From Roseitalea sp. (GTDB lineage: Bacteria; Pseudomonadota; Alphaproteobacteria; Rhizobiales; Rhizobiaceae), in NCBI GenBank assembly GCA_017642895.1, contig JAEPON010000012.1:37014-101013 (forward strand): DNA of 64,000 nt, read 5' to 3'. The notes under the pieces were generated by a model. That model did not search any database. It was not told the origin of the DNA and was given only the letters and a program-made list of their open reading frames with translations. The position numbers and the translations under genes are program-made. Positions 1-64,000 of the stretch are shown piece by piece (positions within the stretch are counted from its first letter, which is position 1; the number at the start of each line of letters is the position of its first letter).

Positions 1-1289
1 TGATCCCGCACGTCACCGACGAGATCAAGCAGTTCGTGCTGGAAGGCAATGAAGGCTACGATTTCGTCCTGTGCGAGATCGGCGGCACCGCCGGCGATAT
101 CGAGGCCATGCCGTTCATGGAGGCTATTCGCCAGCTTGGCAACGATTTGCCGCGCGGCAACGCGGTCTATGTCCATCTGACGCTGATGCCCTGGATCCCG
201 GCGGCGGGAGAACTCAAGACCAAGCCGACCCAGCATTCGGTCAAGGAACTGCGCTCGATCGGCATCGCGCCCGACATTTTGCTGGTGCGCGCCGACCGGC
301 CGATCCCTGACGCCGAGCGGCGCAAGCTGTCGCTGTTCTGCAATGTGCGCGAGAGTGCCGTCATTCAGGCGCTGGATGTCAGGAACATTTACGACGTACC
401 CAAGGCCTATCACGAGGAAGGTCTGGACGCCGAGGTGCTGGCCGCGTTCGGCATCGAACCGGCGCCCAAGCCGCGCATGCATGTGTGGGACGATGTGTGT
501 GCGCGCATTCACAATCCCGAAGGCGAAGTCACCATCGCCGTCGTCGGCAAATATACCGGCCTCAAGGACGCCTACAAATCGCTGATCGAGGCCCTGCACC
601 ATGGCGGCATCGCCAATCGCGTGAAGGTCAATATCGAATGGATCGAATCGGAGATTTTCGACAGCGAGGACGCCGCCCCGCATCTTGAAAAGGTGCATGG
701 CATCCTTGTTCCCGGCGGCTTCGGCGAACGCGGTGCCGAGGGCAAGATAAAGGCGGCCAGTTTCGCGCGCGAACGCCAGGTGCCCTATTTCGGCATTTGC
801 TACGGCATGCAGATGGCGGTGCTCGACGCAGCGCGCAATCTGGCCGGCATCAGCGATGCCATCTCTTCGGAGTTCGAAAAGCCGGGCACCAATGTTGTCG
901 GCATCATGACCGAGTGGCTGAAGGGCAACATGCTCGAAAAGCGCTCACGCCAGGGCGATCTGGGCGGCACGATGCGGCTGGGCGCCTATGAGGCGGTTCT
1001 GGAAGAGGGCAGCCGGATCGCCGGCATCTATGGCGACACGCGCATTTCCGAACGCCACAGGCACCGCTACGAGGTCAATATCGAGCACAAGGATGCGCTG
1101 GAGGAGGCCGGCCTGACCATCTCGGGCCTGTCGCCCGACGGTGTTCTGCCCGAGACGATCGAATATGCCGACCATCCCTGGTTCATCGGCGTGCAGTATC
1201 ATCCCGAACTCAAGTCCCGCCCGTTCGACCCGCATCCATTGTTTGCCAGCTTTATCGAGGCCGCGATCGGTCAAAGCCGGCTGGTATAG
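1..1289 (+). CDS. pyrG: CTP synthase, C-terminal part (5' end lies outside the window)
   Basis: Frame 3 is open from base 3 ([11 protein letters not shown]...), so the gene enters from upstream. Glutamine-amidotransferase motifs GICYGMQ and HRHRYEVN are present; stop at 1287-1289. Confidence 0.95.
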
Positions 1290-1385
1290 TGTCTGTCCCG
1301 CCGCCCGATATTCCACGGTGCGGCGATTTACTTTGCGGAAACCCGAATATGTTCTCCTGACTGACCGAGGAGCGGGGGAAACCGG

Positions 1386-3494
1386 GTGACACGGGCCAAG
1401 GGCAGCTATCTGGTCGACGATTATCTCGAGGTCGCCGATTTCTGGGCCTGGGAGACTGACGAGAATCTCGTCCTGACTTACCTCAGCAACGGCTTCTTCA
1501 GCCTGACCGGTCTGCCAGCGTCCGATTTCATCGGCCGTTCGCGCTCGCAGATCGCCAACCGGAAACTTGATGCCGATATCTGGGCCGAGCATCGCAAGAC
1601 GCTGGAAGACCGTCGGCCGTTCCAACGCTTCCGCTATCCGCTGGAAGCCAGTGACGGCACCGTGCGCTGGTTTGAATCGAACGGTATTCCCCACCACGGC
1701 AAAGATGGCCGATTTGTCGGTTATCGCGGCGTGGCCCGCGACGTTTCCGAACAGGTGCGGGACAGGGCGCTGCTTGCCGAAACCGACCGTGAAGCCAAGC
1801 TCCAACAGACACTTCTGGCTCATATCGAGCGGGTCTCGCACATCGGGGCCTGGCGCTGGACCCTCGGAGACCGCCTCATTTCCATGAGTGCTGAGATTTA
1901 CCGGATATTGGGCACGCCCGTCGACACACCCATGACGCCGGAATTGTCGACCCGCCCGTTCACGCCCAAATCCCGCGCTGTTCTGCAATCGGCCATCTCC
2001 AAGGCCATTCGAACCCAGAAGCCGTTGGATCTGATCTTGCAGTTGGCATCGAGCGGCAAGGATCATCGCTGGGTGAGGATCATCGGTGTCCCGGAGGTGG
2101 TCGATGGTCGGACCACCCGCCTTTTCGGCACATTTCAGGATGTCACCGAACAGCGCGAACAGGAACTGCGGATGCAGCGCCTGGCGATGACCGATGCGCT
2201 AACGGGGATCGCCAACCGCGCCGCCTTCAACGAAAAGCTGGACGAGGTCGCGGCGCGGTCAGCCAAGACCGGCAACAGCTTCCTTTTGTGCGTGATCGAT
2301 CTGAACCGGTTCAAGCAGGTCAATGACCAATACGGCCATGATGTGGGCGACCAGGTTCTCATCCGGTTCGCCGATATGTTCGGTTCGGTTATACCCAAGC
2401 ACTGGTTCTTTGCACGGATGGGCGGCGACGAATTCGCTGTCCTGATCGGCGACGGCCGGCGGCCCATCGAACTGGCGTCTGCGGCCGATACGCTCTATGA
2501 GGCGCTACAGCACGACATCGAAATCGCCGATGTGAACGTGTCGGTGAGGGCCACGGCCGGCTATGCAATCGCGCCCGCTCACGGCACCGACGTGCAGGCC
2601 CTGCTGCGGCGCGCCGATCTTGCGCTCTATGACGGCAAACGCGACGCGACGACGAACCTGAAATGCTATGAACCGGCCATGGAAGAGAGCTTCCACCGGA
2701 GGGTTCTCGTCGTCCAGGAGTTCGCCGAGGGACTGGAGCAGGGGCGTGTGATCCCATGGTATCAGCCCGTTATCGAACTGTCCTCGGGGCGGATTACCGG
2801 AATGGAAGCGCTGGCCCGCTGGGATCATCCCGAAAAGGGCATTCTGACCGCCGGCCATTTCGTGGAGGTCTTCGATGATGCCCGGGTCAGCGTCGAATTG
2901 ACCAATGTGATGCTCGAACAGGTGTGTCGCGATATGGCCGACTGGCAGCGCCGGGGCGGCGAATTTGGCCGGATAGGCATCAACGTGACGGCTGCGGTTC
3001 TGCGGCAACCCGGCTTTGCCTTGCGCGTCATAGAGGCGCTTTCGCGCCATGGCCTGCAAACGCACAATTTCATTGTCGAGGTCACCGAAACGACGATCAT
3101 CAACCATGCCGCACCGGCGGTGACGGATCAGCTCAGGCATCTGCGTGAAGCCGGGGTTTCGATCGCGCTCGATGATTTCGGGACCGGCTATTCTTCGCTG
3201 ACCCATCTGAAAAGCCTGCCGTTCAACATCCTGAAAATCGACAAATCCTTCATCAAGGACATGTCGCGCTCTCCGGCCGACCTGTCGATTGTCCGCTCGT
3301 TGATCCATCTGGGTCGCGATCTCGGCTACACCACGGTGGCCGAAGGCATCGAAGTGGAGGGCGAAGCCGAATTGCTGCGCGGCATCGGCTGCGAGCGGGG
3401 GCAGGGCTTCCTGTTTCACAAGCCGATGCCCAAACAGGCGGTCGATGATCTGATCGGCGCCGACCCGGCGCGAGCCGCCGTGACGGGTCGGTAG
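1386..3494 (+). CDS. PAS/PAC-GGDEF-EAL cyclic-di-GMP signalling protein
   Basis: 702-aa ORF with a GTG start (exact start uncertain). It has two PAS-like segments, a GGDEF motif (RMGGDEFAVL), an EAL motif (MEALARW) and DDFGTGYSS. Confidence 0.9.
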   Translation: MTRAKGSYLVDDYLEVADFWAWETDENLVLTYLSNGFFSLTGLPASDFIGRSRSQIANRKLDADIWAEHRKTLEDRRPFQRFRYPLEASDGTVRWFESNGIPHHGKDGRFVGYRGVARDVSEQVRDRALLAETDREAKLQQTLLAHIERVSHIGAWRWTLGDRLISMSAEIYRILGTPVDTPMTPELSTRPFTPKSRAVLQSAISKAIRTQKPLDLILQLASSGKDHRWVRIIGVPEVVDGRTTRLFGTFQDVTEQREQELRMQRLAMTDALTGIANRAAFNEKLDEVAARSAKTGNSFLLCVIDLNRFKQVNDQYGHDVGDQVLIRFADMFGSVIPKHWFFARMGGDEFAVLIGDGRRPIELASAADTLYEALQHDIEIADVNVSVRATAGYAIAPAHGTDVQALLRRADLALYDGKRDATTNLKCYEPAMEESFHRRVLVVQEFAEGLEQGRVIPWYQPVIELSSGRITGMEALARWDHPEKGILTAGHFVEVFDDARVSVELTNVMLEQVCRDMADWQRRGGEFGRIGINVTAAVLRQPGFALRVIEALSRHGLQTHNFIVEVTETTIINHAAPAVTDQLRHLREAGVSIALDDFGTGYSSLTHLKSLPFNILKIDKSFIKDMSRSPADLSIVRSLIHLGRDLGYTTVAEGIEVEGEAELLRGIGCERGQGFLFHKPMPKQAVDDLIGADPARAAVTGR

Positions 3495-3693
3495 CGTGTA
3501 TCGCAAGCGCCATTGTGCCTTGCTATTGGCGCATTTGGTGGCCATAGGAACACATCGACACTTTTTGGCCCGACGTTCTTTGGCCTTGCGTTATCCACGC
3601 TGCTGACGTTCTCACTTCCAAAAGACGACTCGATCAGAAAGCGACCCGGCTTGGTCGCACGTCACTAAGCGTTCAACGAAAGGGTTACGCAAA

Positions 3694-3903
3694 ATGGCAA
3701 CAGGTACCGTCAAGTGGTTCAACGCCACCAAGGGTTTTGGTTTCATCGAGCCTGAAGCAGGCGGCAACGATGTGTTCGTTCACATCTCCGCGGTTCAGCG
3801 CGCCGGCATGCACGGCCTCGATGAGGGCCAGAAGGTCAATTACGAAGTGGTCCAGGACCAGCGCTCGGGAAAAAGCTCGGCTGACAATCTGTCGGCGGCC
3901 TGA
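3694..3903 (+). CDS. cspA: Cold-shock protein, CspA family
   Basis: 69 aa. The sequence [17 protein letters not shown]...DVFVHISAV matches the RNP1/RNP2 cold-shock domain motifs. ATG start with a long upstream leader. Confidence 0.95.
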
Positions 3904-3936
3904 TCCGCACTTTTCCCTTCATGGAAAATACCAATG

Positions 3937-3966
3937 AAAACGGGCCCTTACGGCCCGTTTTTTTGT
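3937..3966. terminator. Bidirectional intrinsic terminator between cspA and oxyR
   Basis: aacgggcc/ggcccgtt forms an 8-bp stem with a 5-nt loop. It is followed by a T-run on the + strand and preceded by an A-run that reads as a U-run for the convergent oxyR transcript. Confidence 0.7.
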
Positions 3967-3971
3967 GACGA

Positions 3972-4898
3972 TCACACCGTCTCCGACAATTTTCCGCGTG
4001 CAACGCGCAGCGTTTCCGCCGATCGCCGGACAAGATGCGATATCTGCATCAACTGGTTGGCGAGCGGGCTCGTCCTGCGCCAGATCATCCCCACCGTGCG
4101 CGATGGCTGCGGCGCGCCGAAGCGGGCGACGGAGACGGACGCCGATCTGGTTTCCACCGGCACCGCCATGTCCGGAATGAGCGTGACGCCAATGCCAGCA
4201 CCGACCATCTGAACCAATGTCGACAGCGAACTGCCGTCGAGCAACTCACGCGGCAGCGGCGAGCGCAGGTTGCAAAACGACAAGGCCTGATCCCGGAAGC
4301 AATGGCCTTCTTCGAGCAGCAGGAGCCGCATCTCGCGCAGTTTTTCCGGGCTCGGCACCGGCTTTCCGGCATCCTCGCCGGGTCGCACCAGCACGAAATG
4401 CTCTTCAAACAGGGGCGTCTCGGTGAAGGACGGTTCCGAGACCGGCAGCGCGACGATGGCTGTGTCGAGCCGGCCCTCGGTCAGCTCGCGCAAAAGCTTT
4501 GGCGTGACCGTCTCGCGCACCCGGATGTCGAGATCGGCGTGCGACCGGGCCAGATCGCCGATAATGGTTGGCAGGAGATAGGGCGCAATGGTCGGAATGA
4601 CACCGATGCGCAACCGTCCGGCCAGTTGCTCGCGCGACGCACGCGCCAGATCGCCCAGTTCGTCCACCGACCGCAATATGTCCCGCGCGCGTTCGGCGAA
4701 CTCCTCGCCAAAACCGGTCAACCGGACCTGCCGTGCGCCGCGGTCGAAAAGGGCGGTGCCCAATGCATCCTCCAGCTCCCTGATCTGCATGGAAAGGGCC
4801 GGCTGGGAGATGGCGCACGCTTCCGCCGCCCGGCCGAAATGGCGGTGGCGGGCCAGCGCCTCGAAATAGCGAAGCTGCTTGAGTGTCAGGCTGTTCAT
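3972..4898 (-). CDS. oxyR: LysR-family hydrogen-peroxide sensor/regulator OxyR
   Basis: N-terminal LysR HTH (LRYFEALARHRHFGRAAEACAISQPALSMQIRELE). The segment LLLLEEGHCFRDQALSFC matches the redox-active Cys pair region of OxyR. The gene is divergent from katG. Confidence 0.88.
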   Translation of the reverse strand: MNSLTLKQLRYFEALARHRHFGRAAEACAISQPALSMQIRELEDALGTALFDRGARQVRLTGFGEEFAERARDILRSVDELGDLARASREQLAGRLRIGVIPTIAPYLLPTIIGDLARSHADLDIRVRETVTPKLLRELTEGRLDTAIVALPVSEPSFTETPLFEEHFVLVRPGEDAGKPVPSPEKLREMRLLLLEEGHCFRDQALSFCNLRSPLPRELLDGSSLSTLVQMVGAGIGVTLIPDMAVPVETRSASVSVARFGAPQPSRTVGMIWRRTSPLANQLMQISHLVRRSAETLRVARGKLSETV

Positions 4899-4911
4899 AA
4901 GGCAAACTTAT
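4897..4911. promoter_or_regulatory. Candidate LysR-type (OxyR) operator dyad in the oxyR-katG intergenic region
   Basis: Perfect inverted repeat ATAAG-N5-CTTAT overlapping the oxyR start codon. This is the typical position for LysR autoregulation and divergent activation. Confidence 0.4.
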
Positions 4912-4942
4912 CGCACAAATCAGCAAATACAACTTCACCTGA

Positions 4943-7198
<2,256 letters not shown>

Positions 7199-7221
7199 CG
7201 GCCCGGTCCCCAAACCATGCG

Positions 7222-7254
7222 CGGCCGGTCCGAAAGGGCCGGCCGTTCTTTTTT
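7222..7254 (+). terminator. Intrinsic terminator after katG
   Basis: 10-bp GC-rich stem (cggccggtcc/gggccggccg, one G-U pair) with a GAAA loop, followed by ttcttttttgg. Confidence 0.7.
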
Positions 7255-7330
7255 GGCATCAAGAGACGATCGCGCGCACCGACACATTCGCCGCGAACTG
7301 CCGCAGCCGCTCATCAAAACACGGAAAAAA

Positions 7331-7406
7331 TGGTGAGCGCGCAGGGGCTCGAACCCTGGACCTACTGATTAAAAGTCAGTTGCTCTACCAGCTGAGCTAC
7401 GCGCTC
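7331..7406 (-). tRNA. tRNA-Lys (anticodon UUU)
   Basis: The reverse complement reads GAGCGCGTAGCTCAGCTGGTAGAGCA...ACTGA-CTTTTAA-TCAGT...GGTTCGAGCCCCTGCGCGCTCACCA. A 7-bp acceptor stem, T-loop and CCA end are present. Confidence 0.9.
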
Positions 7407-7631
7407 CCGACAAGGGAAACCGCGCCGGGGTCGCCGGCGCGGGCAAGGCGTCCTTACGCAAAGCCGGCGGCCCGGTCAACAGCGTTTGCCGCCGTCCGGT
7501 CGCCGACGACATCATGCCGCGCCGCATCACGCAATTGGCATGTGATCGCGAGCGCGCTTTCGTGCTAACAGCGTCCAAATTCCGGCCTTCAAACCGGACA
7601 GGCAAACAAGAGGCATGACGACCGCAGGGCC

Positions 7632-8414
7632 ATGGCGATCGACATTTCCTATCTGAGCGCGTTCGGCGCGGGCATGATCTCGTTCGTCACGCCCTGCGTG
7701 CTGCCGCTCGTGCCGCCTTATCTGTGCTACATGGCTGGCGTGTCGATGGACCAGTTCCGCGACGCGGACAACCACCCCGAGATTACGCCCGATGCGTCGG
7801 GCGCGGCGACCGCGCGGCTAACCGCCGTGCGCCTGCCGCTTCTGACGGCGGCGCTCGCCTTCGTTCTTGGTTTTTCCACCGTCTTCATCGCGCTTGGCGC
7901 CGGCGCCTCGACCATTGGCGGGGTCCTGCGGGCCTGGCAGACCGAACTGGCAATGGCCGCCGGCGTCGTCATCATCATCATGGGGCTGAATTTCCTCGGG
8001 CTGTTCCGCATCGGCCTTTTGTCGCGCGAGGCGCGCTTCCAGAGCCGTGGCAGTCCGGCGAACCCGGCCGCCGCCTATGTGATGGGGCTTGCCTTCGCCT
8101 TTGGCTGGACGCCCTGCATCGGGCCGGTGCTCGGGCCGATCTTGACGCTGGCCGGCGCGCAGGACAGCGTCGGGCAGGGGGCGAGCCTGCTGGCCGTCTA
8201 TTCGGCGGGGCTCGGCATTCCGTTCCTGATCGCGGCGATGTTCTCGGGCCGGTTCATGCGGTTTCTGTCGCGGTTCCGCGCGCATCTGGGCACGGTGGAG
8301 AAGCTGATCGGCGCGCTTCTGGTTCTCGCCGGCATCCTGTTCCTGACCGGCGGCATGCAGGCGATGGCGTTCTGGCTGCTCGAACAGTTCCCGGCGCTGG
8401 GGCGTCTCGGCTGA
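7632..8414 (+). CDS. ccdA: Cytochrome c biogenesis thiol:disulfide transfer membrane protein (CcdA/DsbD family)
   Basis: 260-aa polytopic membrane protein with the paired motifs FVTPCVLPLVPPY and GWTPCIGPVLG, characteristic of CcdA. Confidence 0.85.
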   Translation: MAIDISYLSAFGAGMISFVTPCVLPLVPPYLCYMAGVSMDQFRDADNHPEITPDASGAATARLTAVRLPLLTAALAFVLGFSTVFIALGAGASTIGGVLRAWQTELAMAAGVVIIIMGLNFLGLFRIGLLSREARFQSRGSPANPAAAYVMGLAFAFGWTPCIGPVLGPILTLAGAQDSVGQGASLLAVYSAGLGIPFLIAAMFSGRFMRFLSRFRAHLGTVEKLIGALLVLAGILFLTGGMQAMAFWLLEQFPALGRLG

Positions 8415-8421
8415 CGCAAGA

Positions 8422-8871
8422 TCAGGTCAGGCCGGCCGCGCCCTTGCGCAGATTGACGCCATCGACGCGCCAGGCGCCATCCTCCTGCAATTCCATATAG
8501 TAGACCGCCGTCCAGTCGCTTCCGTCCGGCGCGCGGATCAGCACCTCCTGGATGATGCGGCCGTCGGCCATCCGGTCAGCGCGCCCAAACGCGTAGTTGC
8601 CGGGCCGCAGCACGGGCAAATAGCCGCGCTCGACCATCGACATGAAGCCGTCGAGCGTGGGATAGATGCGCTTGATGTCGTCGGACGCATAGCCATAGGC
8701 CCGTTCGAAATCGCGCGCCAGGAAACTCTCAAGCTGCTCTGTGATCGTGTTGCGCGCCGCAGTCTCGTCGGCACGGGCCTGATCCAAAGGCGCCAGAATG
8801 AAGGCCAGCGCAAAGGCCATGGTCGCGGCTGCGGTGAGCGCCATCGGGACGAAACGGGGGCGTCTGATCAT
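8422..8871 (-). CDS. Secreted DUF4864-like protein
   Basis: Start moved to ATG 8871, downstream of a GAGAGGAG RBS. It has a signal-peptide-like N-terminus. The overall pattern (ITEQLESF...FMSMVERGY...GAWRVDGV) recalls DUF4864; this assignment is from memory. Confidence 0.6.
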   Translation of the reverse strand: MIRRPRFVPMALTAAATMAFALAFILAPLDQARADETAARNTITEQLESFLARDFERAYGYASDDIKRIYPTLDGFMSMVERGYLPVLRPGNYAFGRADRMADGRIIQEVLIRAPDGSDWTAVYYMELQEDGAWRVDGVNLRKGAAGLT

Positions 8872-8988
8872 GGCGGGTCTCCTCTCGTCGTAAAAAAGGT
8901 AGGCGGCAGCCGGCGCTTGGCAAATCGGCAAACGTCACCGGCGCGGGCCTTGCTTGCGCAGGACCGGCAAATCGGGCACACGGGCGCC

Positions 8989-9899
8989 ATGACCGGCAAC
9001 GCCATATCGCCCTATCGGCCGCGCGCCTTCGACCATTGCGTTCTACCGGTCGAGGAGCTGGCTCTCGCCCGCCAACGCCTCGAAGCGCTCGGCTTCCAGG
9101 TGGCCGCCGATGCCAAACATCCGTTCGGCACGGAGAACGCCTGCGTCTACTTCGCCGACGGCACGTTTCTCGAACCGCTGGCGATCGACCAGCGCGAAAA
9201 ATGCGAGCGCACGGCGCAGCGCGGCAATGTCTTCACCGCGCGCGACCAGGCCTGGCGTTTCCGCAATGGCGATGACGGGTTCTCGGCGATCGCGCTCGCA
9301 ACCGACAATGCTGATGCCGACCACAAGGGTTTTCGCAAACAGGGCATTTCGGCGGGGCGCAAGCTGCTGTTCGGCCGGACGATGACCGATGTTGCCGGAA
9401 ACAAGGCGCGCGCCACCTTCAAACTGGCTTTTGCGGCCGATCTGCGCTCGCCGGACAGTTTCCTGTTCACATGCCAGAGGGTGAACACGCCGGCGGTCGA
9501 CCGGGCGGCGCTGCAAATCCATCCCAATGGTGTGACCGGCACGGCCGAGATCATCGCCTCGGAGGCAAACCCGGCCGACTTCCAGTATCTTTTGCAGAAC
9601 GTGATCAACAATCGCGCGACGCAGGCGCATTCGTTCGGCATCGAGATCGCCGGCGCCGATTTCACGCTCAATGTGATGACGCCGGAAGGCTTGCGCCTCC
9701 ATTTTGGCGTGGAGCGCCACGTGCCGACGCGCGGCCTGCGCTTCGAGGGCATCGTCTTGACGGTGGCAGACCCGGCAGTGCTGCGGGCGCTGCTCGACGA
9801 AAACGGCATCGCAACACACGAAAAGGGGCCGTTTCTGGTCGCCGACCGCGCACCGGGGCAAGGCGCCTTTTTCGCCTTCGACATGCGGAAAGAGAGCCG

Positions 9900-9903
<4 letters not shown>
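8989..9903 (+). CDS. VOC/glyoxalase-like domain protein
   Basis: Start moved to ATG 8989. The N-terminus FDHCVLPVEELALARQRLEALGF...FGTENACVYFADGTFLEPLAI fits a glyoxalase-like fold. Its stop overlaps the kdsA start (ATGA). Confidence 0.65.
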
Positions 9904-12133
<2,230 letters not shown>

Positions 12134-12240
12134 CCGCCGGTCGGTCTGGAAAGGACGGACCGCCGATTTCGGCGCGCCTTAGGAGGCGCTTAACCAAACT
12201 GGCGTACCACTGGACACCGCGCAGCTTTGGTTCCGGGTTC

Positions 12241-12600
12241 ATGTGGACGCGCCAGTACAGAAAATCCCCGCTTCGGCATCTGGTCATCCCGTGCATCGCG
12301 GCCGCGTCGCTCGCCTATTTCGGCTATCACGGGATCACGGGCAATCTGGGGCTGACCTCCAAGGCCGAATATGAGCAAAGGCTGGCCGGCCTTGAGGCGG
12401 AACTTGACGCGCTGACCACCGCGCGGGCGCGGCTCAAGACCCGTACGGCGGCGCTCAGCGACGGTTCGCTGCAGCGCGATGTGATCGACGAGCAGGCGCG
12501 CCTTTCGCTCGGCCTTGCCAACGCCAACGAGTTGATCTTGCTGCATAAAGAATCCGAACGCGCTGCAACATTGGATGATTTGCTGCAGCGCATGAATTAA
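12241..12600 (+). CDS. ftsB: Septum formation initiator family protein (FtsB/DivIC-like)
   Basis: 119 aa from ATG 12241, with an N-terminal TM helix followed by a coiled coil. The position between eno and pdhA is conserved in Rhizobiales. Confidence 0.75.
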   Translation: MWTRQYRKSPLRHLVIPCIAAASLAYFGYHGITGNLGLTSKAEYEQRLAGLEAELDALTTARARLKTRTAALSDGSLQRDVIDEQARLSLGLANANELILLHKESERAATLDDLLQRMN

Positions 12601-12735
12601 CTCGAATTCAGTTAATTATCGAATTTTCGAGCGATTTTATGACGTTATCGTCATGAAACCTATGCCAAAGTGCGGCTTGATGTCCCCGGTTGGCGCGATA
12701 GGATGCGCCGAAATTCAACAGGGACGGAAACCCAG

Positions 12736-13782
12736 ATGGCGACACGCGCACGCAAGGCGCCGGCAAAATCCAAGGCCGGCGCGGGCAAGGGCAGCCTTTC
12801 GACACCCAGGCCCGCCGATTTCACCAAGGATGAGGAACTGACCGCCTATCGTGACATGTTGCTGATCCGGCGCTTTGAGGAAAAGGCCGGCCAGCTCTAT
12901 GGCATGGGCTTCATCGGCGGGTTCTGCCACCTCTATATCGGCCAGGAGGCGGTGGTCACCGGCATCTCCATGGCGATGGAGGATGGCGACCAGACCATCA
13001 CCACCTATCGCGACCACGGACACATGCTGGCCATGGGCATGGAATCGCGCGGCGTGATGGCCGAACTGACCGGCCGCCAGGGAGGCTACTCCAAGGGCAA
13101 GGGCGGCTCGATGCACATGTTCTCCAAGGAGAAGAACTTCTATGGCGGCCACGGCATCGTCGGCGCCAACGTCTCGCTCGGGGCCGGTATCGCATTCGCC
13201 AACAAGTACCGCGACAATGGCAAGGTGTGCTGCACCTATTTCGGCGACGGCGCGGCCAACCAGGGCCAGGTCTATGAGAGTTTCAACATGGCCTCGCTGT
13301 GGAAGCTGCCGGTCGTCTTCGTTATCGAGAACAACCGCTACGCCATGGGCACATCGGTGGCCCGCTCGTCAGCCGAGACCGATTTCTCCCAGCGCGGCGT
13401 CTCGTTCAAGATTCCCGGCTTCCAGGTCGACGGCATGGATGTGCGCGCGGTGAAGGCCGCCGCCGATCTGGCGCTCGGCCATGCACGTTCGGGCGAAGGT
13501 CCGGTGATCGTCGAGATGATGACCTATCGCTATCGTGGCCACTCCATGTCCGACCCGGCGAAATACCGCTCCAAGGACGAAGTGCAGAAGATGCGCTCCG
13601 AGCACGATCCGATCGAACAGGTCAAGGCGCGGCTGATCGACAAGAAATGGGCTGCCGAGGACGAGCTGAAGGCGATCGACAAGGAGGTGCGCGCGATTGT
13701 CGCCGACGCCGCCGAGTTTGCCCAGAACGATCCCGAGCCGGACGTGTCCGAACTTTACACCGACATTCTGCTCGAAGCGTGA
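12736..13782 (+). CDS. pdhA: Pyruvate dehydrogenase E1 alpha subunit
   Basis: Start at ATG 12736. TPP-binding region GDGAANQGQVYESFNMASLWKLPVVFVIENNRYAMGT and YRYRGHSMSDP are present. Confidence 0.95.
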   Translation: MATRARKAPAKSKAGAGKGSLSTPRPADFTKDEELTAYRDMLLIRRFEEKAGQLYGMGFIGGFCHLYIGQEAVVTGISMAMEDGDQTITTYRDHGHMLAMGMESRGVMAELTGRQGGYSKGKGGSMHMFSKEKNFYGGHGIVGANVSLGAGIAFANKYRDNGKVCCTYFGDGAANQGQVYESFNMASLWKLPVVFVIENNRYAMGTSVARSSAETDFSQRGVSFKIPGFQVDGMDVRAVKAAADLALGHARSGEGPVIVEMMTYRYRGHSMSDPAKYRSKDEVQKMRSEHDPIEQVKARLIDKKWAAEDELKAIDKEVRAIVADAAEFAQNDPEPDVSELYTDILLEA

Positions 13783-13791
13783 GGGGCGACC

Positions 13792-15174
13792 ATGCCGATT
13801 GATATTCTGATGCCGGCCCTTTCCCCGACGATGGAAGAGGGCAACCTGGCCAAATGGCTGAAAAAAGAAGGCGATTCGGTCACGGCCGGTGACGTGATCG
13901 CCGAGATCGAGACCGACAAGGCGACGATGGAAGTCGAAGCCGTCGACGAGGGCACCATCGGCAAGATCCTGATCGATGAGGGCGCCGAGGGCGTCAAGGT
14001 GAACACGCCCATCGCCGTATTGCTCGAGGATGGTGAAAGCGCCGACGACATCGGCAAGGCCGCCGCCGCGCCTGCGCCGGCTGCCGAAGCTGCGCCCGCC
14101 GCCGATCCGGCACCGGCTGCTGCACCTGTCGCTGCCGCGCCCATCGTCGAGCAGGCACCGGCCGACCCCGAAGTGCCCGAGGGCACCGAAATGGTGCCGA
14201 CGACGGTGCGCGAAGCGCTGCGCGACGCGATGGCCGAGGAAATGCGCGCCGACGAAAGCGTTTTCGTGATGGGCGAGGAGGTCGCCGAATATCAGGGCGC
14301 CTACAAGGTCACGCAGGGGCTTCTGGACGAGTTCGGACCGCGACGCGTCGTCGACACCCCGATCACCGAACATGGCTTTGCCGGTGTCGGTGTCGGCGCC
14401 GCGATGACCGGTTTGCGGCCCATCGTCGAATTCATGACGTTCAACTTCGCCATGCAGGCGATCGACCAGATCGTCAATTCGGCGGCCAAGACGCTCTATA
14501 TGTCCGGCGGCCAGATGGGCGCGCCGATGGTGTTCCGGGGGCCAAACGGTGCCGCCGCCCGCGTCGCCGCCCAGCACTCGCAATGCTATGCCGCCTGGTA
14601 CAGCCACATTCCGGGTCTCAAGGTGGTCCAGCCCTACAATGCGGCCGACGCCAAGGGACTCCTGAAGGCGGCGATCCGCGATCCGAACCCGGTCGTCTTC
14701 CTTGAAAACGAGATCATGTACGGCCAGACCTTCGACGTGCCGAAGATGGACGATTTCGTCCTGCCGATCGGCAAGGCGCGCCTGCAACGGGCCGGCAGCG
14801 ACTGCACCATGGTCTCGTTCGGCATCGGCATGAAATATGCCATCGAGGCGGCGGAAAAGCTGGCCGGCGAGGGGATTGACTGCGAGGTGCTCGATCTGCG
14901 CACGCTGCGGCCGATGGACCTGCCCGCCGTGATCTCGTCGGTCAAAAAGACCGGCCGGCTCGTTGTTGTCGAAGAGGGTTTCCCGCAAAGTTCGGTCGGC
15001 GACCATATCGCCAACCAGGTGACGCGCGAGGCGTTCGACTATCTCGATGCGCCACCGATCACCATCGCCGGCAAGGACGTGCCGATGCCCTATGCGGCCA
15101 ATCTCGAAAAGCTCGCCCTGCCCAATGTGGGCGAGGTGATCGAGGCGGTCAAAGCCGTCACCTATGCGGGTTGA
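13792..15174 (+). CDS. pdhB: Pyruvate dehydrogenase E1 beta subunit with N-terminal lipoyl domain
   Basis: An N-terminal lipoyl domain ([14 protein letters not shown]) and an Ala/Pro linker precede a transketolase-like E1-beta body. This architecture is known in alphaproteobacteria. Confidence 0.95.
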
Positions 15175-15184
15175 GGAGAGCGCA

Positions 15185-16573
15185 ATGCCCATCACCATCA
15201 CAATGCCCGCTCTGTCGCCGACCATGGAGGAAGGCAACCTCGCCAAATGGCTGGTCAAGGAGGGCGACACCGTCTCCGCCGGCGACGTGATCGCCGAGAT
15301 CGAGACCGACAAGGCGACCATGGAAGTGGAAGCCGTGGACGAAGGCACGGTGGCCAGCATTCTGGTCGCCGAAGGCACAGAGGCGGTCAAGGTCAACGCG
15401 CCGATCGCCGTTCTGGCCGAGGAAGGCGAGGATGTGGCGGAGGCCGCCAAGGCGGGACCGTCGGATGGCGCCGCGCCTGCTGCCGAGGCTCCGGCTGAAG
15501 CACCGGCAGCGAGCAATGAGGTCGCCCCTTCGACCGGAGATCCTGGCGCTCAGTCCGCAAGTGGCGGGTGGATAAGCAGCGGTGTGGTCGCCGCCTCCGA
15601 TGGCGGCACGGCAGGCCCGGTCCCGGTCAAGGACGGCCAGAAGGTTTTTTCCTCGCCGCTCGCCCGCCGCATCGCCAACAATGCCGGCATCGACATCACC
15701 GCCATTTCCGGGTCCGGCCCGAAAGGCCGCATCGTCAAACGCGATGTCGAGGCAGCGCTTGCCTCCGGCGCCAAGCCGGCCGCCGAAGCGCCGGCGGCCA
15801 AGGCCGATGCGGCTCCGCCCGCCATGGCCGTCGGCCCGTCGTCCGAACAGGTGCTCGCCAACTTCGCCGAAGGCTCCTACGACCTCGTCAAGCATGACGG
15901 CATGCGCAAGACGATCGCCAAGCGTTTGCAGGAATCGAAGCAAACCATTCCGCATTTCTACGTCACGGTCGATGTGGAACTGGACGCGCTTCTGGCCCTG
16001 CGCTCACAGCTCAACAAGGCGGCACCCGTCAGGGATGACAAGCCGGCCTACAAATTGTCGGTCAACGACATGGTGATCAAGGCGCTGGCGCTGGCGCTGC
16101 GCGACGTGCCCGACGCCAACGTCTCCTGGACGGACGACGCCATGGTCAAGCATCACCATGCCGATGTCGGCGTGGCGGTGTCCATCCCTGGCGGGCTGAT
16201 CACGCCGATCGTGCGCCGTGCCGAGGAAAAGACCCTGTCGGCGATTTCCAACGAGATGAAGGATCTGGGCGCCCGCGCCAAGGACCGCAAGCTGAAACCC
16301 GAGGAATATCAGGGCGGTACGACGGCGGTCTCCAATATGGGCATGATGGGGGTCAAGGATTTTGCCGCCGTCGTCAACCCGCCGCACGCGACCATTCTTG
16401 CCGTCGGTGCGGGCGAGCAGCGCCCGGTGGTCAAGGACGGCGCACTGGCGGTCGCGACCGTCATGAGCGTGACACTGTCGACAGACCATCGCTGCGTCGA
16501 CGGCGCGCTTGGCGCCGAGCTTCTCGCGGCCTTCAAGACCTATGTCGAAAACCCGATGGGGATGCTGGTTTAG
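15185..16573 (+). CDS. pdhC: Dihydrolipoamide acetyltransferase (PDH E2)
   Basis: Start at ATG 15185 after GAGGAG. It has a lipoyl domain, a subunit-binding domain (SSPLARRIA) and the catalytic motif DHRCVDGA. Confidence 0.95.
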
Positions 16574-16640
16574 GGAGTTCGTGACAAATAGTGCCGTCGT
16601 GCCCATCTGAATGGCTTGGCAACCGGATCAGGAGACCGTC

Positions 16641-16892
16641 ATGGCTGAACCCGAAGACATGATCATGCCGATGCTTCGTGAAATGCGCGCGCAGATGAGG
16701 GAAGCGCAAGCCGGTTTTGAAGCGTTTCGCAAGGAGGTGCACGCGGACTTGGATGAGATCAAGCGATCGCAGAAGAACATTCGTCATGCGCTGACTGCAG
16801 ACACGATGATGTCGAAGTTCATAACCGGCGACTTCGAAGACCGCATTACAGCGCTTGAAGAAAAGGTCGATGCGTTGGCGAAAGACCGTTGA
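16641..16892 (+). CDS. Small coiled-coil hypothetical protein
   Basis: ATG 16641 is preceded by AGGAGA at the correct spacing (the ORF track starts it at 16611). 83 aa, charged and helical, with no recognised family. Confidence 0.45.
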   Translation: MAEPEDMIMPMLREMRAQMREAQAGFEAFRKEVHADLDEIKRSQKNIRHALTADTMMSKFITGDFEDRITALEEKVDALAKDR

Positions 16893-17038
16893 GTTGGGGG
16901 AGGGAGCGCGCAGTGGTCTTATCCGTCATGTTCGCCAATGCGGGCTGGCGCGATGCTCGGCAGCTTGGATTGACACCGATCAAGGAGGCATGAGGGCCGG
17001 CGGCTAGGGTGTTGGCAAATCACGGACACAGAGGAGCA

Positions 17039-17281
17039 ATGTCCATGGCGCACACGCCGCACGAACTGGCCGAGGAATTCCCAGAACATGTTGAAAAGAT
17101 GAGTGAAATGAAGGTGTCCAACGCCCATTTCGCTCGCCTTTTCGATGACTATCACGAAATCAACCGGGCCATTCACCGCGCCGAGACGGACATCGAACCC
17201 ACGGATGATTTCAACATGGAGGACATGCGCAAGAAGCGCATGCACCTGAAAGACGAAATCTACGGGATGCTGACCGGCTGA
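17039..17281 (+). CDS. DUF465 (YdcH-like) small protein
   Basis: ATG 17039 follows GAGGAG. The sequence HELAEEFPEH...FARLFDDYHEINRAIHRAE...MEDMRKKRMHLKDEI matches the DUF465 pattern. Confidence 0.75.
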   Translation: MSMAHTPHELAEEFPEHVEKMSEMKVSNAHFARLFDDYHEINRAIHRAETDIEPTDDFNMEDMRKKRMHLKDEIYGMLTG

Positions 17282-17324
17282 TCCTTTGCCCCGGTCGCCT
17301 CCCCGAAAGGACAGGAGAGGCGAC

Positions 17325-18773
17325 TTGGCTGACAATTCCTATGACGTGATCATCATCGGCTCGGGGCCGGGCGGCTATGTGACGGCCATCCGGTCGGCGC
17401 AGCTTGGCCTGAAGACGGCCATCGTCGAGCGCGAGCATCTGGGCGGCATCTGCCTGAACTGGGGCTGCATCCCGACCAAGGCGCTGCTGCGCTCAGCCGA
17501 GATCATGGACTACGCCAGCCACGCCAAGACCTACGGCCTGACGGTGAACGGCACGGTGACGCCGGACGTCAAGGCCGTCGTCGACCGCTCGCGCGGCGTG
17601 TCCGCACGTCTCAATGGCGGCGTCGGCATGCTGATGAAGAAGAACAAGGTCGACGTGATCTGGGGTGAAGCCAAGCTGGCTGGCAAGGGCAAGATAAGCG
17701 TTGGCAAACCGTCCAAGCCCGCCTTCGAACCCCAGCACCCGGCGCCCAAGAACACCAAGGGCGAGGGTGAGTACACCGCCAAGCACATCATTGTCGCCAC
17801 CGGCGCCCGGCCGCGCGCATTGCCGGGCATCGAACCGGACGGAAAACTGATCTGGACCTATTTCGAGGCGATGGTTCCGCAAAAAATGCCGAAGAAGCTC
17901 GTCGTCATGGGCTCGGGCGCCATCGGCATCGAATTCGCGTCGTTCTACAATTCGATGGGCGTCGATGTTACGGTGGTCGAACTGATGGACCATGTCATGC
18001 CGGTCGAGGACGAGGAGATTTCCAAGCTCGCCCGCAAGCAGCTCGAAAAGCACGGGCTCAAGATCATCACCGGCGCCAAGGTGACCAAGGTCGACAAGAA
18101 GTCGGACTCAATTGTCGCCCATGTCGAGGACAAGGAGGGCAAGACGACGCCGGTCGAGGCCGACCGGCTGATCTCGGCGGTCGGCGTGCAGGGCAACATC
18201 GAAAATCTCGGCCTTGAAGCGCTCGGCGTCAAAACCGACCGCGGCTGTGTGGTGATCGACGGCTATGGCCGGACGAATGTCGAGGGCGTCTACGCCATCG
18301 GCGATGTGGCCGGCCCGCCCATGCTGGCGCACAAGGCCGAGCATGAGGGCGTGGTCTGCATCGAGAAGATCGCCGGCCTGCCGGGCGTTCACGCCTTGGA
18401 CAAGAGCCTGGTTCCGGGCTGCACCTATTGCCATCCGCAAGTGGCATCGGTCGGGCTGACAGAAAAGGCCGCGAAAGCCGAGGGGCGCGACATCCGCGTC
18501 GGCCGCTTCCCGTTTGCCGCCAACGGCAAGGCGATCGCGCTCGGCGAAGACCAGGGTCTGATCAAGACCATCTTCGACAAGAAGACCGGCCAGTTGATCG
18601 GCGCGCACATGGTCGGCGCCGAAGTGACCGAACTCATCCAGGGCTTTGTCGTCGCCATGAACCTCGAAACCACCGAGGAAGAGCTGATGCACACCATCTT
18701 CCCGCATCCGACCCTGTCGGAGATGATGAAGGAGAGCGTGCTCGACGCCTATGGACGGGTTCTGAACGCCTGA
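17325..18773 (+). CDS. lpdA: Dihydrolipoyl dehydrogenase (E3)
   Basis: Probable TTG start at 17325 after AGGAGAGG. FAD motif YDVIIIGSGPGGY, redox-active GGICLNWGCIPTK, and a C-terminal HPTLSE. Confidence 0.93.
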   Translation: MADNSYDVIIIGSGPGGYVTAIRSAQLGLKTAIVEREHLGGICLNWGCIPTKALLRSAEIMDYASHAKTYGLTVNGTVTPDVKAVVDRSRGVSARLNGGVGMLMKKNKVDVIWGEAKLAGKGKISVGKPSKPAFEPQHPAPKNTKGEGEYTAKHIIVATGARPRALPGIEPDGKLIWTYFEAMVPQKMPKKLVVMGSGAIGIEFASFYNSMGVDVTVVELMDHVMPVEDEEISKLARKQLEKHGLKIITGAKVTKVDKKSDSIVAHVEDKEGKTTPVEADRLISAVGVQGNIENLGLEALGVKTDRGCVVIDGYGRTNVEGVYAIGDVAGPPMLAHKAEHEGVVCIEKIAGLPGVHALDKSLVPGCTYCHPQVASVGLTEKAAKAEGRDIRVGRFPFAANGKAIALGEDQGLIKTIFDKKTGQLIGAHMVGAEVTELIQGFVVAMNLETTEEELMHTIFPHPTLSEMMKESVLDAYGRVLNA

Positions 18774-18782
18774 TTACGTCGC

Positions 18783-19178
18783 ATGTCCGTTCTTGAACTC
18801 TCCGAACTGCTGAGAAATGGCGCTCTCGCACTGGTTGCGCTTGTCGGGCTATATCTGGCTTGGAAGAGGGTTTTCGCGGCGAACCGTCAGGCCGAGGCCT
18901 CGACACGACAGGCCGAGCTTGCAAGGCGAGATTTTGTCGCAGAACTCTTCAATCGGGCGGTAGGTCAACTCTCCGATGACAGGCTGGAAGTTCGTTTGGG
19001 CGCCGTTTATACGCTGCGGCAAATCGCCGAGGATTTTCCTGATTTGGCGGAACCTGTGTATCGGCTTTTGGCAACCTATATTAGACAAAACTCCAAAGAT
19101 TATGGTGATCTGTCGCCGCCACCCGATATCGATGAGATCATGAAGATGGTGCAGAGATGGCTAGAACTGAAAAACTGA
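18783..19178 (+). CDS. Membrane-anchored N-terminal module of a pentapeptide-repeat protein (possibly the 5' half of a split gene)
   Basis: TM helix plus RLGAVYTLRQIAEDFPDL...LATYIRQNS. In full-length homologues this type of module normally precedes pentapeptide repeats. It overlaps the next ORF by 22 nt in a different frame. Confidence 0.55.
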   Translation: MSVLELSELLRNGALALVALVGLYLAWKRVFAANRQAEASTRQAELARRDFVAELFNRAVGQLSDDRLEVRLGAVYTLRQIAEDFPDLAEPVYRLLATYIRQNSKDYGDLSPPPDIDEIMKMVQRWLELKN

Positions 19179-19495
19179 GACCTGCGCACTTGTCGCCTGA
19201 CACATTGCCGCCACTAGACATTGCCGGGGCGTTTGTTCGGCGTACAGACCTGAGCGGCGCATCGCTGCAAAATGCAAACTTGGCCGGTGCCGATGCCCGT
19301 AATGCCAGATTTGTTGGCACCGATTTTAAAGACGCGAACCTGAAGGGCACCGTGCTCTTGGGCGCGGACCTGACGGATGCACGGAATCTGACGGTTGAGC
19401 AATTGTCCGAAGCAATTGTCGATGAGACCACGTTGTTGCCAGACTATATTGACGGCAGCAAGTTGGTCCGTCGCCCGACGACCGTTGTGAACTGA
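19157..19495 (+). CDS. Pentapeptide-repeat protein (possibly the 3' half of a split gene)
   Basis: Tandem A(D/N)LxG-type pentapeptides: [48 protein letters not shown]. Confidence 0.7.
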
Positions 19496-19509
19496 ACGGG
19501 AAGATTGGA

Positions 19510-19761
19510 ATGGACGCCAAAGCACTGCTCATCATGGCCGGGATCGGCATTGTCGCCGGGTTTCTGGCAAGCCTCGTCGCCGGTGGCGGCAGCGGCATCA
19601 TCACCTATCTGATCACCGGCGTTCTGGGCGCCTTTGTCGGCGGCTTCGTTTTTTCGGCAGCCGGTATCAAGCTCGGCAGCATGACGCCGCTCGTCGGCCA
19701 GATCGTCACCTCGACCGTCGGCGCGATCATCGTCATCATCGTTGCGCGCATGATCACCTAG
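19510..19761 (+). CDS. GlsB/YeaQ/YmgE family stress-response membrane protein
   Basis: 83 aa, glycine-rich with three TM helices ([13 protein letters not shown]...[12 protein letters not shown]...[12 protein letters not shown]). Confidence 0.85.
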
Positions 19762-19772
19762 GAACTTTTGAC

Positions 19773-20744
19773 ATGGTCACCATTGTCGACACGGTCAAAG
19801 CGGAAAAAGCGAAACCCCGCCATCCGGAAAAGGCGCATCGGCCCGATCAGGAGTCCGGTCTGAAAAAGCCGGACTGGATCCGCGTGCGTGCGCCCGTCTC
19901 CAAGGGCTTTCACGAGACCAACACAATCGTCCAGTCGCACAATCTGGTGACCGTGTGCGGCGAAGCCGGCTGCCCGAACATCGGTGAGTGCTGGGACAAG
20001 AAGCATGCCAGCTTCATGATCCTGGGCGAGATCTGCACCCGCGCGTGCGCCTTCTGCAATGTGACGACCGGCATGCCGACGGGCATCGACCGGGACGAAC
20101 CGCTCAATGTCGCCAAGGCCGTCAAGAAGATGGGCCTGAACCATGTGGTGATCACGTCGGTCGACCGGGACGATCTGCCCGATGGCGGTGCGCAGCATTT
20201 CGTCGATGTGATCAATGCCATTCGCGACCATTCCCCCGGCACGACGGTCGAGGTTCTGACGCCCGACTTCCTGCGCAAGGACGGCGCGCTGGAGATGGTC
20301 GTCGCCGCTAGGCCCGATGTCTTCAACCACAATCTGGAGACCGTCGCGTCCAACTATCTGACGGTGCGGCCCGGCGCCCGCTATTTCCACTCGATGCGGC
20401 TTCTGCAGCGGGTCAAGGAACTCGATCCGACCATGTTCACCAAATCGGGGATCATGGTGGGCCTGGGCGAAACGCGCAACGAGGTGCTGCAACTGATGGA
20501 TGATCTGCGCACCGCCGATGTCGATTTCCTGACGATCGGCCAGTATCTCCAGCCGACCAAGAAGCATCACAAGGTGATGGCCTATGTCACGCCGGACGAG
20601 TTCGCGTCCTACGAGACGGCGGCCTATGCCAAGGGCTTTCTGATGGTCTCGGCCAGCCCGCTGACGCGCTCCTCGCACCATGCAGGCGAGGATTTCGACA
20701 AGCTGCGCGCTGCGCGGGCGAAGAAACTGGCAGCCGCCGGGTAA
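19773..20744 (+). CDS. lipA: Lipoyl synthase
   Basis: Radical-SAM motif [10 protein letters not shown] plus the auxiliary cluster [12 protein letters not shown]. Confidence 0.96.
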
Positions 20745-20748
20745 CCTG

Positions 20749-21222
20749 ATGCCGCAATTTTCCTCGACACGGCGCGTCGGGCACAGTGCCGATGCCATGT
20801 TCGCTCTGGTGGCCGATGTCGAGAAATATCCGGACTTCGTGCCGCTCTGCGAGGCACTCACCGTGCGCTCGCGGCGCGAAAAGGCGGGCCGGACGCTTCT
20901 GGTCGCCGATATGACAGTCGGCTACAAGGCGATCCGCGAGACCTTCACCAGCCAGGTGATCCTCAAGGCCAACGATCGCGAAATCGATGTCTCCTATGTC
21001 GACGGACCGTTCAAATATCTCAGCAATGTCTGGCGTTTCGTGGATTGCGGCGATGGCTGTTGCGACGTGCATTTCCACATCGACTATGAGTTCAAAAGCC
21101 GCATGCTGGGCGCGCTGATGGGCGCGATGTTCGACCGTGCCTTCCGCAAGTTCTCGCAGGCGTTCGAGGAGCGGGCCGATACGCTGCATGGCCACATGGC
21201 GCATCCGGCCGCCGGCGCCTGA
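20749..21222 (+). CDS. SRPBCC-fold protein (COQ10/RatA-like polyketide cyclase family)
   Basis: Start at ATG 20749. The sequence FALVADVEKYPDFVPLC...WRFV fits a START/SRPBCC fold. The position after lipA is conserved. Confidence 0.8.
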   Translation: MPQFSSTRRVGHSADAMFALVADVEKYPDFVPLCEALTVRSRREKAGRTLLVADMTVGYKAIRETFTSQVILKANDREIDVSYVDGPFKYLSNVWRFVDCGDGCCDVHFHIDYEFKSRMLGALMGAMFDRAFRKFSQAFEERADTLHGHMAHPAAGA

Positions 21223-21747
21223 TCAGGCGTCGCCGGTCTTCTGCGGCATCCTGGTGCCCAGTTCCAGCAGCAGTTCGAGCGCCGTCACCACGGCGACCTG
21301 CCGGATGAAGGCCCGGCCGTGATCCTCGAACTGGCGTTTGATGACAAGCGTCGAGCCGAAGGATGAGGCGGCGCCGAACCAGACCGTGCCGACGGGCTTT
21401 GTGTCCGACCCGCCGTCCGGCCCCGCAATGCCGGTGACGGCGACGGCGATATCGGCATCCGAGCGCGCCAGAGCGCCCTCGGCCATCGCGCCGGCAACGT
21501 CTCCGGACACCGCGCCGACCGTATCGAGCACCTCCGGATCGACGCCGAGCATCGCCATCTTGGCGGCGTTGGAGTAAGTGACGAAGCTGCGGTCGAAAAC
21601 GGCCGACGCGCCGGCATGGTCGGTGATCGCCGCGGCGATCATGCCGCCGGTGCAGCTTTCGGCCGTCGCGGCGATCAGGCCCTTTTCGGCAAAACTGCGA
21701 ACCAGTTCCGCCGACAGCACCTCGATGGCCTCTGTCGGATCGTCCAT
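21223..21747 (-). CDS. pncC: CinA-family nicotinamide-nucleotide amidohydrolase (PncC-like domain)
   Basis: 174 aa from ATG 21747. Motifs TAESCTGGMIAAAIT and VAVTGIAGPDGG are present. Confidence 0.85.
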   Translation of the reverse strand: MDDPTEAIEVLSAELVRSFAEKGLIAATAESCTGGMIAAAITDHAGASAVFDRSFVTYSNAAKMAMLGVDPEVLDTVGAVSGDVAGAMAEGALARSDADIAVAVTGIAGPDGGSDTKPVGTVWFGAASSFGSTLVIKRQFEDHGRAFIRQVAVVTALELLLELGTRMPQKTGDA

Positions 21748-21749
21748 CG

Positions 21750-22277
21750 TCAGTCTCCCCTGGCCATGTAGACAACGCTCGCCGTTGCAATCGCCGCAAT
21801 GCCTTCGCCGCGTCCGACAAAGCCCATTTTTTCGTTGGTGGTCGCCTTGACCGAGCAGCGGCCGGCCTCGATGCCGAGAATTGCCGCGAGCTTCTCGCGC
21901 ATGGCTTGCTTGTACGGCGCGATCTTCGGCGCCTCGGCGATGATCGAGACATCGGCGTTCATGATCGTGCCGCCGGCGTCGCGCACGATGCGCGCGGCAT
22001 GGCCGAGGAACAGCGATGACGCCTGGCCCTTCCATTGCGGGTCCGATGGCGGGAAATGATCGCCAATGTCGCCGGCGCCGCACGTGGCGAGCAGCGCGTC
22101 GGTCAGTGCATGAAGGCCCACATCGGCATCAGAATGACCGGACAAAGCCTTGCCATGCGGGATGGCGACGCCGCACAGCATGACATGGTCGCCGGGCCCG
22201 AACCGGTGCACATCATAGCCATTGCCCGTACGGACATCGGGGAGCGTGGGCGCGCCGGGCGCGTTGGCGTCTGTCAT
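21750..22277 (-). CDS. ispF: 2-C-methyl-D-erythritol 2,4-cyclodiphosphate synthase (stand-alone IspF)
   Basis: Start at ATG 22277. Motifs [24 protein letters not shown] and [18 protein letters not shown] are present. There is no room for an IspD domain upstream. Confidence 0.9.
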
Positions 22278-22361
22278 CACGGGTTCCTGAGCAAATCCGT
22301 TCCGGTTTATCAAAGAGCAGCGATTGCGCAATCGTGCGGCAATGTATAAAGATTAGGCATC

Positions 22362-23405
22362 ATGCCTGACTGCCCAAAAAACGACCAGAGTGATGCGACC
22401 GAGCGGCTGGGCACGCCCTTGGCGATCGGGCCCGTTGCGCTGCGCAACCGTGTGTTCCTGGCGCCCATGTCGGGCATTTCAGACGCGCCATTCCGCAAGC
22501 TGGCCTATGGCCATGGCGCCGGGCTGGTCGTCAGCGAGATGATCGCCAGCCGTGAGTTCTGCCAGGATCATGCCGAAAGCCGCAAACGCGCGGCGCGCCA
22601 TGACGGGCAGGGACCGTTCATGCTTCAACTGGCCGGCCGGGAGGCGCGCTGGATGGGCGAGGCGGCGCGCATCGCGGAGGGCAACGGCGCCGACATCATC
22701 GACATCAATATGGGCTGTCCGGCCAAGAAGGTGACGAGCGGCCTGTCCGGCTCCGCGCTGATGCGCGATCTCGATCATGCGATGACGCTGATCGAGGCGA
22801 CGGTGACGGCCGTCAACGTGCCGGTCACGTTGAAGATGCGGCTCGGCTGGGACGAGACGTCGATCAACGCGCCCGAGCTTGCGCGCCGCGCTGAGGCGGC
22901 CGGTGTCCGGATGATCACGGTGCATGGGCGCACACGCGCGCAGTTCTATGACGGTGTGGCCGACTGGCATGCGGTGGCCGCCGTGCGCGCGGCGACAACG
23001 CTGCCGCTGGTCGTCAATGGTGATATTGCCGACCGCGCCTCGGCCCAAGCCGCGCTTGACGCATCGGGCGCCGACGCGGTGATGATCGGCCGCGCCGCCT
23101 GCGGCCGGCCGTGGCTCGCCGGCGCGATTGCCGGGCAGGGCGCCGGCATGCCCGCGCCCGAGACAATCGGCGCCTATGTGCTCGCCCATTATGACGCGAT
23201 GCTCGACCATTATGGCGCCGGGACCGGCGTGCGTCATGCGCGCAAGCATCTGGGCTGGTATCTGGACGCCCATGCGCGCCATGTGGCCGGCCTTGCGACG
23301 CGCAAGGGCGCGATCCTGCGCGAGCGCGACGCGGACGCGGTCAAACGGCAGCTCGCCGCGATCTTCGCCGAGGTCGCCACCGAAACGCAGGACTTGGCCG
23401 CATGA
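22362..23405 (+). CDS. dusB: tRNA-dihydrouridine synthase (NifR3/DusB)
   Basis: [24 protein letters not shown] and the position immediately upstream of ntrBC (classical nifR3-ntrB-ntrC arrangement). Confidence 0.9.
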
Positions 23406-24543
23406 CTAGGCCCGACACCCGCAATGGCGGCGGCGCGCGGGCGCTGCAGGTGCTCAACACGATCCGCGACCCCGTCATTCTTCTCGATGCCGACAATCTG
23501 ATCCGCTTTGCCAATCTTGAGGCGGAATATTTCTTCCTGTCCTCGTCAACCCATCTGGAAGGCCGCCGGATCGACGATTTCCTGCCCTTTTCGAGCCCGT
23601 TGATCGCGCTCATCGGCCAGGTGCGGCAGGAAGGCTCGCCCGTCAACGAATATCGCGTCGATCTGTCCTCACCGCGTCTTGGCACCGAGCGCGTGGTCGA
23701 TATCCATGTCACGCCGGTGCCCGAAGAGCCGGGCGCCATGGTCATCGTCTTCCGCGAGCGGTCCATGGCCGACAAGTTCGACCGGCAGATGACCCATCGC
23801 GGCGCGGCGCGCTCGGTGACGGGCCTTGCCGCCATGCTGGGCCACGAAATCAAGAACCCGCTCTCGGGCATTCGCGGCGCCGCGCAGCTTCTGGAAGTGT
23901 CGGCGAACGACGAGGACAAGGCGCTGACGCAGCTCATCCGCGCAGAGACCGACCGCATCGTTCAGCTTGTCGACCGGATGGAGGTGTTTTCCGACGAGCG
24001 GCCTGTGGACCGCGAGGCTGTCAACATTCACATCGTCCTTGATCGCGTTGAAAAGATTGCAAAAACCGGATTTGCCCAAGGCGTGCGCTTTTCCAAGGCA
24101 TATGACCCGTCGCTGCCTTTCGTCGCCGGCAACCAGGACCAGTTGATCCAGGTCTTTCTGAACCTTGTGAAGAACGCCGCCGAAGCCTGCGCCGCCGCCG
24201 ACCGGCCGCGCATCAAGCTGCGCACGGCCTATCGCCCGGGCGTCCATCTTTCCATTCCCGGTGCCAATGAGCGCGTGTCGCTGCCGCTGGAATTTTCCGT
24301 CGAGGACAATGGTCCGGGCGTGCCCGAGGATATCCGCATGCACATGTTCGACCCGTTCATCACCACCAAGCCGAACGGATCGGGCCTCGGACTGGCGCTG
24401 GTTGCCAAGATCGTCGGCGACCATGGCGGCGTCATCGAATGCGACAGCGCGCCGAGCCGGACGCTGTTCCGCATCCTGATGCCAGCCGCTCCCAAAGCGA
24501 TGACCCGAAACGGCACGGCCACCGACACCAGCGAGGCCCTGAC

Positions 24544-24547
<4 letters not shown>
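23402..24547 (+). CDS. ntrB: Nitrogen-regulation sensor histidine kinase NtrB
   Basis: PAS domain, H-box [18 protein letters not shown]-box NLVKNAAEA and G-box DNGPGVP...GSGLGL. Overlaps the dusB stop and the ntrC start. Confidence 0.9.
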
Positions 24548-26004
<1,457 letters not shown>

Positions 26005-26115
26005 GACACAAACGGATTTTCCACGACAATGCGGCTTGCGGCGACCCCGCGCGTTGCATTATTGCCACAATGTGTTGCGCAAATGCGACTCCGGGTCGGG
26101 GGCGATGAGGCAGGC

Positions 26116-28455
26116 ATGGTTTCGGCGGAACAGGGCGCTCCCCGTTCAGCGATGACGAGAACATTTGGCGGCGGGCACATCAGCCCCGCCGGCGGCATTG
26201 CGCTGGTCGCCGCCGCGCTTGTGACCGCGACAATCTCCTTCATCATCCTGATCGGCCTGACGCCGATCCGGCCCGACAACCGGGTCACGATCGGCGCGAT
26301 CGTCGTCAACGGCCTGTTCGTGGGCGCGCTGCTGCTGCTGATCGGGCTGGAACTGCGCAACATCTGGCAGGCGCGCCGGGCGGGCAGGGCGGCGGCACGG
26401 CTGCATGTGCGCATCGTCGCCATGTTCTCCGTCGTCGCCGCCGCGCCCGCCATCGTCGTTGCGCTGGTCGCCGCCATCACGCTCGATCTGGGCCTTGACC
26501 GCTGGTTCGAGATCCGCACGCGGACGATCGTCGACAGTTCCATCCAGGTCGCCGAATCCTATGTCAACGAAACGGCGGTCAACCTGCGCGATTCAACGAT
26601 CAACATGGCGTTCGCACTCGATTCGCAGCGCCGCTTGTTCAACCTCGACCGTACCGGATTTCGTCGCTTCCTGACACAGCAGGCGCTCGGCCGCGCGCTT
26701 CTGGGCGCGTCGGTCATCCGGCCGGACGGCAGCGTCATCCAGTCTGCCGACATCGAGGTCGACCGGCCGCTGCCGCTGCCGCCGCAGGACGCGCTGGATG
26801 CTGCCGCCGACGGCAAGCCGGTGATCATCCCGCCGGGCACGACCAACCTTGTCGGCGCGGTGATCCAGTTGCGCGAGATCGACAATGCGCTGCTCTATAC
26901 GCTCAGAACGATCGACGCAGACGCACTCGATGCGGTGCGGCTGATGCAGCAGAACCGCGCCGAGTACCAGAATCTCGACGCCAATCAGGGAACGCTCCAG
27001 CTTGCCTTCGCGCTGCTCTATTTCGGGCTGACGCTGATCCTGCTTCTGTCGGCGATCTGGACCGGCATTGCGGTCGCCAACCGGATCGTGCGGCCGATAC
27101 GGCAGTTGATCAATGCGTCCGATGAGGTCGGCCGTGGCAATCTGGAGGTGCGCGTGCCCGTGCGGGCCTCGGATGGCGATGTCGCCCATCTGGGCGAAAC
27201 GTTCAACGACATGCTCGGCCAGCTCAAGAGCCAGCGCGACGAGATTTTGAGCGCCAAGGATGTGATCGACAAGCGCCGGCGGTTTTCCGAGGCTGTGCTG
27301 TCGGGCGTCTCCGCCGGCGTTCTGGGCGTCGATGATCGCGCGCGGATCAGCGTTGCAAACAGTTCGGCGGCCAGCATTCTCAATGGCGGCAAGCCGATTG
27401 CCGCCGGCGCGACGCTCAAGGATGTCGCCCCGCCGGTTCATGCAGGGTTTGTCAAGGCGATCGAATCACGCCGTGCCGACTATCGCGCGCCGATCTCCTA
27501 TATCGACCGCAACGGCCGCGAGCGCGTGCTCAACATCCAGGTCAATTTCGACCGCCAACCCGCCGGTCAGGCCGGCAAGCCGGCGCGCACCCATGTCGTC
27601 ACCGTCGATGACATTTCCGATCTGGTCGATGCGCAGCGGTCAAGCGCCTGGGCCGATGTGGCGCGGCGCATCGCCCACGAGATCAAGAACCCGCTGACGC
27701 CGATCCAGCTTTCCGCCGAGCGCATCAAACGCCGTTACGGCAAGGCGATCGCCGACGACGATCGCGAGGTGTTCGACCAGTGCACCGACACGATCATCCG
27801 GCAGGTCGGCGATATCGGCCGCATGGTCGATGAATTCTCCTCCTTCGCCCGCATGCCCAAGCCGGTGATGACGGCGCAGGATTTGCGGGAGACAATCCGC
27901 GAGGCGGCGTTCCTTGTCGAGGTCAGCCGCAACGAGATCACCGTCGAGCGCGATCTGCCGGACGAGGCGCTGCCTGCGGTGTTCGATGCGCGGCTGGTCG
28001 GCCAGGCGATCGGCAATGTCATCAAGAACGCGTCGGAGGCGATCGAGGCAAGGCTCGCCGGCCATCAGGACGAAGATGTTGCCGGTCATATCCTCGTTCG
28101 GGCTTACCGTACGGACGATGGCGAGCACATCCATGTCGACGTGATCGACAATGGCCGCGGCCTGCCACGCCAGAACCGGCAAAAGCTGCTCGAACCCTAT
28201 ATGACGACGCGCGAAAAGGGCACGGGGCTCGGTCTCGCCATCGTCCGCAAGGTCATGGAAGACCATGCGGGCGCGCTCGAACTGCACGATGCGCCCGACG
28301 ATTTCCACAATGGCATCGGCGCCCTGGTGCGGCTGGTCTTTCCGGCCCGCAACGGGGCAGGGGTTTCCGACGCCCCAGTCAAACAAGAACAACCCGAAGC
28401 TGACACGGCGCGCCCCGACGCGCCGTCAGAGGGTCATCCGGAGGCAACCCCATGA
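26116..28455 (+). CDS. ntrY: Sensor histidine kinase NtrY
   Basis: N-terminal TM helices, HAMP, PAS, H-box HEIKNPLTPIQLSAERI and an ATPase domain. Start uncertain (26029, 26116 or 26152). Confidence 0.88.
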   Translation: MVSAEQGAPRSAMTRTFGGGHISPAGGIALVAAALVTATISFIILIGLTPIRPDNRVTIGAIVVNGLFVGALLLLIGLELRNIWQARRAGRAAARLHVRIVAMFSVVAAAPAIVVALVAAITLDLGLDRWFEIRTRTIVDSSIQVAESYVNETAVNLRDSTINMAFALDSQRRLFNLDRTGFRRFLTQQALGRALLGASVIRPDGSVIQSADIEVDRPLPLPPQDALDAAADGKPVIIPPGTTNLVGAVIQLREIDNALLYTLRTIDADALDAVRLMQQNRAEYQNLDANQGTLQLAFALLYFGLTLILLLSAIWTGIAVANRIVRPIRQLINASDEVGRGNLEVRVPVRASDGDVAHLGETFNDMLGQLKSQRDEILSAKDVIDKRRRFSEAVLSGVSAGVLGVDDRARISVANSSAASILNGGKPIAAGATLKDVAPPVHAGFVKAIESRRADYRAPISYIDRNGRERVLNIQVNFDRQPAGQAGKPARTHVVTVDDISDLVDAQRSSAWADVARRIAHEIKNPLTPIQLSAERIKRRYGKAIADDDREVFDQCTDTIIRQVGDIGRMVDEFSSFARMPKPVMTAQDLRETIREAAFLVEVSRNEITVERDLPDEALPAVFDARLVGQAIGNVIKNASEAIEARLAGHQDEDVAGHILVRAYRTDDGEHIHVDVIDNGRGLPRQNRQKLLEPYMTTREKGTGLGLAIVRKVMEDHAGALELHDAPDDFHNGIGALVRLVFPARNGAGVSDAPVKQEQPEADTARPDAPSEGHPEATP

Positions 28456-29813
28456 AAGCCGACATCCTCGTCATCGATGATGAAGACGATATTCGCGACA
28501 TCGTTTCGGGCATATTGGACGATGAGGGCCACGAGACACGCACCGCCCATGACAGCGATTCCGCGTTGGCCGCCATTTCCGACCGCGTGCCGCGGCTGAT
28601 CTTCCTCGACATCTGGTTGCAGGGCAGCAAGCTGGACGGGCTCGAACTGCTCGATGTCATCCAGCAAATGCATCCGGGCCTGCCGGTCGTGATGATCTCC
28701 GGCCATGGCAACATCGAGACCGCCGTGTCGGCGATCAAGCGCGGCGCCTACGACTACATCGAAAAGCCGTTCAAGGCCGACCGGCTGATCCTTGTCGCCG
28801 AACGCGCGCTGGAGGCCCACGCGCTCAAGCGGGAGATCGCCGCGCTCAAGCGCCGTTCCAGCGACCATGGAGAACTGACCGGGCAATCGCCGGCGATGAA
28901 CACGCTGCGCCAGGCGATCGGCCGCGTCGCGCCGACAAACAGCCGGGTCATGATCACCGGCCCGTCCGGTTGCGGCAAGGAACTGGTCGCGCGCGCCATC
29001 CACGCCGCCTCCGACCAGTCCGCCGGCCCGTTCGTTGCCCTCAACGCAGCGGCGATCACGCCCAGCCGCATGGAGATCGAACTGTTCGGCACCGAGGCCA
29101 ATGGCACCGAACGCAAGGTCGGCGCGCTCGAACAGGCCCATGGCGGCATCCTTTACCTCGATGAAGTGGCCGACATGCCGCGCGAGACCCAGTCGAAGAT
29201 CTTGCGTGTTCTGGTCGAACAGGAGTTCGAGCGTGTCGGCGGCGTCCGCCGCGTCAAGGTCGATGTGCGCATCATTTCATCGACCGCCTTCGACCTTGAG
29301 GCGCTGATCGCCGAGGACCGGTTCCGCCGCGATCTCTACAGCCGGCTGGCGGTCGTGCCCGTGGGGGTGCCGGGTCTTGCCGAACGGCGCGAGGACATCG
29401 CCATGCTGGTCGACGGCTTCGTCAAGCAGATCAGCGCCCAGACCGGCATCCGTCCGCGCATGATCGACGATGAGGCGATGGCGGTGTTGCAGGCCCATTC
29501 CTGGCCGGGCAACATTCGCCAGTTGCGCAACACGGTCGAGCGCGTGCTGATCCTTGCGCGCGACGAGCCTGACGACCGGATGATCTCGCCGGACATGCTG
29601 CCCGCCGAACTGAGCGAGAACCTGCCCAAGGCGCCGACCGCAGAAGACACGCACATCATGTCGCTGCCGCTGCGCGAGGCGCGCGAACGCTTCGAGCGGG
29701 ACTATCTGCTCGCCCAGATCTCACGCTTTGGCGGAAACATCTCGCGCACCGCCGAGTTCATTGGTATGGAACGCTCCGCCCTGCACCGCAAACTCAAATC
29801 CCTGGGAGTGTGA
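28452..29813 (+). CDS. ntrX: Sigma-54-type response regulator NtrX
   Basis: Receiver domain (ILVIDDEDDIR), AAA+ motif GPSGCGKE and a C-terminal HTH. Overlaps the ntrY stop. Confidence 0.9.
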   Translation: MKADILVIDDEDDIRDIVSGILDDEGHETRTAHDSDSALAAISDRVPRLIFLDIWLQGSKLDGLELLDVIQQMHPGLPVVMISGHGNIETAVSAIKRGAYDYIEKPFKADRLILVAERALEAHALKREIAALKRRSSDHGELTGQSPAMNTLRQAIGRVAPTNSRVMITGPSGCGKELVARAIHAASDQSAGPFVALNAAAITPSRMEIELFGTEANGTERKVGALEQAHGGILYLDEVADMPRETQSKILRVLVEQEFERVGGVRRVKVDVRIISSTAFDLEALIAEDRFRRDLYSRLAVVPVGVPGLAERREDIAMLVDGFVKQISAQTGIRPRMIDDEAMAVLQAHSWPGNIRQLRNTVERVLILARDEPDDRMISPDMLPAELSENLPKAPTAEDTHIMSLPLREARERFERDYLLAQISRFGGNISRTAEFIGMERSALHRKLKSLGV

Positions 29814-29819
29814 TTTCCA

Positions 29820-31196
29820 ATGCGCGTCATCATCTGCGGCGCCGGTCAGGTCGGGTTCGGCATCGCCGAGCGGCTGGCCAGCGAGGACAATGACGTCTCG
29901 GTCATCGACACCTCTCAGGAGCTGATCCAGCGGGTGCGCGACACGCTCGATGTGCGCGGCATTGTCGGCCACGGAAGCCATCCCGATGTGCTCGCGGCCG
30001 CCGGCGCCGACCAGGCCGAGATGATCATCGCGGTCACGCTCTATGACGAAGTCAACATGACCGCCTGCCAGGTGGCGCATTCCCTGTTCGACGTGCCCAC
30101 CAAGATCGCCCGCGTGCGCGCGCAATCCTATCTCGGCGCCCATTTCGGCGACCTGTTCTCGCGCGACCACTTGCCGATCGACGTCATCATCTCACCGGAA
30201 AAGGAGGTCGGCCAGGTCGTTCTCAAGCGCATCGCGCTGCCCGGTGCCACCGATGTCGTCCAGTTCGCCGACGATCATGTGACGATGATGGCGATCGAAT
30301 GCCGCGAGGATTGTCCGGTCATCAACACGCCGCTGAGCCAGTTGACCGATCTCTTCCCCGATCTCAGCGCGACGGTCGTCGGCGTCTGGCGCAACGAAAA
30401 GCTGTTCGTGCCTCATTCCGCGGACCAGCTTCTGGTCGACGATCTGGTCTATGTGATCTCCAATCGCGACCAGGTGCGGCGAACCTTGTCGCTGTTCGGC
30501 CATGAGGAGACGGAAGCCCGACGGATCGTGATCGCCGGTGGCGGGAACATAGGCCATTTCGTCGCCAGCGAAATCGAGCGCAGTGGGGCGCGCACCAACG
30601 TCAAGATCATCGAGCACAACCGCGAGCGCGCCATCAGCGTGGCTGACACGCTGCGCCGCACGATCGTGCTGCATGGCAGCGCGCTCGACCAGCAGATCCT
30701 GCATGAAGCGGACATTCAGGACGCCGAACTGATGGTCACGCTGACCAATGACGACCAGGTCAATGTGCTCTCGGCGGTGATGGCCAAGAAGCTGGGATGT
30801 GAGGCGACGATGAGCCTGATCAATGATCTGGGCTATCAGAGCTTTACGGCGACACTTGGCATCGACGCGCACATCAACCCGCGTGCGGTGACGATCTCGC
30901 GCGTCCTGCAGCACATGCGCCGCGGCCGCATCCGCCAGGTGCATTCGGTGCAGAAGGGGCAGGCCGAGGTTCTCGAAGCCGAGGCGCTGGAAACCTCGCC
31001 ACTCGTCGGCGTGCCGTTGCGCGAACTCGATTTGCCCGAAGAGATCAGGATCGGGGCGATCTACCGCGACAACATCGTCGTCAAGCCCGACGGCGAAACC
31101 CGCATCAAGGCGCATGACCGCGTGGTGATCTTCGCCAAGACATCGGCCGTCAAGAAGGTCGAGCAATTGTTTCGCGTCAGCCTTCAGTTTTTCTGA
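29820..31196 (+). CDS. trkA: Trk potassium uptake system NAD-binding subunit TrkA
   Basis: Two tandem Rossmann (MRVIICGAGQVG, IVIAGGGNIG) plus TrkA-C units. Confidence 0.93.
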   Translation: MRVIICGAGQVGFGIAERLASEDNDVSVIDTSQELIQRVRDTLDVRGIVGHGSHPDVLAAAGADQAEMIIAVTLYDEVNMTACQVAHSLFDVPTKIARVRAQSYLGAHFGDLFSRDHLPIDVIISPEKEVGQVVLKRIALPGATDVVQFADDHVTMMAIECREDCPVINTPLSQLTDLFPDLSATVVGVWRNEKLFVPHSADQLLVDDLVYVISNRDQVRRTLSLFGHEETEARRIVIAGGGNIGHFVASEIERSGARTNVKIIEHNRERAISVADTLRRTIVLHGSALDQQILHEADIQDAELMVTLTNDDQVNVLSAVMAKKLGCEATMSLINDLGYQSFTATLGIDAHINPRAVTISRVLQHMRRGRIRQVHSVQKGQAEVLEAEALETSPLVGVPLRELDLPEEIRIGAIYRDNIVVKPDGETRIKAHDRVVIFAKTSAVKKVEQLFRVSLQFF

Positions 31197-31228
31197 AGCG
31201 GACCGTCGCGCGGGAGGGAAGGGGACAG

Positions 31229-32119
31229 ATGTCACGCATCGCCTATGTCAATGGCCGCTATGTGTTGCATGCGCTAGCCAGCGTGCATGTGGAGGATCGC
31301 GGCTACCAGTTCTCCGACGGCGTCTACGAAGTATGCGAAATCGCCCGCGGCTTCATGATCGACCGGACGCGGCATCTGGACCGGCTGGACCGGTCGCTGA
31401 ACGAACTGGCGATGGCCTGGCCGGTCGGTCGCGATGCGCTCGGCCGGATCATGATCGAGGTCGCGGCCCGCAACCGGGTGCGCGACGGGCTGGTCTATGT
31501 GCAGGTCACGCGCGGCGTCGCCCGGCGCGACCATCCGTTTCCGCCGCCCGGCACGCCCGCCGCATTGGTCGTCACCGCCAAGTCGACCGACCGCAAGGCG
31601 TTCGCGGAAAAGGCCGAAAAGGGCGTTGCGGTGATCACCGTGCCCGACAATCGCTGGGACCGTGTCGATATCAAGACGATCGGCCTTCTGCCGAACGTTC
31701 TGGCGCGGCAACAGGCGCGCGACAGCGGCGCCGCCGAAGCCTGGATGGTCGATGCGGATGGCATGGTTACCGAGGGCGCGGCGACCAATGCCTGGATTGT
31801 CACCACGGACAATGTGCTGGTCACGCGTCCCGCCGAGGCCGGCATACTGCGCGGCGTGACGCGCGCAACGGCGCTCGATGCGGCGGCCAAACTGGGCCTG
31901 ACCGTCGAGGAGCGCGCCTTTTCAGTGGCCGAAGCCAAGGCGGCGCGCGAGGCTTTCATGACCTCGGCAACCTCGCAGATCATGCCCGTGACCAGCATTG
32001 ATGGCGCCCCTGTCGCCAACGGTCATCCAGGCGAAACGGCGCGCGCGCTCGGCCGCGCTTTCTTCGGGGCAGCCGAAAAAATCGCGGTTCATGGCTCGCT
32101 TTCTCTTGAAAAGCGGTGA
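31229..32119 (+). CDS. Class IV aminotransferase, D-amino-acid transaminase-like
   Basis: EDRGYQFSDGVYEV and GILRGVTR are class IV PLP-enzyme motifs. Confidence 0.8.
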   Translation: MSRIAYVNGRYVLHALASVHVEDRGYQFSDGVYEVCEIARGFMIDRTRHLDRLDRSLNELAMAWPVGRDALGRIMIEVAARNRVRDGLVYVQVTRGVARRDHPFPPPGTPAALVVTAKSTDRKAFAEKAEKGVAVITVPDNRWDRVDIKTIGLLPNVLARQQARDSGAAEAWMVDADGMVTEGAATNAWIVTTDNVLVTRPAEAGILRGVTRATALDAAAKLGLTVEERAFSVAEAKAAREAFMTSATSQIMPVTSIDGAPVANGHPGETARALGRAFFGAAEKIAVHGSLSLEKR

Positions 32120-32254
32120 TCTTTTCGCAAATCTCATAATGAGACAGACGAAATCGTCACAAATGCAAAGCCATTATCGCACAGGCAGGCCGTTGAGCGG
32201 CGGTCGCGGGATGGTGATACGATAAACAAAAAGCACCAAGGCGGGGCAACAAGA

Positions 32255-32506
32255 ATGGCCGAAAGGTCGCAGAACCTCCAAGACCAGTTTCTCAACGCAG
32301 TCAGAAAACAGAAAATCCCGCTGACGATCTTCCTGGTCAACGGCGTTAAGCTGACCGGTGTTGTGACGTCGTTCGATAATTTCTGTGTGTTGCTGCGGCG
32401 CGATGGCAGCGCGCAGCTTGTTTACAAGCACGCCATATCGACCGTCATGCCCGGCCAGCCGGTGCAATTGTTCGACAGCGAAAGCGCGAGCCAGAAGTCG
32501 GAGTGA
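32255..32506 (+). CDS. hfq: RNA chaperone Hfq
   Basis: Sm motifs [40 protein letters not shown] and YKHAISTV. Confidence 0.97.
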
Positions 32507-33879
32507 CGCAACGCGTTTCCCGGTCCGAGACGATGAAGCAGGGGCGTGGCGGCGGCGTCGACCGTCGCGGCGCGCCGATGCGTGCCATCGTGCTGGCGCC
32601 GGACATCGCCAAAAGGGACAGCGACGCCGATCAGGCGCGCACGCCGATGCGGACGGCGACAGAACGGCTGGCGGAAGCGGCGGGGCTGGCGCGCGCGATC
32701 GATCTGGTGATCGCCGATGAAATGGTCGTTCCGGTCGGAAAACCGGTTCCCGCAACGCTGATCGGGTCGGGCAAGGTCGATGAACTGGCCGGGGTGGTCG
32801 CCGCCCACGAGGCCGGACTTGTCGTCGTCGACCATGCGCTGACGCCGGTCCAGCAGCGCAATCTCGAAAGGGCCTGGAACGCCAAGGTGCTCGACCGCAC
32901 CGGGCTGATTCTTGAAATTTTCGGGCGGCGCGCCCGCACCAAAGAGGGCACGCTTCAGGTCGATCTGGCGCATCTGAACTATCAGCGCGGGCGTCTGGTG
33001 CGGTCTTGGACACACCTTGAGCGTCAGCGTGGCGGGGCAGGCTTCCTGGGCGGCCCCGGCGAAACCCAGATCGAGGCCGACCGGCGCATTCTGCGCGACA
33101 AGATCAAGCGGCTTGAGACCGAACTCGAACAGGTGCGCCGCACGCGCACGCTGCACCGTGCCAAACGCAAGAAGGTGCCGCTGCCCGTCGTCGCGCTCGT
33201 CGGTTACACAAATGCCGGCAAATCGACGCTCTTCAACCGGCTGACGGGCGCAACGGTGATGGCCGAGGACATGCTGTTCGCCACGCTCGATCCGACCTTG
33301 CGCCGCGTGCGGTTGCCGGGCGGCACCGAGATCATCCTGTCGGACACGGTGGGCTTCATCTCCGATCTGCCGACCCATCTGGTGGCCGCGTTCCGCGCGA
33401 CGCTCGAAGAGGTTGAGGAGGCCGACCTGATCGTCCATGTGCACGATGCGTCGGACCCGCAGGCCGCGGCGCAGAGCACCGATGTGCGCGCGGTTCTTGC
33501 CGATCTCGATGTGACGCCCGACGATGACCATGTGATTGAGGTGCACAACAAGATCGACGCGCTGGACGACGATGCGCGCGCCGCGCTGTCGGACAGGGTG
33601 TCGGGGCAGGGCGAAGTCGCGGTCTCGGCGCTGACGGGCGCGGGGACCGATGCGCTGCTCGCATTGATCGAGGAGCGGATTTCCGGTGCGCTGGTGACAC
33701 GCCGGTTCACCATTTCCGCCGCCCGCTTTTCCGATGTTGCCTGGCTTCACGAGAATGCCGTCGTCCGAGACCGTCAGGACCGCGACAATGGCGATGTGAC
33801 CGTCACCGTGCAGATGACGCGGGACATGGCCGACGCCTATGAGCGCCGGACCGCGCGGATCGCCGAGAAAACCGCCTAG
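32503..33879 (+). CDS. hflX: GTPase HflX
   Basis: GTG 32503 overlaps the hfq stop; an ATG at 32533 is an alternative start. G-motifs GYTNAGKST and DTVGF are present. Confidence 0.92.
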
Positions 33880-33939
33880 AGCGCGTCCGGCGAAGGTGGA
33901 ATCACCGGAGCCGATAAGACAAGCGACAAAACAATCGGT

Positions 33940-33980
33940 TAGAGCGGAGCTGCGTTTCCACGAAACGCGGAAACGCTCTA
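33940..33980. terminator. Compound hairpin between convergent hflX and mazG
   Basis: Nested inverted repeats: tagagcg...cgctcta enclosing gcgtttc-cac-gaaacgc. No strong U-run, so the function (terminator or repeat element) is uncertain. Confidence 0.35.
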
Positions 33981-33990
33981 GCGGCCGCCG

Positions 33991-34827
33991 TCAGCCCTGC
34001 TTTTCCGCGCGCTTGACCGCGTTCCAGATCGCATCCATTTCGGCGAGGTCGGCCGCTTCTGGGGAGGAGCCGCGCGCGGCCAATTCGTCTTCGATCCTCT
34101 TGAAGCGGCGGACGAATTTGGCGTTCGCCTCGGTCAGCGCGGCTTCGGGTTCGACATCCAGATGCCGGCCCAGATTGACCATCGCGAACAGAAGGTCGCC
34201 ATACTCCTCCCGCACGCGGTCAGGATCGGCCTCGTCCATCACCTCGGCCAGTTCGTCGGTTTCCTCGCGGATCTTGGCAAGGATGGGCGGCGCCGTATCC
34301 CAGTCGAACCCGACATTGGCGGCGCGCTTTTGCAGCTTGAGCGCGCGCATCAAGGCGGGCAGGGCGCGCGGTACATCATCGAGCAGGGACCGAGCGCTGT
34401 CATCGCTGTTTGCCAGACCAGCGGCCCGGTGCGCTTCGGCCCGCTCGGCCTTTTCGGCCGCCTTGATTTTCTCCCACATGCCCTTGGCAAGCTTTTCGCC
34501 GCGGACCGTCTCGTCGCCGAAGACATGGGGATGGCGGCGGATCATCTTGCGGGTGATCGCCTCGACCACCGCGCCAAAGTCGAATGTGCCGGCTTCCTCG
34601 GCCATGCGCGCATGAAACACCACCTGCAAGAGCAGATCGCCCAGTTCATCGACCAGATCGAGCATGTCGTCGCGCTCGATCGCATCAGCCACCTCGTAGG
34701 CTTCCTCGATCGTGTAGGGCGCAATCGTCGCGAACGTCTGTTCGACATCCCACGGGCACCCGGTGTCCGGGTCGCGCAGGCGGGCCATGATCTCGAGCAG
34801 CCGATCGATGTCGCGGGCGGGTTCCAT
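33991..34827 (-). CDS. mazG: Nucleoside triphosphate pyrophosphohydrolase MazG
   Basis: Two MazG domains, with CPWDVEQTF...EEAYEV and EEYGDLLF motifs. Confidence 0.92.
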   Translation of the reverse strand: MEPARDIDRLLEIMARLRDPDTGCPWDVEQTFATIAPYTIEEAYEVADAIERDDMLDLVDELGDLLLQVVFHARMAEEAGTFDFGAVVEAITRKMIRRHPHVFGDETVRGEKLAKGMWEKIKAAEKAERAEAHRAAGLANSDDSARSLLDDVPRALPALMRALKLQKRAANVGFDWDTAPPILAKIREETDELAEVMDEADPDRVREEYGDLLFAMVNLGRHLDVEPEAALTEANAKFVRRFKRIEDELAARGSSPEAADLAEMDAIWNAVKRAEKQG

Positions 34828-34896
34828 GGCCGCAAACTGCGGCGGGCGCCCCGCGCTGTCATGCCGGCATTGAGAGCACGCCGCGCTTATGCACAG

Positions 34897-35367
34897 CTAA
34901 TCGGCGAGCAGGTCCTGCAATGATCCGAACGAGGATTGCCATCCGCCGCCAATGCCGCGCCGCGCATCCTCGCTGCGCACGGCAGAATGGACCAGCCGCA
35001 CCATCGTGCCTGCGCCTTTCGGCGTGAACGTCACTTCGACGCGCGATTCCGGTGTCGCTTCGCGTGCGCCGTCGGCGTGGGTGACGACATGCGACCAGGA
35101 AAAGACGAGCCTTTCGTCCTGTTCGATCTCCGCATAGGCACCCTCGAAGCCGACGCTCTGCTTGCCGGTCTTGGAATGCAGGAAGCGCCAGGCACCGCCG
35201 GGCCGCAGATCGATGTCGGCCGAATGCAACGAATTGGGTTCGAGGCCGAACCATTTCATGATGATGTCCGGATTGGTCCAGGCATTGAACACGCGGGCCG
35301 GGGAGGCGGCAAAGAACCCTTCGACCACGATCGGGTCGTCGCCCGGCTGCGATTGCACGAACTGCAT
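34897..35367 (-). CDS. SRPBCC/AHSA1-domain protein
   Basis: Start at ATG 35367 (MQFVQS). The sequence PARVFNAWTNPDIIMKWF fits an Aha1-like START fold. Typical partner of the upstream ArsR regulator. Confidence 0.8.
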   Translation of the reverse strand: MQFVQSQPGDDPIVVEGFFAASPARVFNAWTNPDIIMKWFGLEPNSLHSADIDLRPGGAWRFLHSKTGKQSVGFEGAYAEIEQDERLVFSWSHVVTHADGAREATPESRVEVTFTPKGAGTMVRLVHSAVRSEDARRGIGGGWQSSFGSLQDLLAD

Positions 35368-35368
35368 G

Positions 35369-35686
35369 TCAGTCTCTGTTTTCGGCCAGATAGCGCGCCA
35401 GATTGTCGAATTGCTGGCCCCAGAAGGCCTCATAGTCCGCCAGCCAGTCCGACGCCTCTTTCATCGGCGCGGCATTGAGCCGGCAGTAGCGGCTCCGTCC
35501 GCGCCGTTCGACGGTGACAAGGCCGGCATCGCTCAGGACCCGCACATGCTTGGAGACCGCCGTCTGGGACATGGCGAACGGGCCGGCAAGATCGGACAGG
35601 CGCGTCTCGCCGTCAGCAAGCTTGGCCAGGATGGACCGCCGCGCCTCGTGGCTGAGCGCGGCGAAGGTGGTGTCGAGTGCGTTCAT
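35369..35686 (-). CDS. ArsR/SmtB-family transcriptional regulator
   Basis: FAALSHEARRSILAKLADGETRLSDLAGPFAMSQTAVSKHVRVLSDAGLV is a winged HTH. One nucleotide separates it from the downstream SRPBCC gene. Confidence 0.88.
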   Translation of the reverse strand: MNALDTTFAALSHEARRSILAKLADGETRLSDLAGPFAMSQTAVSKHVRVLSDAGLVTVERRGRSRYCRLNAAPMKEASDWLADYEAFWGQQFDNLARYLAENRD

Positions 35687-35828
35687 GGACCTCGCATATC
35701 ACTGAACCAACTGGTTGACAATGATTGTGGCCTCATATAGTCAACCACATGGTTCAGTATCAATGAACCCGCGGCGCGCGGCGTTGTGCCGGGCGGGCGA
35801 ACCAATCCAATGTTCAAGGAGACCGATC

Positions 35829-36137
35829 ATGCCGAATTTCATCTACGCCTATCACGGCGGCAAGAAGCCCGATACGCAGGAGGAAGGCGCCAAGGTCATG
35901 GCGCAGTGGGAAGCCTGGTTCAACGAGATGGGCGGCGCGGTTGTCAATCCGGGCAATCCGGTCGGCATGTCCAAGACGGTGAGCGGCTCCGGCGTTGCCG
36001 ACAATGGCGGCGCAAATCCGCTTTCGGGTTTCACCATCGTCAGCGCCGCCGACATCGATGCGGCGGTCGCCATGGCCAAGGGGTGTCCGATGCTCGATCA
36101 CGGCACGGTCGAAGTGGCCGAGCTGATGGAGATGTGA
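35829..36137 (+). CDS. Small YCII-like / dimeric alpha-beta-barrel protein (putative)
   Basis: ATG 35829 follows AAGGAG. 102 aa. The family assignment is from overall resemblance only. Confidence 0.5.
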   Translation: MPNFIYAYHGGKKPDTQEEGAKVMAQWEAWFNEMGGAVVNPGNPVGMSKTVSGSGVADNGGANPLSGFTIVSAADIDAAVAMAKGCPMLDHGTVEVAELMEM

Positions 36138-36179
36138 CGATAGAGCAGGGCGGGGAGGGCTTTGCAGCTTCCCCGCCGT

Positions 36180-36662
36180 TCAGGTCCTGGTCGGTGGAAC
36201 AGCCGGCCGCGCCGTCTCGCCACAGACGGCGTCGATGATCTCAATGACCTGAGGCGCGTAGTAGTGGCGCTTGCTCTGGAATTCGGGCGACCGGAGATAG
36301 TCGACGTGCCGGGCTATTTCGCCGCGGACAACCTCGCGCCAATCCTTTGATCGCGTGTTCTGCAAGACCTCGTCAAAGGAATAGAGCATGTTCGCGACAA
36401 AGAATTCATACGCGACGGAGACTTCTGCGTGCGTGAGTTGATCACGTCTGGCGATGACCAGGTCCGGCCGCTCCAGGCCCTCCTGAAGGTATTGGCGAAA
36501 GAGATGTTTGGCCGTGGCCTCGCGTTGGGTCGCCCGGTTCTCGCGGATCTGGACATAGACCATGATGATCCCAAAAAGCGCAAAGATCGCAGCCAGGGCA
36601 GTGCCGAGACCCTGAGCGATTGTCGCCAGCTCGACGATTGTCAGTGTTCCCAGGTCGTTCAT
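36180..36662 (-). CDS. Hypothetical membrane-anchored protein
   Basis: ATG 36662 follows GGAGGA. One N-terminal TM helix (LGTALAAIFALFGIIMVYV) and then a soluble helical domain. No family recognised. Confidence 0.55.
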   Translation of the reverse strand: MNDLGTLTIVELATIAQGLGTALAAIFALFGIIMVYVQIRENRATQREATAKHLFRQYLQEGLERPDLVIARRDQLTHAEVSVAYEFFVANMLYSFDEVLQNTRSKDWREVVRGEIARHVDYLRSPEFQSKRHYYAPQVIEIIDAVCGETARPAVPPTRT

Positions 36663-36774
36663 GGTTCCTCCGTTCGTTCATCGTCGAGCCGGGGGGCTCG
36701 CGCGCTTGTCGCATAAGATGGATTATGGAACTATCGGCCTTGAACCATATACGGCTAACGGGAACTTCCTTGTG

Positions 36775-38226
36775 TCATGCCGCTTCCTTGCGCAGCGGTG
36801 TGGTTTGCCCGGCGCGCGCCACCCTTGGCGCGGGTCTGAGAAGCGCAACAACCATCCCGACAAAAAGAGCCAAGAGTAGTCCCATTCCTCCATAAATGAG
36901 GAGAGGTCGGCCAACTGATGAAGTGACATCGCGCGCGGCCAACGCAGGACGATAGAGCTCGCCGCTGGAGTTCCGCACAGTAACCCGGGCGCCGGAGAGC
37001 AACGCGTTATAGCTCTCTATGAGCTGCGTCCACTGACTCTGAGCGGCCGCTACGAAGGCCTGCGACAAAACGGGTTCTTCATTGATCTGGCGAAGGCGCG
37101 ATTGCAGGTTGGCGCGTTGGGATACGAGCGTGTGCCGGCGTTCGAAAACGCTCGTCAGATAGCCGGAAAGTGAGGCGCGATTGGCCAAGTCGACGATTTC
37201 GTCGATCGCGCCGTTCCCAACCTGGATGCCACTTGAAGTGGTCTGAGCTTCGCCACCAGCGCCGAGACCGCTTGGTCCGACGTTCCGATTGCCTATGACG
37301 GCTTTGACGTCCTCGACCGTCGCATTAAGGGAAGCGAGTGCATCGTCAAGACGTTCAATCTCCCGCGAAATGTCGTTTAGATAAAAGCGCACTAGCGTGT
37401 TATCGGCCGCCAATTGACGGCTGATGATCGGCGATAGGTACACCGCCTCAAAGGACTCCAGCCGATTGGCGAGATCCTCGGGCGTCTGACCACTCTCCGT
37501 CTGCAGTGATGCCAGGCGATTGTCGCCCGACATGGCCTCAAGCCCAACACGCATTGCTACTATGGTGCGATCCGCCTCGATCACGCCAAGAGCTTCGTCC
37601 AGTTGGGCATTGGCGGCGATGGACTGTCCCTGCAATACGGTATCGTCAAGGACGCGGAACTGCGTCGTATAGACATCTGACCAAATGCCTGGCAGCGCGG
37701 TGACGACGTTGCGGGCTTGGCTTTCGCTCAGGCCAAGAGCGCCATAGTCGAGCGAGATCCGCAACATCTGCTGGATCGAATTCGCCAGTTGCTCCTCCAG
37801 CTCGGCGCTCAGCGTATTGAGTTCGGCGATCGTAACATTCGCTCCAGAAACCCGCTCGCGATAGTTCATCAAGATCGCTTCGGTTGCCGGGTTGGCGAAT
37901 GTGACGGTGAGCGCGTTGCGAATCTCGAAGGATTCGGTCTGCGGCAAGACGGTCGCGCTCAATCGGTTGATCACCGCGGGAGCGATCAGATCCTGCGGCG
38001 AAAAGGCGGTCCCGTTGGGGTAGCTTGACTTTTCGATGCCTGACAGTTCGACATAGTATTCCATCGTCTGCGATGTGCGGGACATCTGCATGAACGCGCC
38101 GAGGGCGCCCAAGCAAAGCCCCACCGCCGCCAACGCCACGATTAGCCCCCTACCCGACCACAGTTTCCTAACGATGTCGGAAAGCGATATCTCATCGTCA
38201 TGCCAATTCAGATCGCTCTGCGCCAT
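36775..38226 (-). CDS. Wzz-like polysaccharide co-polymerase (chain-length determinant) family protein, orphan
   Basis: The N-terminal DDEISLSDIVRKLWSGRGLIVALAAVGL is a Wzz-type motif plus TM1. It is followed by a long coiled-coil periplasmic region and a C-terminal TM2 (LLIYGGMGLLLALFVGMVVALL). Start is ATG 38226 or GTG 38232. Confidence 0.65.
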   Translation of the reverse strand: MAQSDLNWHDDEISLSDIVRKLWSGRGLIVALAAVGLCLGALGAFMQMSRTSQTMEYYVELSGIEKSSYPNGTAFSPQDLIAPAVINRLSATVLPQTESFEIRNALTVTFANPATEAILMNYRERVSGANVTIAELNTLSAELEEQLANSIQQMLRISLDYGALGLSESQARNVVTALPGIWSDVYTTQFRVLDDTVLQGQSIAANAQLDEALGVIEADRTIVAMRVGLEAMSGDNRLASLQTESGQTPEDLANRLESFEAVYLSPIISRQLAADNTLVRFYLNDISREIERLDDALASLNATVEDVKAVIGNRNVGPSGLGAGGEAQTTSSGIQVGNGAIDEIVDLANRASLSGYLTSVFERRHTLVSQRANLQSRLRQINEEPVLSQAFVAAAQSQWTQLIESYNALLSGARVTVRNSSGELYRPALAARDVTSSVGRPLLIYGGMGLLLALFVGMVVALLRPAPRVARAGQTTPLRKEAA

Positions 38227-38339
38227 TGGCACCTCTGCACTTTGCTATAACCGATCGCCCGTCATGAGGCGTCAAAATCGATATCAGATTGTGAACGAAG
38301 CAGAAGGCAGAAACAACAGCGAGCGAGTCATATTGAGCG

Positions 38340-38822
38340 TTAAGCGCACATCGTTAGTTTGCTTGCATCGGTTGCTCTCTGCAGAGCGGTTGATGAAACC
38401 TGAAAAACAGTGTCCGGCCGTCCGGCTGCCGCCCAGACCAGGTCGTAGTCCAGAAGCACCGCGTCCATGTGGACCGGAATCGGCGCCAGATGGCCGATCG
38501 GTGCCACGCCGCCGATCGCAAAGCCGGTCTCGTCACGCACGCGGCGGCCGTCACATCGCTTCAAGTCAAGCCCATACTGATTTGAAATATAAATCAAATC
38601 TGCATTATGCCGGCCCGATACCAGCAGCAGCACCAGCGCGCCATTCTCTGCATTCTCGAAGACCAGAGACTTGACGATCTGGCCCACATCGCAGCCGCAG
38701 GCCCGCGCTGCGTCCTCGGCCGTCCGCGTGGATTGGTCCATCACCTTCAGCTCGATCGAAAGGCCGAGCGCCGCCGCCGCATCGGCAACGCGCGCCATGG
38801 AGGAGCCGGGTTTGGGCGTCAC
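38340..38822 (-). CDS. YbaK/EbsC-family aminoacyl-tRNA deacylase domain protein
   Basis: GQIVKSLVF...LLLVSGRHNADL...ETGFAIGGVAPIG matches the YbaK fold pattern. Start is GTG 38822 or ATG 38798. Confidence 0.8.
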   Translation of the reverse strand: MTPKPGSSMARVADAAAALGLSIELKVMDQSTRTAEDAARACGCDVGQIVKSLVFENAENGALVLLLVSGRHNADLIYISNQYGLDLKRCDGRRVRDETGFAIGGVAPIGHLAPIPVHMDAVLLDYDLVWAAAGRPDTVFQVSSTALQRATDASKLTMCA

Positions 38823-39034
38823 GAACTGTCACCCTGGTCAACGAAGATGCCGGCGATCTGGGAGGCTTGCAGCCGGTATGGCGAGCCGCCGCCATACAAA
38901 AGGTCGCCGACCAGATTGACGCCCGGCTGGTCCCATCCGCTGTAGAACGCGCCGATGAGCGTATCGGCCTGGGTCTGCTCGGCGGCAAGCCGCACCACGG
39001 CGCCGGATTTGAAGACGACCACCACTTCGGTCAT
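38819..39034 (-). CDS. Small hypothetical protein (71 aa), translationally coupled on both sides
   Basis: ATG 39034 overlaps the MBL-hydrolase stop (ATGA) and is preceded by GGGAGGA. Its stop abuts or overlaps the YbaK-like start. Confidence 0.5.
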   Translation of the reverse strand: MTEVVVVFKSGAVVRLAAEQTQADTLIGAFYSGWDQPGVNLVGDLLYGGGSPYRLQASQIAGIFVDQGDSS

Positions 39035-39858
39035 GACGTTTGTCCTCCCGTTTCGATCACCAGCCCGTCATAGCATGGTTCGACGTGGCGCGGCGTTTCG
39101 GCCAGCACCACATCATAGTCGAGCGGAATGTGCATGTGCGTCAGAAATGCACGCCGCGGCTTGAGACGCTCGATCACATCGAGCGTCTGGGCGAGCGACA
39201 AATGGCTGGGATGTTCGCGATATTGCAGCGCATCGACGATCAGCACGTCGAGATCGCGCATCTTTTCCAGCGTCGCGTCGGGAAAGGCCGATACGTCCGG
39301 GCAATAGGCCAGATCGCCGATCCGGAACCCCAGCGAGTGGATCGAGCCGTGGCGCTGGTAGAGCGGCGTGAAGGTGAGGGCACCGCCCTGCCCTTCGATC
39401 GTGAGCGGTGTGTCATGGTCGATCCGGTTGTCGATCAGGATCGGCGGATAGGCGCTGCCATCGGGCGTCGCAAAGCAGTAGCCGAACGCCTCGTGCAGCC
39501 GTCCGGACGTCGCTTCGTCCGCGTAGATCGGCATCATCTGGCCCTGTGCGAACACATAGGTGCGCAAATCGTCGATGCCGTGAATATGGTCGGCATGGGC
39601 GTGCGTGTAGACGATCGCATCGATCTGCCGGACATCGGCCATCAGCATCTGTGCGTGGAAATCGGGACCGGTATCGACAACGACGCTCGTCGTGCCGGCA
39701 ACACCGACCCGTTCGACCAGCATCGAGGCGCGCATGCGCCGGTTCTTCGGATTGTGCGGGTTGCATCCGCCCCAGTCGCCGTTCGGTCGTGGCACGCCCG
39801 GCGACGACCCGCAGCCCAAAATGGTCACGCGCACCGTGCCGTCACCTTCAGCCGTCAT
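39031..39858 (-). CDS. MBL-fold metallo-hydrolase (PhnP/GPMH-like)
   Basis: Start at ATG 39858 (MTAEGDGTVRVTILGCGSS). The HAHADH zinc motif is present. Overlaps the tatD stop. Confidence 0.88.
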   Translation of the reverse strand: MTAEGDGTVRVTILGCGSSPGVPRPNGDWGGCNPHNPKNRRMRASMLVERVGVAGTTSVVVDTGPDFHAQMLMADVRQIDAIVYTHAHADHIHGIDDLRTYVFAQGQMMPIYADEATSGRLHEAFGYCFATPDGSAYPPILIDNRIDHDTPLTIEGQGGALTFTPLYQRHGSIHSLGFRIGDLAYCPDVSAFPDATLEKMRDLDVLIVDALQYREHPSHLSLAQTLDVIERLKPRRAFLTHMHIPLDYDVVLAETPRHVEPCYDGLVIETGGQTS

Positions 39859-40645
39859 GGCGCGGCACCTTTGAGAACAGGCGGTAGAAATTGTCGGTCG
39901 TCTGTGCCGCGAACCTGTCGATATCCTCGCCCAGATGCGCGGCGATGATCGCCGCCGTGTGCGCCACATAGGCCGGCTCGTTGCGCTGGCCGCGATGCGG
40001 CGGCGGCGCCAGATAGGGCGCGTCGGTCTCCACCAGGATACGGTCGCGCGGTAGGTCGCGGGCAATGTCACGCAACGCGTCGGAGCGTTTGAACGCGGCA
40101 ATGCCGGAAAAGGAAACGTAGCCGCCAAGCGCAATGCCGGTTTCGGCGAGCGCACGGCCCGATGAAAAGCAGTGCAGGACGAAGGGAAAAGCCCCCTTCC
40201 CTTCGGTTTCCTCCGTCAGGATCTCGGCCATGTCGTCATCGGCGTCGCGCGCATGGATAACGAGCGGCAGGCCGGTTTCCCGCGCCGCTGCGATGTGCCG
40301 GCGAAAGCCTTCGGCCTGCGCCTGGCGCGGGCTGTTGTCGTAGAAATAGTCAAGGCCTGCTTCGCCGATCGCCACGACTTTTTCATGGCCCGACAGGTGC
40401 ACCAGATCGTCCGCGACGATGTCCAGTTCCTTGTCGGCATGGTGCGGATGGGTGCCGACCGAGCAGAACACATCCCGATAGCGCTCGGCGATCGGCAGGA
40501 TGCGCTCTGCGAACAGATGCACCCTGGTCGAAATCGTCACCATGCGCACGAGACCGACCGCGCGCGCACGGGCCACGACATCGTCGAGCTCCGGCGCGAA
40601 CGTGTCGAAGTCCAGATGACAATGGCTGTCGACGAGGGTCGGCAT
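39848..40645 (-). CDS. tatD: TatD-family metal-dependent hydrolase
   Basis: LVDSHCHLDF, GEAGLDY, HARDA and ETDAPYL motifs. Its start overlaps the metG stop. Confidence 0.92.
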   Translation of the reverse strand: MPTLVDSHCHLDFDTFAPELDDVVARARAVGLVRMVTISTRVHLFAERILPIAERYRDVFCSVGTHPHHADKELDIVADDLVHLSGHEKVVAIGEAGLDYFYDNSPRQAQAEGFRRHIAAARETGLPLVIHARDADDDMAEILTEETEGKGAFPFVLHCFSSGRALAETGIALGGYVSFSGIAAFKRSDALRDIARDLPRDRILVETDAPYLAPPPHRGQRNEPAYVAHTAAIIAAHLGEDIDRFAAQTTDNFYRLFSKVPRHDG

Positions 40646-42186
40646 CAGGCGTCGCGCGCCTCGTCCTCCACATAGCGCGGAAACACGCCCTGCGGCTTGG
40701 GCAGCTCGGTGCCCGGCACCAGCCGCGCCTCGAAATCGGCGAAGGTGCGCTGGTCTTCGGACACCGCGACCAGATCGAGCAGTTTCGCCGAGGCATCTGG
40801 CATGAAGGGCTGCGTCATCAGCGCGATCCGCCGCACGGTCTCGGCCATCGTGTAGAGCACCGCCTTCATCCGTTCGGGATCGGTCTTGCGCAGCGCCCAG
40901 GGCGCCTGGGCGTCGATATAGCGGTCGGCCTCGGCGACAACCGCGAAGATCGCCTCAAGCGCCTTGTGGATTGCCTGTTCGGCCATTGCCGCGCGCGCTG
41001 CATGCAGCGCCGGGCCAGTCGTTGCGATCAGCGCTTCGTCGTCTTCGTTCAGGGCGCCGGTGTCGGGTACCCTGCCCTCGCAATTCTTGGCGATCATCGA
41101 CAGCGAGCGCTGCGCCAGATTTCCCAGCCCGTTGGCTAGATCGGCATTGGTGCGCGCGACGATCGCCTCGTGGCTGTAGCTGCCATCATTGCCGAACGGC
41201 ACCTCGCGCATGAAGAAATAGCGCACCTGGTCGAGCCCGTACCGGTCAAGCAGGTCGAACGGATCGACAACATTGCCGACCGATTTCGACATCTTCTCAC
41301 CGCGATTGTTCAAAAAGCCATGCGCGAACACCCGCTCGGGCAGCGCGACACCGGCCGACATGAGGAACGCCGGCCAATAGACCGCGTGGAAGCGGATGAT
41401 GTCCTTGCCGATAATGTGTGTCGCCGGCCAGAAGCGCCATTTCTCCGTGCCGGTGTCCGGAAAGCCGGCGGCGGTGATGTAGTTGGTCAGCGCATCGACC
41501 CAGACATACATGACATGAGCGTCGTTGCCGGGCACCGGAATGCCCCAATCGAAGGTGGTGCGCGAGATCGACAGGTCCTTCAGGCCGGACTTGACGAAGG
41601 AGATCACCTCATTGCGCCGTTCGTTTGGCGCGATGAAGCCGGGATTTTCCTCGTAATGGGCAAGCAGCCGGTCGCCATAAGCCGACAGGCGGAAATAGTA
41701 GCTCTCCTCCTCGACCCACTCGACCTCCGAGCCCAGCGGCTCGCGGCGCACGCCATCGTCGCCGACTTCGGTCTCGCTTTCGTCGAAATAGGCTTCCTGG
41801 CGCACCGAATACCAGCCGCCATAGGTGTCGAGATAGATGTCGCCATTGGCTTCCATGCGGCGCCACAATTCCTGGCAGGCGGCGGCATGGCGCAGCTCGG
41901 TGGTGCGGATGAAATCGTCGTTCGAGCAGCCGAAGGTTTCGACCATCGACCGGAAGACCGCCGAATTCTCGTCGGCCAGCGCGATCGGCGTGATGCCGCG
42001 CTCTTCGGCGGTGCGCTGCATCTTCTGTCCGTGCTCGTCCGTGCCGGTCAGGAAGAATACATCCTTGCCGTCGATCCGCTGGAACCGGGCCAGCACATCG
42101 GTGGCGATCGCGGTATAGGCGTGGCCGATATGCGGCACGCCATTGGGATAGAAGATCGGCGTGGTGATGTAGAAAGTGTCGCTCAT
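40645..42186 (-). CDS. metG: Methionine--tRNA ligase
   Basis: Start at ATG 42186 ([25 protein letters not shown], the HIGH motif). KMSKS is present. Confidence 0.96.
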
Positions 42187-42279
42187 GGGCGGCGGCAACC
42201 ACTGGTTCGAAAATCGGGAAAGCGTGGCGTGCATGTATCCGATTTCCGGCGCTTTTCAAACCGCCGGGACGATGGTTTT

Positions 42280-43326
42280 TCAGCGTCCGACGCTGCCCAA
42301 AACGTCATGCATCCGCGCGCTGGCCACCAGCATTTCCTGCTTGCGGTCCATGCCGAACGCATCGGCCTCGCCAAAGCGCTGCGCCAGATCGCGTTCGAAG
42401 GCGGCAAGCCGGTCGGCGCCGCGCAGATCACCCGACAGCGCTGCACTCCGCGCCCGGCTGCGGACGATGTCGATGGCCATTTCGCGCAGCAGCATGTTGT
42501 GCGTGTCATTGCCTTTTGCCCCGGCAACTTCGGCCAGTCGGTGGGCCAGCATCGTGTCGAAGCGTGGCGCTGCCAGAAGTTTTTCGAGGCTGTCGCGCAG
42601 GTCGGCCCCGCCGAAAAGCGCCAGCGTCAGTGCCTGGCGCGGCCGGCCGCCCGAAAGGGCAGCCAGCCGGCCGGCGTCCGATGCCGGCACGGCACCCTGC
42701 CCGGCCAGATCGATCACCTCGGCCACCTGATCATCGGGCAGCGGCGCGAACCGCACAATCTGACAGCGGGACCGAATGGTGGCCAGCAATCCGCCACTGC
42801 GATGTGAAACCAACAAGAACAATGTGTTGGATGGTGGTTCTTCAAGTGTTTTGAGAAGTGCATTCGCCGCACCGCGCGGCATGTCGCCGACCGGATCGAC
42901 GATGACGATGCGCGGGCGGTCCAGGCTCGCCGTCATCGACAGGAAATGCTGGACGCGCCGCACCTCGTCGATGGTGATCGCCGTCTTGAAGCCGGTGCCG
43001 GTCGCCGCGCGCGGCCGCGTCAGGTGGACGAGGTTGGGATGGGCGCCCTGCGCCACCTGCCGGACGCTCGCCGATGTCGGATCAGGCTCCGGAAGATGGT
43101 CGCCATCAAGCGACGCGCCGTCCAAAAGCGCGTTGGCCAGATGAAATGCCGCCGTCGCCTTGCCGATGCCCTGTTCGCCATCGAGCAGCATGGCGTGATG
43201 GCCCGAACGGACGATGGACAGCATCTGTGCGACCGGCGGTTGATGGCCGACGAGGCGCACCGATGCGCATGGCGGCGCGATGCCCTCCAGCGTGTCGTGA
43301 TAGTCCGGCGTCTGCTGATCGTTCAT
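42280..43326 (-). CDS. holB: DNA polymerase III subunit delta-prime
   Basis: Start at ATG 43326. AAA+-like region [25 protein letters not shown]. Position tmk-holB-metG is conserved. Confidence 0.85.
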
Positions 43327-44042
43327 GAGCGTTCCCGTCGGTCGCCATCGGCCGCGACCAGCGGCGCCACATGGGCCCAGACCACCCCGGATACAGTCTC
43401 CGGATCGCCGGCCGCATCCACAAGGCGGCAACGGTCGGGCTCCGCTTCGGCAATGGCCCGAAACGCGGTGCGGCGTGCTTCATGCACGGCGACGGTTTCC
43501 TTTTCAAACCGGTCCTGCGCCGTGTTTTCGGCACGCCGCGCATGGGCGCGCGCCAGCCCTGTCTCCGGGTCGAGGTCGAGAATGATCGTCAGGTCCGGCA
43601 CTGTGCCGTGGATCGCCACCCGCTCAAGCGCGGCGACGAAATCGGGATCGAGGTCACCGCTGACGCCCTGATAGACGCGCGTTGAATCCATGAACCGGTC
43701 GACCAGAACCGTCTCGCCGCGCGCCAGCGCCGGCCGGATCACCTGCTCGACATGGTCGCTGCGCGCGGCGGCGAACAACAGCGCTTCAAGCGCCGGGCCG
43801 AAGCTTTCAAGCGCCGCCTCGTCCAGGAGCACGTGCCGCACCGCTTCGGCGCCGGGCGTGCCGCCGGGCTCGCGCGACGTTCGGATGGCATGCCCAAGTT
43901 CTGCAAGACGGTCGGCAAGAAGCCGGATCTGCGTTGACTTGCCGACCCCTTCGCCACCTTCGAAGGTGATGAACAGCCCGTCATGACCGTGTGCGCGCGC
44001 CTTGCGGCCGGTCGCGGGAACGGCTTTTAAAAGCGAATCCAT
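43323..44042 (-). CDS. tmk: Thymidylate kinase
   Basis: P-loop [15 protein letters not shown] and DRFMDST motif. The N-terminal extension makes the exact start uncertain. Confidence 0.9.
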
Positions 44043-45241
44043 CCGATCGCCAGTTCAAGCAGTGCATCGAGCGCCTGCCGGTGGATGGGGCCCTTGCCGA
44101 CCGCGCCGGCGGCCTGAAGTTCGGCCTCATGTGCCAGTTCATCGCCAAAATAGATGTGCAGTTCGGCGATCGGATCGCCTTGTTCGACCGGCGCGGGCAC
44201 CGGCCCGTCAAAGACGATCCGGGCGCGCAGCGTGTCCCGGCCGGTCAACGGCATCAGGACCGTCAGCGGTTCGGCCAGCATGACCGGCGCTGTGGCAGCC
44301 TCGCCGCCATAGAGCCGGACATTGCCGATCTCTTCGCCGGCCTCGAACAGCCTGTGAGGCTCGAACGCCCTGATGCCCCAATCGAGCATCTTGCGCGCTT
44401 CCTCGGCGCGCTGGCGTTCGGACTCCATCCCGCTCATCGCAACGATGAGCCGGCGTCCGGAACGCGCGACCGAGCCGACGATCGCATAGCCCGACGCTTC
44501 GGTGAAGCCGGTCTTCATACCGTCAGCGCCGATATCCATCGGCAGCAGCGGATTGCGGTTGCGCTGGCGGATGCCGTTCCAGGTGAATTCGGTCTCGCTG
44601 TAGTAGCGGTAAAACTCCGGATAGGTGCGCTGCATGTGCTGCGCCAACGTCACCAGATCGCGGATGGTGACCGTTTGCCCGTCGGCCGGCAGCCCGGTCG
44701 AATTGACGAAGGTCGATCCCGTCATGCCGATCGCCCGCGCGCGGTCGTTCATCAGTTGCGCGAACGCTTCCTCCGACCCGGCAATCCCCTCGGCGATGAT
44801 GATGCATCCATCATTGGCCGATTGCACGATGACACCGCGGATCAGGTCTTCGAGCGCGATCTCCGAATTGAGTTCGGCGAACATGGTCGATGTTCCGGAG
44901 ACCGCGCCGCCGGTGCGCCATGCATTCTCGCTGACCAGAAACCGGTCCTGCAGCGTCAGGCGCTGCGCCTTGAGCGCATGGAAGACCACTTCCATCGTCA
45001 TCAACTTGGCAAGCGACGCGGGCGGGATCGGCGCATCGGCGTCCTTGGAAAAAAGGATTGTGCCGCTGCCCACATCGAGCAGCATGGCCTGTCGCGCCGG
45101 CGTTTCATAAAGTTGCGCGCGCGCCGGACCGGCCAGAAACAGCAGGACCGCCACAAGCGCAAGGGCAAGTGCCGCGCCGGGCTGCCGCACGGCGCCCGAA
45201 GGCAAAAATCGCGTGAAAATCAAACTCATCGGCAATGTCAT
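44027..45241 (-). CDS. D-alanyl-D-alanine carboxypeptidase (class C low-MW PBP)
   Basis: Signal peptide, active-site SLAKLMT (SxxK), SANDG (SxN-like) and KTGFT (KTG). Confidence 0.9.
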
Positions 45242-45311
45242 CGCGTCGCTTTGACGTTAGAGCGTGCCGAACTGGATTGGAAGCGGCAAGCCGCGTCAAC
45301 CGCCGAAAAAC

Positions 45312-46283
45312 TCAGTGGCTTTTCCAGCCAGCGCCCGGTGCCGCCGCCCAAGGCGCCGCAAAGGCGGCCGACACGCGCGCATCAGCGTAGGCGGAGGCAT
45401 CAAGACCGATGACCGGCCGTGTCGAGCGGCGCAACAGCGAGCCCGGCGCTTCCAGTGTCGGTGCGGCAGACCCGCCGAAGCGTTCAGGCGCCGGCTGTTG
45501 TGTGCCGGACGCCACCATGACACCGGGCTGGCGGACCCCGGGAAGATCGCGGTTACCGCCGCCGCCACGCGGTGTCCCCATTGTCGGTGCGCCGCGGAAC
45601 GAAGCGATGAGGAATTCGTCGTCCTGGCCGTGCAGCGGCGCCGGACCCAGATACTCGACCTTCACCTCGGCCGTGCCGGCGGAGATATAGTCGAGCATGT
45701 AGGCTGCCCGCTTCGAAAGGTCGATCACCCGATTGTTGGAGAACGGCCCGCGATCATTGACGCGCACGACCACCGACCGGCCGTTGGCGCGGTTTGTCAC
45801 GCGCGCATAGGACGGAAGCGGCATCGTTTTGTGGGCCGCGGTCAAATGGTTCATGTCGTAGACTTCGCCATTGGCGGTCTTGCGGCCGTGAAAGGCCTGG
45901 CCATACCAGGATGCGCGGCCATGCTGCTCGGACGGCTGGTTGGCGCTTGGAAAATAGCGCCGGCCACGCACGGTGTAGGGCCGGCCGACCATCTGCCGCC
46001 CGCCGCCGCGCTGAATGCGCGTGCCCGAGGCAACGCGCGGGCTGGCGGCGACACCATAGGACGCCACCGAGAAGCTTTCGGCGCCCGATGTGGCTGCGTT
46101 GCTGGTGAAGACCGGAAGGCTCGACAGGTTGACGACATCGCTGCTGGTGGCGACAACGCTCTCGGTCCCGCTCGTCAAAGCGACCTTCGGTGTCATGCTC
46201 GAGCCGCAGCCTGCCAGCATGACGCCGACCGAACCAACCGCGCACAGGCGCACAACCCGCGAAGATATGGAACTTTTCCCCAT
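45312..46283 (-). CDS. rlpA: Septal-ring lytic transglycosylase RlpA-family lipoprotein
   Basis: Lipobox LAGC. DPBB domain GRASWYGQAFHGRKTANGEVYD...VVVRVNDRGPF. ATG 46283 is preferred over TTG 46289. Confidence 0.88.
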   Translation of the reverse strand: MGKSSISSRVVRLCAVGSVGVMLAGCGSSMTPKVALTSGTESVVATSSDVVNLSSLPVFTSNAATSGAESFSVASYGVAASPRVASGTRIQRGGGRQMVGRPYTVRGRRYFPSANQPSEQHGRASWYGQAFHGRKTANGEVYDMNHLTAAHKTMPLPSYARVTNRANGRSVVVRVNDRGPFSNNRVIDLSKRAAYMLDYISAGTAEVKVEYLGPAPLHGQDDEFLIASFRGAPTMGTPRGGGGNRDLPGVRQPGVMVASGTQQPAPERFGGSAAPTLEAPGSLLRRSTRPVIGLDASAYADARVSAAFAAPWAAAPGAGWKSH

Positions 46284-46408
46284 TGGCAAAGGCGCTTACA
46301 CCAAGTTGTGGCACCGTGCCAGAGGGCGGCGGCGCCGAAAACGCCACCTTAGGTCATCTCGCTTATCGTTGTGTTAAATTGCGTGATGAACGGATCGTGG
46401 ATCGGCCG

Positions 46409-46831
46409 TCAGCCGTCGATCCGCGCCCGGCCTGAATAACCGTCGTCACGGCGCCAGCGCAGGCTCGTCTCGCCTGTCATGCGGAGCGTGAAACAACTTA
46501 CCTTGCCGCGGTACCAGGTCGGAAATTGCTGGCAGAGCTGATCGCCCTGGACAAACCAGCGCCCGGTCTCGCGTGGCGCGAAATATTGGCCAAGCCCCAA
46601 TGCCGTCCCGTCGCCGGTCACCTGGCCGTTGGTCTTGTAGTAGAGCGGGAATTCGCCGCCAAACGGCGTGGCAAGATAGACCCGCTTGCCGGCGATTGTG
46701 TCCTTGAGCGTCTGTCCGGACAGCTGTTCGGCGCCGGCGGGTGCCGACAGGGCGGCGATGACCGCCAGCGCACCGGCGGCGACTGTTACGGCATGTTTGG
46801 TCCCGGTGCGACTGATGCGAGCGCTGTTCAT
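46409..46831 (-). CDS. Secreted hypothetical protein
   Basis: ATG 46831 follows AAAGGAGGGAAAAGG. Signal peptide ending in APAGA. Conserved Cys pair. Family uncertain. Confidence 0.55.
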   Translation of the reverse strand: MNSARISRTGTKHAVTVAAGALAVIAALSAPAGAEQLSGQTLKDTIAGKRVYLATPFGGEFPLYYKTNGQVTGDGTALGLGQYFAPRETGRWFVQGDQLCQQFPTWYRGKVSCFTLRMTGETSLRWRRDDGYSGRARIDG

Positions 46832-47020
46832 CGACCTTTTCCCTCCTTTGGGCCTTTGCGCCCCGTTACGGTCCGGAGCGCGATCCAGATCAAATGTGCT
46901 TAGGTAAAAGTGCCAAGACCAGGGAAGGTTCCGCCAATCGAGACCGTATCTGAACACCGGGGCGGCCGGTCCCTGCGCACCCTTGCGGGGCAACAGGCGC
47001 TGTGCCATCTAGGTCGTGCC

Positions 47021-47110
47021 GGAGGGGTGGCAGAGTGGTCGATTGCGGCGGTCTTGAAAACCGTTGAGCGTGCGAGCGTTCCGTGGGTTCGAATCCCACC
47101 CCCTCCGCCA
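47021..47110 (+). tRNA. tRNA-Ser (anticodon UGA)
   Basis: GGAGGGG acceptor stem pairing with CCCCTCC-G-CCA, anticodon loop CUUGAAA, long variable arm, and T-arm GGGTTCGAATCCC. Confidence 0.93.
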
Positions 47111-47464
47111 CCGAAATTCGCAAGTAATTGTGCGATCTTCTGCGCTAGAGCCTGTCTTTACCGCACAGAGGCTTGCTTCGACGGCTGAATGAAACCGGTC
47201 GATGGCATGCTCGACCACATTTGGCATCGGCATTTTGAGGTTTCCCTCTCAACTATCAAGACCAATTAGCGCATCGGCTCATGCCGGTTGAGACCGACCT
47301 TTGTGTGATTGATTGCCCACGGAGACATCATAGGTCCGCACAAGCGAACACCTGGCGGCATCCACGGACAGCGCCACACGTTCAAAGTTGAAAAGAAAAT
47401 TAGTACGAGGAGTCCTCATACGATTTTTGTTGATCTGCTTCAGAATCTCGTACACAAATGTTCT

Positions 47465-48016
47465 ATGAAAGCATTGGCAGACATCGCCTCAGTGCTAAGC
47501 GGGGTTTCACCGCCGAGAGGGCGCTACGGGGCTGATCTGTATGTGCAGATCAAGGACTTGAAGGAAAACGGTGCGCCTTCAACCAAAGGGCCGGCGCCGT
47601 CGGCCAAACGTGCGACGCGGATAGCCGTGCGCGATTTGCTCGTCGCCTCCCGCGGTGACGAAGCGTCCGTGGTGCGTCCCTCGCCCCGCATGATCGGCGC
47701 TTATGCTGGCCTCGATGTGTATCTCATTCGACCGGACCTCAATCACGTCGATCCCAACTATTTACTAATCGCCCTCAACAGCGATGCAGCGCTCAAGCAG
47801 TTGAGGATGGCCGCTACCGGCGGCGCGCTGCCTCGCATACCCAAGCAGGCTTTGGAGACCGTGGAACTGCCGCTCCCAAGTCTCGACGCGCAGCGAAAGA
47901 TCGCTCAGATCGGCGTGCTGGCTAAGCGTTGCGAAACACTTCAAACAAAAAGATGCGAAGCGCAATCGAGATTGAATGCTGCGATCCTCGCTAAACTAGT
48001 CAAAACAGCGGCATGA
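47465..48016 (+). CDS. hsdS: Type I restriction-modification specificity subunit, half-size (single TRD)
   Basis: 183 aa from ATG 47465. The N-terminus MKALADIASVLSGVSPP is typical for HsdS. There is one target-recognition domain and then a conserved helical region (LPLPSLDAQRKIAQI...). It ends 13 nt upstream of hsdM. Confidence 0.72.
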   Translation: MKALADIASVLSGVSPPRGRYGADLYVQIKDLKENGAPSTKGPAPSAKRATRIAVRDLLVASRGDEASVVRPSPRMIGAYAGLDVYLIRPDLNHVDPNYLLIALNSDAALKQLRMAATGGALPRIPKQALETVELPLPSLDAQRKIAQIGVLAKRCETLQTKRCEAQSRLNAAILAKLVKTAA

Positions 48017-48029
48017 GACGGAAACATTC

Positions 48030-49583
48030 ATGACCAGAACAGAAGACATCAATAATGCGGTTTGGGCGGCTTGCGACACGTTTCGCGGAGTCATCGATGC
48101 CGAGCAATACAAGAACTACATACTCGCGCTGCTCTTCCTCAAATACATCAGCGATGTCTGGAACAAGCACTACAGCGACATGCTGGAGGAGTTCGGAGAT
48201 CATCCGCAGCGCGATTTACGCATTCGCCGGCGCCTCGAACGCGAGCGTTTCAAGCTGAAGGAGATTCAATACCGAAACGAGGACGGGGAAATCGTCGAGA
48301 CCTTCCTGTCGAGTTTCGACAGCCTCTACGAACGCCGCAACCGCGACAATGTCGGTGAACTGATCAACATGGTGCTCGACGCCATCGAACAGGCGAACGA
48401 GCCGAAGTTGAACGGCGTCTTCCGCAATATCGATTTCAACTCCGAGATCAGCCTCGGCCAAACCAAGGATCGCAATCGTCGCCTCAAAAATGTCCTGGAG
48501 GATTTCGCCAAGCCGAGCCTCGACCTCAGCACCGTCAGTGAGGACGCAATCGGCGAAGCCTACATCTACCTGATCGAGCAGTTCGCAGCGGACGCCGGTA
48601 AGAAGGCTGGCGAGTTCTTCACGCCGCGCAAGGTATCCGAGGTCGTCGCGAAGCTCGCCGCGCCCAAGGACGGCGCGTTGATCTGCGATCCGGCTTGCGG
48701 TTCAGGTTCGCTCCTTCTGCGCGCCGGCGAAGAGGTCGGCACCGACAACTTCCGCCTTTATGGCCAGGAAGCGAACGGCCAGACCGTGGCGCTCGCCCGC
48801 ATGAACATGTTCCTGCACGGACGGGACGCTGCGGACATTCGCTGGTGCGATACCCTCAACGGTCCGACCTTGCTCGAAGGCGATCATCTGATGCGCTTCG
48901 ACACCGTCGTCGCCAACCCTCCGTTCAGCCTCGACAAATGGGGAGCCGAGAACGCCGAGGCCGATCCCTACCGGCGCTTTGCGCGCGGGGTGCCGCCGAA
49001 ATCGAAAGGCGACTACGCCTTCATCCTGCACATGCTTGCCGTCGCCCGGCCTGGCGAAGGCCGCGTTGCGGTCGTCGCGCCCCATGGCGTCCTGTTCAGG
49101 GGCGGCGCTGAAGGGCGGATTCGCGAGAGCATCGTTCGAGACAACCTGCTCGACATCGTCGTCGGATTGCCGGCCCAGCTCTTTCCGACGACGGGCATTC
49201 CGGTTTGCGTCCTCGTCTTCGACCGGGCGCGGGAGCCTGGCGGCGCGCGCGAGACCGAGCGTGACGTGCTGTTCATCGATGCGAGCCGCGAGTTTGCGTC
49301 CGGCAAGCGCCAGAATCAGCTTCGCGACGAGGACGTGGCGAAGATCGTCGCGACGGCGGCCGAACGCGCCGAGATCGAACGCTATTCGCACCGCGCCGCG
49401 TTCGAAGAGATCGAGCGCAACAAGTTCAATCTCAACATCCCGCGCTACGTCGACACATTCGAGCCCGAGCCCGAAATCGACATCCAGGCCGTCCAAGACG
49501 AAATCCGCGACCTCGATCGGCAACTCGCCGAGACGCGGGCCGAAATGAACCGGCATCTGAAGGAGCTGGGCATTGAGGTCTGA
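48030..49583 (+). CDS. hsdM: Type I restriction-modification N6-adenine DNA methyltransferase subunit
   Basis: HsdM N-terminal domain (ILALLFLKYISD), SAM motif DPACGSGSLL and catalytic NPPFS. Confidence 0.95.
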   Translation: MTRTEDINNAVWAACDTFRGVIDAEQYKNYILALLFLKYISDVWNKHYSDMLEEFGDHPQRDLRIRRRLERERFKLKEIQYRNEDGEIVETFLSSFDSLYERRNRDNVGELINMVLDAIEQANEPKLNGVFRNIDFNSEISLGQTKDRNRRLKNVLEDFAKPSLDLSTVSEDAIGEAYIYLIEQFAADAGKKAGEFFTPRKVSEVVAKLAAPKDGALICDPACGSGSLLLRAGEEVGTDNFRLYGQEANGQTVALARMNMFLHGRDAADIRWCDTLNGPTLLEGDHLMRFDTVVANPPFSLDKWGAENAEADPYRRFARGVPPKSKGDYAFILHMLAVARPGEGRVAVVAPHGVLFRGGAEGRIRESIVRDNLLDIVVGLPAQLFPTTGIPVCVLVFDRAREPGGARETERDVLFIDASREFASGKRQNQLRDEDVAKIVATAAERAEIERYSHRAAFEEIERNKFNLNIPRYVDTFEPEPEIDIQAVQDEIRDLDRQLAETRAEMNRHLKELGIEV

Positions 49584-50511
49584 GGGCGCGCACCATAAGG
49601 GCCGCAAGGTCGGCCGCACGCTGAAGCTCTTCCTTGTCGACGGCTCGCCGACCGGCGTGATCACGGCGGAGCTCGGCAACTGGTCCGGCAAGGCCGTCGT
49701 GGCCCCGCGCACGGCGCTACCCGAGCTGATCAGGCGTGAGGAAGCGTCGCGCACCGGCGTCTATCTTCTTATGGGCGCCGACCCGGACAATCCGGCGCGC
49801 ACCCTCGTCTATGTCGGCGAGAGCGACAGCGTCCGCACGCGGCTCGCCAGTCACGATGCGGACGACGCCAAGCAGTTCTTCACACGCGTCTGCCTCATCG
49901 TCTCCAAAGACGAAAACCTGACCAAGGCGCATGGCCGCTATCTGGAAGCGCGGATCATGGCGCTGATCCGGGCAGCGGCGCGCGCCGTCCTGGTCAACGG
50001 CACCGAGCCGGACTTCAAGGGCCTGCCCGAACCCGAGATCGCCGACATGGAGGGCTTCCTGTCGGAGATCGAGGTCTTGCTGCCCGTGCTCGGCTTCGAT
50101 GTTCTACGCCGCGCGGCGGAAAGCGGCGACGCCGATGATGGCCAGGGCGCCGCAGAATCCGTTTTCACCTTCACCGAAGCGGGAACGCAGGCCCGCGCCA
50201 AGGAGGCCGGCGGCGAGTTCGTGGTCCTCGCCGGCTCGCTCGCCCGCGTGAAGGAGACGCGCACGATTCACGACGGCGCCAAGACCCAGAGGCGGCAATT
50301 CGTCGAGGACGGCGTCTTCGTGAAAACCGAGGACGGTCAGCACTACGCCTTCACCCGCGATGTCGCCTTCTCCTCGCCTTCGGGCGCCGCGGCCGTGGTT
50401 TATGGCGGCAATGTCAGCGGCCCGGCCTATTGGAAGCGTGAAGGCGACGGCCTTTCCTACAAGGACTGGCGCCAGCAAGCCCTCGCCCAGGCGCAGGGAG
50501 GCGCGGAATGA
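49573..50511 (+). CDS. GIY-YIG nuclease-like protein with a DUF4357-like C-terminal domain, embedded in the RM operon
   Basis: TTG 49573 follows AAGGAG. GVYLLMG...LVYVGESDSVRTRL...YLEARI fits the GIY-YIG blocks. The C-terminal FVVLAGS...SSPSGAAAVVYGGNVSG resembles DUF4357 (from memory). It overlaps hsdM by 11 nt and hsdS by 4 nt. Confidence 0.7.
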   Translation: MRSEGAHHKGRKVGRTLKLFLVDGSPTGVITAELGNWSGKAVVAPRTALPELIRREEASRTGVYLLMGADPDNPARTLVYVGESDSVRTRLASHDADDAKQFFTRVCLIVSKDENLTKAHGRYLEARIMALIRAAARAVLVNGTEPDFKGLPEPEIADMEGFLSEIEVLLPVLGFDVLRRAAESGDADDGQGAAESVFTFTEAGTQARAKEAGGEFVVLAGSLARVKETRTIHDGAKTQRRQFVEDGVFVKTEDGQHYAFTRDVAFSSPSGAAAVVYGGNVSGPAYWKREGDGLSYKDWRQQALAQAQGGAE

Positions 50512-51863
50512 CGGACGCCGCCCTTTCCTACGACAACGAAGCAACAGCAGAAGCCAGCTTTGAGGCAAGTCCGCCAAGTTCCTACCCGCCGAGCGTTCAG
50601 CCCGGCATCCCGACGCTAGGACGCAAACCCGAGGGCTGGTCACGTGTCAGCATCGGCGACTTACTAGAACCTGTGTACCGGCCTGCAAAGCTTGCCGACG
50701 ACGAGCAGTATCAACTGGTCACAGCCAAGCGCAGTCGCGGCGGTATCGTTCCGCGCGCCATCCTTTACGGTCGAGATATCCGTACAAAGACCCAGTTCTA
50801 TGTCGAGCCGGATGATTTCCTTATCTCTCGCCGCCAAATCTCGCACGGTGCGTGCGGTTTGGTCCCGCCGAACCTCGACGGCGCAGTGGTGTCAAACGAG
50901 TACGTGGCGTTCAAGCCCAAGAGCGGACTCGACCTCCGCTTTCTGCAACACCTGTCACACTCCGTCTATTTTCAGCAGACATGCTTTCATTCGAGCATCG
51001 GCGTCCATGTCGAAAAGCTTGTTTTCAAGATCGAGGATTGGCTCGAATGGGAGATCGACGTACCGCCGATGGCCGAACAGCGGCGGATTGCGGACGTCCT
51101 CGACGCTTGGGACCGCGCAATCGCGCATACCGACGCGCTGATCGACGCAAAGCGGAAGCGCTTCAACTGGCTCTACTCCGAGCTCTTTCCGGCATCGGGT
51201 ACATCCCTCCCAAACAGTTGGGAGGCGGCGCCTGTTACGAGTGTGGCTGCCGTCCGTTTCAGTGGGGTGGACAAGAAGACCGTCGAAGGTGAGAGGCCGG
51301 TTAGGCTCTGCAACTACACTGACGTCTTCAATAACCGCCGCATCACTGCCGACATGCCCTTCATGTCCGCGACCGCGAAGCCGCGCGAGATCGAAGCGTT
51401 CACGCTCCAGCTTGGTGATGTTGTGTTCACCAAGGACTCCGAAACAGCGGAAGAAATCGGCGAAAGCGCCGTGGTCGCCGAACCGTTGGACAATGTCGTG
51501 TGCGGCTATCACTTGGGCGTGGCGCGCGCACGCCCTGACACGATGATCGGCGATTTTCTTGCGCTAGCCCTCCGCCATCCGTGGGTCCGCGAGGAGTTTA
51601 GAAAAGCCGCGAACGGAGTGACGCGCTTCGGTCTCAATCTCGATGTCATGGACCAAGTCCAGGTGCTGTTTCCGCCGCTCGATCAGCAGGAAAAGCTCGT
51701 TGCTACCTTGAACGCGGTGGAGGACGAAATCGAGCTCCTGACGAAGTCCTTGACGCCCCTGCGAGAGCAGAAAAAGGGCCTGATGCAAAAGCTGCTCAGC
51801 GGCGACATGCGCCTCTCATCAACCGAGTCTCTGAGAGGGAAGGAAGATGCGCATGCCGATTGA
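50508..51863 (+). CDS. hsdS: Type I restriction-modification specificity subunit (full length, two TRDs)
   Basis: 451 aa. Two variable TRDs are separated by the conserved helices PPMAEQRRIADVLDAWD and PPLDQQEKLVATLNAVE. Confidence 0.92.
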   Translation: MTDAALSYDNEATAEASFEASPPSSYPPSVQPGIPTLGRKPEGWSRVSIGDLLEPVYRPAKLADDEQYQLVTAKRSRGGIVPRAILYGRDIRTKTQFYVEPDDFLISRRQISHGACGLVPPNLDGAVVSNEYVAFKPKSGLDLRFLQHLSHSVYFQQTCFHSSIGVHVEKLVFKIEDWLEWEIDVPPMAEQRRIADVLDAWDRAIAHTDALIDAKRKRFNWLYSELFPASGTSLPNSWEAAPVTSVAAVRFSGVDKKTVEGERPVRLCNYTDVFNNRRITADMPFMSATAKPREIEAFTLQLGDVVFTKDSETAEEIGESAVVAEPLDNVVCGYHLGVARARPDTMIGDFLALALRHPWVREEFRKAANGVTRFGLNLDVMDQVQVLFPPLDQQEKLVATLNAVEDEIELLTKSLTPLREQKKGLMQKLLSGDMRLSSTESLRGKEDAHAD

Positions 51864-52926
51864 ACTGCTCTCCTTCGACCAGGCCCTCGACAAGGCTTCG
51901 GGATATTCCAAACGGCATCTGCTGCTGGGAAATGGCTTTAGCATTGCTTGCGAGCCAGCCATCTTCACCTACGGGTCGCTGTTCGAGCAGGCCAAACCCA
52001 ACATGTCGGACGAATTGCTCAAGGTGTTTGAGAAGTTGGGCACCACCGATTTCGAGGCGGTAATTCGCGCGCTACAAGACGCTTCCGTCATTGTACCCAT
52101 CTACACCGAAAAAGCGCCGAAGACAGCCGCGCGCATTGCAGCGGACGCACGCGCACTCAAGGAAGCGTTGGTCTCAGCGGTAGCCGGAAAGCATCCCGCC
52201 CGACCAAATGACATCGGCGACGAGCGCTATTCGGCTTGCCGGCAGTTCCTCGCGACCTTCATCGGTGGCGACGCCGGAGGAAAGGTCTACACGCTAAACT
52301 ACGACCTATTGCTCTATTGGGCGCTCATGCATGACCCTGAGGAGGATGACGGCCTGGGGTTGAACCATGATGATGGATTTCGCAAAGACCCAGATGATTT
52401 GGATGCTGATTATGTAATCTGGCATGGAGAAACCCACGCCAATTCGCAGAATGTCCACTATCTTCACGGAGCCATGCACCTTTACGATGCCGGCGCGGAA
52501 CTGCAGAAGTACACTTGGGTGAACACCGGGAAGGCCCTGGTCGATCAGGCAAATGAAGCCATTGCTGCCAACTTCTTTCCGGTGTTTGTTGCAGAGGGTG
52601 AAAGCAGACAGAAGCTCGCGAAAATCAAACACAGCGCATATCTGCATCATAGCTACAAGAGTTTTCACGGCATCTGCCGACAAGGCGCCAAGACAGCCCT
52701 TTTCATCTTCGGTCACTCGCTTGCTGAGAACGACCGGCACATTCTCCACCGGATCGGTCGCAGCAAGCTCGCGCACGTTTTCGTGAGCCTGTTTGGCGAC
52801 CCGAACTCGCCCGCTAATCGGCAAATTCGCGCGAACGCTGACGCAATCGGGAGGCTTCGGGCCGAAGGTGCGGCACCGTTGAAGATCGACTTTTTTGACG
52901 CTGCGTCCGCCCAAGTCTGGGGCTAA
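51847..52926 (+). CDS. DUF4917-like protein with SIR2-type (DHS-like NAD-binding) motifs, embedded between hsdS and hsdR
   Basis: 359 aa. Ordered motifs: LLLGNGFS (aa 25-32), VYTLNYDLLL (147-156), YLHGA (205-209) and LFIFGHSLAENDRHI (285-299). It overlaps the hsdS end by 17 nt and stops 3 nt before hsdR. Confidence 0.7.
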   Translation: MRMPIELLSFDQALDKASGYSKRHLLLGNGFSIACEPAIFTYGSLFEQAKPNMSDELLKVFEKLGTTDFEAVIRALQDASVIVPIYTEKAPKTAARIAADARALKEALVSAVAGKHPARPNDIGDERYSACRQFLATFIGGDAGGKVYTLNYDLLLYWALMHDPEEDDGLGLNHDDGFRKDPDDLDADYVIWHGETHANSQNVHYLHGAMHLYDAGAELQKYTWVNTGKALVDQANEAIAANFFPVFVAEGESRQKLAKIKHSAYLHHSYKSFHGICRQGAKTALFIFGHSLAENDRHILHRIGRSKLAHVFVSLFGDPNSPANRQIRANADAIGRLRAEGAAPLKIDFFDAASAQVWG

Positions 52927-52929
52927 ATC

Positions 52930-55900
52930 ATGACCGAGAGCCCGCAATTCTCCCTCTCCGAAGCCGGGCGCGAGCAGTTGCAGGCGCTCATGACGCTGTC
53001 GGCGCTCGGCTGGCGCTATGTCACGCGGGCGGAGGTCGACCGACAGCGCCGCCACCGCCGAACGAACGTGTTGCTTGAAGACACGCTGCGCGGCCAACTC
53101 GCCGCCCTCAACCGCATCCGCGCCGGCGGGCGCACGCACGCCTTTTCGGAAGGCAATATCGAGACCGCGGTCGAGCGGCTGAAAGACGTTCGCTTCGACG
53201 GGCTCCTGCGCACGAATGAGCGGCAGACGGATCTTTTACAGCTCGGCGTCGCCTTGCCCCAGACCGTCGAAGGCCAGTCCCGGGAATGGCCTTTCCGCTA
53301 CATCAATTGGGGACAGGATCCGGACAGCCTGCGCGCCAACGCCTTCAACATGACAGCAGAGTTTCCGGTCGATTGGCCGGAAGGCGCGAGCATCCGGCCC
53401 GACATCGTGCTGTTCGTGAACGGCATCCCCTTCGCAGTCATCGAGGTGAAACGTAGCCAGGAGAAGGTCAGCCAAGGCATCAGCCAGCATCTGCGCAACC
53501 AGAAGCCCGACATCGGGGCGCCGAATCTCTTCTTTACGGCGCAGCTGCTCATCGCCGGAAACTCACACGAACCACGCTACGCCACCGTTGGCACACCGGC
53601 GAAGTTCTGGTCCGCTTGGCGCGAGCGAGAAGACGCCCGGGATTACGTCGCCGACGTCGTGGGCCGGGAGATCGATGCGACCGACGAAGCGGCGATTTTT
53701 CAGGACTTCGGCCTGCATCGAAACAGGCACAACGGCATGCGCGAGGCCGGTGGCCGCATGGCGACCCTGCTCGACGAAATGCTGGTCAGTCTGTGCCGGC
53801 CCGAGCGCCTGCTCGATCTCGCTCGCCGGTTCACGCTGTTCGACGCGGGCGCGAAGAAGGTGGCGCGGCACCAGCAGTTCTTCGCCGTGAAGGACCTTCT
53901 GCGGCGCGTCGAAGCGCGCGGCGACAATGGACGCCGCGCCGGAGGCGTCGTTTGGCACACGCAAGGGTCGGGGAAGTCGCTGACCATGGTGATGCTCGCC
54001 AAGGCGCTGTCGTTCAGCGTGCCCACGGCCCGGATCGTGCTGGTCACCGACCGCACCGACCTTGACGATCAGATCGACAAGACCTTCAAGGCGACTGGAC
54101 TGTCGCCGGAGCGCGCAAAGACCGGCGAGCACCTCGTCGAACTGATCGAAGCCAGGGCGCCCGTGATCACCACGCTCGTTCACAAGTTCAAGGCGGGGCT
54201 CAACAAGCGCCGCGTGGTTGACGAAAGCTCTGACATCTTTCTGCTCGTCGATGAGAGCCACCGCAGCCAGTACGGCGACATGGAAAGCCTGCATCAGAAG
54301 ATGCGGGACGTGCTTCCCGGCGCATGTCTGATCGGCTTCACGGGCACGCCGATCGCGAAAAAGGAACGCAATACCTTTGCGAAGTTCGGGCCCCTGATTC
54401 AGCCCGTCTACTCGATGAAAGACGCGGTCGAGGACGGCGCGGTCGTGCCCCTTCTCTATGAAGGTCGTCATGTCGAGGAGGATATCGACGAAGACGCCGT
54501 TGACGCCTGGTTCGATCGAGTGACGTTCGGACTCACCGAGACGCAGAAAGCGGATCTCAAACGCAAGATGAGCCGGCCGCGCACCCTCATGGGCGTTTCC
54601 GCGCGGCTGCGTTGCATCGCCTTCGACGTAAGCCGGCACTTCGCCGAGAACTTCAAACCGGACCGTCTCAAGGCGCAAATCGTCGCGCCGTCCAAGCGTG
54701 ATGCGATCGCGCTGAAGGGCCTTCTGGACGAGTTCGGCGAAGTGACGTCCGAAGTCGTGATCTCAGCCCCGGATCAGCGCGAAGGCGAGAAGGCCATCGA
54801 CGAAGAAACCAACGACGAGGTCGTCAAGTTCTGGCGGCGAATGATGGACCGGCATGGTGGAGAAGAAAGCTACAACAAGAACGTCATCGCCGCGTTCAAG
54901 GGCTCCGGTGATCCGGATATCTTGATCGTTGTCGACAAGCTCTTGACCGGCTTCGATGCGCCGCGGAACACCGTCCTCTACCTGGCGCGCCCGATGAAAG
55001 AGCATGGACTGCTGCAGGCCATCGCACGCGTCAATCGCGTGTTCGACGAAGACGATGCGCCAGAAAAACCGTTTGGCTTCGTGATCGATTACTGTGGGGT
55101 ACTGCGACATTTGGGCGAAGCGCTCAGCGCGAACGACGCGTTGCGTGACTTCGATGAGGCTGACCTTCAACGCTCAATCAGCTCCGTCGCCGAAGAGGCA
55201 CGAACGCTTCCACAGAAGCACGCAGCGTTGCTCGATCTGTTCGCCGGCGTTTCTAACGTTTTTGACGAGGAGGCTTACGCCAGAGAGCTCTCTGACGACG
55301 CATTGCGCGAACAGTTCTACCGGCGCCTATCGGAATTCTCGCGTACGCTTACAGTAGCCGTAAGCTCTCGAACCTTCATCGAAGAAACACCGCATGAGCG
55401 GCTGCTACGGTGGCGCTCCGACGAGAAACGGTTCATTGCGCTTCGGGCCCACGTGAAGGCGCGGTATGCCGACGCCATCGATTGGTCGGACTACGAACGG
55501 CGCGTCCGCTCATTGCTAGATCAGCATGTCACGGCCCATGAGGTGACAACGGTTGTCGAACCGCTCGCTGTATTCGATGATGGTGCGATCGAAGCGGCTA
55601 GGCAGGAACGGAAGCGATCCGATGCATCGATCGCCGATGAAATTGCACACCGAACACTCCGCACCATCGAAGAGAAGTGGGACGAGGACCCTGTCTTTTT
55701 CGAGAAGTTCTCGAAGCTGATCCGCCAGACGATCGACGATTTTCGTCGAGGTCGACTGGAAGAAAGAGCCTACCTCGAACGTATTCGGGAACAACGAGAC
55801 AAGCTTGAAACACGCGACGATGAGGATGATCCGACGCCTACGGAGTTGCGCGGAAAAGGCAATGAAACCGCGTTCTGGGGAATTTCGCGCCGCGAGCTTC

Positions 55901-56163
55901 GCAAAGCTGGCGTCGGCGACGAGCACCTGGCTGTGCGCGTTTCTCTGTCGTTAACCGACATTATCCAGCGCATGCGCCGCGTCGGGTGGCAACACGACCG
56001 CGATGTCCAGAATGAAATGCGCAACGCGATGGACGACTTCTTCTTTGATGAAGTCATGAGCAAGGACGGCGTCGATCTCGATCCTGCCGTGATGGATGGG
56101 ATCGTGAACGAAGTGCTGGCGGCGGCTCGGGTGCGGATGCAGGACGATGGCCGTGTCCGCTGA
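52930..56163 (+). CDS. hsdR: Type I restriction enzyme endonuclease/translocase subunit
   Basis: 1077 aa. N-terminal PD-(D/E)xK (RPDIVLFVNGIPFAVIEVKRS), helicase motif I HTQGSGKSLT and motif II LLVDESHRSQ. Confidence 0.96.
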   Translation: MTESPQFSLSEAGREQLQALMTLSALGWRYVTRAEVDRQRRHRRTNVLLEDTLRGQLAALNRIRAGGRTHAFSEGNIETAVERLKDVRFDGLLRTNERQTDLLQLGVALPQTVEGQSREWPFRYINWGQDPDSLRANAFNMTAEFPVDWPEGASIRPDIVLFVNGIPFAVIEVKRSQEKVSQGISQHLRNQKPDIGAPNLFFTAQLLIAGNSHEPRYATVGTPAKFWSAWREREDARDYVADVVGREIDATDEAAIFQDFGLHRNRHNGMREAGGRMATLLDEMLVSLCRPERLLDLARRFTLFDAGAKKVARHQQFFAVKDLLRRVEARGDNGRRAGGVVWHTQGSGKSLTMVMLAKALSFSVPTARIVLVTDRTDLDDQIDKTFKATGLSPERAKTGEHLVELIEARAPVITTLVHKFKAGLNKRRVVDESSDIFLLVDESHRSQYGDMESLHQKMRDVLPGACLIGFTGTPIAKKERNTFAKFGPLIQPVYSMKDAVEDGAVVPLLYEGRHVEEDIDEDAVDAWFDRVTFGLTETQKADLKRKMSRPRTLMGVSARLRCIAFDVSRHFAENFKPDRLKAQIVAPSKRDAIALKGLLDEFGEVTSEVVISAPDQREGEKAIDEETNDEVVKFWRRMMDRHGGEESYNKNVIAAFKGSGDPDILIVVDKLLTGFDAPRNTVLYLARPMKEHGLLQAIARVNRVFDEDDAPEKPFGFVIDYCGVLRHLGEALSANDALRDFDEADLQRSISSVAEEARTLPQKHAALLDLFAGVSNVFDEEAYARELSDDALREQFYRRLSEFSRTLTVAVSSRTFIEETPHERLLRWRSDEKRFIALRAHVKARYADAIDWSDYERRVRSLLDQHVTAHEVTTVVEPLAVFDDGAIEAARQERKRSDASIADEIAHRTLRTIEEKWDEDPVFFEKFSKLIRQTIDDFRRGRLEERAYLERIREQRDKLETRDDEDDPTPTELRGKGNETAFWGISRRELRKAGVGDEHLAVRVSLSLTDIIQRMRRVGWQHDRDVQNEMRNAMDDFFFDEVMSKDGVDLDPAVMDGIVNEVLAAARVRMQDDGRVR

Positions 56164-56863
56164 AGCGTCGTTCAAATGGGGGCGTCGGCGTATTGCTTAC
56201 TCAATTGAGCGAACTGATCGATCCCGGCTGAAGATTACAGTAACCCCGTCTTGCGAGGTGCGCGTAGTAGCACCTTTGCAAGCGCATAAAGACGAAATTC
56301 GGGAGCGGGTGCAGCGTAAAGGGCATTGGATCGTCAAGCAAATCGAGGACTTTGAGCAATATCGCCCTAAGACGCCAACGAGGCAGTTTGTAAGCGGAGA
56401 GACACATCTTCTTAAGGGTGTTCAGTACCGGCTTAGGGTAGTAAGCCATGTAGCGTCGAATATTTTCATTGACCATGACCGGATCGTTATCGAGACGCCA
56501 AGGTCTGAAAGCCGGCGCCATAAGGCTGCACTGCTAAAACACCTTTACAACATTGAAGCTCACAGAGAGTTCCCGGCCCGGCTCAACGCCGTTATGCCAG
56601 CATTTGGCGTCGATGGCGTCGAACATCCGCGCTTAATCATTCGGCCAATGATCAAGCGCTGGGGGAGCTTCACACCGAAGCGGAACCTGGTCCTCAACTT
56701 GGACCTCATTCAGGCCCCAGTATACTGCATCGATTATGTGATAGCTCACGAGTTAGCGCACGCGGTTCAGCCCGATCATGGCCCGCGCTGGAGGCGGCTG
56801 ATGGACCGAGCTATGCCCGATTGGCGCGAGCGGAAGATCCATCTGGAACAAAGTCTGCTTTAG
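56147..56863 (+). CDS. YgjP/DUF45-type HExxH metal-dependent hydrolase (M48-like)
   Basis: 238 aa. HELAHAVQPDHGPRWRRLM is the zinc-binding HExxH plus the downstream conserved block. It overlaps the hsdR end by 17 nt. Confidence 0.8.
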   Translation: MAVSAEASFKWGRRRIAYSIERTDRSRLKITVTPSCEVRVVAPLQAHKDEIRERVQRKGHWIVKQIEDFEQYRPKTPTRQFVSGETHLLKGVQYRLRVVSHVASNIFIDHDRIVIETPRSESRRHKAALLKHLYNIEAHREFPARLNAVMPAFGVDGVEHPRLIIRPMIKRWGSFTPKRNLVLNLDLIQAPVYCIDYVIAHELAHAVQPDHGPRWRRLMDRAMPDWRERKIHLEQSLL

Positions 56864-56934
56864 CGGCTTCATCTTCACGCCTTCAGACAAAACACACTGC
56901 GACGTCCGTGAACTCATTGTGAGGAAATGTACGT

Positions 56935-58164
56935 TTACTCACGCGGCCATGCCCAACTGGGCTTCGCTTCATCTTCAGTATCAAACAGCATTCCCTTGGT
57001 CAGGCGCTCTTCAATGGCGGTTTGTGATAGGCATTCATCAAGCCGTTCCACGCACTCGTCGAGCCAGATCAGCATTGCCGCCAGTCTCGGCTGCCCCTGA
57101 TCCTTCGCCTCTGCAGATATCGCCGTTTTGAGGCGGACGAGGCGTTCGCGCTCCTGCATCTGCTGAACAAGCGTTCCCACGAACTTCTCGCGCCTCGCTT
57201 CGATCCGCTGCCTTCGTTCGGCCTCCGCTCGCTCTCGTGCGTGTTCCGCTTCGCGAGCAGCCCGTTCTTTGGCTTCCTTCTCCCGTTCGATCTTGCGCGA
57301 TGCGATAGCGACGACCCCAATTGCGATCTCACGCGCCATCGTTTCGAGATTCTGAATCTTGCCGTCCGAGAAGGATCGGCGAAGGGCAGAACCACCTCCC
57401 CAGACCTGTTCGAGTTCGATCTTCAACTTGCCGGTGGGCACATAATCCCACTCGGCGATTTCCGGCCGTTCAAAGTATGACAGCGCATCCCAGCTGCGAC
57501 CGAAACGCCGGCTCCGATCCTGTTCCCACTTTTCGAGCTTTTTCTTCTCTTCTTCGGTTGGCACGTGCTTTCGCCGATCGAGCTTCTCCGTAACCGAAAA
57601 CGCTACCGTCTGACCTAGGACACTGAGCGCGGCGCTGTTCTCTGTCCGGACGTATCGGCCGGACTGTTCGACCAAGGCGCGCTGGAGGTTGAGAAGCACA
57701 CGTTCGGCGTGGTCGATGGATGCGGGCGCGATGTCCACATGGATAAGACCGCACCCGCTCGAACTGACCAGGCGCCTGTCCCCGGGGTTGGCTTTGCGGA
57801 GCTTTTTCAGCGTCCGCTGTACGATTGGATCGGGTATTATGTCGGTCGGGTTATCCGCGTTATTCTCGATTCGCGCCTTTGCTTCTGAAATCGCGGCCGC
57901 GACGCCGGGGCTCGGCGGATCGTTGGTCGATCCGTATACAACGACCTGGTCGGATATGTCCTTCCTTAGCCGCGGCAGCGGCGTCACCTCGACCGGTTTG
58001 CCGTGCTCGATTTTCGCCCAATGGCCCCGCGGCGGCTTGGGGATGTCGTGCTTCGAGCAAATTTTGTGGACCGCGACGTCTGAGACGCCGAGGTCTCCGG
58101 CGATTTTCGTGATCGGCTTCGACCAGACCAGATCATAGAACTCACGGCGGGTGAATGTCTGCAT
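56935..58164 (-). CDS. Hypothetical protein with an HTH-like N-terminus and a charged coiled-coil C-terminus
   Basis: ATG 58164 follows GGAG (the ORF track begins at TTG 58173). N-terminal FYDLVWSKPITKIAGDLGVSDVAVHKICSKHDIPKPPRGHWAK, followed by a long E/R/K-rich coil. It starts 27 nt downstream of the ATPase stop. Confidence 0.6.
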   Translation of the reverse strand: MQTFTRREFYDLVWSKPITKIAGDLGVSDVAVHKICSKHDIPKPPRGHWAKIEHGKPVEVTPLPRLRKDISDQVVVYGSTNDPPSPGVAAAISEAKARIENNADNPTDIIPDPIVQRTLKKLRKANPGDRRLVSSSGCGLIHVDIAPASIDHAERVLLNLQRALVEQSGRYVRTENSAALSVLGQTVAFSVTEKLDRRKHVPTEEEKKKLEKWEQDRSRRFGRSWDALSYFERPEIAEWDYVPTGKLKIELEQVWGGGSALRRSFSDGKIQNLETMAREIAIGVVAIASRKIEREKEAKERAAREAEHARERAEAERRQRIEARREKFVGTLVQQMQERERLVRLKTAISAEAKDQGQPRLAAMLIWLDECVERLDECLSQTAIEERLTKGMLFDTEDEAKPSWAWPRE

Positions 58165-58191
58165 AGTCTCCAATCCTATTATCGGCCAGGA

Positions 58192-59412
58192 TCACCTCCA
58201 AAGACCTGAAATCGGCGCTGCCGCCAGCCCGTCACCGAATGGAACGACATCTTTGCCGTCATAGAGCACGACGCCGTAAGCGAAGCGATCGCCGCACGCC
58301 TCGGCGAGCGCGCGAAGGCCTCTGAGGTCCCCGGATTTGACGGTGGCGCTCGCCTTGACCTCGATCGCAGCGATTTTCCCATCGTCGCGCTCCAGGACGA
58401 TGTCCACCTCGCGCCCGTCCCGGTCCCGGAAATGATAAGGCGTGACGGTCAGGTCCGTTGCCGCCATGAGCTTCAGCACCTCGGAAAATACAAAGCTCTC
58501 AAGCAGCGCGCCGAATGCTCCTCGGTCGGCCTTTATCCTCTCGGCTGTCAGGCCGCGGGCGCTGGCCAGCAGACCGGAGTCGAGGAAATGCAGTTTTGGC
58601 GTCTTCACGATGCGCTTCAGCGCATTCGTGAACCAGGGCTGCAGGGTTGCGATTAGGAACACCTGCCCAAGCAGGCCGACATAGCGCTGCCCCGTCTTGT
58701 GACTGACGCCGATACCGGCGCCGAGCTGCGAATAGTTGACCAGTTGGCTGGAGTATTCGGCCAAAAGCCGCACGAATTTTGGAAGCTCGGTCAGCTTTTC
58801 CACGTCGGCGATGTCGCGAAGGTCGCGCGTGAGGATCGACGCGAGATAAGAGCGCGCCCAATCCTGCTGGCGCCGTTCGCTTGACCGGGCGATGGCTTCG
58901 GGAAAGCCGCCGCGCAGGACGATGTGCGCCAAATCATCGCCGACAATGGCGTCCGGCTGGGCTCGAAGCCTTCCCTCGTAAAGGCGCTCAAGAAAGCGCG
59001 GTGTACGGCCATCGATTTCGGCGCGTGCGAGCGGCAGCATGTGCAGCGTTTCCATCCGACCCGCGAGACTGTCGGCGATCTTGGGAAGGGTCAGAACATT
59101 CGCCGAGCCTGTGAGGAGAAACCGGCCTGGGCGATAATCTTCGTCGACAGACTTCTTGATGGCGAGCAGAAGATCGGGCGCGCGCTGGATCTCATCGATG
59201 ATAGCGCGGTCCAGCCCCCGGACGAAGCCGGCGGGATCGGACTGGGCCGCCTCTAAAACGGTCTGGTCGTCGAGCGTGATATAGTCCCGGCCTTCCTCCT
59301 GCATCTTTTTCACCAGGGTGGCCTTGCCCGCCCGGCGCGGTCCGACGATCAAAACCACCGGCGTATCGGACAGGGCTTCCTCCGCCCGGCTTTCTAAGAA
59401 CCGCTTAAACAT
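58192..59412 (-). CDS. AAA+ ATPase (AAA_14/DUF4143-type) with a C-terminal PD-(D/E)xK-like motif
   Basis: ATG 59412 follows GGAGAGGGG. Walker A GPRRAGKAT, Walker B AIIDEIQ, and a C-terminal GREVDIVLERDDGKIAAIEVKAS restriction-endonuclease-like D...ExK. Confidence 0.85.
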   Translation of the reverse strand: MFKRFLESRAEEALSDTPVVLIVGPRRAGKATLVKKMQEEGRDYITLDDQTVLEAAQSDPAGFVRGLDRAIIDEIQRAPDLLLAIKKSVDEDYRPGRFLLTGSANVLTLPKIADSLAGRMETLHMLPLARAEIDGRTPRFLERLYEGRLRAQPDAIVGDDLAHIVLRGGFPEAIARSSERRQQDWARSYLASILTRDLRDIADVEKLTELPKFVRLLAEYSSQLVNYSQLGAGIGVSHKTGQRYVGLLGQVFLIATLQPWFTNALKRIVKTPKLHFLDSGLLASARGLTAERIKADRGAFGALLESFVFSEVLKLMAATDLTVTPYHFRDRDGREVDIVLERDDGKIAAIEVKASATVKSGDLRGLRALAEACGDRFAYGVVLYDGKDVVPFGDGLAAAPISGLWR

Positions 59413-59432
59413 CCCCTCTCCGAGTCTCCGAC

Positions 59433-59489
59433 AATTTGGAACTATCGAGCCTGGCTGATTGGAAGTCAATAGATCGCTAATTGGAAGTA
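59433..59489. repeat. Three direct copies of an (A/T)TTGGAA(G/C)T motif upstream of the ATPase gene
   Basis: TTGGAA cores at 59436, 59459 and 59481, so the spacing is 23 and 22 bp (about two helical turns). They lie in the presumed promoter region of the minus-strand ATPase gene. Confidence 0.5.
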
Positions 59490-59641
59490 TGGGTAGCGCA
59501 ATCCGGGAAGACTGCTAGAGGTCGCCCTGTCGTGACCGAAGGCCTCTGCAACTCCGGTTCGCTGGCGAAGCGCCATACCGAAACAGATCAGTGGATAGGC
59601 CGCTGTATCACCGAACTCCAGAGCGGCAGGTGCCCAAACAT

Positions 59642-59902
59642 CTATTTATTCTTATCGCCGACTTTTGGTCCGAACATCTCCTCCAGAATATCCCCGAACC
59701 AGCGCTCGATGACGTCCACCTCTTCGGGCGTCACAGGCACCTTCTCCGGCCAGTCATCGACCACGCGCCAGTCGGACAGATCATCAGCTTTGGACGTGCG
59801 TCGCTTCCTCGGTTTTGGCTTCTCTACATAATCGTAGAGATCGATGGCGTCCCTACCTGTCGTGGCGCGTCGGCGGACAGTTTTGCGTTTGTTGTCTGTC
59901 AT
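59642..59902 (-). CDS. Small basic hypothetical protein
   Basis: 86 aa, ATG start, Lys/Arg-rich N-terminus and an acidic C-terminus (WPEKVPVTPEEVDVIERWFGDILEEMF). Divergent from the HTH gene. Confidence 0.45.
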   Translation of the reverse strand: MTDNKRKTVRRRATTGRDAIDLYDYVEKPKPRKRRTSKADDLSDWRVVDDWPEKVPVTPEEVDVIERWFGDILEEMFGPKVGDKNK

Positions 59903-60141
59903 GTCCCTCAGCCTGCGCTGGCAGACTGAACAGATAATGACGAATTATTAGGTCATCGTAGAATCGGCGGTGGAAACGGGCGTTTGGCGGTCAGAATCTT
60001 TTGCACGACACCCACAAGCCAGCTGCTGGGCGCGCCAGTGATCACTCTCGTGCATGCCCCTTCAGCAACGACATCTCCAACGCGAGTGCGATGAGCCTTG
60101 GCTGCGCGTCAATTCCGGCGCGCTATTCAAGGAGAAATGAA

Positions 60142-60411
60142 ATGAGCAAATCTCAAAACTTTCCGCCACGCTTTCTTTCTACGAACGAAGCCGCGCGGTT
60201 CCTGTGTCTTTCGCCGAGAACGCTGGAAAAACATCGCAGCCACGGGACAGGCCCGATGTATCGGAAGCTCGGCGGTCGCATCGTCTACTCGATCGATGAC
60301 CTCGAAAGCTGGGCCGACAAAGGGCTACGTTCTTCAACGTCCGATCACGGTGAAGACGTGATCCATCCGCCCAGCCCGAAACGTGCGAAACGCAAACCGG
60401 AAGAAAACTAA
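60142..60411 (+). CDS. Excisionase/MerR-type helix-turn-helix DNA-binding protein
   Basis: ATG 60142 follows AAGGAGA. LSTNEAARFLCLSPRTLEKHRSHGTGPMYRKLGGRIVYSIDDLESW matches the excisionase-family HTH pattern. Confidence 0.75.
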   Translation: MSKSQNFPPRFLSTNEAARFLCLSPRTLEKHRSHGTGPMYRKLGGRIVYSIDDLESWADKGLRSSTSDHGEDVIHPPSPKRAKRKPEEN

Positions 60412-60418
60412 AGGGATC

Positions 60419-60456
60419 GGCGATGCAGGGCGCATGCATGTAAGCCCCGCATCGCC
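60419..60456 (+). terminator. Hairpin just after the HTH gene
   Basis: GGCGATGC...GCATCGCC forms an 8-bp stem, extended by GGGC/GCCC inside. The U-run is weak (ATTTCC). Confidence 0.35.
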
Positions 60457-60874
60457 ATTTCCGATGTCAGCGTCGGCATGCTTTGATGGCGATGAGGACA
60501 GTGTCTTATCGTCGGTGCGACGCGTGAGGCCTCGTCAATGGAGACGCCCTGAGCAAGGAGAAAACATAAGGTTTGCGCAATCAAACTGCCTGTCGTAGCC
60601 CAGCCTGCCGTCGCGACCTGTAAAAGGCCACGTTCTCGCATTTTGACCTGCTTTAGAGTAGCGCAATAGAGAACGAATAGTTCGCAGAATCGACTCGCGT
60701 GGCCCGCCAATCTTGTTCGCCGGTCGCCGCAGGTTGCTCGAAGCCACCGCCTTTGTTGACCGGGCGTACTGCGATGACAGCGCACATGCAAAGCCCGCCC
60801 CGACGACAGCATGTGTCCATCCGCCGGTCGGGCAACTTCGATGTTGATGGGGATCGTGAACCCGACTATCGTGC

Positions 60875-61077
60875 CCATGATGGTTCCCGCGGACCGAGCG
60901 TAGCCGCGGGATGAAAAGGGAACACGGTGAGGAAGAGCCGCAAGGGCGCCAAATCCGTGACTGCCCCCGCAACTGTGAGCGGTGAGCGACCCCGATTGAT
61001 ACCACTGGTTGGCCGATGGCTGACCGGGAAGGTTCGGGGAAGCGGCGAACCGCAAGTCAGGAGACCTGCCATCATGG
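60875..61077 (+). promoter_or_regulatory. Cobalamin (B12) riboswitch
   Basis: P1 stem ccatgatgg/ccatcatgg. Conserved core AAAAGGGAACACGGTGAGGAA...GCTGCCCCCGCAACTGTGAGCGG...ACCACTGG...GGGAAGG. The B12 box AGTCAGGAGACCTGCC is present. Confidence 0.87.
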
Positions 61078-61178
61078 TTTCACTCGAACCGGACGGGGAT
61101 GTCCGGCCAGGAGGCTCGTGATGACACTATCCGGCACCAAATGCGCCGCATCAGGCTCTTTGCTCTTTCCCTGCCGAC

Positions 61179-61607
61179 ATGGAAAGGGCAATGGAGAGAT
61201 TGTCGAACCATCGCATCACGATTTGCGTTTCATGCCGCCACAAGACCGATGACGCTGATGGCGGGTGCCGGCCGGGCCGCCGCCTGATCGAGCGCCTGCG
61301 CGCGGCAATCGATCTCGCCGGCGACACGATCGGGGCTGATTTCGAGATCACCGGGACCGCATGCATGGCCGGGTGCGAACGGCCCTGCACGGTTGCCTAT
61401 TTCGGCTCCCGCAAGGCGACCTATCTGTTCGGCGACATCGATGCCGACGCCAACATCGACGATCTGGTTGCGTTCACCCGGCAATATGCATCGCTCGATG
61501 ATGGATGGTGCGCATCGACGAGCCGGCCGAAGGGGCTTTCCGGCAAAACGCTGGCGCGCGTGCCAGCCGCGATCCTGGCAACCGAACCGGGCGGGCGGCT
61601 GCAATGA
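61179..61607 (+). CDS. DUF1636-family metal-binding (thioredoxin-like) protein
   Basis: ITICVSCRHK...GCRPG...CMAGCERPCTVAY is the Cys pattern of DUF1636, a family commonly linked to cobalamin loci. Start is 61179 or 61191. Confidence 0.72.
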   Translation: MERAMERLSNHRITICVSCRHKTDDADGGCRPGRRLIERLRAAIDLAGDTIGADFEITGTACMAGCERPCTVAYFGSRKATYLFGDIDADANIDDLVAFTRQYASLDDGWCASTSRPKGLSGKTLARVPAAILATEPGGRLQ

Positions 61608-62437
61608 GCGACCAACCCGCCCCGCTTGAGCTTGTGGATGTCAGCTTCTGGCCCCGGGGCAAGGGCAAGGACAATGCGCTCGTCGCAAATGTCAGCTTTA
61701 AGGTCCGGCCGGGTGAGCGCGTTGCGATCGTCGGCCCGAACGGCGCGGGAAAGACGACGCTGATTCGCATGATCGCCGGTCTGGCCGCACCGGGCACCGG
61801 CGAGGTGTTGATTGACGGTATCCCGATCGCAAGGACGAGCTTTGCCGAGCGAGCCCGCAAGATTGCCTATGTCGGCCAGTCCGATGAGCCGGACGGGCGG
61901 CTGACCGTCATCGACTATGTCGCGCTCGGCTCCATACCCCAGGCCCGTCTTTTTGCCGGCGACAGCGGTCATGACCGGGCCGGACAGGCGCTGCGTGCCG
62001 CCAATCTGGCTGACCTTGCCCAAAGACGTCTCGACCAATTGTCCGGAGGTGAGCGGCAAAGGGCCAAGATCGCCCGCGCCATATGCCAGCGCCCGTCGCT
62101 GCTCGTTCTGGACGAACCGACCAACCATCTCGATCCGCAAGCGCGCGGCGAACAGCTTTCGCTGGTCTCGTCCCTGGGGATTCCGATCGTCGCCGCGCTG
62201 CACGACCTGACACTCATCGATGCTTTCGCCGACAAGGTCGCTGTTCTGGCCGATGGCCGGCTTCAGGCTTTCGGCCCACCCGACGAGACGCTTTCGACAG
62301 CCAGGGTGCGCAACGTCTTCGGCGTCGATCTGCATCGTCTCAGACACCCGGTAAACGACTATTGCCTGCCAACCCTGGACATTCAAATTCCGCGGCCGGC
62401 ATCGACGTCCCCCGCCCCCATCCCACAACCGAGGTAA
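61604..62437 (+). CDS. ABC transporter ATP-binding protein (BtuD/FecE-like)
   Basis: ATG 61604 overlaps the upstream stop. Walker A GPNGAGKTT, signature LSGGERQR and Walker B LLVLDEPTNHLD. Confidence 0.9.
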   Translation: MSDQPAPLELVDVSFWPRGKGKDNALVANVSFKVRPGERVAIVGPNGAGKTTLIRMIAGLAAPGTGEVLIDGIPIARTSFAERARKIAYVGQSDEPDGRLTVIDYVALGSIPQARLFAGDSGHDRAGQALRAANLADLAQRRLDQLSGGERQRAKIARAICQRPSLLVLDEPTNHLDPQARGEQLSLVSSLGIPIVAALHDLTLIDAFADKVAVLADGRLQAFGPPDETLSTARVRNVFGVDLHRLRHPVNDYCLPTLDIQIPRPASTSPAPIPQPR

Positions 62438-62442
62438 ACCCG

Positions 62443-63390
62443 ATGAAAAGACTGCTCACAGCCCTCGCGCTTTCGCTGGCCGCCGCCCCGGCCATGGCGT
62501 TTCCCGTCACCGTCGACAGTTGCGGAACGCCGGTGACCTTCGAGGCTCCGCCCGAGCGCATGGTCGTTCACGACATCAACATGGCCGACATGGCGTTCGC
62601 GCTTGGGCTTCAGGATCGCATGGTCGGCGTGACCGGCATCACCGGATGGTACAAGACGAGCGCGGAGTTCGATGAGCGCCGTGGCGACATACCCGAACTG
62701 GCGCCCAAATATCCGACGATGGAAAATCTTGTCGGCGCGTCGCCGGACCTGTTCTTTGCGGGCTGGTATTACGGGATGAAACCGGGCGGCGATGTCACGC
62801 CCGATACGTTGTCCGCCCAGGGCATCAAGACGATCATCTTGTCCGAAAGCTGCATCCATCTGGACAAGGATCGACCGGCAGCATCCATGGATCTGCTCTA
62901 CGCCGACACGCTGCGTCTTGGCGCAATCTTCGACAAGGAGGCGGAAGCGCAAGCGCTTGTCGATGGCTGGAAATCCAAGCTCGAAACGATCCGGCAATCA
63001 GTGCCTGAAGGCGAACCCACGCGCGTGTTCCTCTATGATTCCGGGAACGACCAGCCCTTCACGGCGGGCAAGTACGCCATCACAAACGCGATGATCGAGG
63101 CAGCCGGCGGTGTCAATGTGACCGGCGACATGGAGACCAGTTGGGGCCGCACATCATGGGAGGCCGTGGCGGCGGCAAACCCGCAATTCCTGATCTTGCT
63201 CGACTATCAGGGCGGCGATGGTGCGCAGGGACTGCTTTCCTTTCTCAAGGACCATCCCGTGATGTCGCTGACCGATGCGGTCAAGAATGAACGGTTCGTG
63301 CCGTTGCGCTACGAGGAACTGACGCCGGGACCGGCCAATATCGATGCGATCGAGAAGATCGCCAGGACCATGCATGCGGGTTCATCCTAG
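62443..63390 (+). CDS. Periplasmic substrate-binding protein (cluster A/type 8, BtuF/FecB-like)
   Basis: ATG 62443. Signal peptide MKRLLTALALSLAAAPAMA. Bilobed SBP-like sequence between the ATPase and permease genes. Confidence 0.85.
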   Translation: MKRLLTALALSLAAAPAMAFPVTVDSCGTPVTFEAPPERMVVHDINMADMAFALGLQDRMVGVTGITGWYKTSAEFDERRGDIPELAPKYPTMENLVGASPDLFFAGWYYGMKPGGDVTPDTLSAQGIKTIILSESCIHLDKDRPAASMDLLYADTLRLGAIFDKEAEAQALVDGWKSKLETIRQSVPEGEPTRVFLYDSGNDQPFTAGKYAITNAMIEAAGGVNVTGDMETSWGRTSWEAVAAANPQFLILLDYQGGDGAQGLLSFLKDHPVMSLTDAVKNERFVPLRYEELTPGPANIDAIEKIARTMHAGSS

Positions 63391-64000
63391 GTGACATTGC
63401 GACCAGCGGTCTGGTTCGTCCCCGGACTGTGTCTTCTTGCCGGCCTGACGGTCGTTGCCGTTGCCGTGGGATCAACGCACCTGCCTTTTGGCGTCGTCCT
63501 GGATACGATCATGACGGCGCTGACAGGGCCTCACGCGGTGGAACAGCCCTCGCCGCTTGACCGGATCATCATCGACCTCAGGCTGCCGCGCGCCCTTCTT
63601 GCGCTCATGGTCGGCGCGGGGCTCGGCGTGGTCGGCTGTCTCCTACAGACCGTGACGCGCAACGATCTGGCCGATCCTTTTCTGTTCGGCCTGTCATCGG
63701 GCGCCGCGGCCGGTGCGGTCCTCGTCATCACCGTGACGGGCGACGTGTTCGGTGTCTGGACGCTCCCGCTGGCGGCATTCGTGGGCGGTATGCTCGCATC
63801 GGCGATCGTGCTGGTGCTGGTGTCGCGCTTGCGTGACCAGGGGCCGGCGCGGCTGGTCCTTGCGGGGCTTGCCGTCTCGTTCCTGTTCATGGCGCTGACC
63901 AATTACCTCGTCTTTGCGGGCGATCAGCGCGCCGCCCATTCGGTGCTGTTCTGGACGCTTGGCGGGCTGGGGTTGGCACGCTGGGATCTCCTCCCCGTGG
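63391..64000 (+). CDS. FecCD-family ABC permease (BtuC-like), 3' end outside the window
   Basis: Not in the supplied ORF track. From GTG 63391 the frame is open to the window end. The translation ...RIIIDLRLPRALLALMVGAGLGVVGCLLQTVTRNDLADPFLFGLSSGAA... is a typical FecCD N-terminal region. Confidence 0.85.
   Translation, partial: MTLRPAVWFVPGLCLLAGLTVVAVAVGSTHLPFGVVLDTIMTALTGPHAVEQPSPLDRIIIDLRLPRALLALMVGAGLGVVGCLLQTVTRNDLADPFLFGLSSGAAAGAVLVITVTGDVFGVWTLPLAAFVGGMLASAIVLVLVSRLRDQGPARLVLAGLAVSFLFMALTNYLVFAGDQRAAHSVLFWTLGGLGLARWDLLPV

Follow-up and report, generated by a model that had tools for sequence, protein, structure and literature searches.

A seven-gene type I restriction-modification operon from Roseitalea sp. 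with variable cargo slots and probable mobile, defence-related character

Type I restriction-modification (R-M) loci can carry genes beyond the hsd subunits, and one such locus lies in the window analysed here, a 64,000-nucleotide stretch of DNA from Roseitalea sp. Seven genes stand in a row on the plus strand between 47465 and 56863, within an island marked by a drop in GC content from ~0.63 to 0.54 at position 46900 and by a return to higher values near 60700. The features are as follows, with GC/GC3 for each operon gene.

47021-47110, plus strand: tRNA-Ser(TGA), called by ARAGORN, directly upstream of the operon at the left edge of the lower-GC island
47465-48016, plus strand: half-hsdS, 183 aa, one target-recognition domain (TRD) and one conserved-region helix;.585/.636
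48030-49583, plus strand: hsdM, N6-adenine DNA methyltransferase subunit;.613/.792
49573-50511, plus strand: slot A cargo (PDC-S14), GIY-YIG-like with a C-terminal DUF4357;.673/.843
50508-51863, plus strand: full-size hsdS, two TRDs;.589/.708
51847-52926, plus strand: slot B cargo (DUF4917, PDC-S21), SIR2-like, predicted NAD+-consuming enzyme;.560/.658
52930-56163, plus strand: hsdR, restriction/translocase subunit;.612/.751
56147-56863, plus strand: YgjP-like/'M48 family' Zn-metallopeptidase, overlapping the hsdR 3' end;.541/.594
56935-58173, minus strand: island gene of 412 aa, convergent with the operon; marginal PHROG match
58192-59469, minus strand: AAA_14 + DUF4143 ATPase (AAA_14 1e-23, DUF4143 2e-45, PADLOC PDC-S01 4.3e-169)
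60001-60411, plus strand: HTH_17/excisionase-like gene (HTH_17 7.5e-9, PHROG excisionase 1.2e-8)

All seven operon genes are intact, catalytic motifs are present, and the junctions are tight or overlapping, measuring +13, -11, -4 (ATGA), -17, +3 and -17 nt in order. The first-pass annotation had reported this single-strand order and these six values, and the open reading frames and domain calls reproduce both exactly, although the two -17 values hinge on start codon choice. In GenBank, products identical to the proteins encoded here begin at 51853 for DUF4917 (357 aa) and 56153 for YgjP (236 aa), so that both overlaps become -11 and remain overlaps. Since the same order and the same kinds of overlap are kept in many independent loci, the arrangement is not due to chance. 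The spacing had also been taken to leave no room for internal promoters, but promoters can sit inside coding sequence; a consensus scan, weak evidence either way, detected no surplus of sites resembling promoters or terminators across the operon. The PDC-S14 gene begins with TTG, preceded by an AAGGAG Shine-Dalgarno 7 nt upstream. For half-hsdS, the start at 47465 is shared by nine homologues, which all begin M-K/x-x-L there and are mostly 183 aa long, while the frame itself stays open back to a TTG at 47309.

Domain calls bear out the reading of the locus as a type I R-M operon that also encodes additional enzymes. Half-hsdS matches Methylase_S at 1.6e-6 (one TRD) and PADLOC Specificity_I at 8e-17, and a nine-homologue profile aligns with the solved HsdS structures 5ybb/3okg at ~1e-19 over one TRD and a conserved-region helix. 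HsdM carries HsdM_N and N6_Mtase (1.9e-96), exceeds the TIGR00497 cutoff, and has DPACGSG at 220 and NPPF at 296. The full-size HsdS matches Methylase_S in two stretches and PADLOC Specificity_I over its full length (4.4e-76). In HsdR, HSDR_N, SWI2_SNF2, ResIII and T1R_D3-like domains (TIGR00348 1.8e-126) accompany a PD...EVK nuclease motif (157-174), GSGKS (346) and DESH (441), and the nearest solved structure is the type IC EcoR124I HsdR.

The operon was compared with ~45 related operons; the context samples are small and non-random, two DUF4917 motifs served as seeds for the metagenome scan, and L021-24 represent a single element in several copies. The shared architecture is (half-hsdS)-hsdM-[slot A]-hsdS-[slot B]-hsdR-YgjP, with the backbone genes in conserved order. 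About six distinct elements (L018, L019, L021-24, L048, L052, L054), carried on ICE-like islands and with HsdR 60-98% identical, have all seven genes in exactly the order seen here. All seven proteins have co-diverged in that order (HsdR 60-74%, DUF4917 63%, PDC-S14 63-65%), so the operon is not the idiosyncratic composite it had first seemed.

Alignment of the related loci places the variation in slots A and B, with YgjP constant. Slot A (hsdM-hsdS) holds PDC-S14, RhuM (PDC-S05) or nothing; slot B (hsdS-hsdR) holds DUF4917, DUF6119 or DUF3800, and in some relatives DUF4917 is joined there by a known defence gene, namely a dGTPase, a CBASS cyclase or a Pycsar cyclase. Identity to L018 changes abruptly along the operon: 55-59% for half-hsdS, 91-97% for hsdM and PDC-S14, ~40% for hsdS, 93-99% for DUF4917 and hsdR, and 59-70% for YgjP. 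The TRDs of hsdS are swapped between operons otherwise 93-99% identical, and DNA homology with relatives spans 48029-50511 and resumes exactly at the hsdR ATG (52930). These sharp breakpoints, together with cassette replacement bounded exactly at the hsdR ATG, demonstrate the modular assembly that had been proposed. The accompanying claim of mosaic base composition is real in the per-gene values, set against a GC3 of ~.75-.85 for host genes within the window, but the GC-richest gene is the passenger PDC-S14 and not hsdR or hsdM.

Three passengers had been counted, and two of them, PDC-S14 and DUF4917, do occupy variable slots. The third, the HExxH gene, lies after hsdR in 17/17 loci anchored on HsdR, some of them from Clostridia and Actinobacteria whose HsdR is 33-44% identical, and in all metagenomic loci whose flank is long enough. 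Because it follows hsdR wherever flank suffices, down to 33% HsdR identity, YgjP is, on the conservation evidence, an accessory of the backbone rather than cargo. The protein matches PF01863 (5.8e-51) and weakly a SprT-like family, has HELAH at residue 201, and is named 'M48 family metallopeptidase' in GenBank. Its allele shares 59-70% DNA identity with that of L018, though the rest of the operon reaches 93-99%.

A PADLOC search of the island, as had been suggested, matched both slot genes to phage-defence-candidate models. The slot A protein matches PDC-S14 over its full length (2.6e-111) and DUF4357 at 9e-15. G62, Y64, Y80, G82, R90, E125 and N142 are invariant across 38 homologues, of which 23 show sub-threshold matches to the Pfam GIY-YIG model, and a GIY-YIG-like nuclease is predicted from these motifs and matches. 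Its AF2 model (pLDDT 81) found nothing significant by Foldseek, nor did a PDB profile search. The link to type I operons extends to up to six phyla, including Alpha-/Gammaproteobacteria, Actinomycetota, Chlorobiota and Bacteroidota.

The slot B protein matches DUF4917 (1.5e-70) and, over its full length, PDC-S21 (3.6e-122). GNGFS (28-32), N151-Y-D and H207-G are invariant in the homologue alignment. The best Foldseek match is the SIR2 subunit of antiphage SIR2-HerA (8sub/8suw; probability 1.0, E 9e-7), followed below threshold by sirtuins and the SPARSA and Avs5 SIR2 domains (E 0.06-0.5). The model is of moderate quality (pLDDT 70, residues 177-266 poorly predicted), TM-scores are ~0.45-0.5, and at the sequence level the protein resembles the SIR2-HerA SIR2 only marginally (E 0.008). 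DUF4917 is thus predicted to be a SIR2-like, NAD+-consuming enzyme.

The surroundings point to mobility. The gene at 60001-60411 is 61-63% identical to the gene directly after YgjP in L003 and L018, and is probably a remnant of an ICE backbone. Related loci have integrase/AlpA/Trb or ParB/Toprim/DUF736/HTH_17/DUF2840 neighbours. In the window, L001 and L007 a tRNA gene adjoins the operon, and in L006 one lies ~8 kb downstream of it; no repeat of the tRNA-Ser 3' end was found downstream. The PDC-S01 gene is an additional defence candidate on the same island, and the protein encoded at 56935-58173 has no Pfam, PADLOC or NCBIfam family match.

The locus is best explained, with good though not full confidence, as a mobile type I R-M operon of a widespread lineage, in which a fixed backbone carries exchangeable defence cargo in two recombination-prone slots. 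The backbone comprises half-hsdS, hsdM, hsdS, hsdR and the YgjP/M48-like metalloprotease. A promoter in 47111-47464 would drive co-transcription, with translational coupling of the genes. HsdM2-HsdS would methylate a bipartite adenine target and, with HsdR, respond to unmethylated targets by ATP-driven translocation and cleavage. In type IC derivatives of EcoDXXI and EcoR124I, half-size HsdS with one TRD and one conserved helix can dimerise and recognise a palindromic bipartite site, whereas here the half-size form is a naturally conserved separate gene beside full-size hsdS in the same operon. By analogy, a half-HsdS dimer could provide the same M and R subunits with a second, palindromic specificity. 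DUF4917 may act as a SIR2-type NAD+ hydrolase that works autonomously and aborts infections escaping restriction, and the GIY-YIG/DUF4357 protein as a second nuclease tied to type I R-M, its C-terminal domain probably binding DNA. In the most speculative step, the metalloprotease might target the R-M complex itself, through HsdR turnover or restriction alleviation.

Other readings change the role of individual genes. The reading of half-hsdS as a decaying remnant, or as a silent phase-variable cassette for specificity switching, instead of a working subunit is very improbable. The gene encodes a single TRD, has no recognisable Shine-Dalgarno and shows the second-lowest GC3 of the seven, and loci with several hsdS genes are often shufflons. 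Yet it shares no protein or DNA similarity and no inverted repeat with full-size hsdS, and domain searches found no recombinase within or beside the operon. Since the ORF is intact and ~183 aa long in over 15 related loci (26-58% identity, motifs conserved over the full length), it is by these comparisons a conserved gene and not a remnant. It is also quite unlikely that none of the extra genes serves defence and that all hitch-hike in a permissive operon, DUF4917 as a deacetylase or virulence-type sirtuin, the GIY-YIG gene as a selfish homing-type nuclease or addiction element, and YgjP as a housekeeping hydrolase. The DUF4917 protein SliP has been reported as a canonical sirtuin secreted into host cells (PMC10421069); GIY-YIG domains are typical of homing endonucleases, which make up most of the weak viral Foldseek matches of PDC-S14; and RhuM, the alternative in slot A, is annotated 'virulence protein'. 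Against this, exact protein matches come from Roseitalea MAGs, an environmental alphaproteobacterium; slot B is shared with the dGTPase and cyclases; DUF4917 is structurally closest to the antiphage SIR2, not to deacetylase sirtuins; the PDC families were picked after mobile-element and housekeeping functions had been filtered out; and the universal YgjP-hsdR coupling argues against random hitch-hiking.

A PrrC-like guardian arrangement, in which the type I enzyme holds DUF4917 and/or the GIY-YIG/DUF4357 protein latent until a phage anti-restriction protein (Ocr, ArdA or Stp-like) releases them as toxic NADase or nuclease, seems unlikely; it would make the seven genes one integrated machine rather than carrier and cargo. 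PrrC in the type IC EcoprrI locus, which senses restriction-enzyme inhibition, provides a precedent (PMC12707154). The co-divergence of all seven proteins down to ~60% HsdR identity is consistent with it, as is the position between hsdS and hsdR of every DUF4917 homologue that reaches 55% identity and has sufficient flank. PDC-S14 homologues (26-62% identity) are likewise found within or next to type I operons in 8/13 sampled loci, in differing gene orders. However, DUF4917 homologues of 25-53% identity are often stand-alone, with hsd absent within 5-9 kb (~23 loci in the metagenomic scan) and, on plasmids, with toxin-antitoxin systems, a retron or an ABC-3C system as neighbours, which argues for an autonomous module and not for an effector of the R-M enzyme, a role that the first-pass annotation had offered for the passengers alongside that of back-up. 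Moreover, close relatives (HsdR 87-97%) carry DUF6119 in place of DUF4917, and L008 lacks PDC-S14.

Type I loci with defence genes nested in them have already been described and catalogued, as with PrrC, DarTG2 in the EPEC RRDM island and the set of Payne 2024, and the present operon adds a well-documented case to this known kind of system. The PDC models follow 'guilt-by-embedding', their source being genes that lie within type I RM, BREX or DISARM systems (Payne 2024, 10.1101/2024.01.29.577857); both passengers match such candidate families over their full length, and no phenotype for PDC-S14 or PDC-S21 was found in the literature searched. Like PrrC, they are nested in a type I operon of EcoR124I-like kind, but PrrC is an ABC-ATPase/anticodon nuclease that is almost exclusively embedded, while DUF4917 is SIR2-like and often stand-alone. 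With the antiphage SIR2 NADases (SIR2-HerA, ThsA, DSR, SPARSA, Avs5), DUF4917 shares the predicted SIR2/Rossmann fold, the GxG loop and the invariant catalytic Asn (N151 in NYD) and His (H207); it differs as a 359-aa single domain that has neither a sensor nor a partner (HerA, SLOG, pAgo, STAND) fused to it or encoded next to it. The sole characterised DUF4917 protein, C. jejuni SliP, belongs to the same Pfam family; it is reported to be secreted and to deacetylate lysines of host histones rather than to act as a defence NADase (PMC10421069), whereas the present gene is part of a restriction operon in an environmental bacterium. The RRDM island, rptR-hsdM-hsdS-darT-darG-hsdR-M48 metallopeptidase, is functional and phage-tested, and its hsdS-hsdR site has been named a potential recombination hotspot (PMC12255303). 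Both are horizontally acquired, seven-ORF, single-strand type I operons with hsdS-hsdR cargo and an M48/YgjP-type gene after hsdR. RRDM begins with the RptR repressor and carries the DarTG2 toxin-antitoxin, while the operon described here, known from sequence alone, begins with half-hsdS, carries DUF4917, and has a second slot between hsdM and hsdS with a GIY-YIG/DUF4357 gene.

The operon at 47465-56863 comprises seven open reading frames on one strand, all present in the ORF list of the window at the coordinates claimed by the first-pass annotation, which had read them as a restriction-modification (R-M) system with three passengers of GIY-YIG, SIR2-like and HExxH type.

Genes of the operon (window positions, strand, product, basis)
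47465-48016, plus strand, one-TRD HsdS (half-hsdS); family searches
48030-49583, plus strand, HsdM; PF12161 and PF02384, TIGR00497
49573-50511, plus strand, DUF4357 protein, the PADLOC phage-defence candidate PDC-S14; 2.6e-111
50508-51863, plus strand, two-TRD HsdS; two Methylase_S stretches, PADLOC Specificity_I 4.4e-76
51847-52926, plus strand, DUF4917 protein, the PADLOC phage-defence candidate PDC-S21; PDC-S21 3.6e-122
52930-56163, plus strand, HsdR; HSDR_N, SWI2_SNF2 and ResIII, TIGR00348
56147-56863, plus strand, YgjP-like metallopeptidase; PF01863

The junctions calculated from these coordinates (+13, -11, -4, -17, +3 and -17 nt) are the same as those previously reported; GenBank places the starts of the DUF4917 and YgjP genes 6 nt further downstream, which shortens the two 17-nt overlaps to 11 nt. 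Good Shine-Dalgarno sequences lie upstream of the PDC-S14 (TTG start), hsdS and DUF4917 genes. By exact-sequence look-up, the operon proteins are consecutive GenBank entries in Roseitalea sp. MAGs, where identical proteins are named subunit M, DUF4917 family protein, subunit R and 'M48 family metallopeptidase'. A promoter and terminator scan within the operon was uninformative, since sites were no more numerous than in shuffled sequence. Three long antisense ORFs (277-371 aa; 48702-49754, 52306-53139 and 53563-54678, all on the minus strand) overlap hsdM, the DUF4917 gene and hsdR; they are the usual high-GC artefact and not real genes.

HsdM scores 280 bits with TIGR00497 (cutoff 243) and retains its DPACGSG and NPPF motifs, the Specificity_I match spans the whole length of the two-TRD HsdS, and HsdR scores 423 bits with TIGR00348 (cutoff 285), with PD...EVK, GSGKS and DESH intact. 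By these sequence features, the three proteins are predicted subunits of a type I R-M system. As to a possible place in the type IC subfamily (EcoR124I/EcoprrI-like), the only solved relative of HsdR found was that of EcoR124I, with an alignment confined to the motor region (residues 288-727, E 2e-28). A role of the GIY-YIG-like gene as substitute for a defective HsdR nuclease was rejected, the PD...ExK motif of HsdR being intact.

The metallopeptidase gene belongs to the backbone of this operon type. YgjP scores 173.9 bits with PF01863 (cutoff 26), carries HELAH at residue 201, and directly follows hsdR in all 17 loci recovered by an HsdR scan of one genome per species, including those of Actinobacteria and Clostridia with HsdR identities of 33-44%, as well as in all informative metagenomic loci. 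On Rhodococcus and Alteromonas plasmids, hsdR is likewise followed by a metalloprotease annotated as 'M48' or 'SprT family'. This universal position marks YgjP as a backbone component and contradicts its earlier classification as a passenger. The half-hsdS is intact at about 183 aa in many loci, and a profile built from nine homologues aligns with a single TRD and a single conserved helix of solved HsdS structures. No repeats common to the half-hsdS (47465-48016) and the full hsdS (50508-51863), no protein similarity between their products and no recombinase in the island were found, which makes a phase-variable hsdS shufflon or a pseudogene unlikely. By analogy, the half-HsdS is best read as a second, dimeric specificity subunit.

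The HsdR scan also reveals what varies. Eight alphaproteobacterial loci (Roseibium, Stappia, Mesorhizobium, Pelagibacterium, Croceicoccus, Tepidamorphaceae and Hyphomicrobiaceae), with HsdR 87-97% identical to that of the window, retain half-hsdS, hsdM, PDC-S14, hsdS, hsdR and YgjP with the same order and overlaps, apart from one locus without PDC-S14. DUF4917 is absent from all eight, and their hsdS-hsdR interval holds either DUF6119, with or without a 446-aa gene, or DUF3800. DNA homology of these relatives to the window covers 48029-50511 and resumes at 52930, precisely the start codon of hsdR, indicating that DUF4917 is a precise cassette. The 446-aa protein recurs in this interval beside DUF6119 or DUF3800 in five loci (L001, L002, L004, L005 and L007; at about 7012-8352 in L005). 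It has no Pfam, PADLOC or PHROG match, and DUF6119 (551 aa) has no PADLOC model; both are candidate embedded defence genes, uncatalogued so far. In the Mesorhizobium sediminum operon (L007), hsdS (5826-7012) is divided into two ORFs of 215 and 294 aa, probably through a frameshift or assembly error.

The cargo genes were compared as well. The PDC-S14 and DUF4917 homologue lists have many contigs in common, and the identical seven-gene order occurs on a TARA contig (98% identical), in a Dongia genome (HsdR 60%, DUF4917 63%, PDC-S14 65%, YgjP 44% and half-S 35% identical) and in a set of JGI contigs (HsdR 74%). Within 80 loci from a metagenome scan seeded with a DUF4917 alignment, homologues of at least 55% identity with sufficient flank all map to the hsdS-hsdR interval of this lineage; for identities of 46-53%, this holds for about half, and some 23 lack hsd genes in their neighbourhood. 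The hsdM-hsdS interval contains PDC-S14, a RhuM-family gene (PADLOC PDC-S05) or nothing. As reconstructed from these sequences, operons of this type follow the pattern (half-hsdS)-hsdM-[slot A]-hsdS-[slot B]-hsdR-YgjP. In more distant operons, slot B collects several systems in tandem: DUF4917 is accompanied by a CBASS-type (CD-NTase-like) cyclase in L078, by a Pycsar cyclase and a Schlafen/AlbA-HATPase protein in L086, and by a dGTPase and DUF6119 in L106.

The operon itself is a mosaic in comparison with L018, a relative with the seven-gene order on a TARA contig.

DNA identity between the window and L018, by gene
half-hsdS: 55-59%
hsdM and PDC-S14: 91-97%
hsdS: about 40%
DUF4917 and hsdR: 93-99%
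YgjP: 59-70%

Identity breaks sharply at about 48000, 50500, 51800 and 56150. The YgjP allele (56150-56863) is also only 59-70% identical to that of L006, a locus in which hsdR is 83-96% identical, and its divergence from both relatives begins abruptly at the hsdR/YgjP overlap. From this pattern, the two ends of the operon, YgjP and half-hsdS, seem to derive from a different parent operon; recombination seems to have brought the central block into a divergent operon that was already resident, with the specificity gene exchanged separately. The compositional mosaic originally judged by eye is visible in the GC3 values (.64,.79,.84,.71,.66,.75 and.59 in gene order; host genes.75-.85). GC content alone was set aside as evidence and replaced by the identity breakpoints, which support modular exchange far better and bear out the earlier claim of modular assembly.

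The slot A protein matches PDLC04923 across residues 13-306 (2.6e-111), and its C-terminal DUF4357 domain, at residues of about 195-310, scores 54.8 bits (cutoff 38.4), which places it by sequence in the PADLOC PDC-S14 family. Its homologues, named 'GIY-YIG nuclease family protein' in RefSeq, share invariant G62-x-Y64, Y80-x-G82, R90, E125 and N142. The Pfam GIY-YIG match is sub-threshold, at 0.018 for the window protein and 4.6e-4 at best, in 23 of 38 members. Searching PDB sequences with a profile yielded no matches, and Foldseek with the whole-chain model returned nothing at E<=0.001 from PDB or BFVD, probably because a multi-domain model searched as a whole chain hampers the comparison. 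For 2 of 38 members, Pfam also gives weak matches (E about 0.008) to RAMA (Restriction Enzyme Adenine Methylase Associated), which hints that the C-terminal part around DUF4357 may bind DNA as a RAMA-like module.

The slot B protein scores 238.5 bits with PF16263 (cutoff 28) and matches PDLC04960 over its full length (3.6e-122); GNGFS, N151-Y-D and H207-G are invariant across 37 homologues. A profile search of the PDB gave SIR2-HerA alone, and since this match was marginal (E 0.008), a fold search was needed. The best Foldseek match of the AF2 model (pLDDT 70) is the SIR2 subunit of the SIR2-HerA antiphage complex (probability 1.0, E 9e-7), followed by hits that are much weaker and below threshold (E 0.06-0.5), to sirtuins and to the SIR2 domains of SPARSA and Avs5. 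With this modelled SIR2-like fold and the catalytic Asn and His, the protein is a predicted NADase. One caveat to this reading is C. jejuni SliP, the only studied DUF4917 member, which is described as a secreted deacetylase (PMC10421069). The literature on the clade yielded no experimental report of infection-triggered NAD+ hydrolysis or phage protection. The present results are also relevant to the published claim of DUF4917 proteins as virulence sirtuins, because the slot that houses the family here otherwise holds dGTPase, CBASS and Pycsar genes.

The island around the operon resembles a decayed integrative element. GC content falls at tRNA-Ser(TGA) (47021-47110), whose 3' edge lies 354 nt ahead of half-hsdS, and recovers near 60.7 kb.

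Genes downstream of the operon (window positions, strand where assigned, product)
56935-58173, minus strand, convergent gene of 412 aa; no Pfam, NCBIfam or PADLOC family
58192-59469, minus strand, AAA_14/DUF4143 ATPase, the PADLOC phage-defence candidate PDC-S01; PDC-S01 4e-169
60001-60411, HTH_17/excisionase-like gene, 3 kb downstream of the operon; family matches

The PDC-S01 match adds a third candidate defence gene to the island, outside the operon. About 67 N-terminal residues of the 412-aa ORF match at 42% upstream of the L005 operon. The HTH_17/excisionase-like gene is homologous to the gene directly after YgjP in L003 and L018, and beyond it lie host-like cobalamin/ABC transporter genes. 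Both signs of a tRNA-integrated island or ICE, an integrase by the tRNA and a direct repeat of its end, are missing, and of such an element the HTH_17/excisionase-like gene alone is left. No integrase was detected in the window, nor any att copy of the tRNA-Ser 3' end; the searches for the latter, with 26 nt and a tolerance of 3 mismatches and then by blastn-short with the tRNA plus 90 nt as query and 56864-64000 as subject, gave chance 8-11-mers only. It is on account of these two absences that the island is described as decayed. The backbones that carry the seven-gene relatives are ICE-like, some with integrase, AlpA and Trb genes and others with ParB, Toprim, DUF736, HTH_17 and DUF2840; given these complete contexts, the window most likely carries a decayed remnant. 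The position of the HTH_17/excisionase-like gene points to a decayed ICE in which two genes entered downstream of the operon.

Two readings of how the seven products act together deserve mention. Layered defence, as proposed by the composite-unit interpretation, is plausible, and that interpretation is partly supported: the extra genes are there, although YgjP is backbone rather than passenger, and the arrangement is a recurrent order rather than an unusual one. The other reading, that of a single integrated seven-component machine, is considered improbable. It holds that PDC-S14 and the YgjP/M48-like metalloprotease may be accessory subunits of the type I enzyme and not independent defence genes. 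PDC-S14 could then be a second nuclease that joins complexes in translocation or stalled ones, and another possibility is that the YgjP protease controls HsdR, through restriction alleviation or removal of dead-end complexes. The specificity subunits may comprise a half-S dimer and a full S, and DUF4917 may be a PrrC-like guardian that depletes NAD+ upon enzyme inhibition.

The genomic contexts of the two cargo families bear on this choice. Across 13 plasmid loci with PDC-S14 homologues of 26-62% identity, eight place the gene within or adjoining type I operons, in varied gene orders and from six phyla, while three adjoin other giant helicase/ATPase genes and two are alone; the association points to a functional connection with type I enzymes. 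Plasmid homologues of DUF4917 are mostly stand-alone, amid toxin-antitoxin genes, relaxases and recombinases; one has a retron and an ABC-3C system as neighbours, and a further one adjoins another type I operon. DUF4917 thus fits an autonomous single-gene module, and its many stand-alone homologues depart from the (near-)exclusive R-M embedding of a PrrC-type guardian.

Literature searches on DUF4917, DUF4357, PDC-S14/S21 and on YgjP/DUF45/COG1451 together with hsdR revealed no functional work on these genes in R-M operons; neither the supplementary tables of the Payne preprint (10.1101/2024.01.29.577857) nor the DefensePredictor paper names the DUF4917, DUF4357, PDC-S14/S21 or YgjP families. 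What is added here is the two-slot architecture of the lineage, with YgjP and half-hsdS as backbone, the association of PDC-S14 with type I operons across phyla, and the finding that DUF4917 shares slot B with validated defence genes. The operon offers tractable test cases for three widespread uncharacterised families: the hsdR-coupled YgjP/M48 metalloprotease, the type-I-linked putative GIY-YIG/DUF4357 nuclease PDC-S14 and the single-domain SIR2-like DUF4917 (PDC-S21).

Current understanding is not overturned by these results. PrrC is nested in the type I locus EcoprrI (PMC12707154), and the phage-protective RRDM island of EPEC carries DarTG2 between hsdS and hsdR and a terminal M48 gene, its hsdS-hsdR site being noted as a likely recombination hotspot (PMC12255303). 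The 'guilt-by-embedding' survey (10.1101/2024.01.29.577857) is the systematic source of the PDC models matched here. In light of these precedents, the operon belongs to an already documented kind. It shares with the functional RRDM island a YgjP/M48 gene after hsdR, and it provides a clean natural example of type I operons carrying other defence genes: its cargo can be exchanged, its two insertion slots are precise and its recombination breakpoints are sharp.

Follow-up and report, generated by a model that had tools for sequence, protein, structure and literature searches.

A DUF4917 gene with a predicted SIR2 fold occupies a cassette slot between hsdS and hsdR of a type I restriction-modification operon

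Introduction

What does a SIR2-like protein do when its gene is wedged between the specificity and restriction genes of a type I restriction-modification (RM) operon? The question is raised by a stretch of 64,000 nucleotides from Roseitalea sp., analyzed as a whole and called the window below. An earlier note on this DNA suggested that the gene entered the operon as a cassette and that its product may be a latent NAD-depleting effector, held in check by or triggered through the RM complex. Here, we describe the gene, its family, its predicted structure and the neighborhoods of its relatives, and weigh the explanations of its position.

Results

The gene and its operon

The open reading frame at 51847-52926 (+) was confirmed in the ORF list and encodes 359 amino acids. 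It is not a chance frame, since it has a full-profile Pfam match (E=1.5e-70) and 4256 protein homologues at E<1e-5. Direct reading of the sequence bore out both junctions described earlier: the ATG at 51847 lies 17 nt inside hsdS, the TGA stop of which is at 51861-51863, and the TAA stop at 52924-52926 is followed by 3 nt and then the hsdR ATG at 52930. An alternative in-frame ATG at 51853, the NCBI start for near-identical proteins, would give 357 amino acids and an hsdS overlap of 11 nt instead of 17 nt. No convincing internal promoter or terminator was found in the operon. The ORF list together with Pfam and TIGR profiles identified hsdM, hsdS and hsdR; the operon that surrounds the gene is a complete type I RM operon, as had been claimed. 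The features are as follows.

47021..47110, + strand: tRNA-Ser(TGA), just 5' of the operon where GC falls (ARAGORN; GC profile)
47309..48016, + strand: half-size HsdS-like protein with a single target-recognition domain (half-S), first operon gene (Pfam Methylase_S, 1 stretch)
48030..49583, + strand: hsdM, methyltransferase subunit (TIGR00497, 280 bits, above cut-off; Pfam N6_Mtase, HsdM_N)
49573..50511, + strand: PDC-S14, cargo of slot 1, between hsdM and hsdS (PADLOC E=2.6e-111; Pfam DUF4357)
50508..51863, + strand: hsdS, specificity subunit with two target-recognition domains (Pfam Methylase_S, 2 stretches; PADLOC Specificity_I E=4e-76)
51847..52926, + strand: DUF4917 / PDC-S21 gene, predicted single-domain SIR2-fold protein, cargo of slot 2, between hsdS and hsdR (ORF, Pfam, PADLOC, AF2, Foldseek)
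52930..56163, + strand: hsdR, restriction/translocase subunit (TIGR00348, 423 bits, above cut-off; Pfam HSDR_N, SWI2_SNF2, T1R_D3)
56147..56863, + strand: YgjP/SprT-like zinc metallopeptidase, last operon gene, overlapping the hsdR 3' end by 17 nt (Pfam YgjP-like E=5.8e-51)

Most related operons begin with a half-S gene; the true start of the one in the window is probably further downstream, since its relatives have about 195 amino acids. Relatives of the PDC-S14 protein are annotated as GIY-YIG nuclease family, and slot 1 holds RhuM or nothing in other operons of the lineage. A YgjP/SprT-like gene lies 3' of hsdR in nearly all related operons. Pfam and PADLOC detected no TIR, SMODS or HerA gene in the window operon. 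The tRNA-Ser(TGA) gene is a possible island border; no att repeat matching it was found, and no integrase-like ORF was recognized by eye in the 59.4-64 kb interval.

The gene is indeed more A/T-rich than its hsd neighbors, as noted earlier, with a GC content of 0.560 versus 0.589 for hsdS, 0.613 for hsdM and 0.612 for hsdR. However, GC is equally low in the half-S gene (0.559) and the YgjP-like gene (0.541), and the whole 47.1-61 kb stretch (overall 0.596) lies below its flanks (0.635). Therefore, GC alone singles out no cassette at the DUF4917 gene.

Family assignment

The protein matches Pfam DUF4917 (PF16263) with 238.5 bits against a gathering cut-off of 28, over positions 1-311 of 311, and the PADLOC PDC-S21 HMM (PDLC04960) with E=3.6e-122 over profile positions 2-334 of 336. 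PADLOC classes PDC-S21 as a single-gene candidate. Such PDC candidates were chosen by "guilt-by-embedding" in BREX, DISARM or type I RM loci (Payne et al., bioRxiv 10.1101/2024.01.29.577857), and the window gene, between hsdS and hsdR, is embedded in this way. PDC-S21 is not discussed in the text of that preprint or in the part of its tables that we consulted, and our literature search found no experimental report of antiphage activity for any DUF4917 protein. DUF4917 is thus a catalogued defense candidate, and the window gene is an ordinary family member that nothing sets apart. Members occur widely in free-living Alpha- and Betaproteobacteria of sea and soil, and also in a cyanobacterium. 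No domain fusions were found in it, and Pfam revealed no SLOG, STING or other ligand-sensor domain in the window protein, a single domain filling its 359 residues.

Matches to other SIR2-type families were below the cut-offs. The window protein scored 15.8 bits against Pfam SIR2_2 (PF13289; gathering threshold 24.5) over residues 147-230, while 74 of 116 DUF4917 members matched this profile at E<1 (best 3.6e-7); SIR2_2 is a related but separate family. Similarly, Pfam AbiH (PF14253) gave 14.3 bits against a threshold of 30.9, with a weak match at residues 260-306, and matched 47/116 members weakly (best 7e-7). Among the 25 families listed, Pfam SIR2 (PF02146) matched none of the 116 members at E<=1. 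Alignment by hhalign was not significant with Sir2Tm (probability 0.2%) or with the ThsA SIR2 domain, where the glycine loop alone matched, and an HMMER profile of the family found nothing among PDB sequences. As far as these searches tell, the likeness to characterized SIR2 NADases at the sequence level is limited to motifs.

Motifs and residue conservation

Conservation was scored over 116 diverse homologues, with the numbering verified against the alignment. This placed the four motif blocks at the residues given in the earlier note; they are listed here with an acidic loop that lies between the second and third blocks.

51919..51942, + strand: codons of LLLGNGFS (aa 25-32), glycine-rich NAD-binding loop after strand beta-1 (conservation, model)
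52285..52314, + strand: codons of VYTLNYDLLL (aa 147-156), TxNYD block with putative catalytic Asn151 (conservation)
52321..52449, + strand: codons of a strongly acidic loop (aa 159-201, net charge -11) containing the invariant D176-G-F (alignment)
52459..52473, + strand: codons of YLHGA (aa 205-209), HG block with putative catalytic His207 (conservation)
52699..52743, + strand: codons of LFIFGHSLAENDRHI (aa 285-299), GxS..D block after a Rossmann strand (conservation)

G28, N29, G30, F31 and S32 were invariant (116/116), as were Y152, D153, H207, G208, G289 and D296; N151 was present in 113/116 homologues, H298 in 115/116 and S291 in 100/116. The glycine loop aligns with GAGLS of ThsA at the motif level only, and YLHGA aligns with ELHG of Sir2Tm, likewise at the motif level only and not significantly. 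The N151 and H207 blocks both fall within the residues matched by SIR2_2, a match that is weak for the window protein (E=0.015). A zinc-binding Cys4 module was absent: across the 116 homologues, C35 (45%) and C131 (78%) were partly conserved and no CxxC pairs were present.

In relatives of 47% identity or more, the acidic loop had a net charge of -5 to -13, or of -7 to -13 when loci L002 and L094 were set aside. The charge was held in these relatives with or without adjacent hsd genes. In relatives of 28-30% identity, the loop was neutral and unrelated.

Predicted structure

The AF2 model of the window protein had a pLDDT of 95.1 and a pTM of 0.93, and the glycine loop comes directly after strand 22-27 in it. 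Foldseek returned the Sir2 subunit of SIR2-HerA as the best PDB match (E=8e-11, probability 1.0), and the top 19 PDB matches were all from SIR2-HerA/Nezha complex entries (E=8e-11 to 5e-4), with TM scores of 0.54-0.61 for the best 14 over about 400 aligned columns. Weaker matches were DSR2 and SPARSA (E=0.01-0.07) and canonical sirtuins (E=0.02-0.2), so that the SIR2-HerA match was about 8 orders of magnitude better than those to sirtuins. Of the two proteins that the earlier note had singled out for structural comparison, DSR2 was recovered at E=1e-2, while ThsA was not found among the top 50 matches. On the strength of the model, the protein has a Rossmann-type SIR2 fold. Profile search, AF2, Foldseek and alignment thus agree with the proposed DUF4917 protein of SIR2 fold, in which the glycine loop, the Asn, the His and the GxS..D block are conserved.

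A cassette slot between hsdS and hsdR

Related operons share the order half-S, hsdM, slot 1, hsdS, slot 2, hsdR and SprT/YgjP. Relatives of the window protein at 45-64% identity were found in the same operon at 12 of 13 genome loci and 29 of 38 metagenome loci. Over 29 operons, the mean identity was 66% for DUF4917, versus 57% for HsdR, 49% for YgjP and 30% for HsdS; the DUF4917 gene is thus well conserved, in line with selection on it. DUF4917 co-diverged with HsdR, HsdM and YgjP (Mantel r about 0.88-0.90). The co-divergence and the hsd linkage within this close clade are compatible with functional coupling.

Operons of the same backbone that lack DUF4917 carried other cargo in slot 2 in all nine sampled: Shedu with HAD, HAD alone, DUF6119/TIGR04141, a hypothetical protein with a Ser/Thr kinase, or DUF3800. 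As the slot was never empty in these nine operons, the backbone could need, or regulate, a cargo. An operon with DUF4917 and one that lacks it can share HsdR at up to 96% identity, and blastn homology between the two kinds resumed 0-30 nt from the hsdR ATG; at the other border, homology between operons L042 and L115 stopped 35-57 nt ahead of the hsdS stop. Cargo may also be stacked. Operon L025 has the M. parvus arrangement with DUF4917 inserted after the kinase, and elsewhere DUF4917 shares slot 2 with a kinase, DUF6119, SMODS, a dGTPase-like HD protein or a Schlafen-like protein, including a SMODS or AGS_C gene in L062 and L072. The DUF4917 gene is one of several interchangeable cassettes at the hsdS/hsdR junction. 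The idea of a cassette insertion therefore stands on the unrelated cargo beside 90-96% identical HsdR and on the homology resuming at the hsdR start, while the GC argument first offered for it is weak.

DUF4917 genes in other contexts

Distant relatives stand alone, on plasmids, in integrative elements and in defense islands, with neighborhoods that include toxin-antitoxin genes, conjugative elements, integrases and a retron Eco8 / ABC-3C interval. The neighborhood survey proposed earlier thus showed hsd linkage for the close clade and solo genes for distant relatives. Other positions were 5' of hsdM, 549 nt 3' of hsdR, within an Hma-like system and after a fused MTase-S protein, and only 2 of 12 plasmid contexts examined adjoin type I RM. 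Members of the same clade that carry the acidic loop also occur with no nearby hsd gene, in ICE/integrase and McrB-like contexts. An Aliarcobacter plasmid homologue has a TIR-domain gene directly 3', the gene that follows a Brucella homologue encodes a HEPN protein, and the frame of a Roseomonas homologue overlaps that of the ATP-binding protein gene 5' of it. Overall, DUF4917 neighborhoods are overwhelmingly of RM, defense or mobile-element character.

Discussion

On balance, we favor the view that the window gene, a swappable cassette in the PrrC position that is co-expressed with the RM system, encodes a SIR2-type effector of abortive infection that consumes NAD and acts autonomously. An NAD-consuming defense role, as first proposed, is the most plausible function, given the structural match to SIR2-HerA, the weak homology of the whole family to AbiH and the NAD+ consumption by SliP of Campylobacter jejuni. 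The protein would be a SIR2-fold enzyme that has a single domain, stands alone and belongs to the immune ("SIRim"-like) branch, and it would most likely act as an autonomous second-line defense effector, latent in uninfected cells and switched on by some phage cue. Once activated, it would hydrolyze NAD+, and the infected cell would no longer support phage growth.

The gene lies between hsdS and hsdR because this junction is the cassette slot of this type I RM lineage. Recombination exchanges unrelated defense genes there, and the hsdS 3' end and the hsdR start codon form the borders. Therefore, the link to RM consists of co-transcription, probable translational coupling and co-mobilization, and nothing points to a specific dependence on the HsdMSR proteins; we infer that the effector is independent of the RM complex. 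The protein is a single-domain SIR2 protein without an obvious sensor, and HsdR is an ATPase translocase. As its closest structural relative, the Sir2 of SIR2-HerA, needs a partner ATPase, the DUF4917 protein may also need some partner.

A tighter coupling, along the lines raised in the earlier note, would make the SIR2 protein a PrrC-like guard: the RM complex would bind and silence it until an Ocr- or Stp-like anti-restriction protein or another insult disables HsdMSR, and the freed or activated protein would then deplete NAD+. The gene position, the overlapping or abutting frames, which suggest stoichiometric co-expression, the hsd linkage and co-divergence of the close clade, and the co-transcription of SliP with hsdR are all in keeping with this. 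So is the absence of a sensor domain in a protein the nearest structural relative of which works only with a translocase ATPase partner, and the clade-specific acidic loop could, speculatively, mimic DNA and dock on HsdMS. However, no cargo-specific interface is expected on the RM backbone, since HsdR of 90-96% identity works with unrelated cargo. Clade members with the acidic loop also occur away from hsd genes, others lie 5' of hsdM, well 3' of hsdR or inside non-type-I systems, distant members are solo, and few of the plasmid contexts adjoin type I RM. We thus consider the guard unlikely: a check or trigger through the RM complex drew no positive evidence, and interchangeable cargo and solo genes make it less likely. 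A broader version, which we regard as rather unlikely, takes this lineage of operons as a general "effector dock", in which intact RM keeps any slot-2 cassette latent and the cassette fires once restriction has been blocked or overwhelmed; DUF4917 would be its NAD+-depleting, PrrC-like guard, with the acidic loop as a docking element. Latency might then be imposed via HsdR or the conserved SprT/YgjP-like protease. If true, the dock would cover the DUF4917 SIR2 protein, Shedu, DUF6119, the kinase and other cassettes.

A different chemistry is suggested by SliP (Cjj81176_0779), the only studied DUF4917 member, which was published as a secreted sirtuin and not as a defense gene. Purified SliP lowered NAD+ about 2-fold, dependent on its G-N-G loop (G24 and G26 were required), and was reported to deacetylate acetyl-lysine peptides, stimulated by NAD+ and Zn, and to act on neutrophil histones; its biochemistry was interpreted as lysine deacetylation, not pure NADase activity. 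The window protein could accordingly be a true sirtuin-type deacylase or ADP-ribosyltransferase that regulates RM enzymes or other cell proteins, or a secreted host-targeting effector. The catalytic Asn and His of SIR2 proteins also serve deacylases, and canonical sirtuins are among the weaker structural matches. However, the conserved Cys4 zinc module is absent, with only two Cys columns partly conserved; the sole SIR2-type Pfam match is to the immune-type SIR2_2; the SIR2-HerA NADase is by far the better structural match; and the SliP effects were modest (about 2- to 4-fold at 5 mM NAD+). Moreover, a histone-targeting effector would make no sense in free-living bacteria, and the neighborhoods point to defense. 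A deacylase is therefore decidedly unlikely. We regard as very improbable a split system, in which a small molecule or partner from another gene, elsewhere or in the same slot, activates the SIR2 effector in a Thoeris-like, CBASS-like or ATPase-dependent manner. The Aliarcobacter, Brucella and Roseomonas neighbors and the SMODS or AGS_C genes in L062 and L072 fit such a system, but the family as a whole has no conserved partner, the window operon and protein lack the candidate partner genes and ligand-sensor domains, and ThsA is missing from the top structural matches.

Comparison with known systems

The Sir2 of SIR2-HerA is an NADase used in abortive defense. The Sir2 subunits of SIR2-HerA / Nezha (PDB 8su9, 8sub, 8j4u, 8wld) resemble the window protein as single-domain SIR2 proteins of similar size with a near full-chain structural match, although sequence identity is 14-17% with no sequence-level match. 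SIR2-HerA has a HerA ATPase partner, whereas the window gene has hsdS and hsdR as neighbors. ThsA, DSR1/DSR2 and SIR2-APAZ (SPARSA), which are NAD+-depleting defense effectors, share the fold and the motif order of glycine loop, TxNYD, HG and GxS..D. In contrast to the window protein, each of them has a dedicated sensor, either in the same chain or in a partner (SLOG, a large C-terminal domain or APAZ/pAgo): Thoeris combines a SLOG domain with the TIR-domain partner ThsB, and the C-terminal sensor region of DSR1/DSR2 alone has about 700 residues.

AbiH of Lactococcus lactis is a validated single-gene Abi system with experimentally shown phage resistance and is now viewed as sirtuin-like. It resembles the window gene as a SIR2-like single gene of roughly 350 amino acids that occurs on mobile elements, but it has not been described as RM-embedded. 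SliP shares the DUF4917 family, the G-N-G loop and co-transcription with a type I hsdR with the window protein, a likeness based on family and published description. SliP was taken to be a histone deacetylase that a pathogen secretes through its flagellum, whereas the window host is an environmental, Roseitalea-like member of the Hyphomicrobiales. With PDC-S21 listed and SliP published in an hsdR operon, although not as a defense gene, the novelty that the earlier note saw in an RM-coupled SIR2 module was overstated.

In PrrC-EcoprrI, the type I RM operon has prrC between its hsdS and hsdR genes, and prrC is co-transcribed with them. The window gene occupies the same position, and both products are presumed to be latent suicide effectors that back up restriction. 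The PrrC effector combines an ABC-ATPase with an anticodon nuclease, whereas that of the window has an unrelated SIR2 fold. Furthermore, PrrC is almost exclusively RM-embedded; unlike PrrC, DUF4917 also occurs solo, in addition to residing in a slot that exchanges its cargo freely.

The DUF4917 gene and its operon

The DUF4917 gene (ORF 51847..52926, + strand; 359 aa in the ORF listing of the window) lies in a type I restriction-modification (RM) operon whose genes are all on the + strand and tightly packed. Two junctions in this operon carry additional genes: slot 1, between hsdM and hsdS, and slot 2, between hsdS and hsdR, where the DUF4917 gene sits.

Features of the operon and its surroundings
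47021-47110, tRNA-Ser(TGA), just upstream of the operon
47309-48016, + strand, half-size HsdS-like gene, the first gene of the operon
48030-49583, + strand, hsdM (TIGR00497, above cut-off)
49573-50511, + strand, slot 1, DUF4357-containing protein PDC-S14 (PADLOC PDC-S14, E=2.6e-111; Pfam DUF4357)
50508-51863, + strand, hsdS with two target-recognition domains
51847-52926, + strand, slot 2, DUF4917 gene
52321-52449, + strand, acidic loop of the DUF4917 protein (aa 159-201), net charge -11 over 43 residues, around the invariant D176-G-F
52930-56163, + strand, hsdR (TIGR00348, above cut-off)
56147-56863, + strand, YgjP/SprT-like zinc metallopeptidase gene, overlapping the hsdR 3' end by 17 nt
56935-58173, - strand, 412-aa ORF separating the RM operon from the PDC-S01 gene; its C-terminal half is charged and probably forms a coiled coil
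58192-59469, - strand, AAA_14 + DUF4143 ATPase, PADLOC candidate PDC-S01 (E=4e-169)

The earlier note had described a 17-nt overlap with hsdS and a 3-nt gap before hsdR, and the sequence itself bears out both junctions. The ATG at 51847 is located 17 nt inside hsdS, which stops with TGA at 51861-51863; the DUF4917 gene stops with TAA at 52924-52926, and the hsdR ATG (52930) comes 3 nt later. The purine-rich GAGGGAAGGAAG, read directly from the sequence, precedes the ATG at 51847, and a second in-frame ATG at 51853 is the NCBI start in near-identical proteins from Roseitalea sp. MAGs (357 aa). A promoter and terminator scan inside the operon gave nothing beyond shuffled expectation and nothing convincing.

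The GC content of the DUF4917 gene (0.560) is below that of hsdS (0.589), hsdM (0.613), and hsdR (0.612), as noted previously by eye; however, GC is no higher in the half-S gene (0.559) or in the YgjP-like gene (0.541). Because several backbone genes share this composition, we rejected GC content as a sign of recent insertion of the DUF4917 gene, and it was the wrong basis for the cassette insertion proposed in the earlier note. The whole 47.1-61 kb stretch is lower in GC (0.596) than its flanks (0.635), and the tRNA-Ser(TGA) lies exactly where the content drops from ~0.635 to ~0.596 (47111-61000), a position that hints at a genomic island. The tRNA-Ser 3' end was not found again as a direct repeat, and among the ORFs in 59.4-64 kb that encode 100 aa or more, none was recognized by eye as an integrase. 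Also by eye, a small HTH/excisionase-type protein may be encoded at 60001-60411.

The half-size HsdS-like gene has a single TRD and is kept first, upstream of hsdM and beside a full two-TRD hsdS, also in related loci; its listed ORF (235 aa, TTG start) is probably too long, because its relatives have ~195 aa. The PDC-S14 gene is a second embedded candidate defence gene, whose relatives are annotated as GIY-YIG nucleases. The YgjP/SprT-like gene is the last gene in essentially every operon of this lineage (related loci L003-L117), whatever the cargo. The same low-GC stretch contains a third defence candidate, the PDC-S01 gene, which is encoded on the opposite strand 2 kb downstream of the operon. 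The neighbouring 412-aa ORF had no match above noise in Pfam, PADLOC, or NCBIfam.

Fold and conserved residues of the DUF4917 protein

The protein matched Pfam DUF4917 over its full length (238.5 bits, E=1.5e-70) and the PADLOC-DB model PDC-S21 (E=3.6e-122), and matched none of the NCBIfam models. The family is large, with 4256 homologues at E<1e-5 in a 90%-clustered collection, and in public data it forms at least 2468 clusters at 50% identity. In a diverse sample of 116 members, with 33-65% identity to the window protein, the residues G28, N29, G30, F31, S32, Y152, D153, D176, H207, G208, K221, K256, G289, and D296 were invariant, and N151 was kept in 113. The four motif blocks claimed in the earlier note were found at the residues assigned to them there (numbering of alignment A1), and the SIR2 reading of these motifs is borne out by the fold and the conservation.

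PDB sequence searches with the window protein alone and with the 116-sequence profile returned no SIR2 match; therefore, the SIR2 assignment rests on the fold, the motifs, and weak Pfam links. An AlphaFold2 model built from the 116-member alignment (pLDDT 95.1, pTM 0.93) has a SIR2 fold. In the Foldseek search of this model against the PDB, the top 19 matches all came from SIR2-HerA/Nezha complex entries, the best being the Sir2 subunit of SIR2-HerA (E=8e-11 to 5e-4); the best 14 matches had TMq 0.54-0.61 over ~370-420 alignment columns at 14-17% identity. DSR2 followed more weakly (1e-2), and then human SIRT2, PfSir2A, Sir2Tm, and the SPARSA SIR2 (0.02-0.07). At the profile level, the SIR2_2 match of the window protein (residues 147-230, taking in the Asn and His blocks) was below threshold. 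Sub-threshold Pfam SIR2_2 matches were found in 74 of the 116 members (best 3.6e-7), and AbiH matches in 47 (best 7e-7). Alignment of the family profile by hhalign with the SIR2 domain of ThsA (sequence verified against 6LHX) and with an unverified Sir2Tm sequence gave non-significant matches at the G-loop or HG motif only. The Cys4 zinc module of deacylating sirtuins was not found in the family alignment. By fold and conservation, the window protein groups with immune-type SIR2 proteins (“SIRim”, as Bonhomme et al. use the term), apart from the canonical sirtuins.

Exchange of cargo between hsdS and hsdR

Among 29 complete operons, DUF4917 distances tracked those of HsdR, HsdM, and YgjP (Mantel r=0.88-0.90), and the mean identity of DUF4917 (66%) exceeded that of HsdR (57%) and YgjP (49%). 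Since DUF4917 is both better conserved than HsdR and YgjP and correlated with the backbone, strong purifying selection and frequent joint inheritance are indicated. The correlations also suggested an ancient obligatory partner of HsdR; we rejected this candidate, as HsdR proteins that are 90-96% identical occur with other cargo. We read the Mantel correlation as the product of inheritance and of exchange between related operons, not as a sign of an obligatory partnership.

The nine plasmid operons that carry the closest plasmid homologues of the window HsdR (L105-L108 and L113-L117) served as the sample of backbones without DUF4917. Their slot 2 contained a hypothetical protein and a Ser/Thr kinase (two operons), DUF3800 and a hypothetical protein (one), Shedu and a HAD hydrolase (two), HAD alone (one), or DUF6119/TIGR04141 (three); it was empty in none of the nine. 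The cargo overlapped the hsdR start by a few bases in seven and was separated from it by gaps of ~150-240 nt in the other two. HsdR identity between operons with and without DUF4917 reached 96%, with examples in L037 versus Neotabrizicola and L004/L042 versus Mameliella and P. albus; the HsdR proteins of L025/L028 and Methylocystis parvus were 90-91% identical. In all four pairs compared by blastn, homology was absent in the cargo region, back at 0-30 nt from the hsdR start codon, and in one of them homology also covered the 3' part of hsdS until 35-57 nt before its stop. In the blastn comparison, L025 differed from the M. parvus arrangement by an added DUF4917 gene, located after the kinase and before hsdR. 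At other loci, DUF4917 shares slot 2 with a kinase, DUF6119, SMODS, AGS_C and a Schlafen-like protein, or a dGTPase-like HD protein. Slot 1 of sister operons contains RhuM, a GIY-YIG/PDC-S14 gene, or nothing.

These results indicate that DUF4917 is a discrete cassette and that the slot holding it is a recombinational cargo site, with the 3' end of hsdS and the hsdR ATG as its borders. The cassette insertion proposed in the earlier note was right in substance, since near-identical backbones carry other cargo and homology breaks at the slot borders. Slot 2 in this RM lineage was filled in every sampled operon and is frequently exchanged.

Genomic neighbourhoods of DUF4917 homologues

A search of genome contigs with the window protein as the single query retrieved 16 loci of close relatives only (55-63% identity), from Alpha- and Betaproteobacteria and one cyanobacterium. 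The arrangement was window-like in 15 of the 16, with HsdR immediately after DUF4917 in 14 of 16 and HsdS immediately before it in 13 of 15. Metagenomes contributed 80 loci (45-64% identity), and of the 38 with 1.5 kb or more of sequence on each side, at least 29 had hsd genes; these counts are lower bounds because the probes were the Hsd proteins of the window itself.

Members of the same clade also occur at loci free of hsd genes, namely in an integrative-conjugative element with TrbI, a serine recombinase, and an integrase; in integrase neighbourhoods; beside an McrB/Mrr-like gene; beside an MmeI-like RM gene and GmrSD; and in two apparently unrelated contexts. At another of these hsd-free loci, L094 (4072-9568), DUF4917 is flanked by a DUF1156 methyltransferase and a HEPN_Swt1-DUF499 ATPase (Hma-like), and at L102 (1005-5098) it directly follows a fused N6_Mtase-Eco57I-Methylase_S protein; in both, DUF4917 is embedded in a non-type-I methylation system.

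On plasmids (35 records by tblastn; 12 distinct contexts examined), type I RM adjoined DUF4917 in only two contexts: Rhizobium pRL11, where it is immediately upstream of hsdM, and a Methylobacter plasmid, where it is 549 nt downstream of hsdR. Solo plasmid copies were located among toxin-antitoxin genes, after a relaxase, in an ICE-like region, after an ars operon, and, in one case, flanked by retron Eco8 and an ABC-3C system; on a Roseomonas plasmid, DUF4917 is paired with an ATP-binding protein. Distant homologues are directly followed by a TIR-domain gene on the Aliarcobacter plasmid pM830MA (L023, 6971-8807) and by an LA2681-family HEPN gene on a Brucella plasmid (L112, 5466-8069). The TIR pairing, which is Thoeris-like, and the HEPN pairing may represent two-gene forms of the family. 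A search for domain fusions with DUF4917 found none, and the few N-terminal extensions in database entries were domain-free. We rejected DUF4917 as a phage-borne family, as tblastn gave no match in 50,697 phage records and BFVD no significant structural match.

Discussion

The window protein consists of one SIR2-fold domain, is strongly conserved, and has all elements of the NAD-pocket signature; it is encoded on the same predicted transcript as an intact type I RM operon. Its nearest structural relative in Foldseek is a defence NADase, its exchange partners in slot 2 include known defence genes such as Shedu, and lone members of its family are seen in defence and mobile-element contexts. A role as a defence NADase is plausible. 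We propose that a phage cue would activate the protein, that the activated protein would hydrolyse NAD+, and that this would lead to abortive infection behind the restriction barrier. The tie between DUF4917 and RM would then consist of co-expression and co-transfer. AbiH, a single-gene sirtuin-like protein that confers phage resistance in Lactococcus, is weakly related to DUF4917.

The only experimentally studied DUF4917 protein is SliP of C. jejuni, a published “secreted sirtuin” that belongs to this RM-embedded family and lends independent biochemical support to our proposal. Purified SliP lowered NAD+ ~two-fold, and the G24A/G26A changes in its G-N-G loop reduced activity (PMC10421069). 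By operon PCR, sliP shares a transcript with the type I hsdR gene Cjj81176_0780, and the protein was published as a flagellum-secreted histone deacetylase, a phage-defence role not being considered there (PMC10421069). The corresponding reading of the window protein, as a genuine deacylase or ADP-ribosyltransferase, is quite improbable, since the family has no Zn module, matches the NADase Sir2 far better, has an environmental distribution, and is found in defence or mobile-element neighbourhoods.

The main weakness of the autonomous NADase model is that the protein has no sensor domain and that its closest structural relative needs a partner ATPase, and this is the main reason for keeping alive a model in which DUF4917 guards the RM complex as PrrC does. 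The prrC gene lies between hsdS and hsdR, the very position of the DUF4917 gene; the close clade is strongly linked to hsd genes, and the acidic loop peculiar to this clade (aa 159-201) could perhaps bind to a DNA-binding surface as a docking element. Every relative with 47% identity or more has an acidic loop here (net -5 to -13), whether or not hsd genes are near, and in the solo clade at 28-30% identity a neutral, unrelated loop takes its place. The coupling to the RM complex raised in the earlier note found no support, and because the cargo is interchangeable on near-identical backbones and same-clade members with the same acidic loop exist without hsd genes, we regard a PrrC-like guard as unlikely. 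An effector of a split signalling system, to which the occasional TIR, SMODS, or HEPN neighbours might point, has very little probability, as no partner is conserved and the protein carries no ligand-sensor domain.

If DUF4917 proteins are indeed NAD+-depleting defence effectors, a widespread, minimal, sensor-less family joins the SIR2 immune repertoire, and SliP, published as a secreted virulence sirtuin but encoded in an hsdR operon, needs re-examination as a phage-defence gene. The filled, recombining hsdS/hsdR slot is a natural test bed for whether embedded effectors hitch-hike with restriction or are layered behind it. We consider the exchange at this slot and the membership of SliP in an RM-embedded family to be the most useful additions of this study.

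The embedding of defence genes in type I RM systems, PrrC included, is an established principle. A recent preprint treats PrrC as the archetype of RM-embedded systems and states that PDC candidates entered PADLOC without testing (bioRxiv 10.1101/2024.01.29.577857). PDC-S21 was not found by name in our literature search or in the searched supplementary tables of that preprint (bioRxiv 10.1101/2024.01.29.577857), and no paper that regards DUF4917 as a defence gene came up in the literature search. Among known systems, SIR2-HerA is defined by its partner HerA, which the window system lacks; Thoeris by SLOG and TIR, neither of which is present in the protein or operon; and DSR by a sensor region, absent from the window protein. 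Canonical sirtuins are defined by a Zn module and a profile match, and the window protein has neither; it is below threshold for the SIR2_2 and AbiH families. It is a member of PDC-S21/DUF4917, and is best filed as an uncharacterised, putative SIR2-type defence effector embedded in an RM operon and already catalogued as a candidate.
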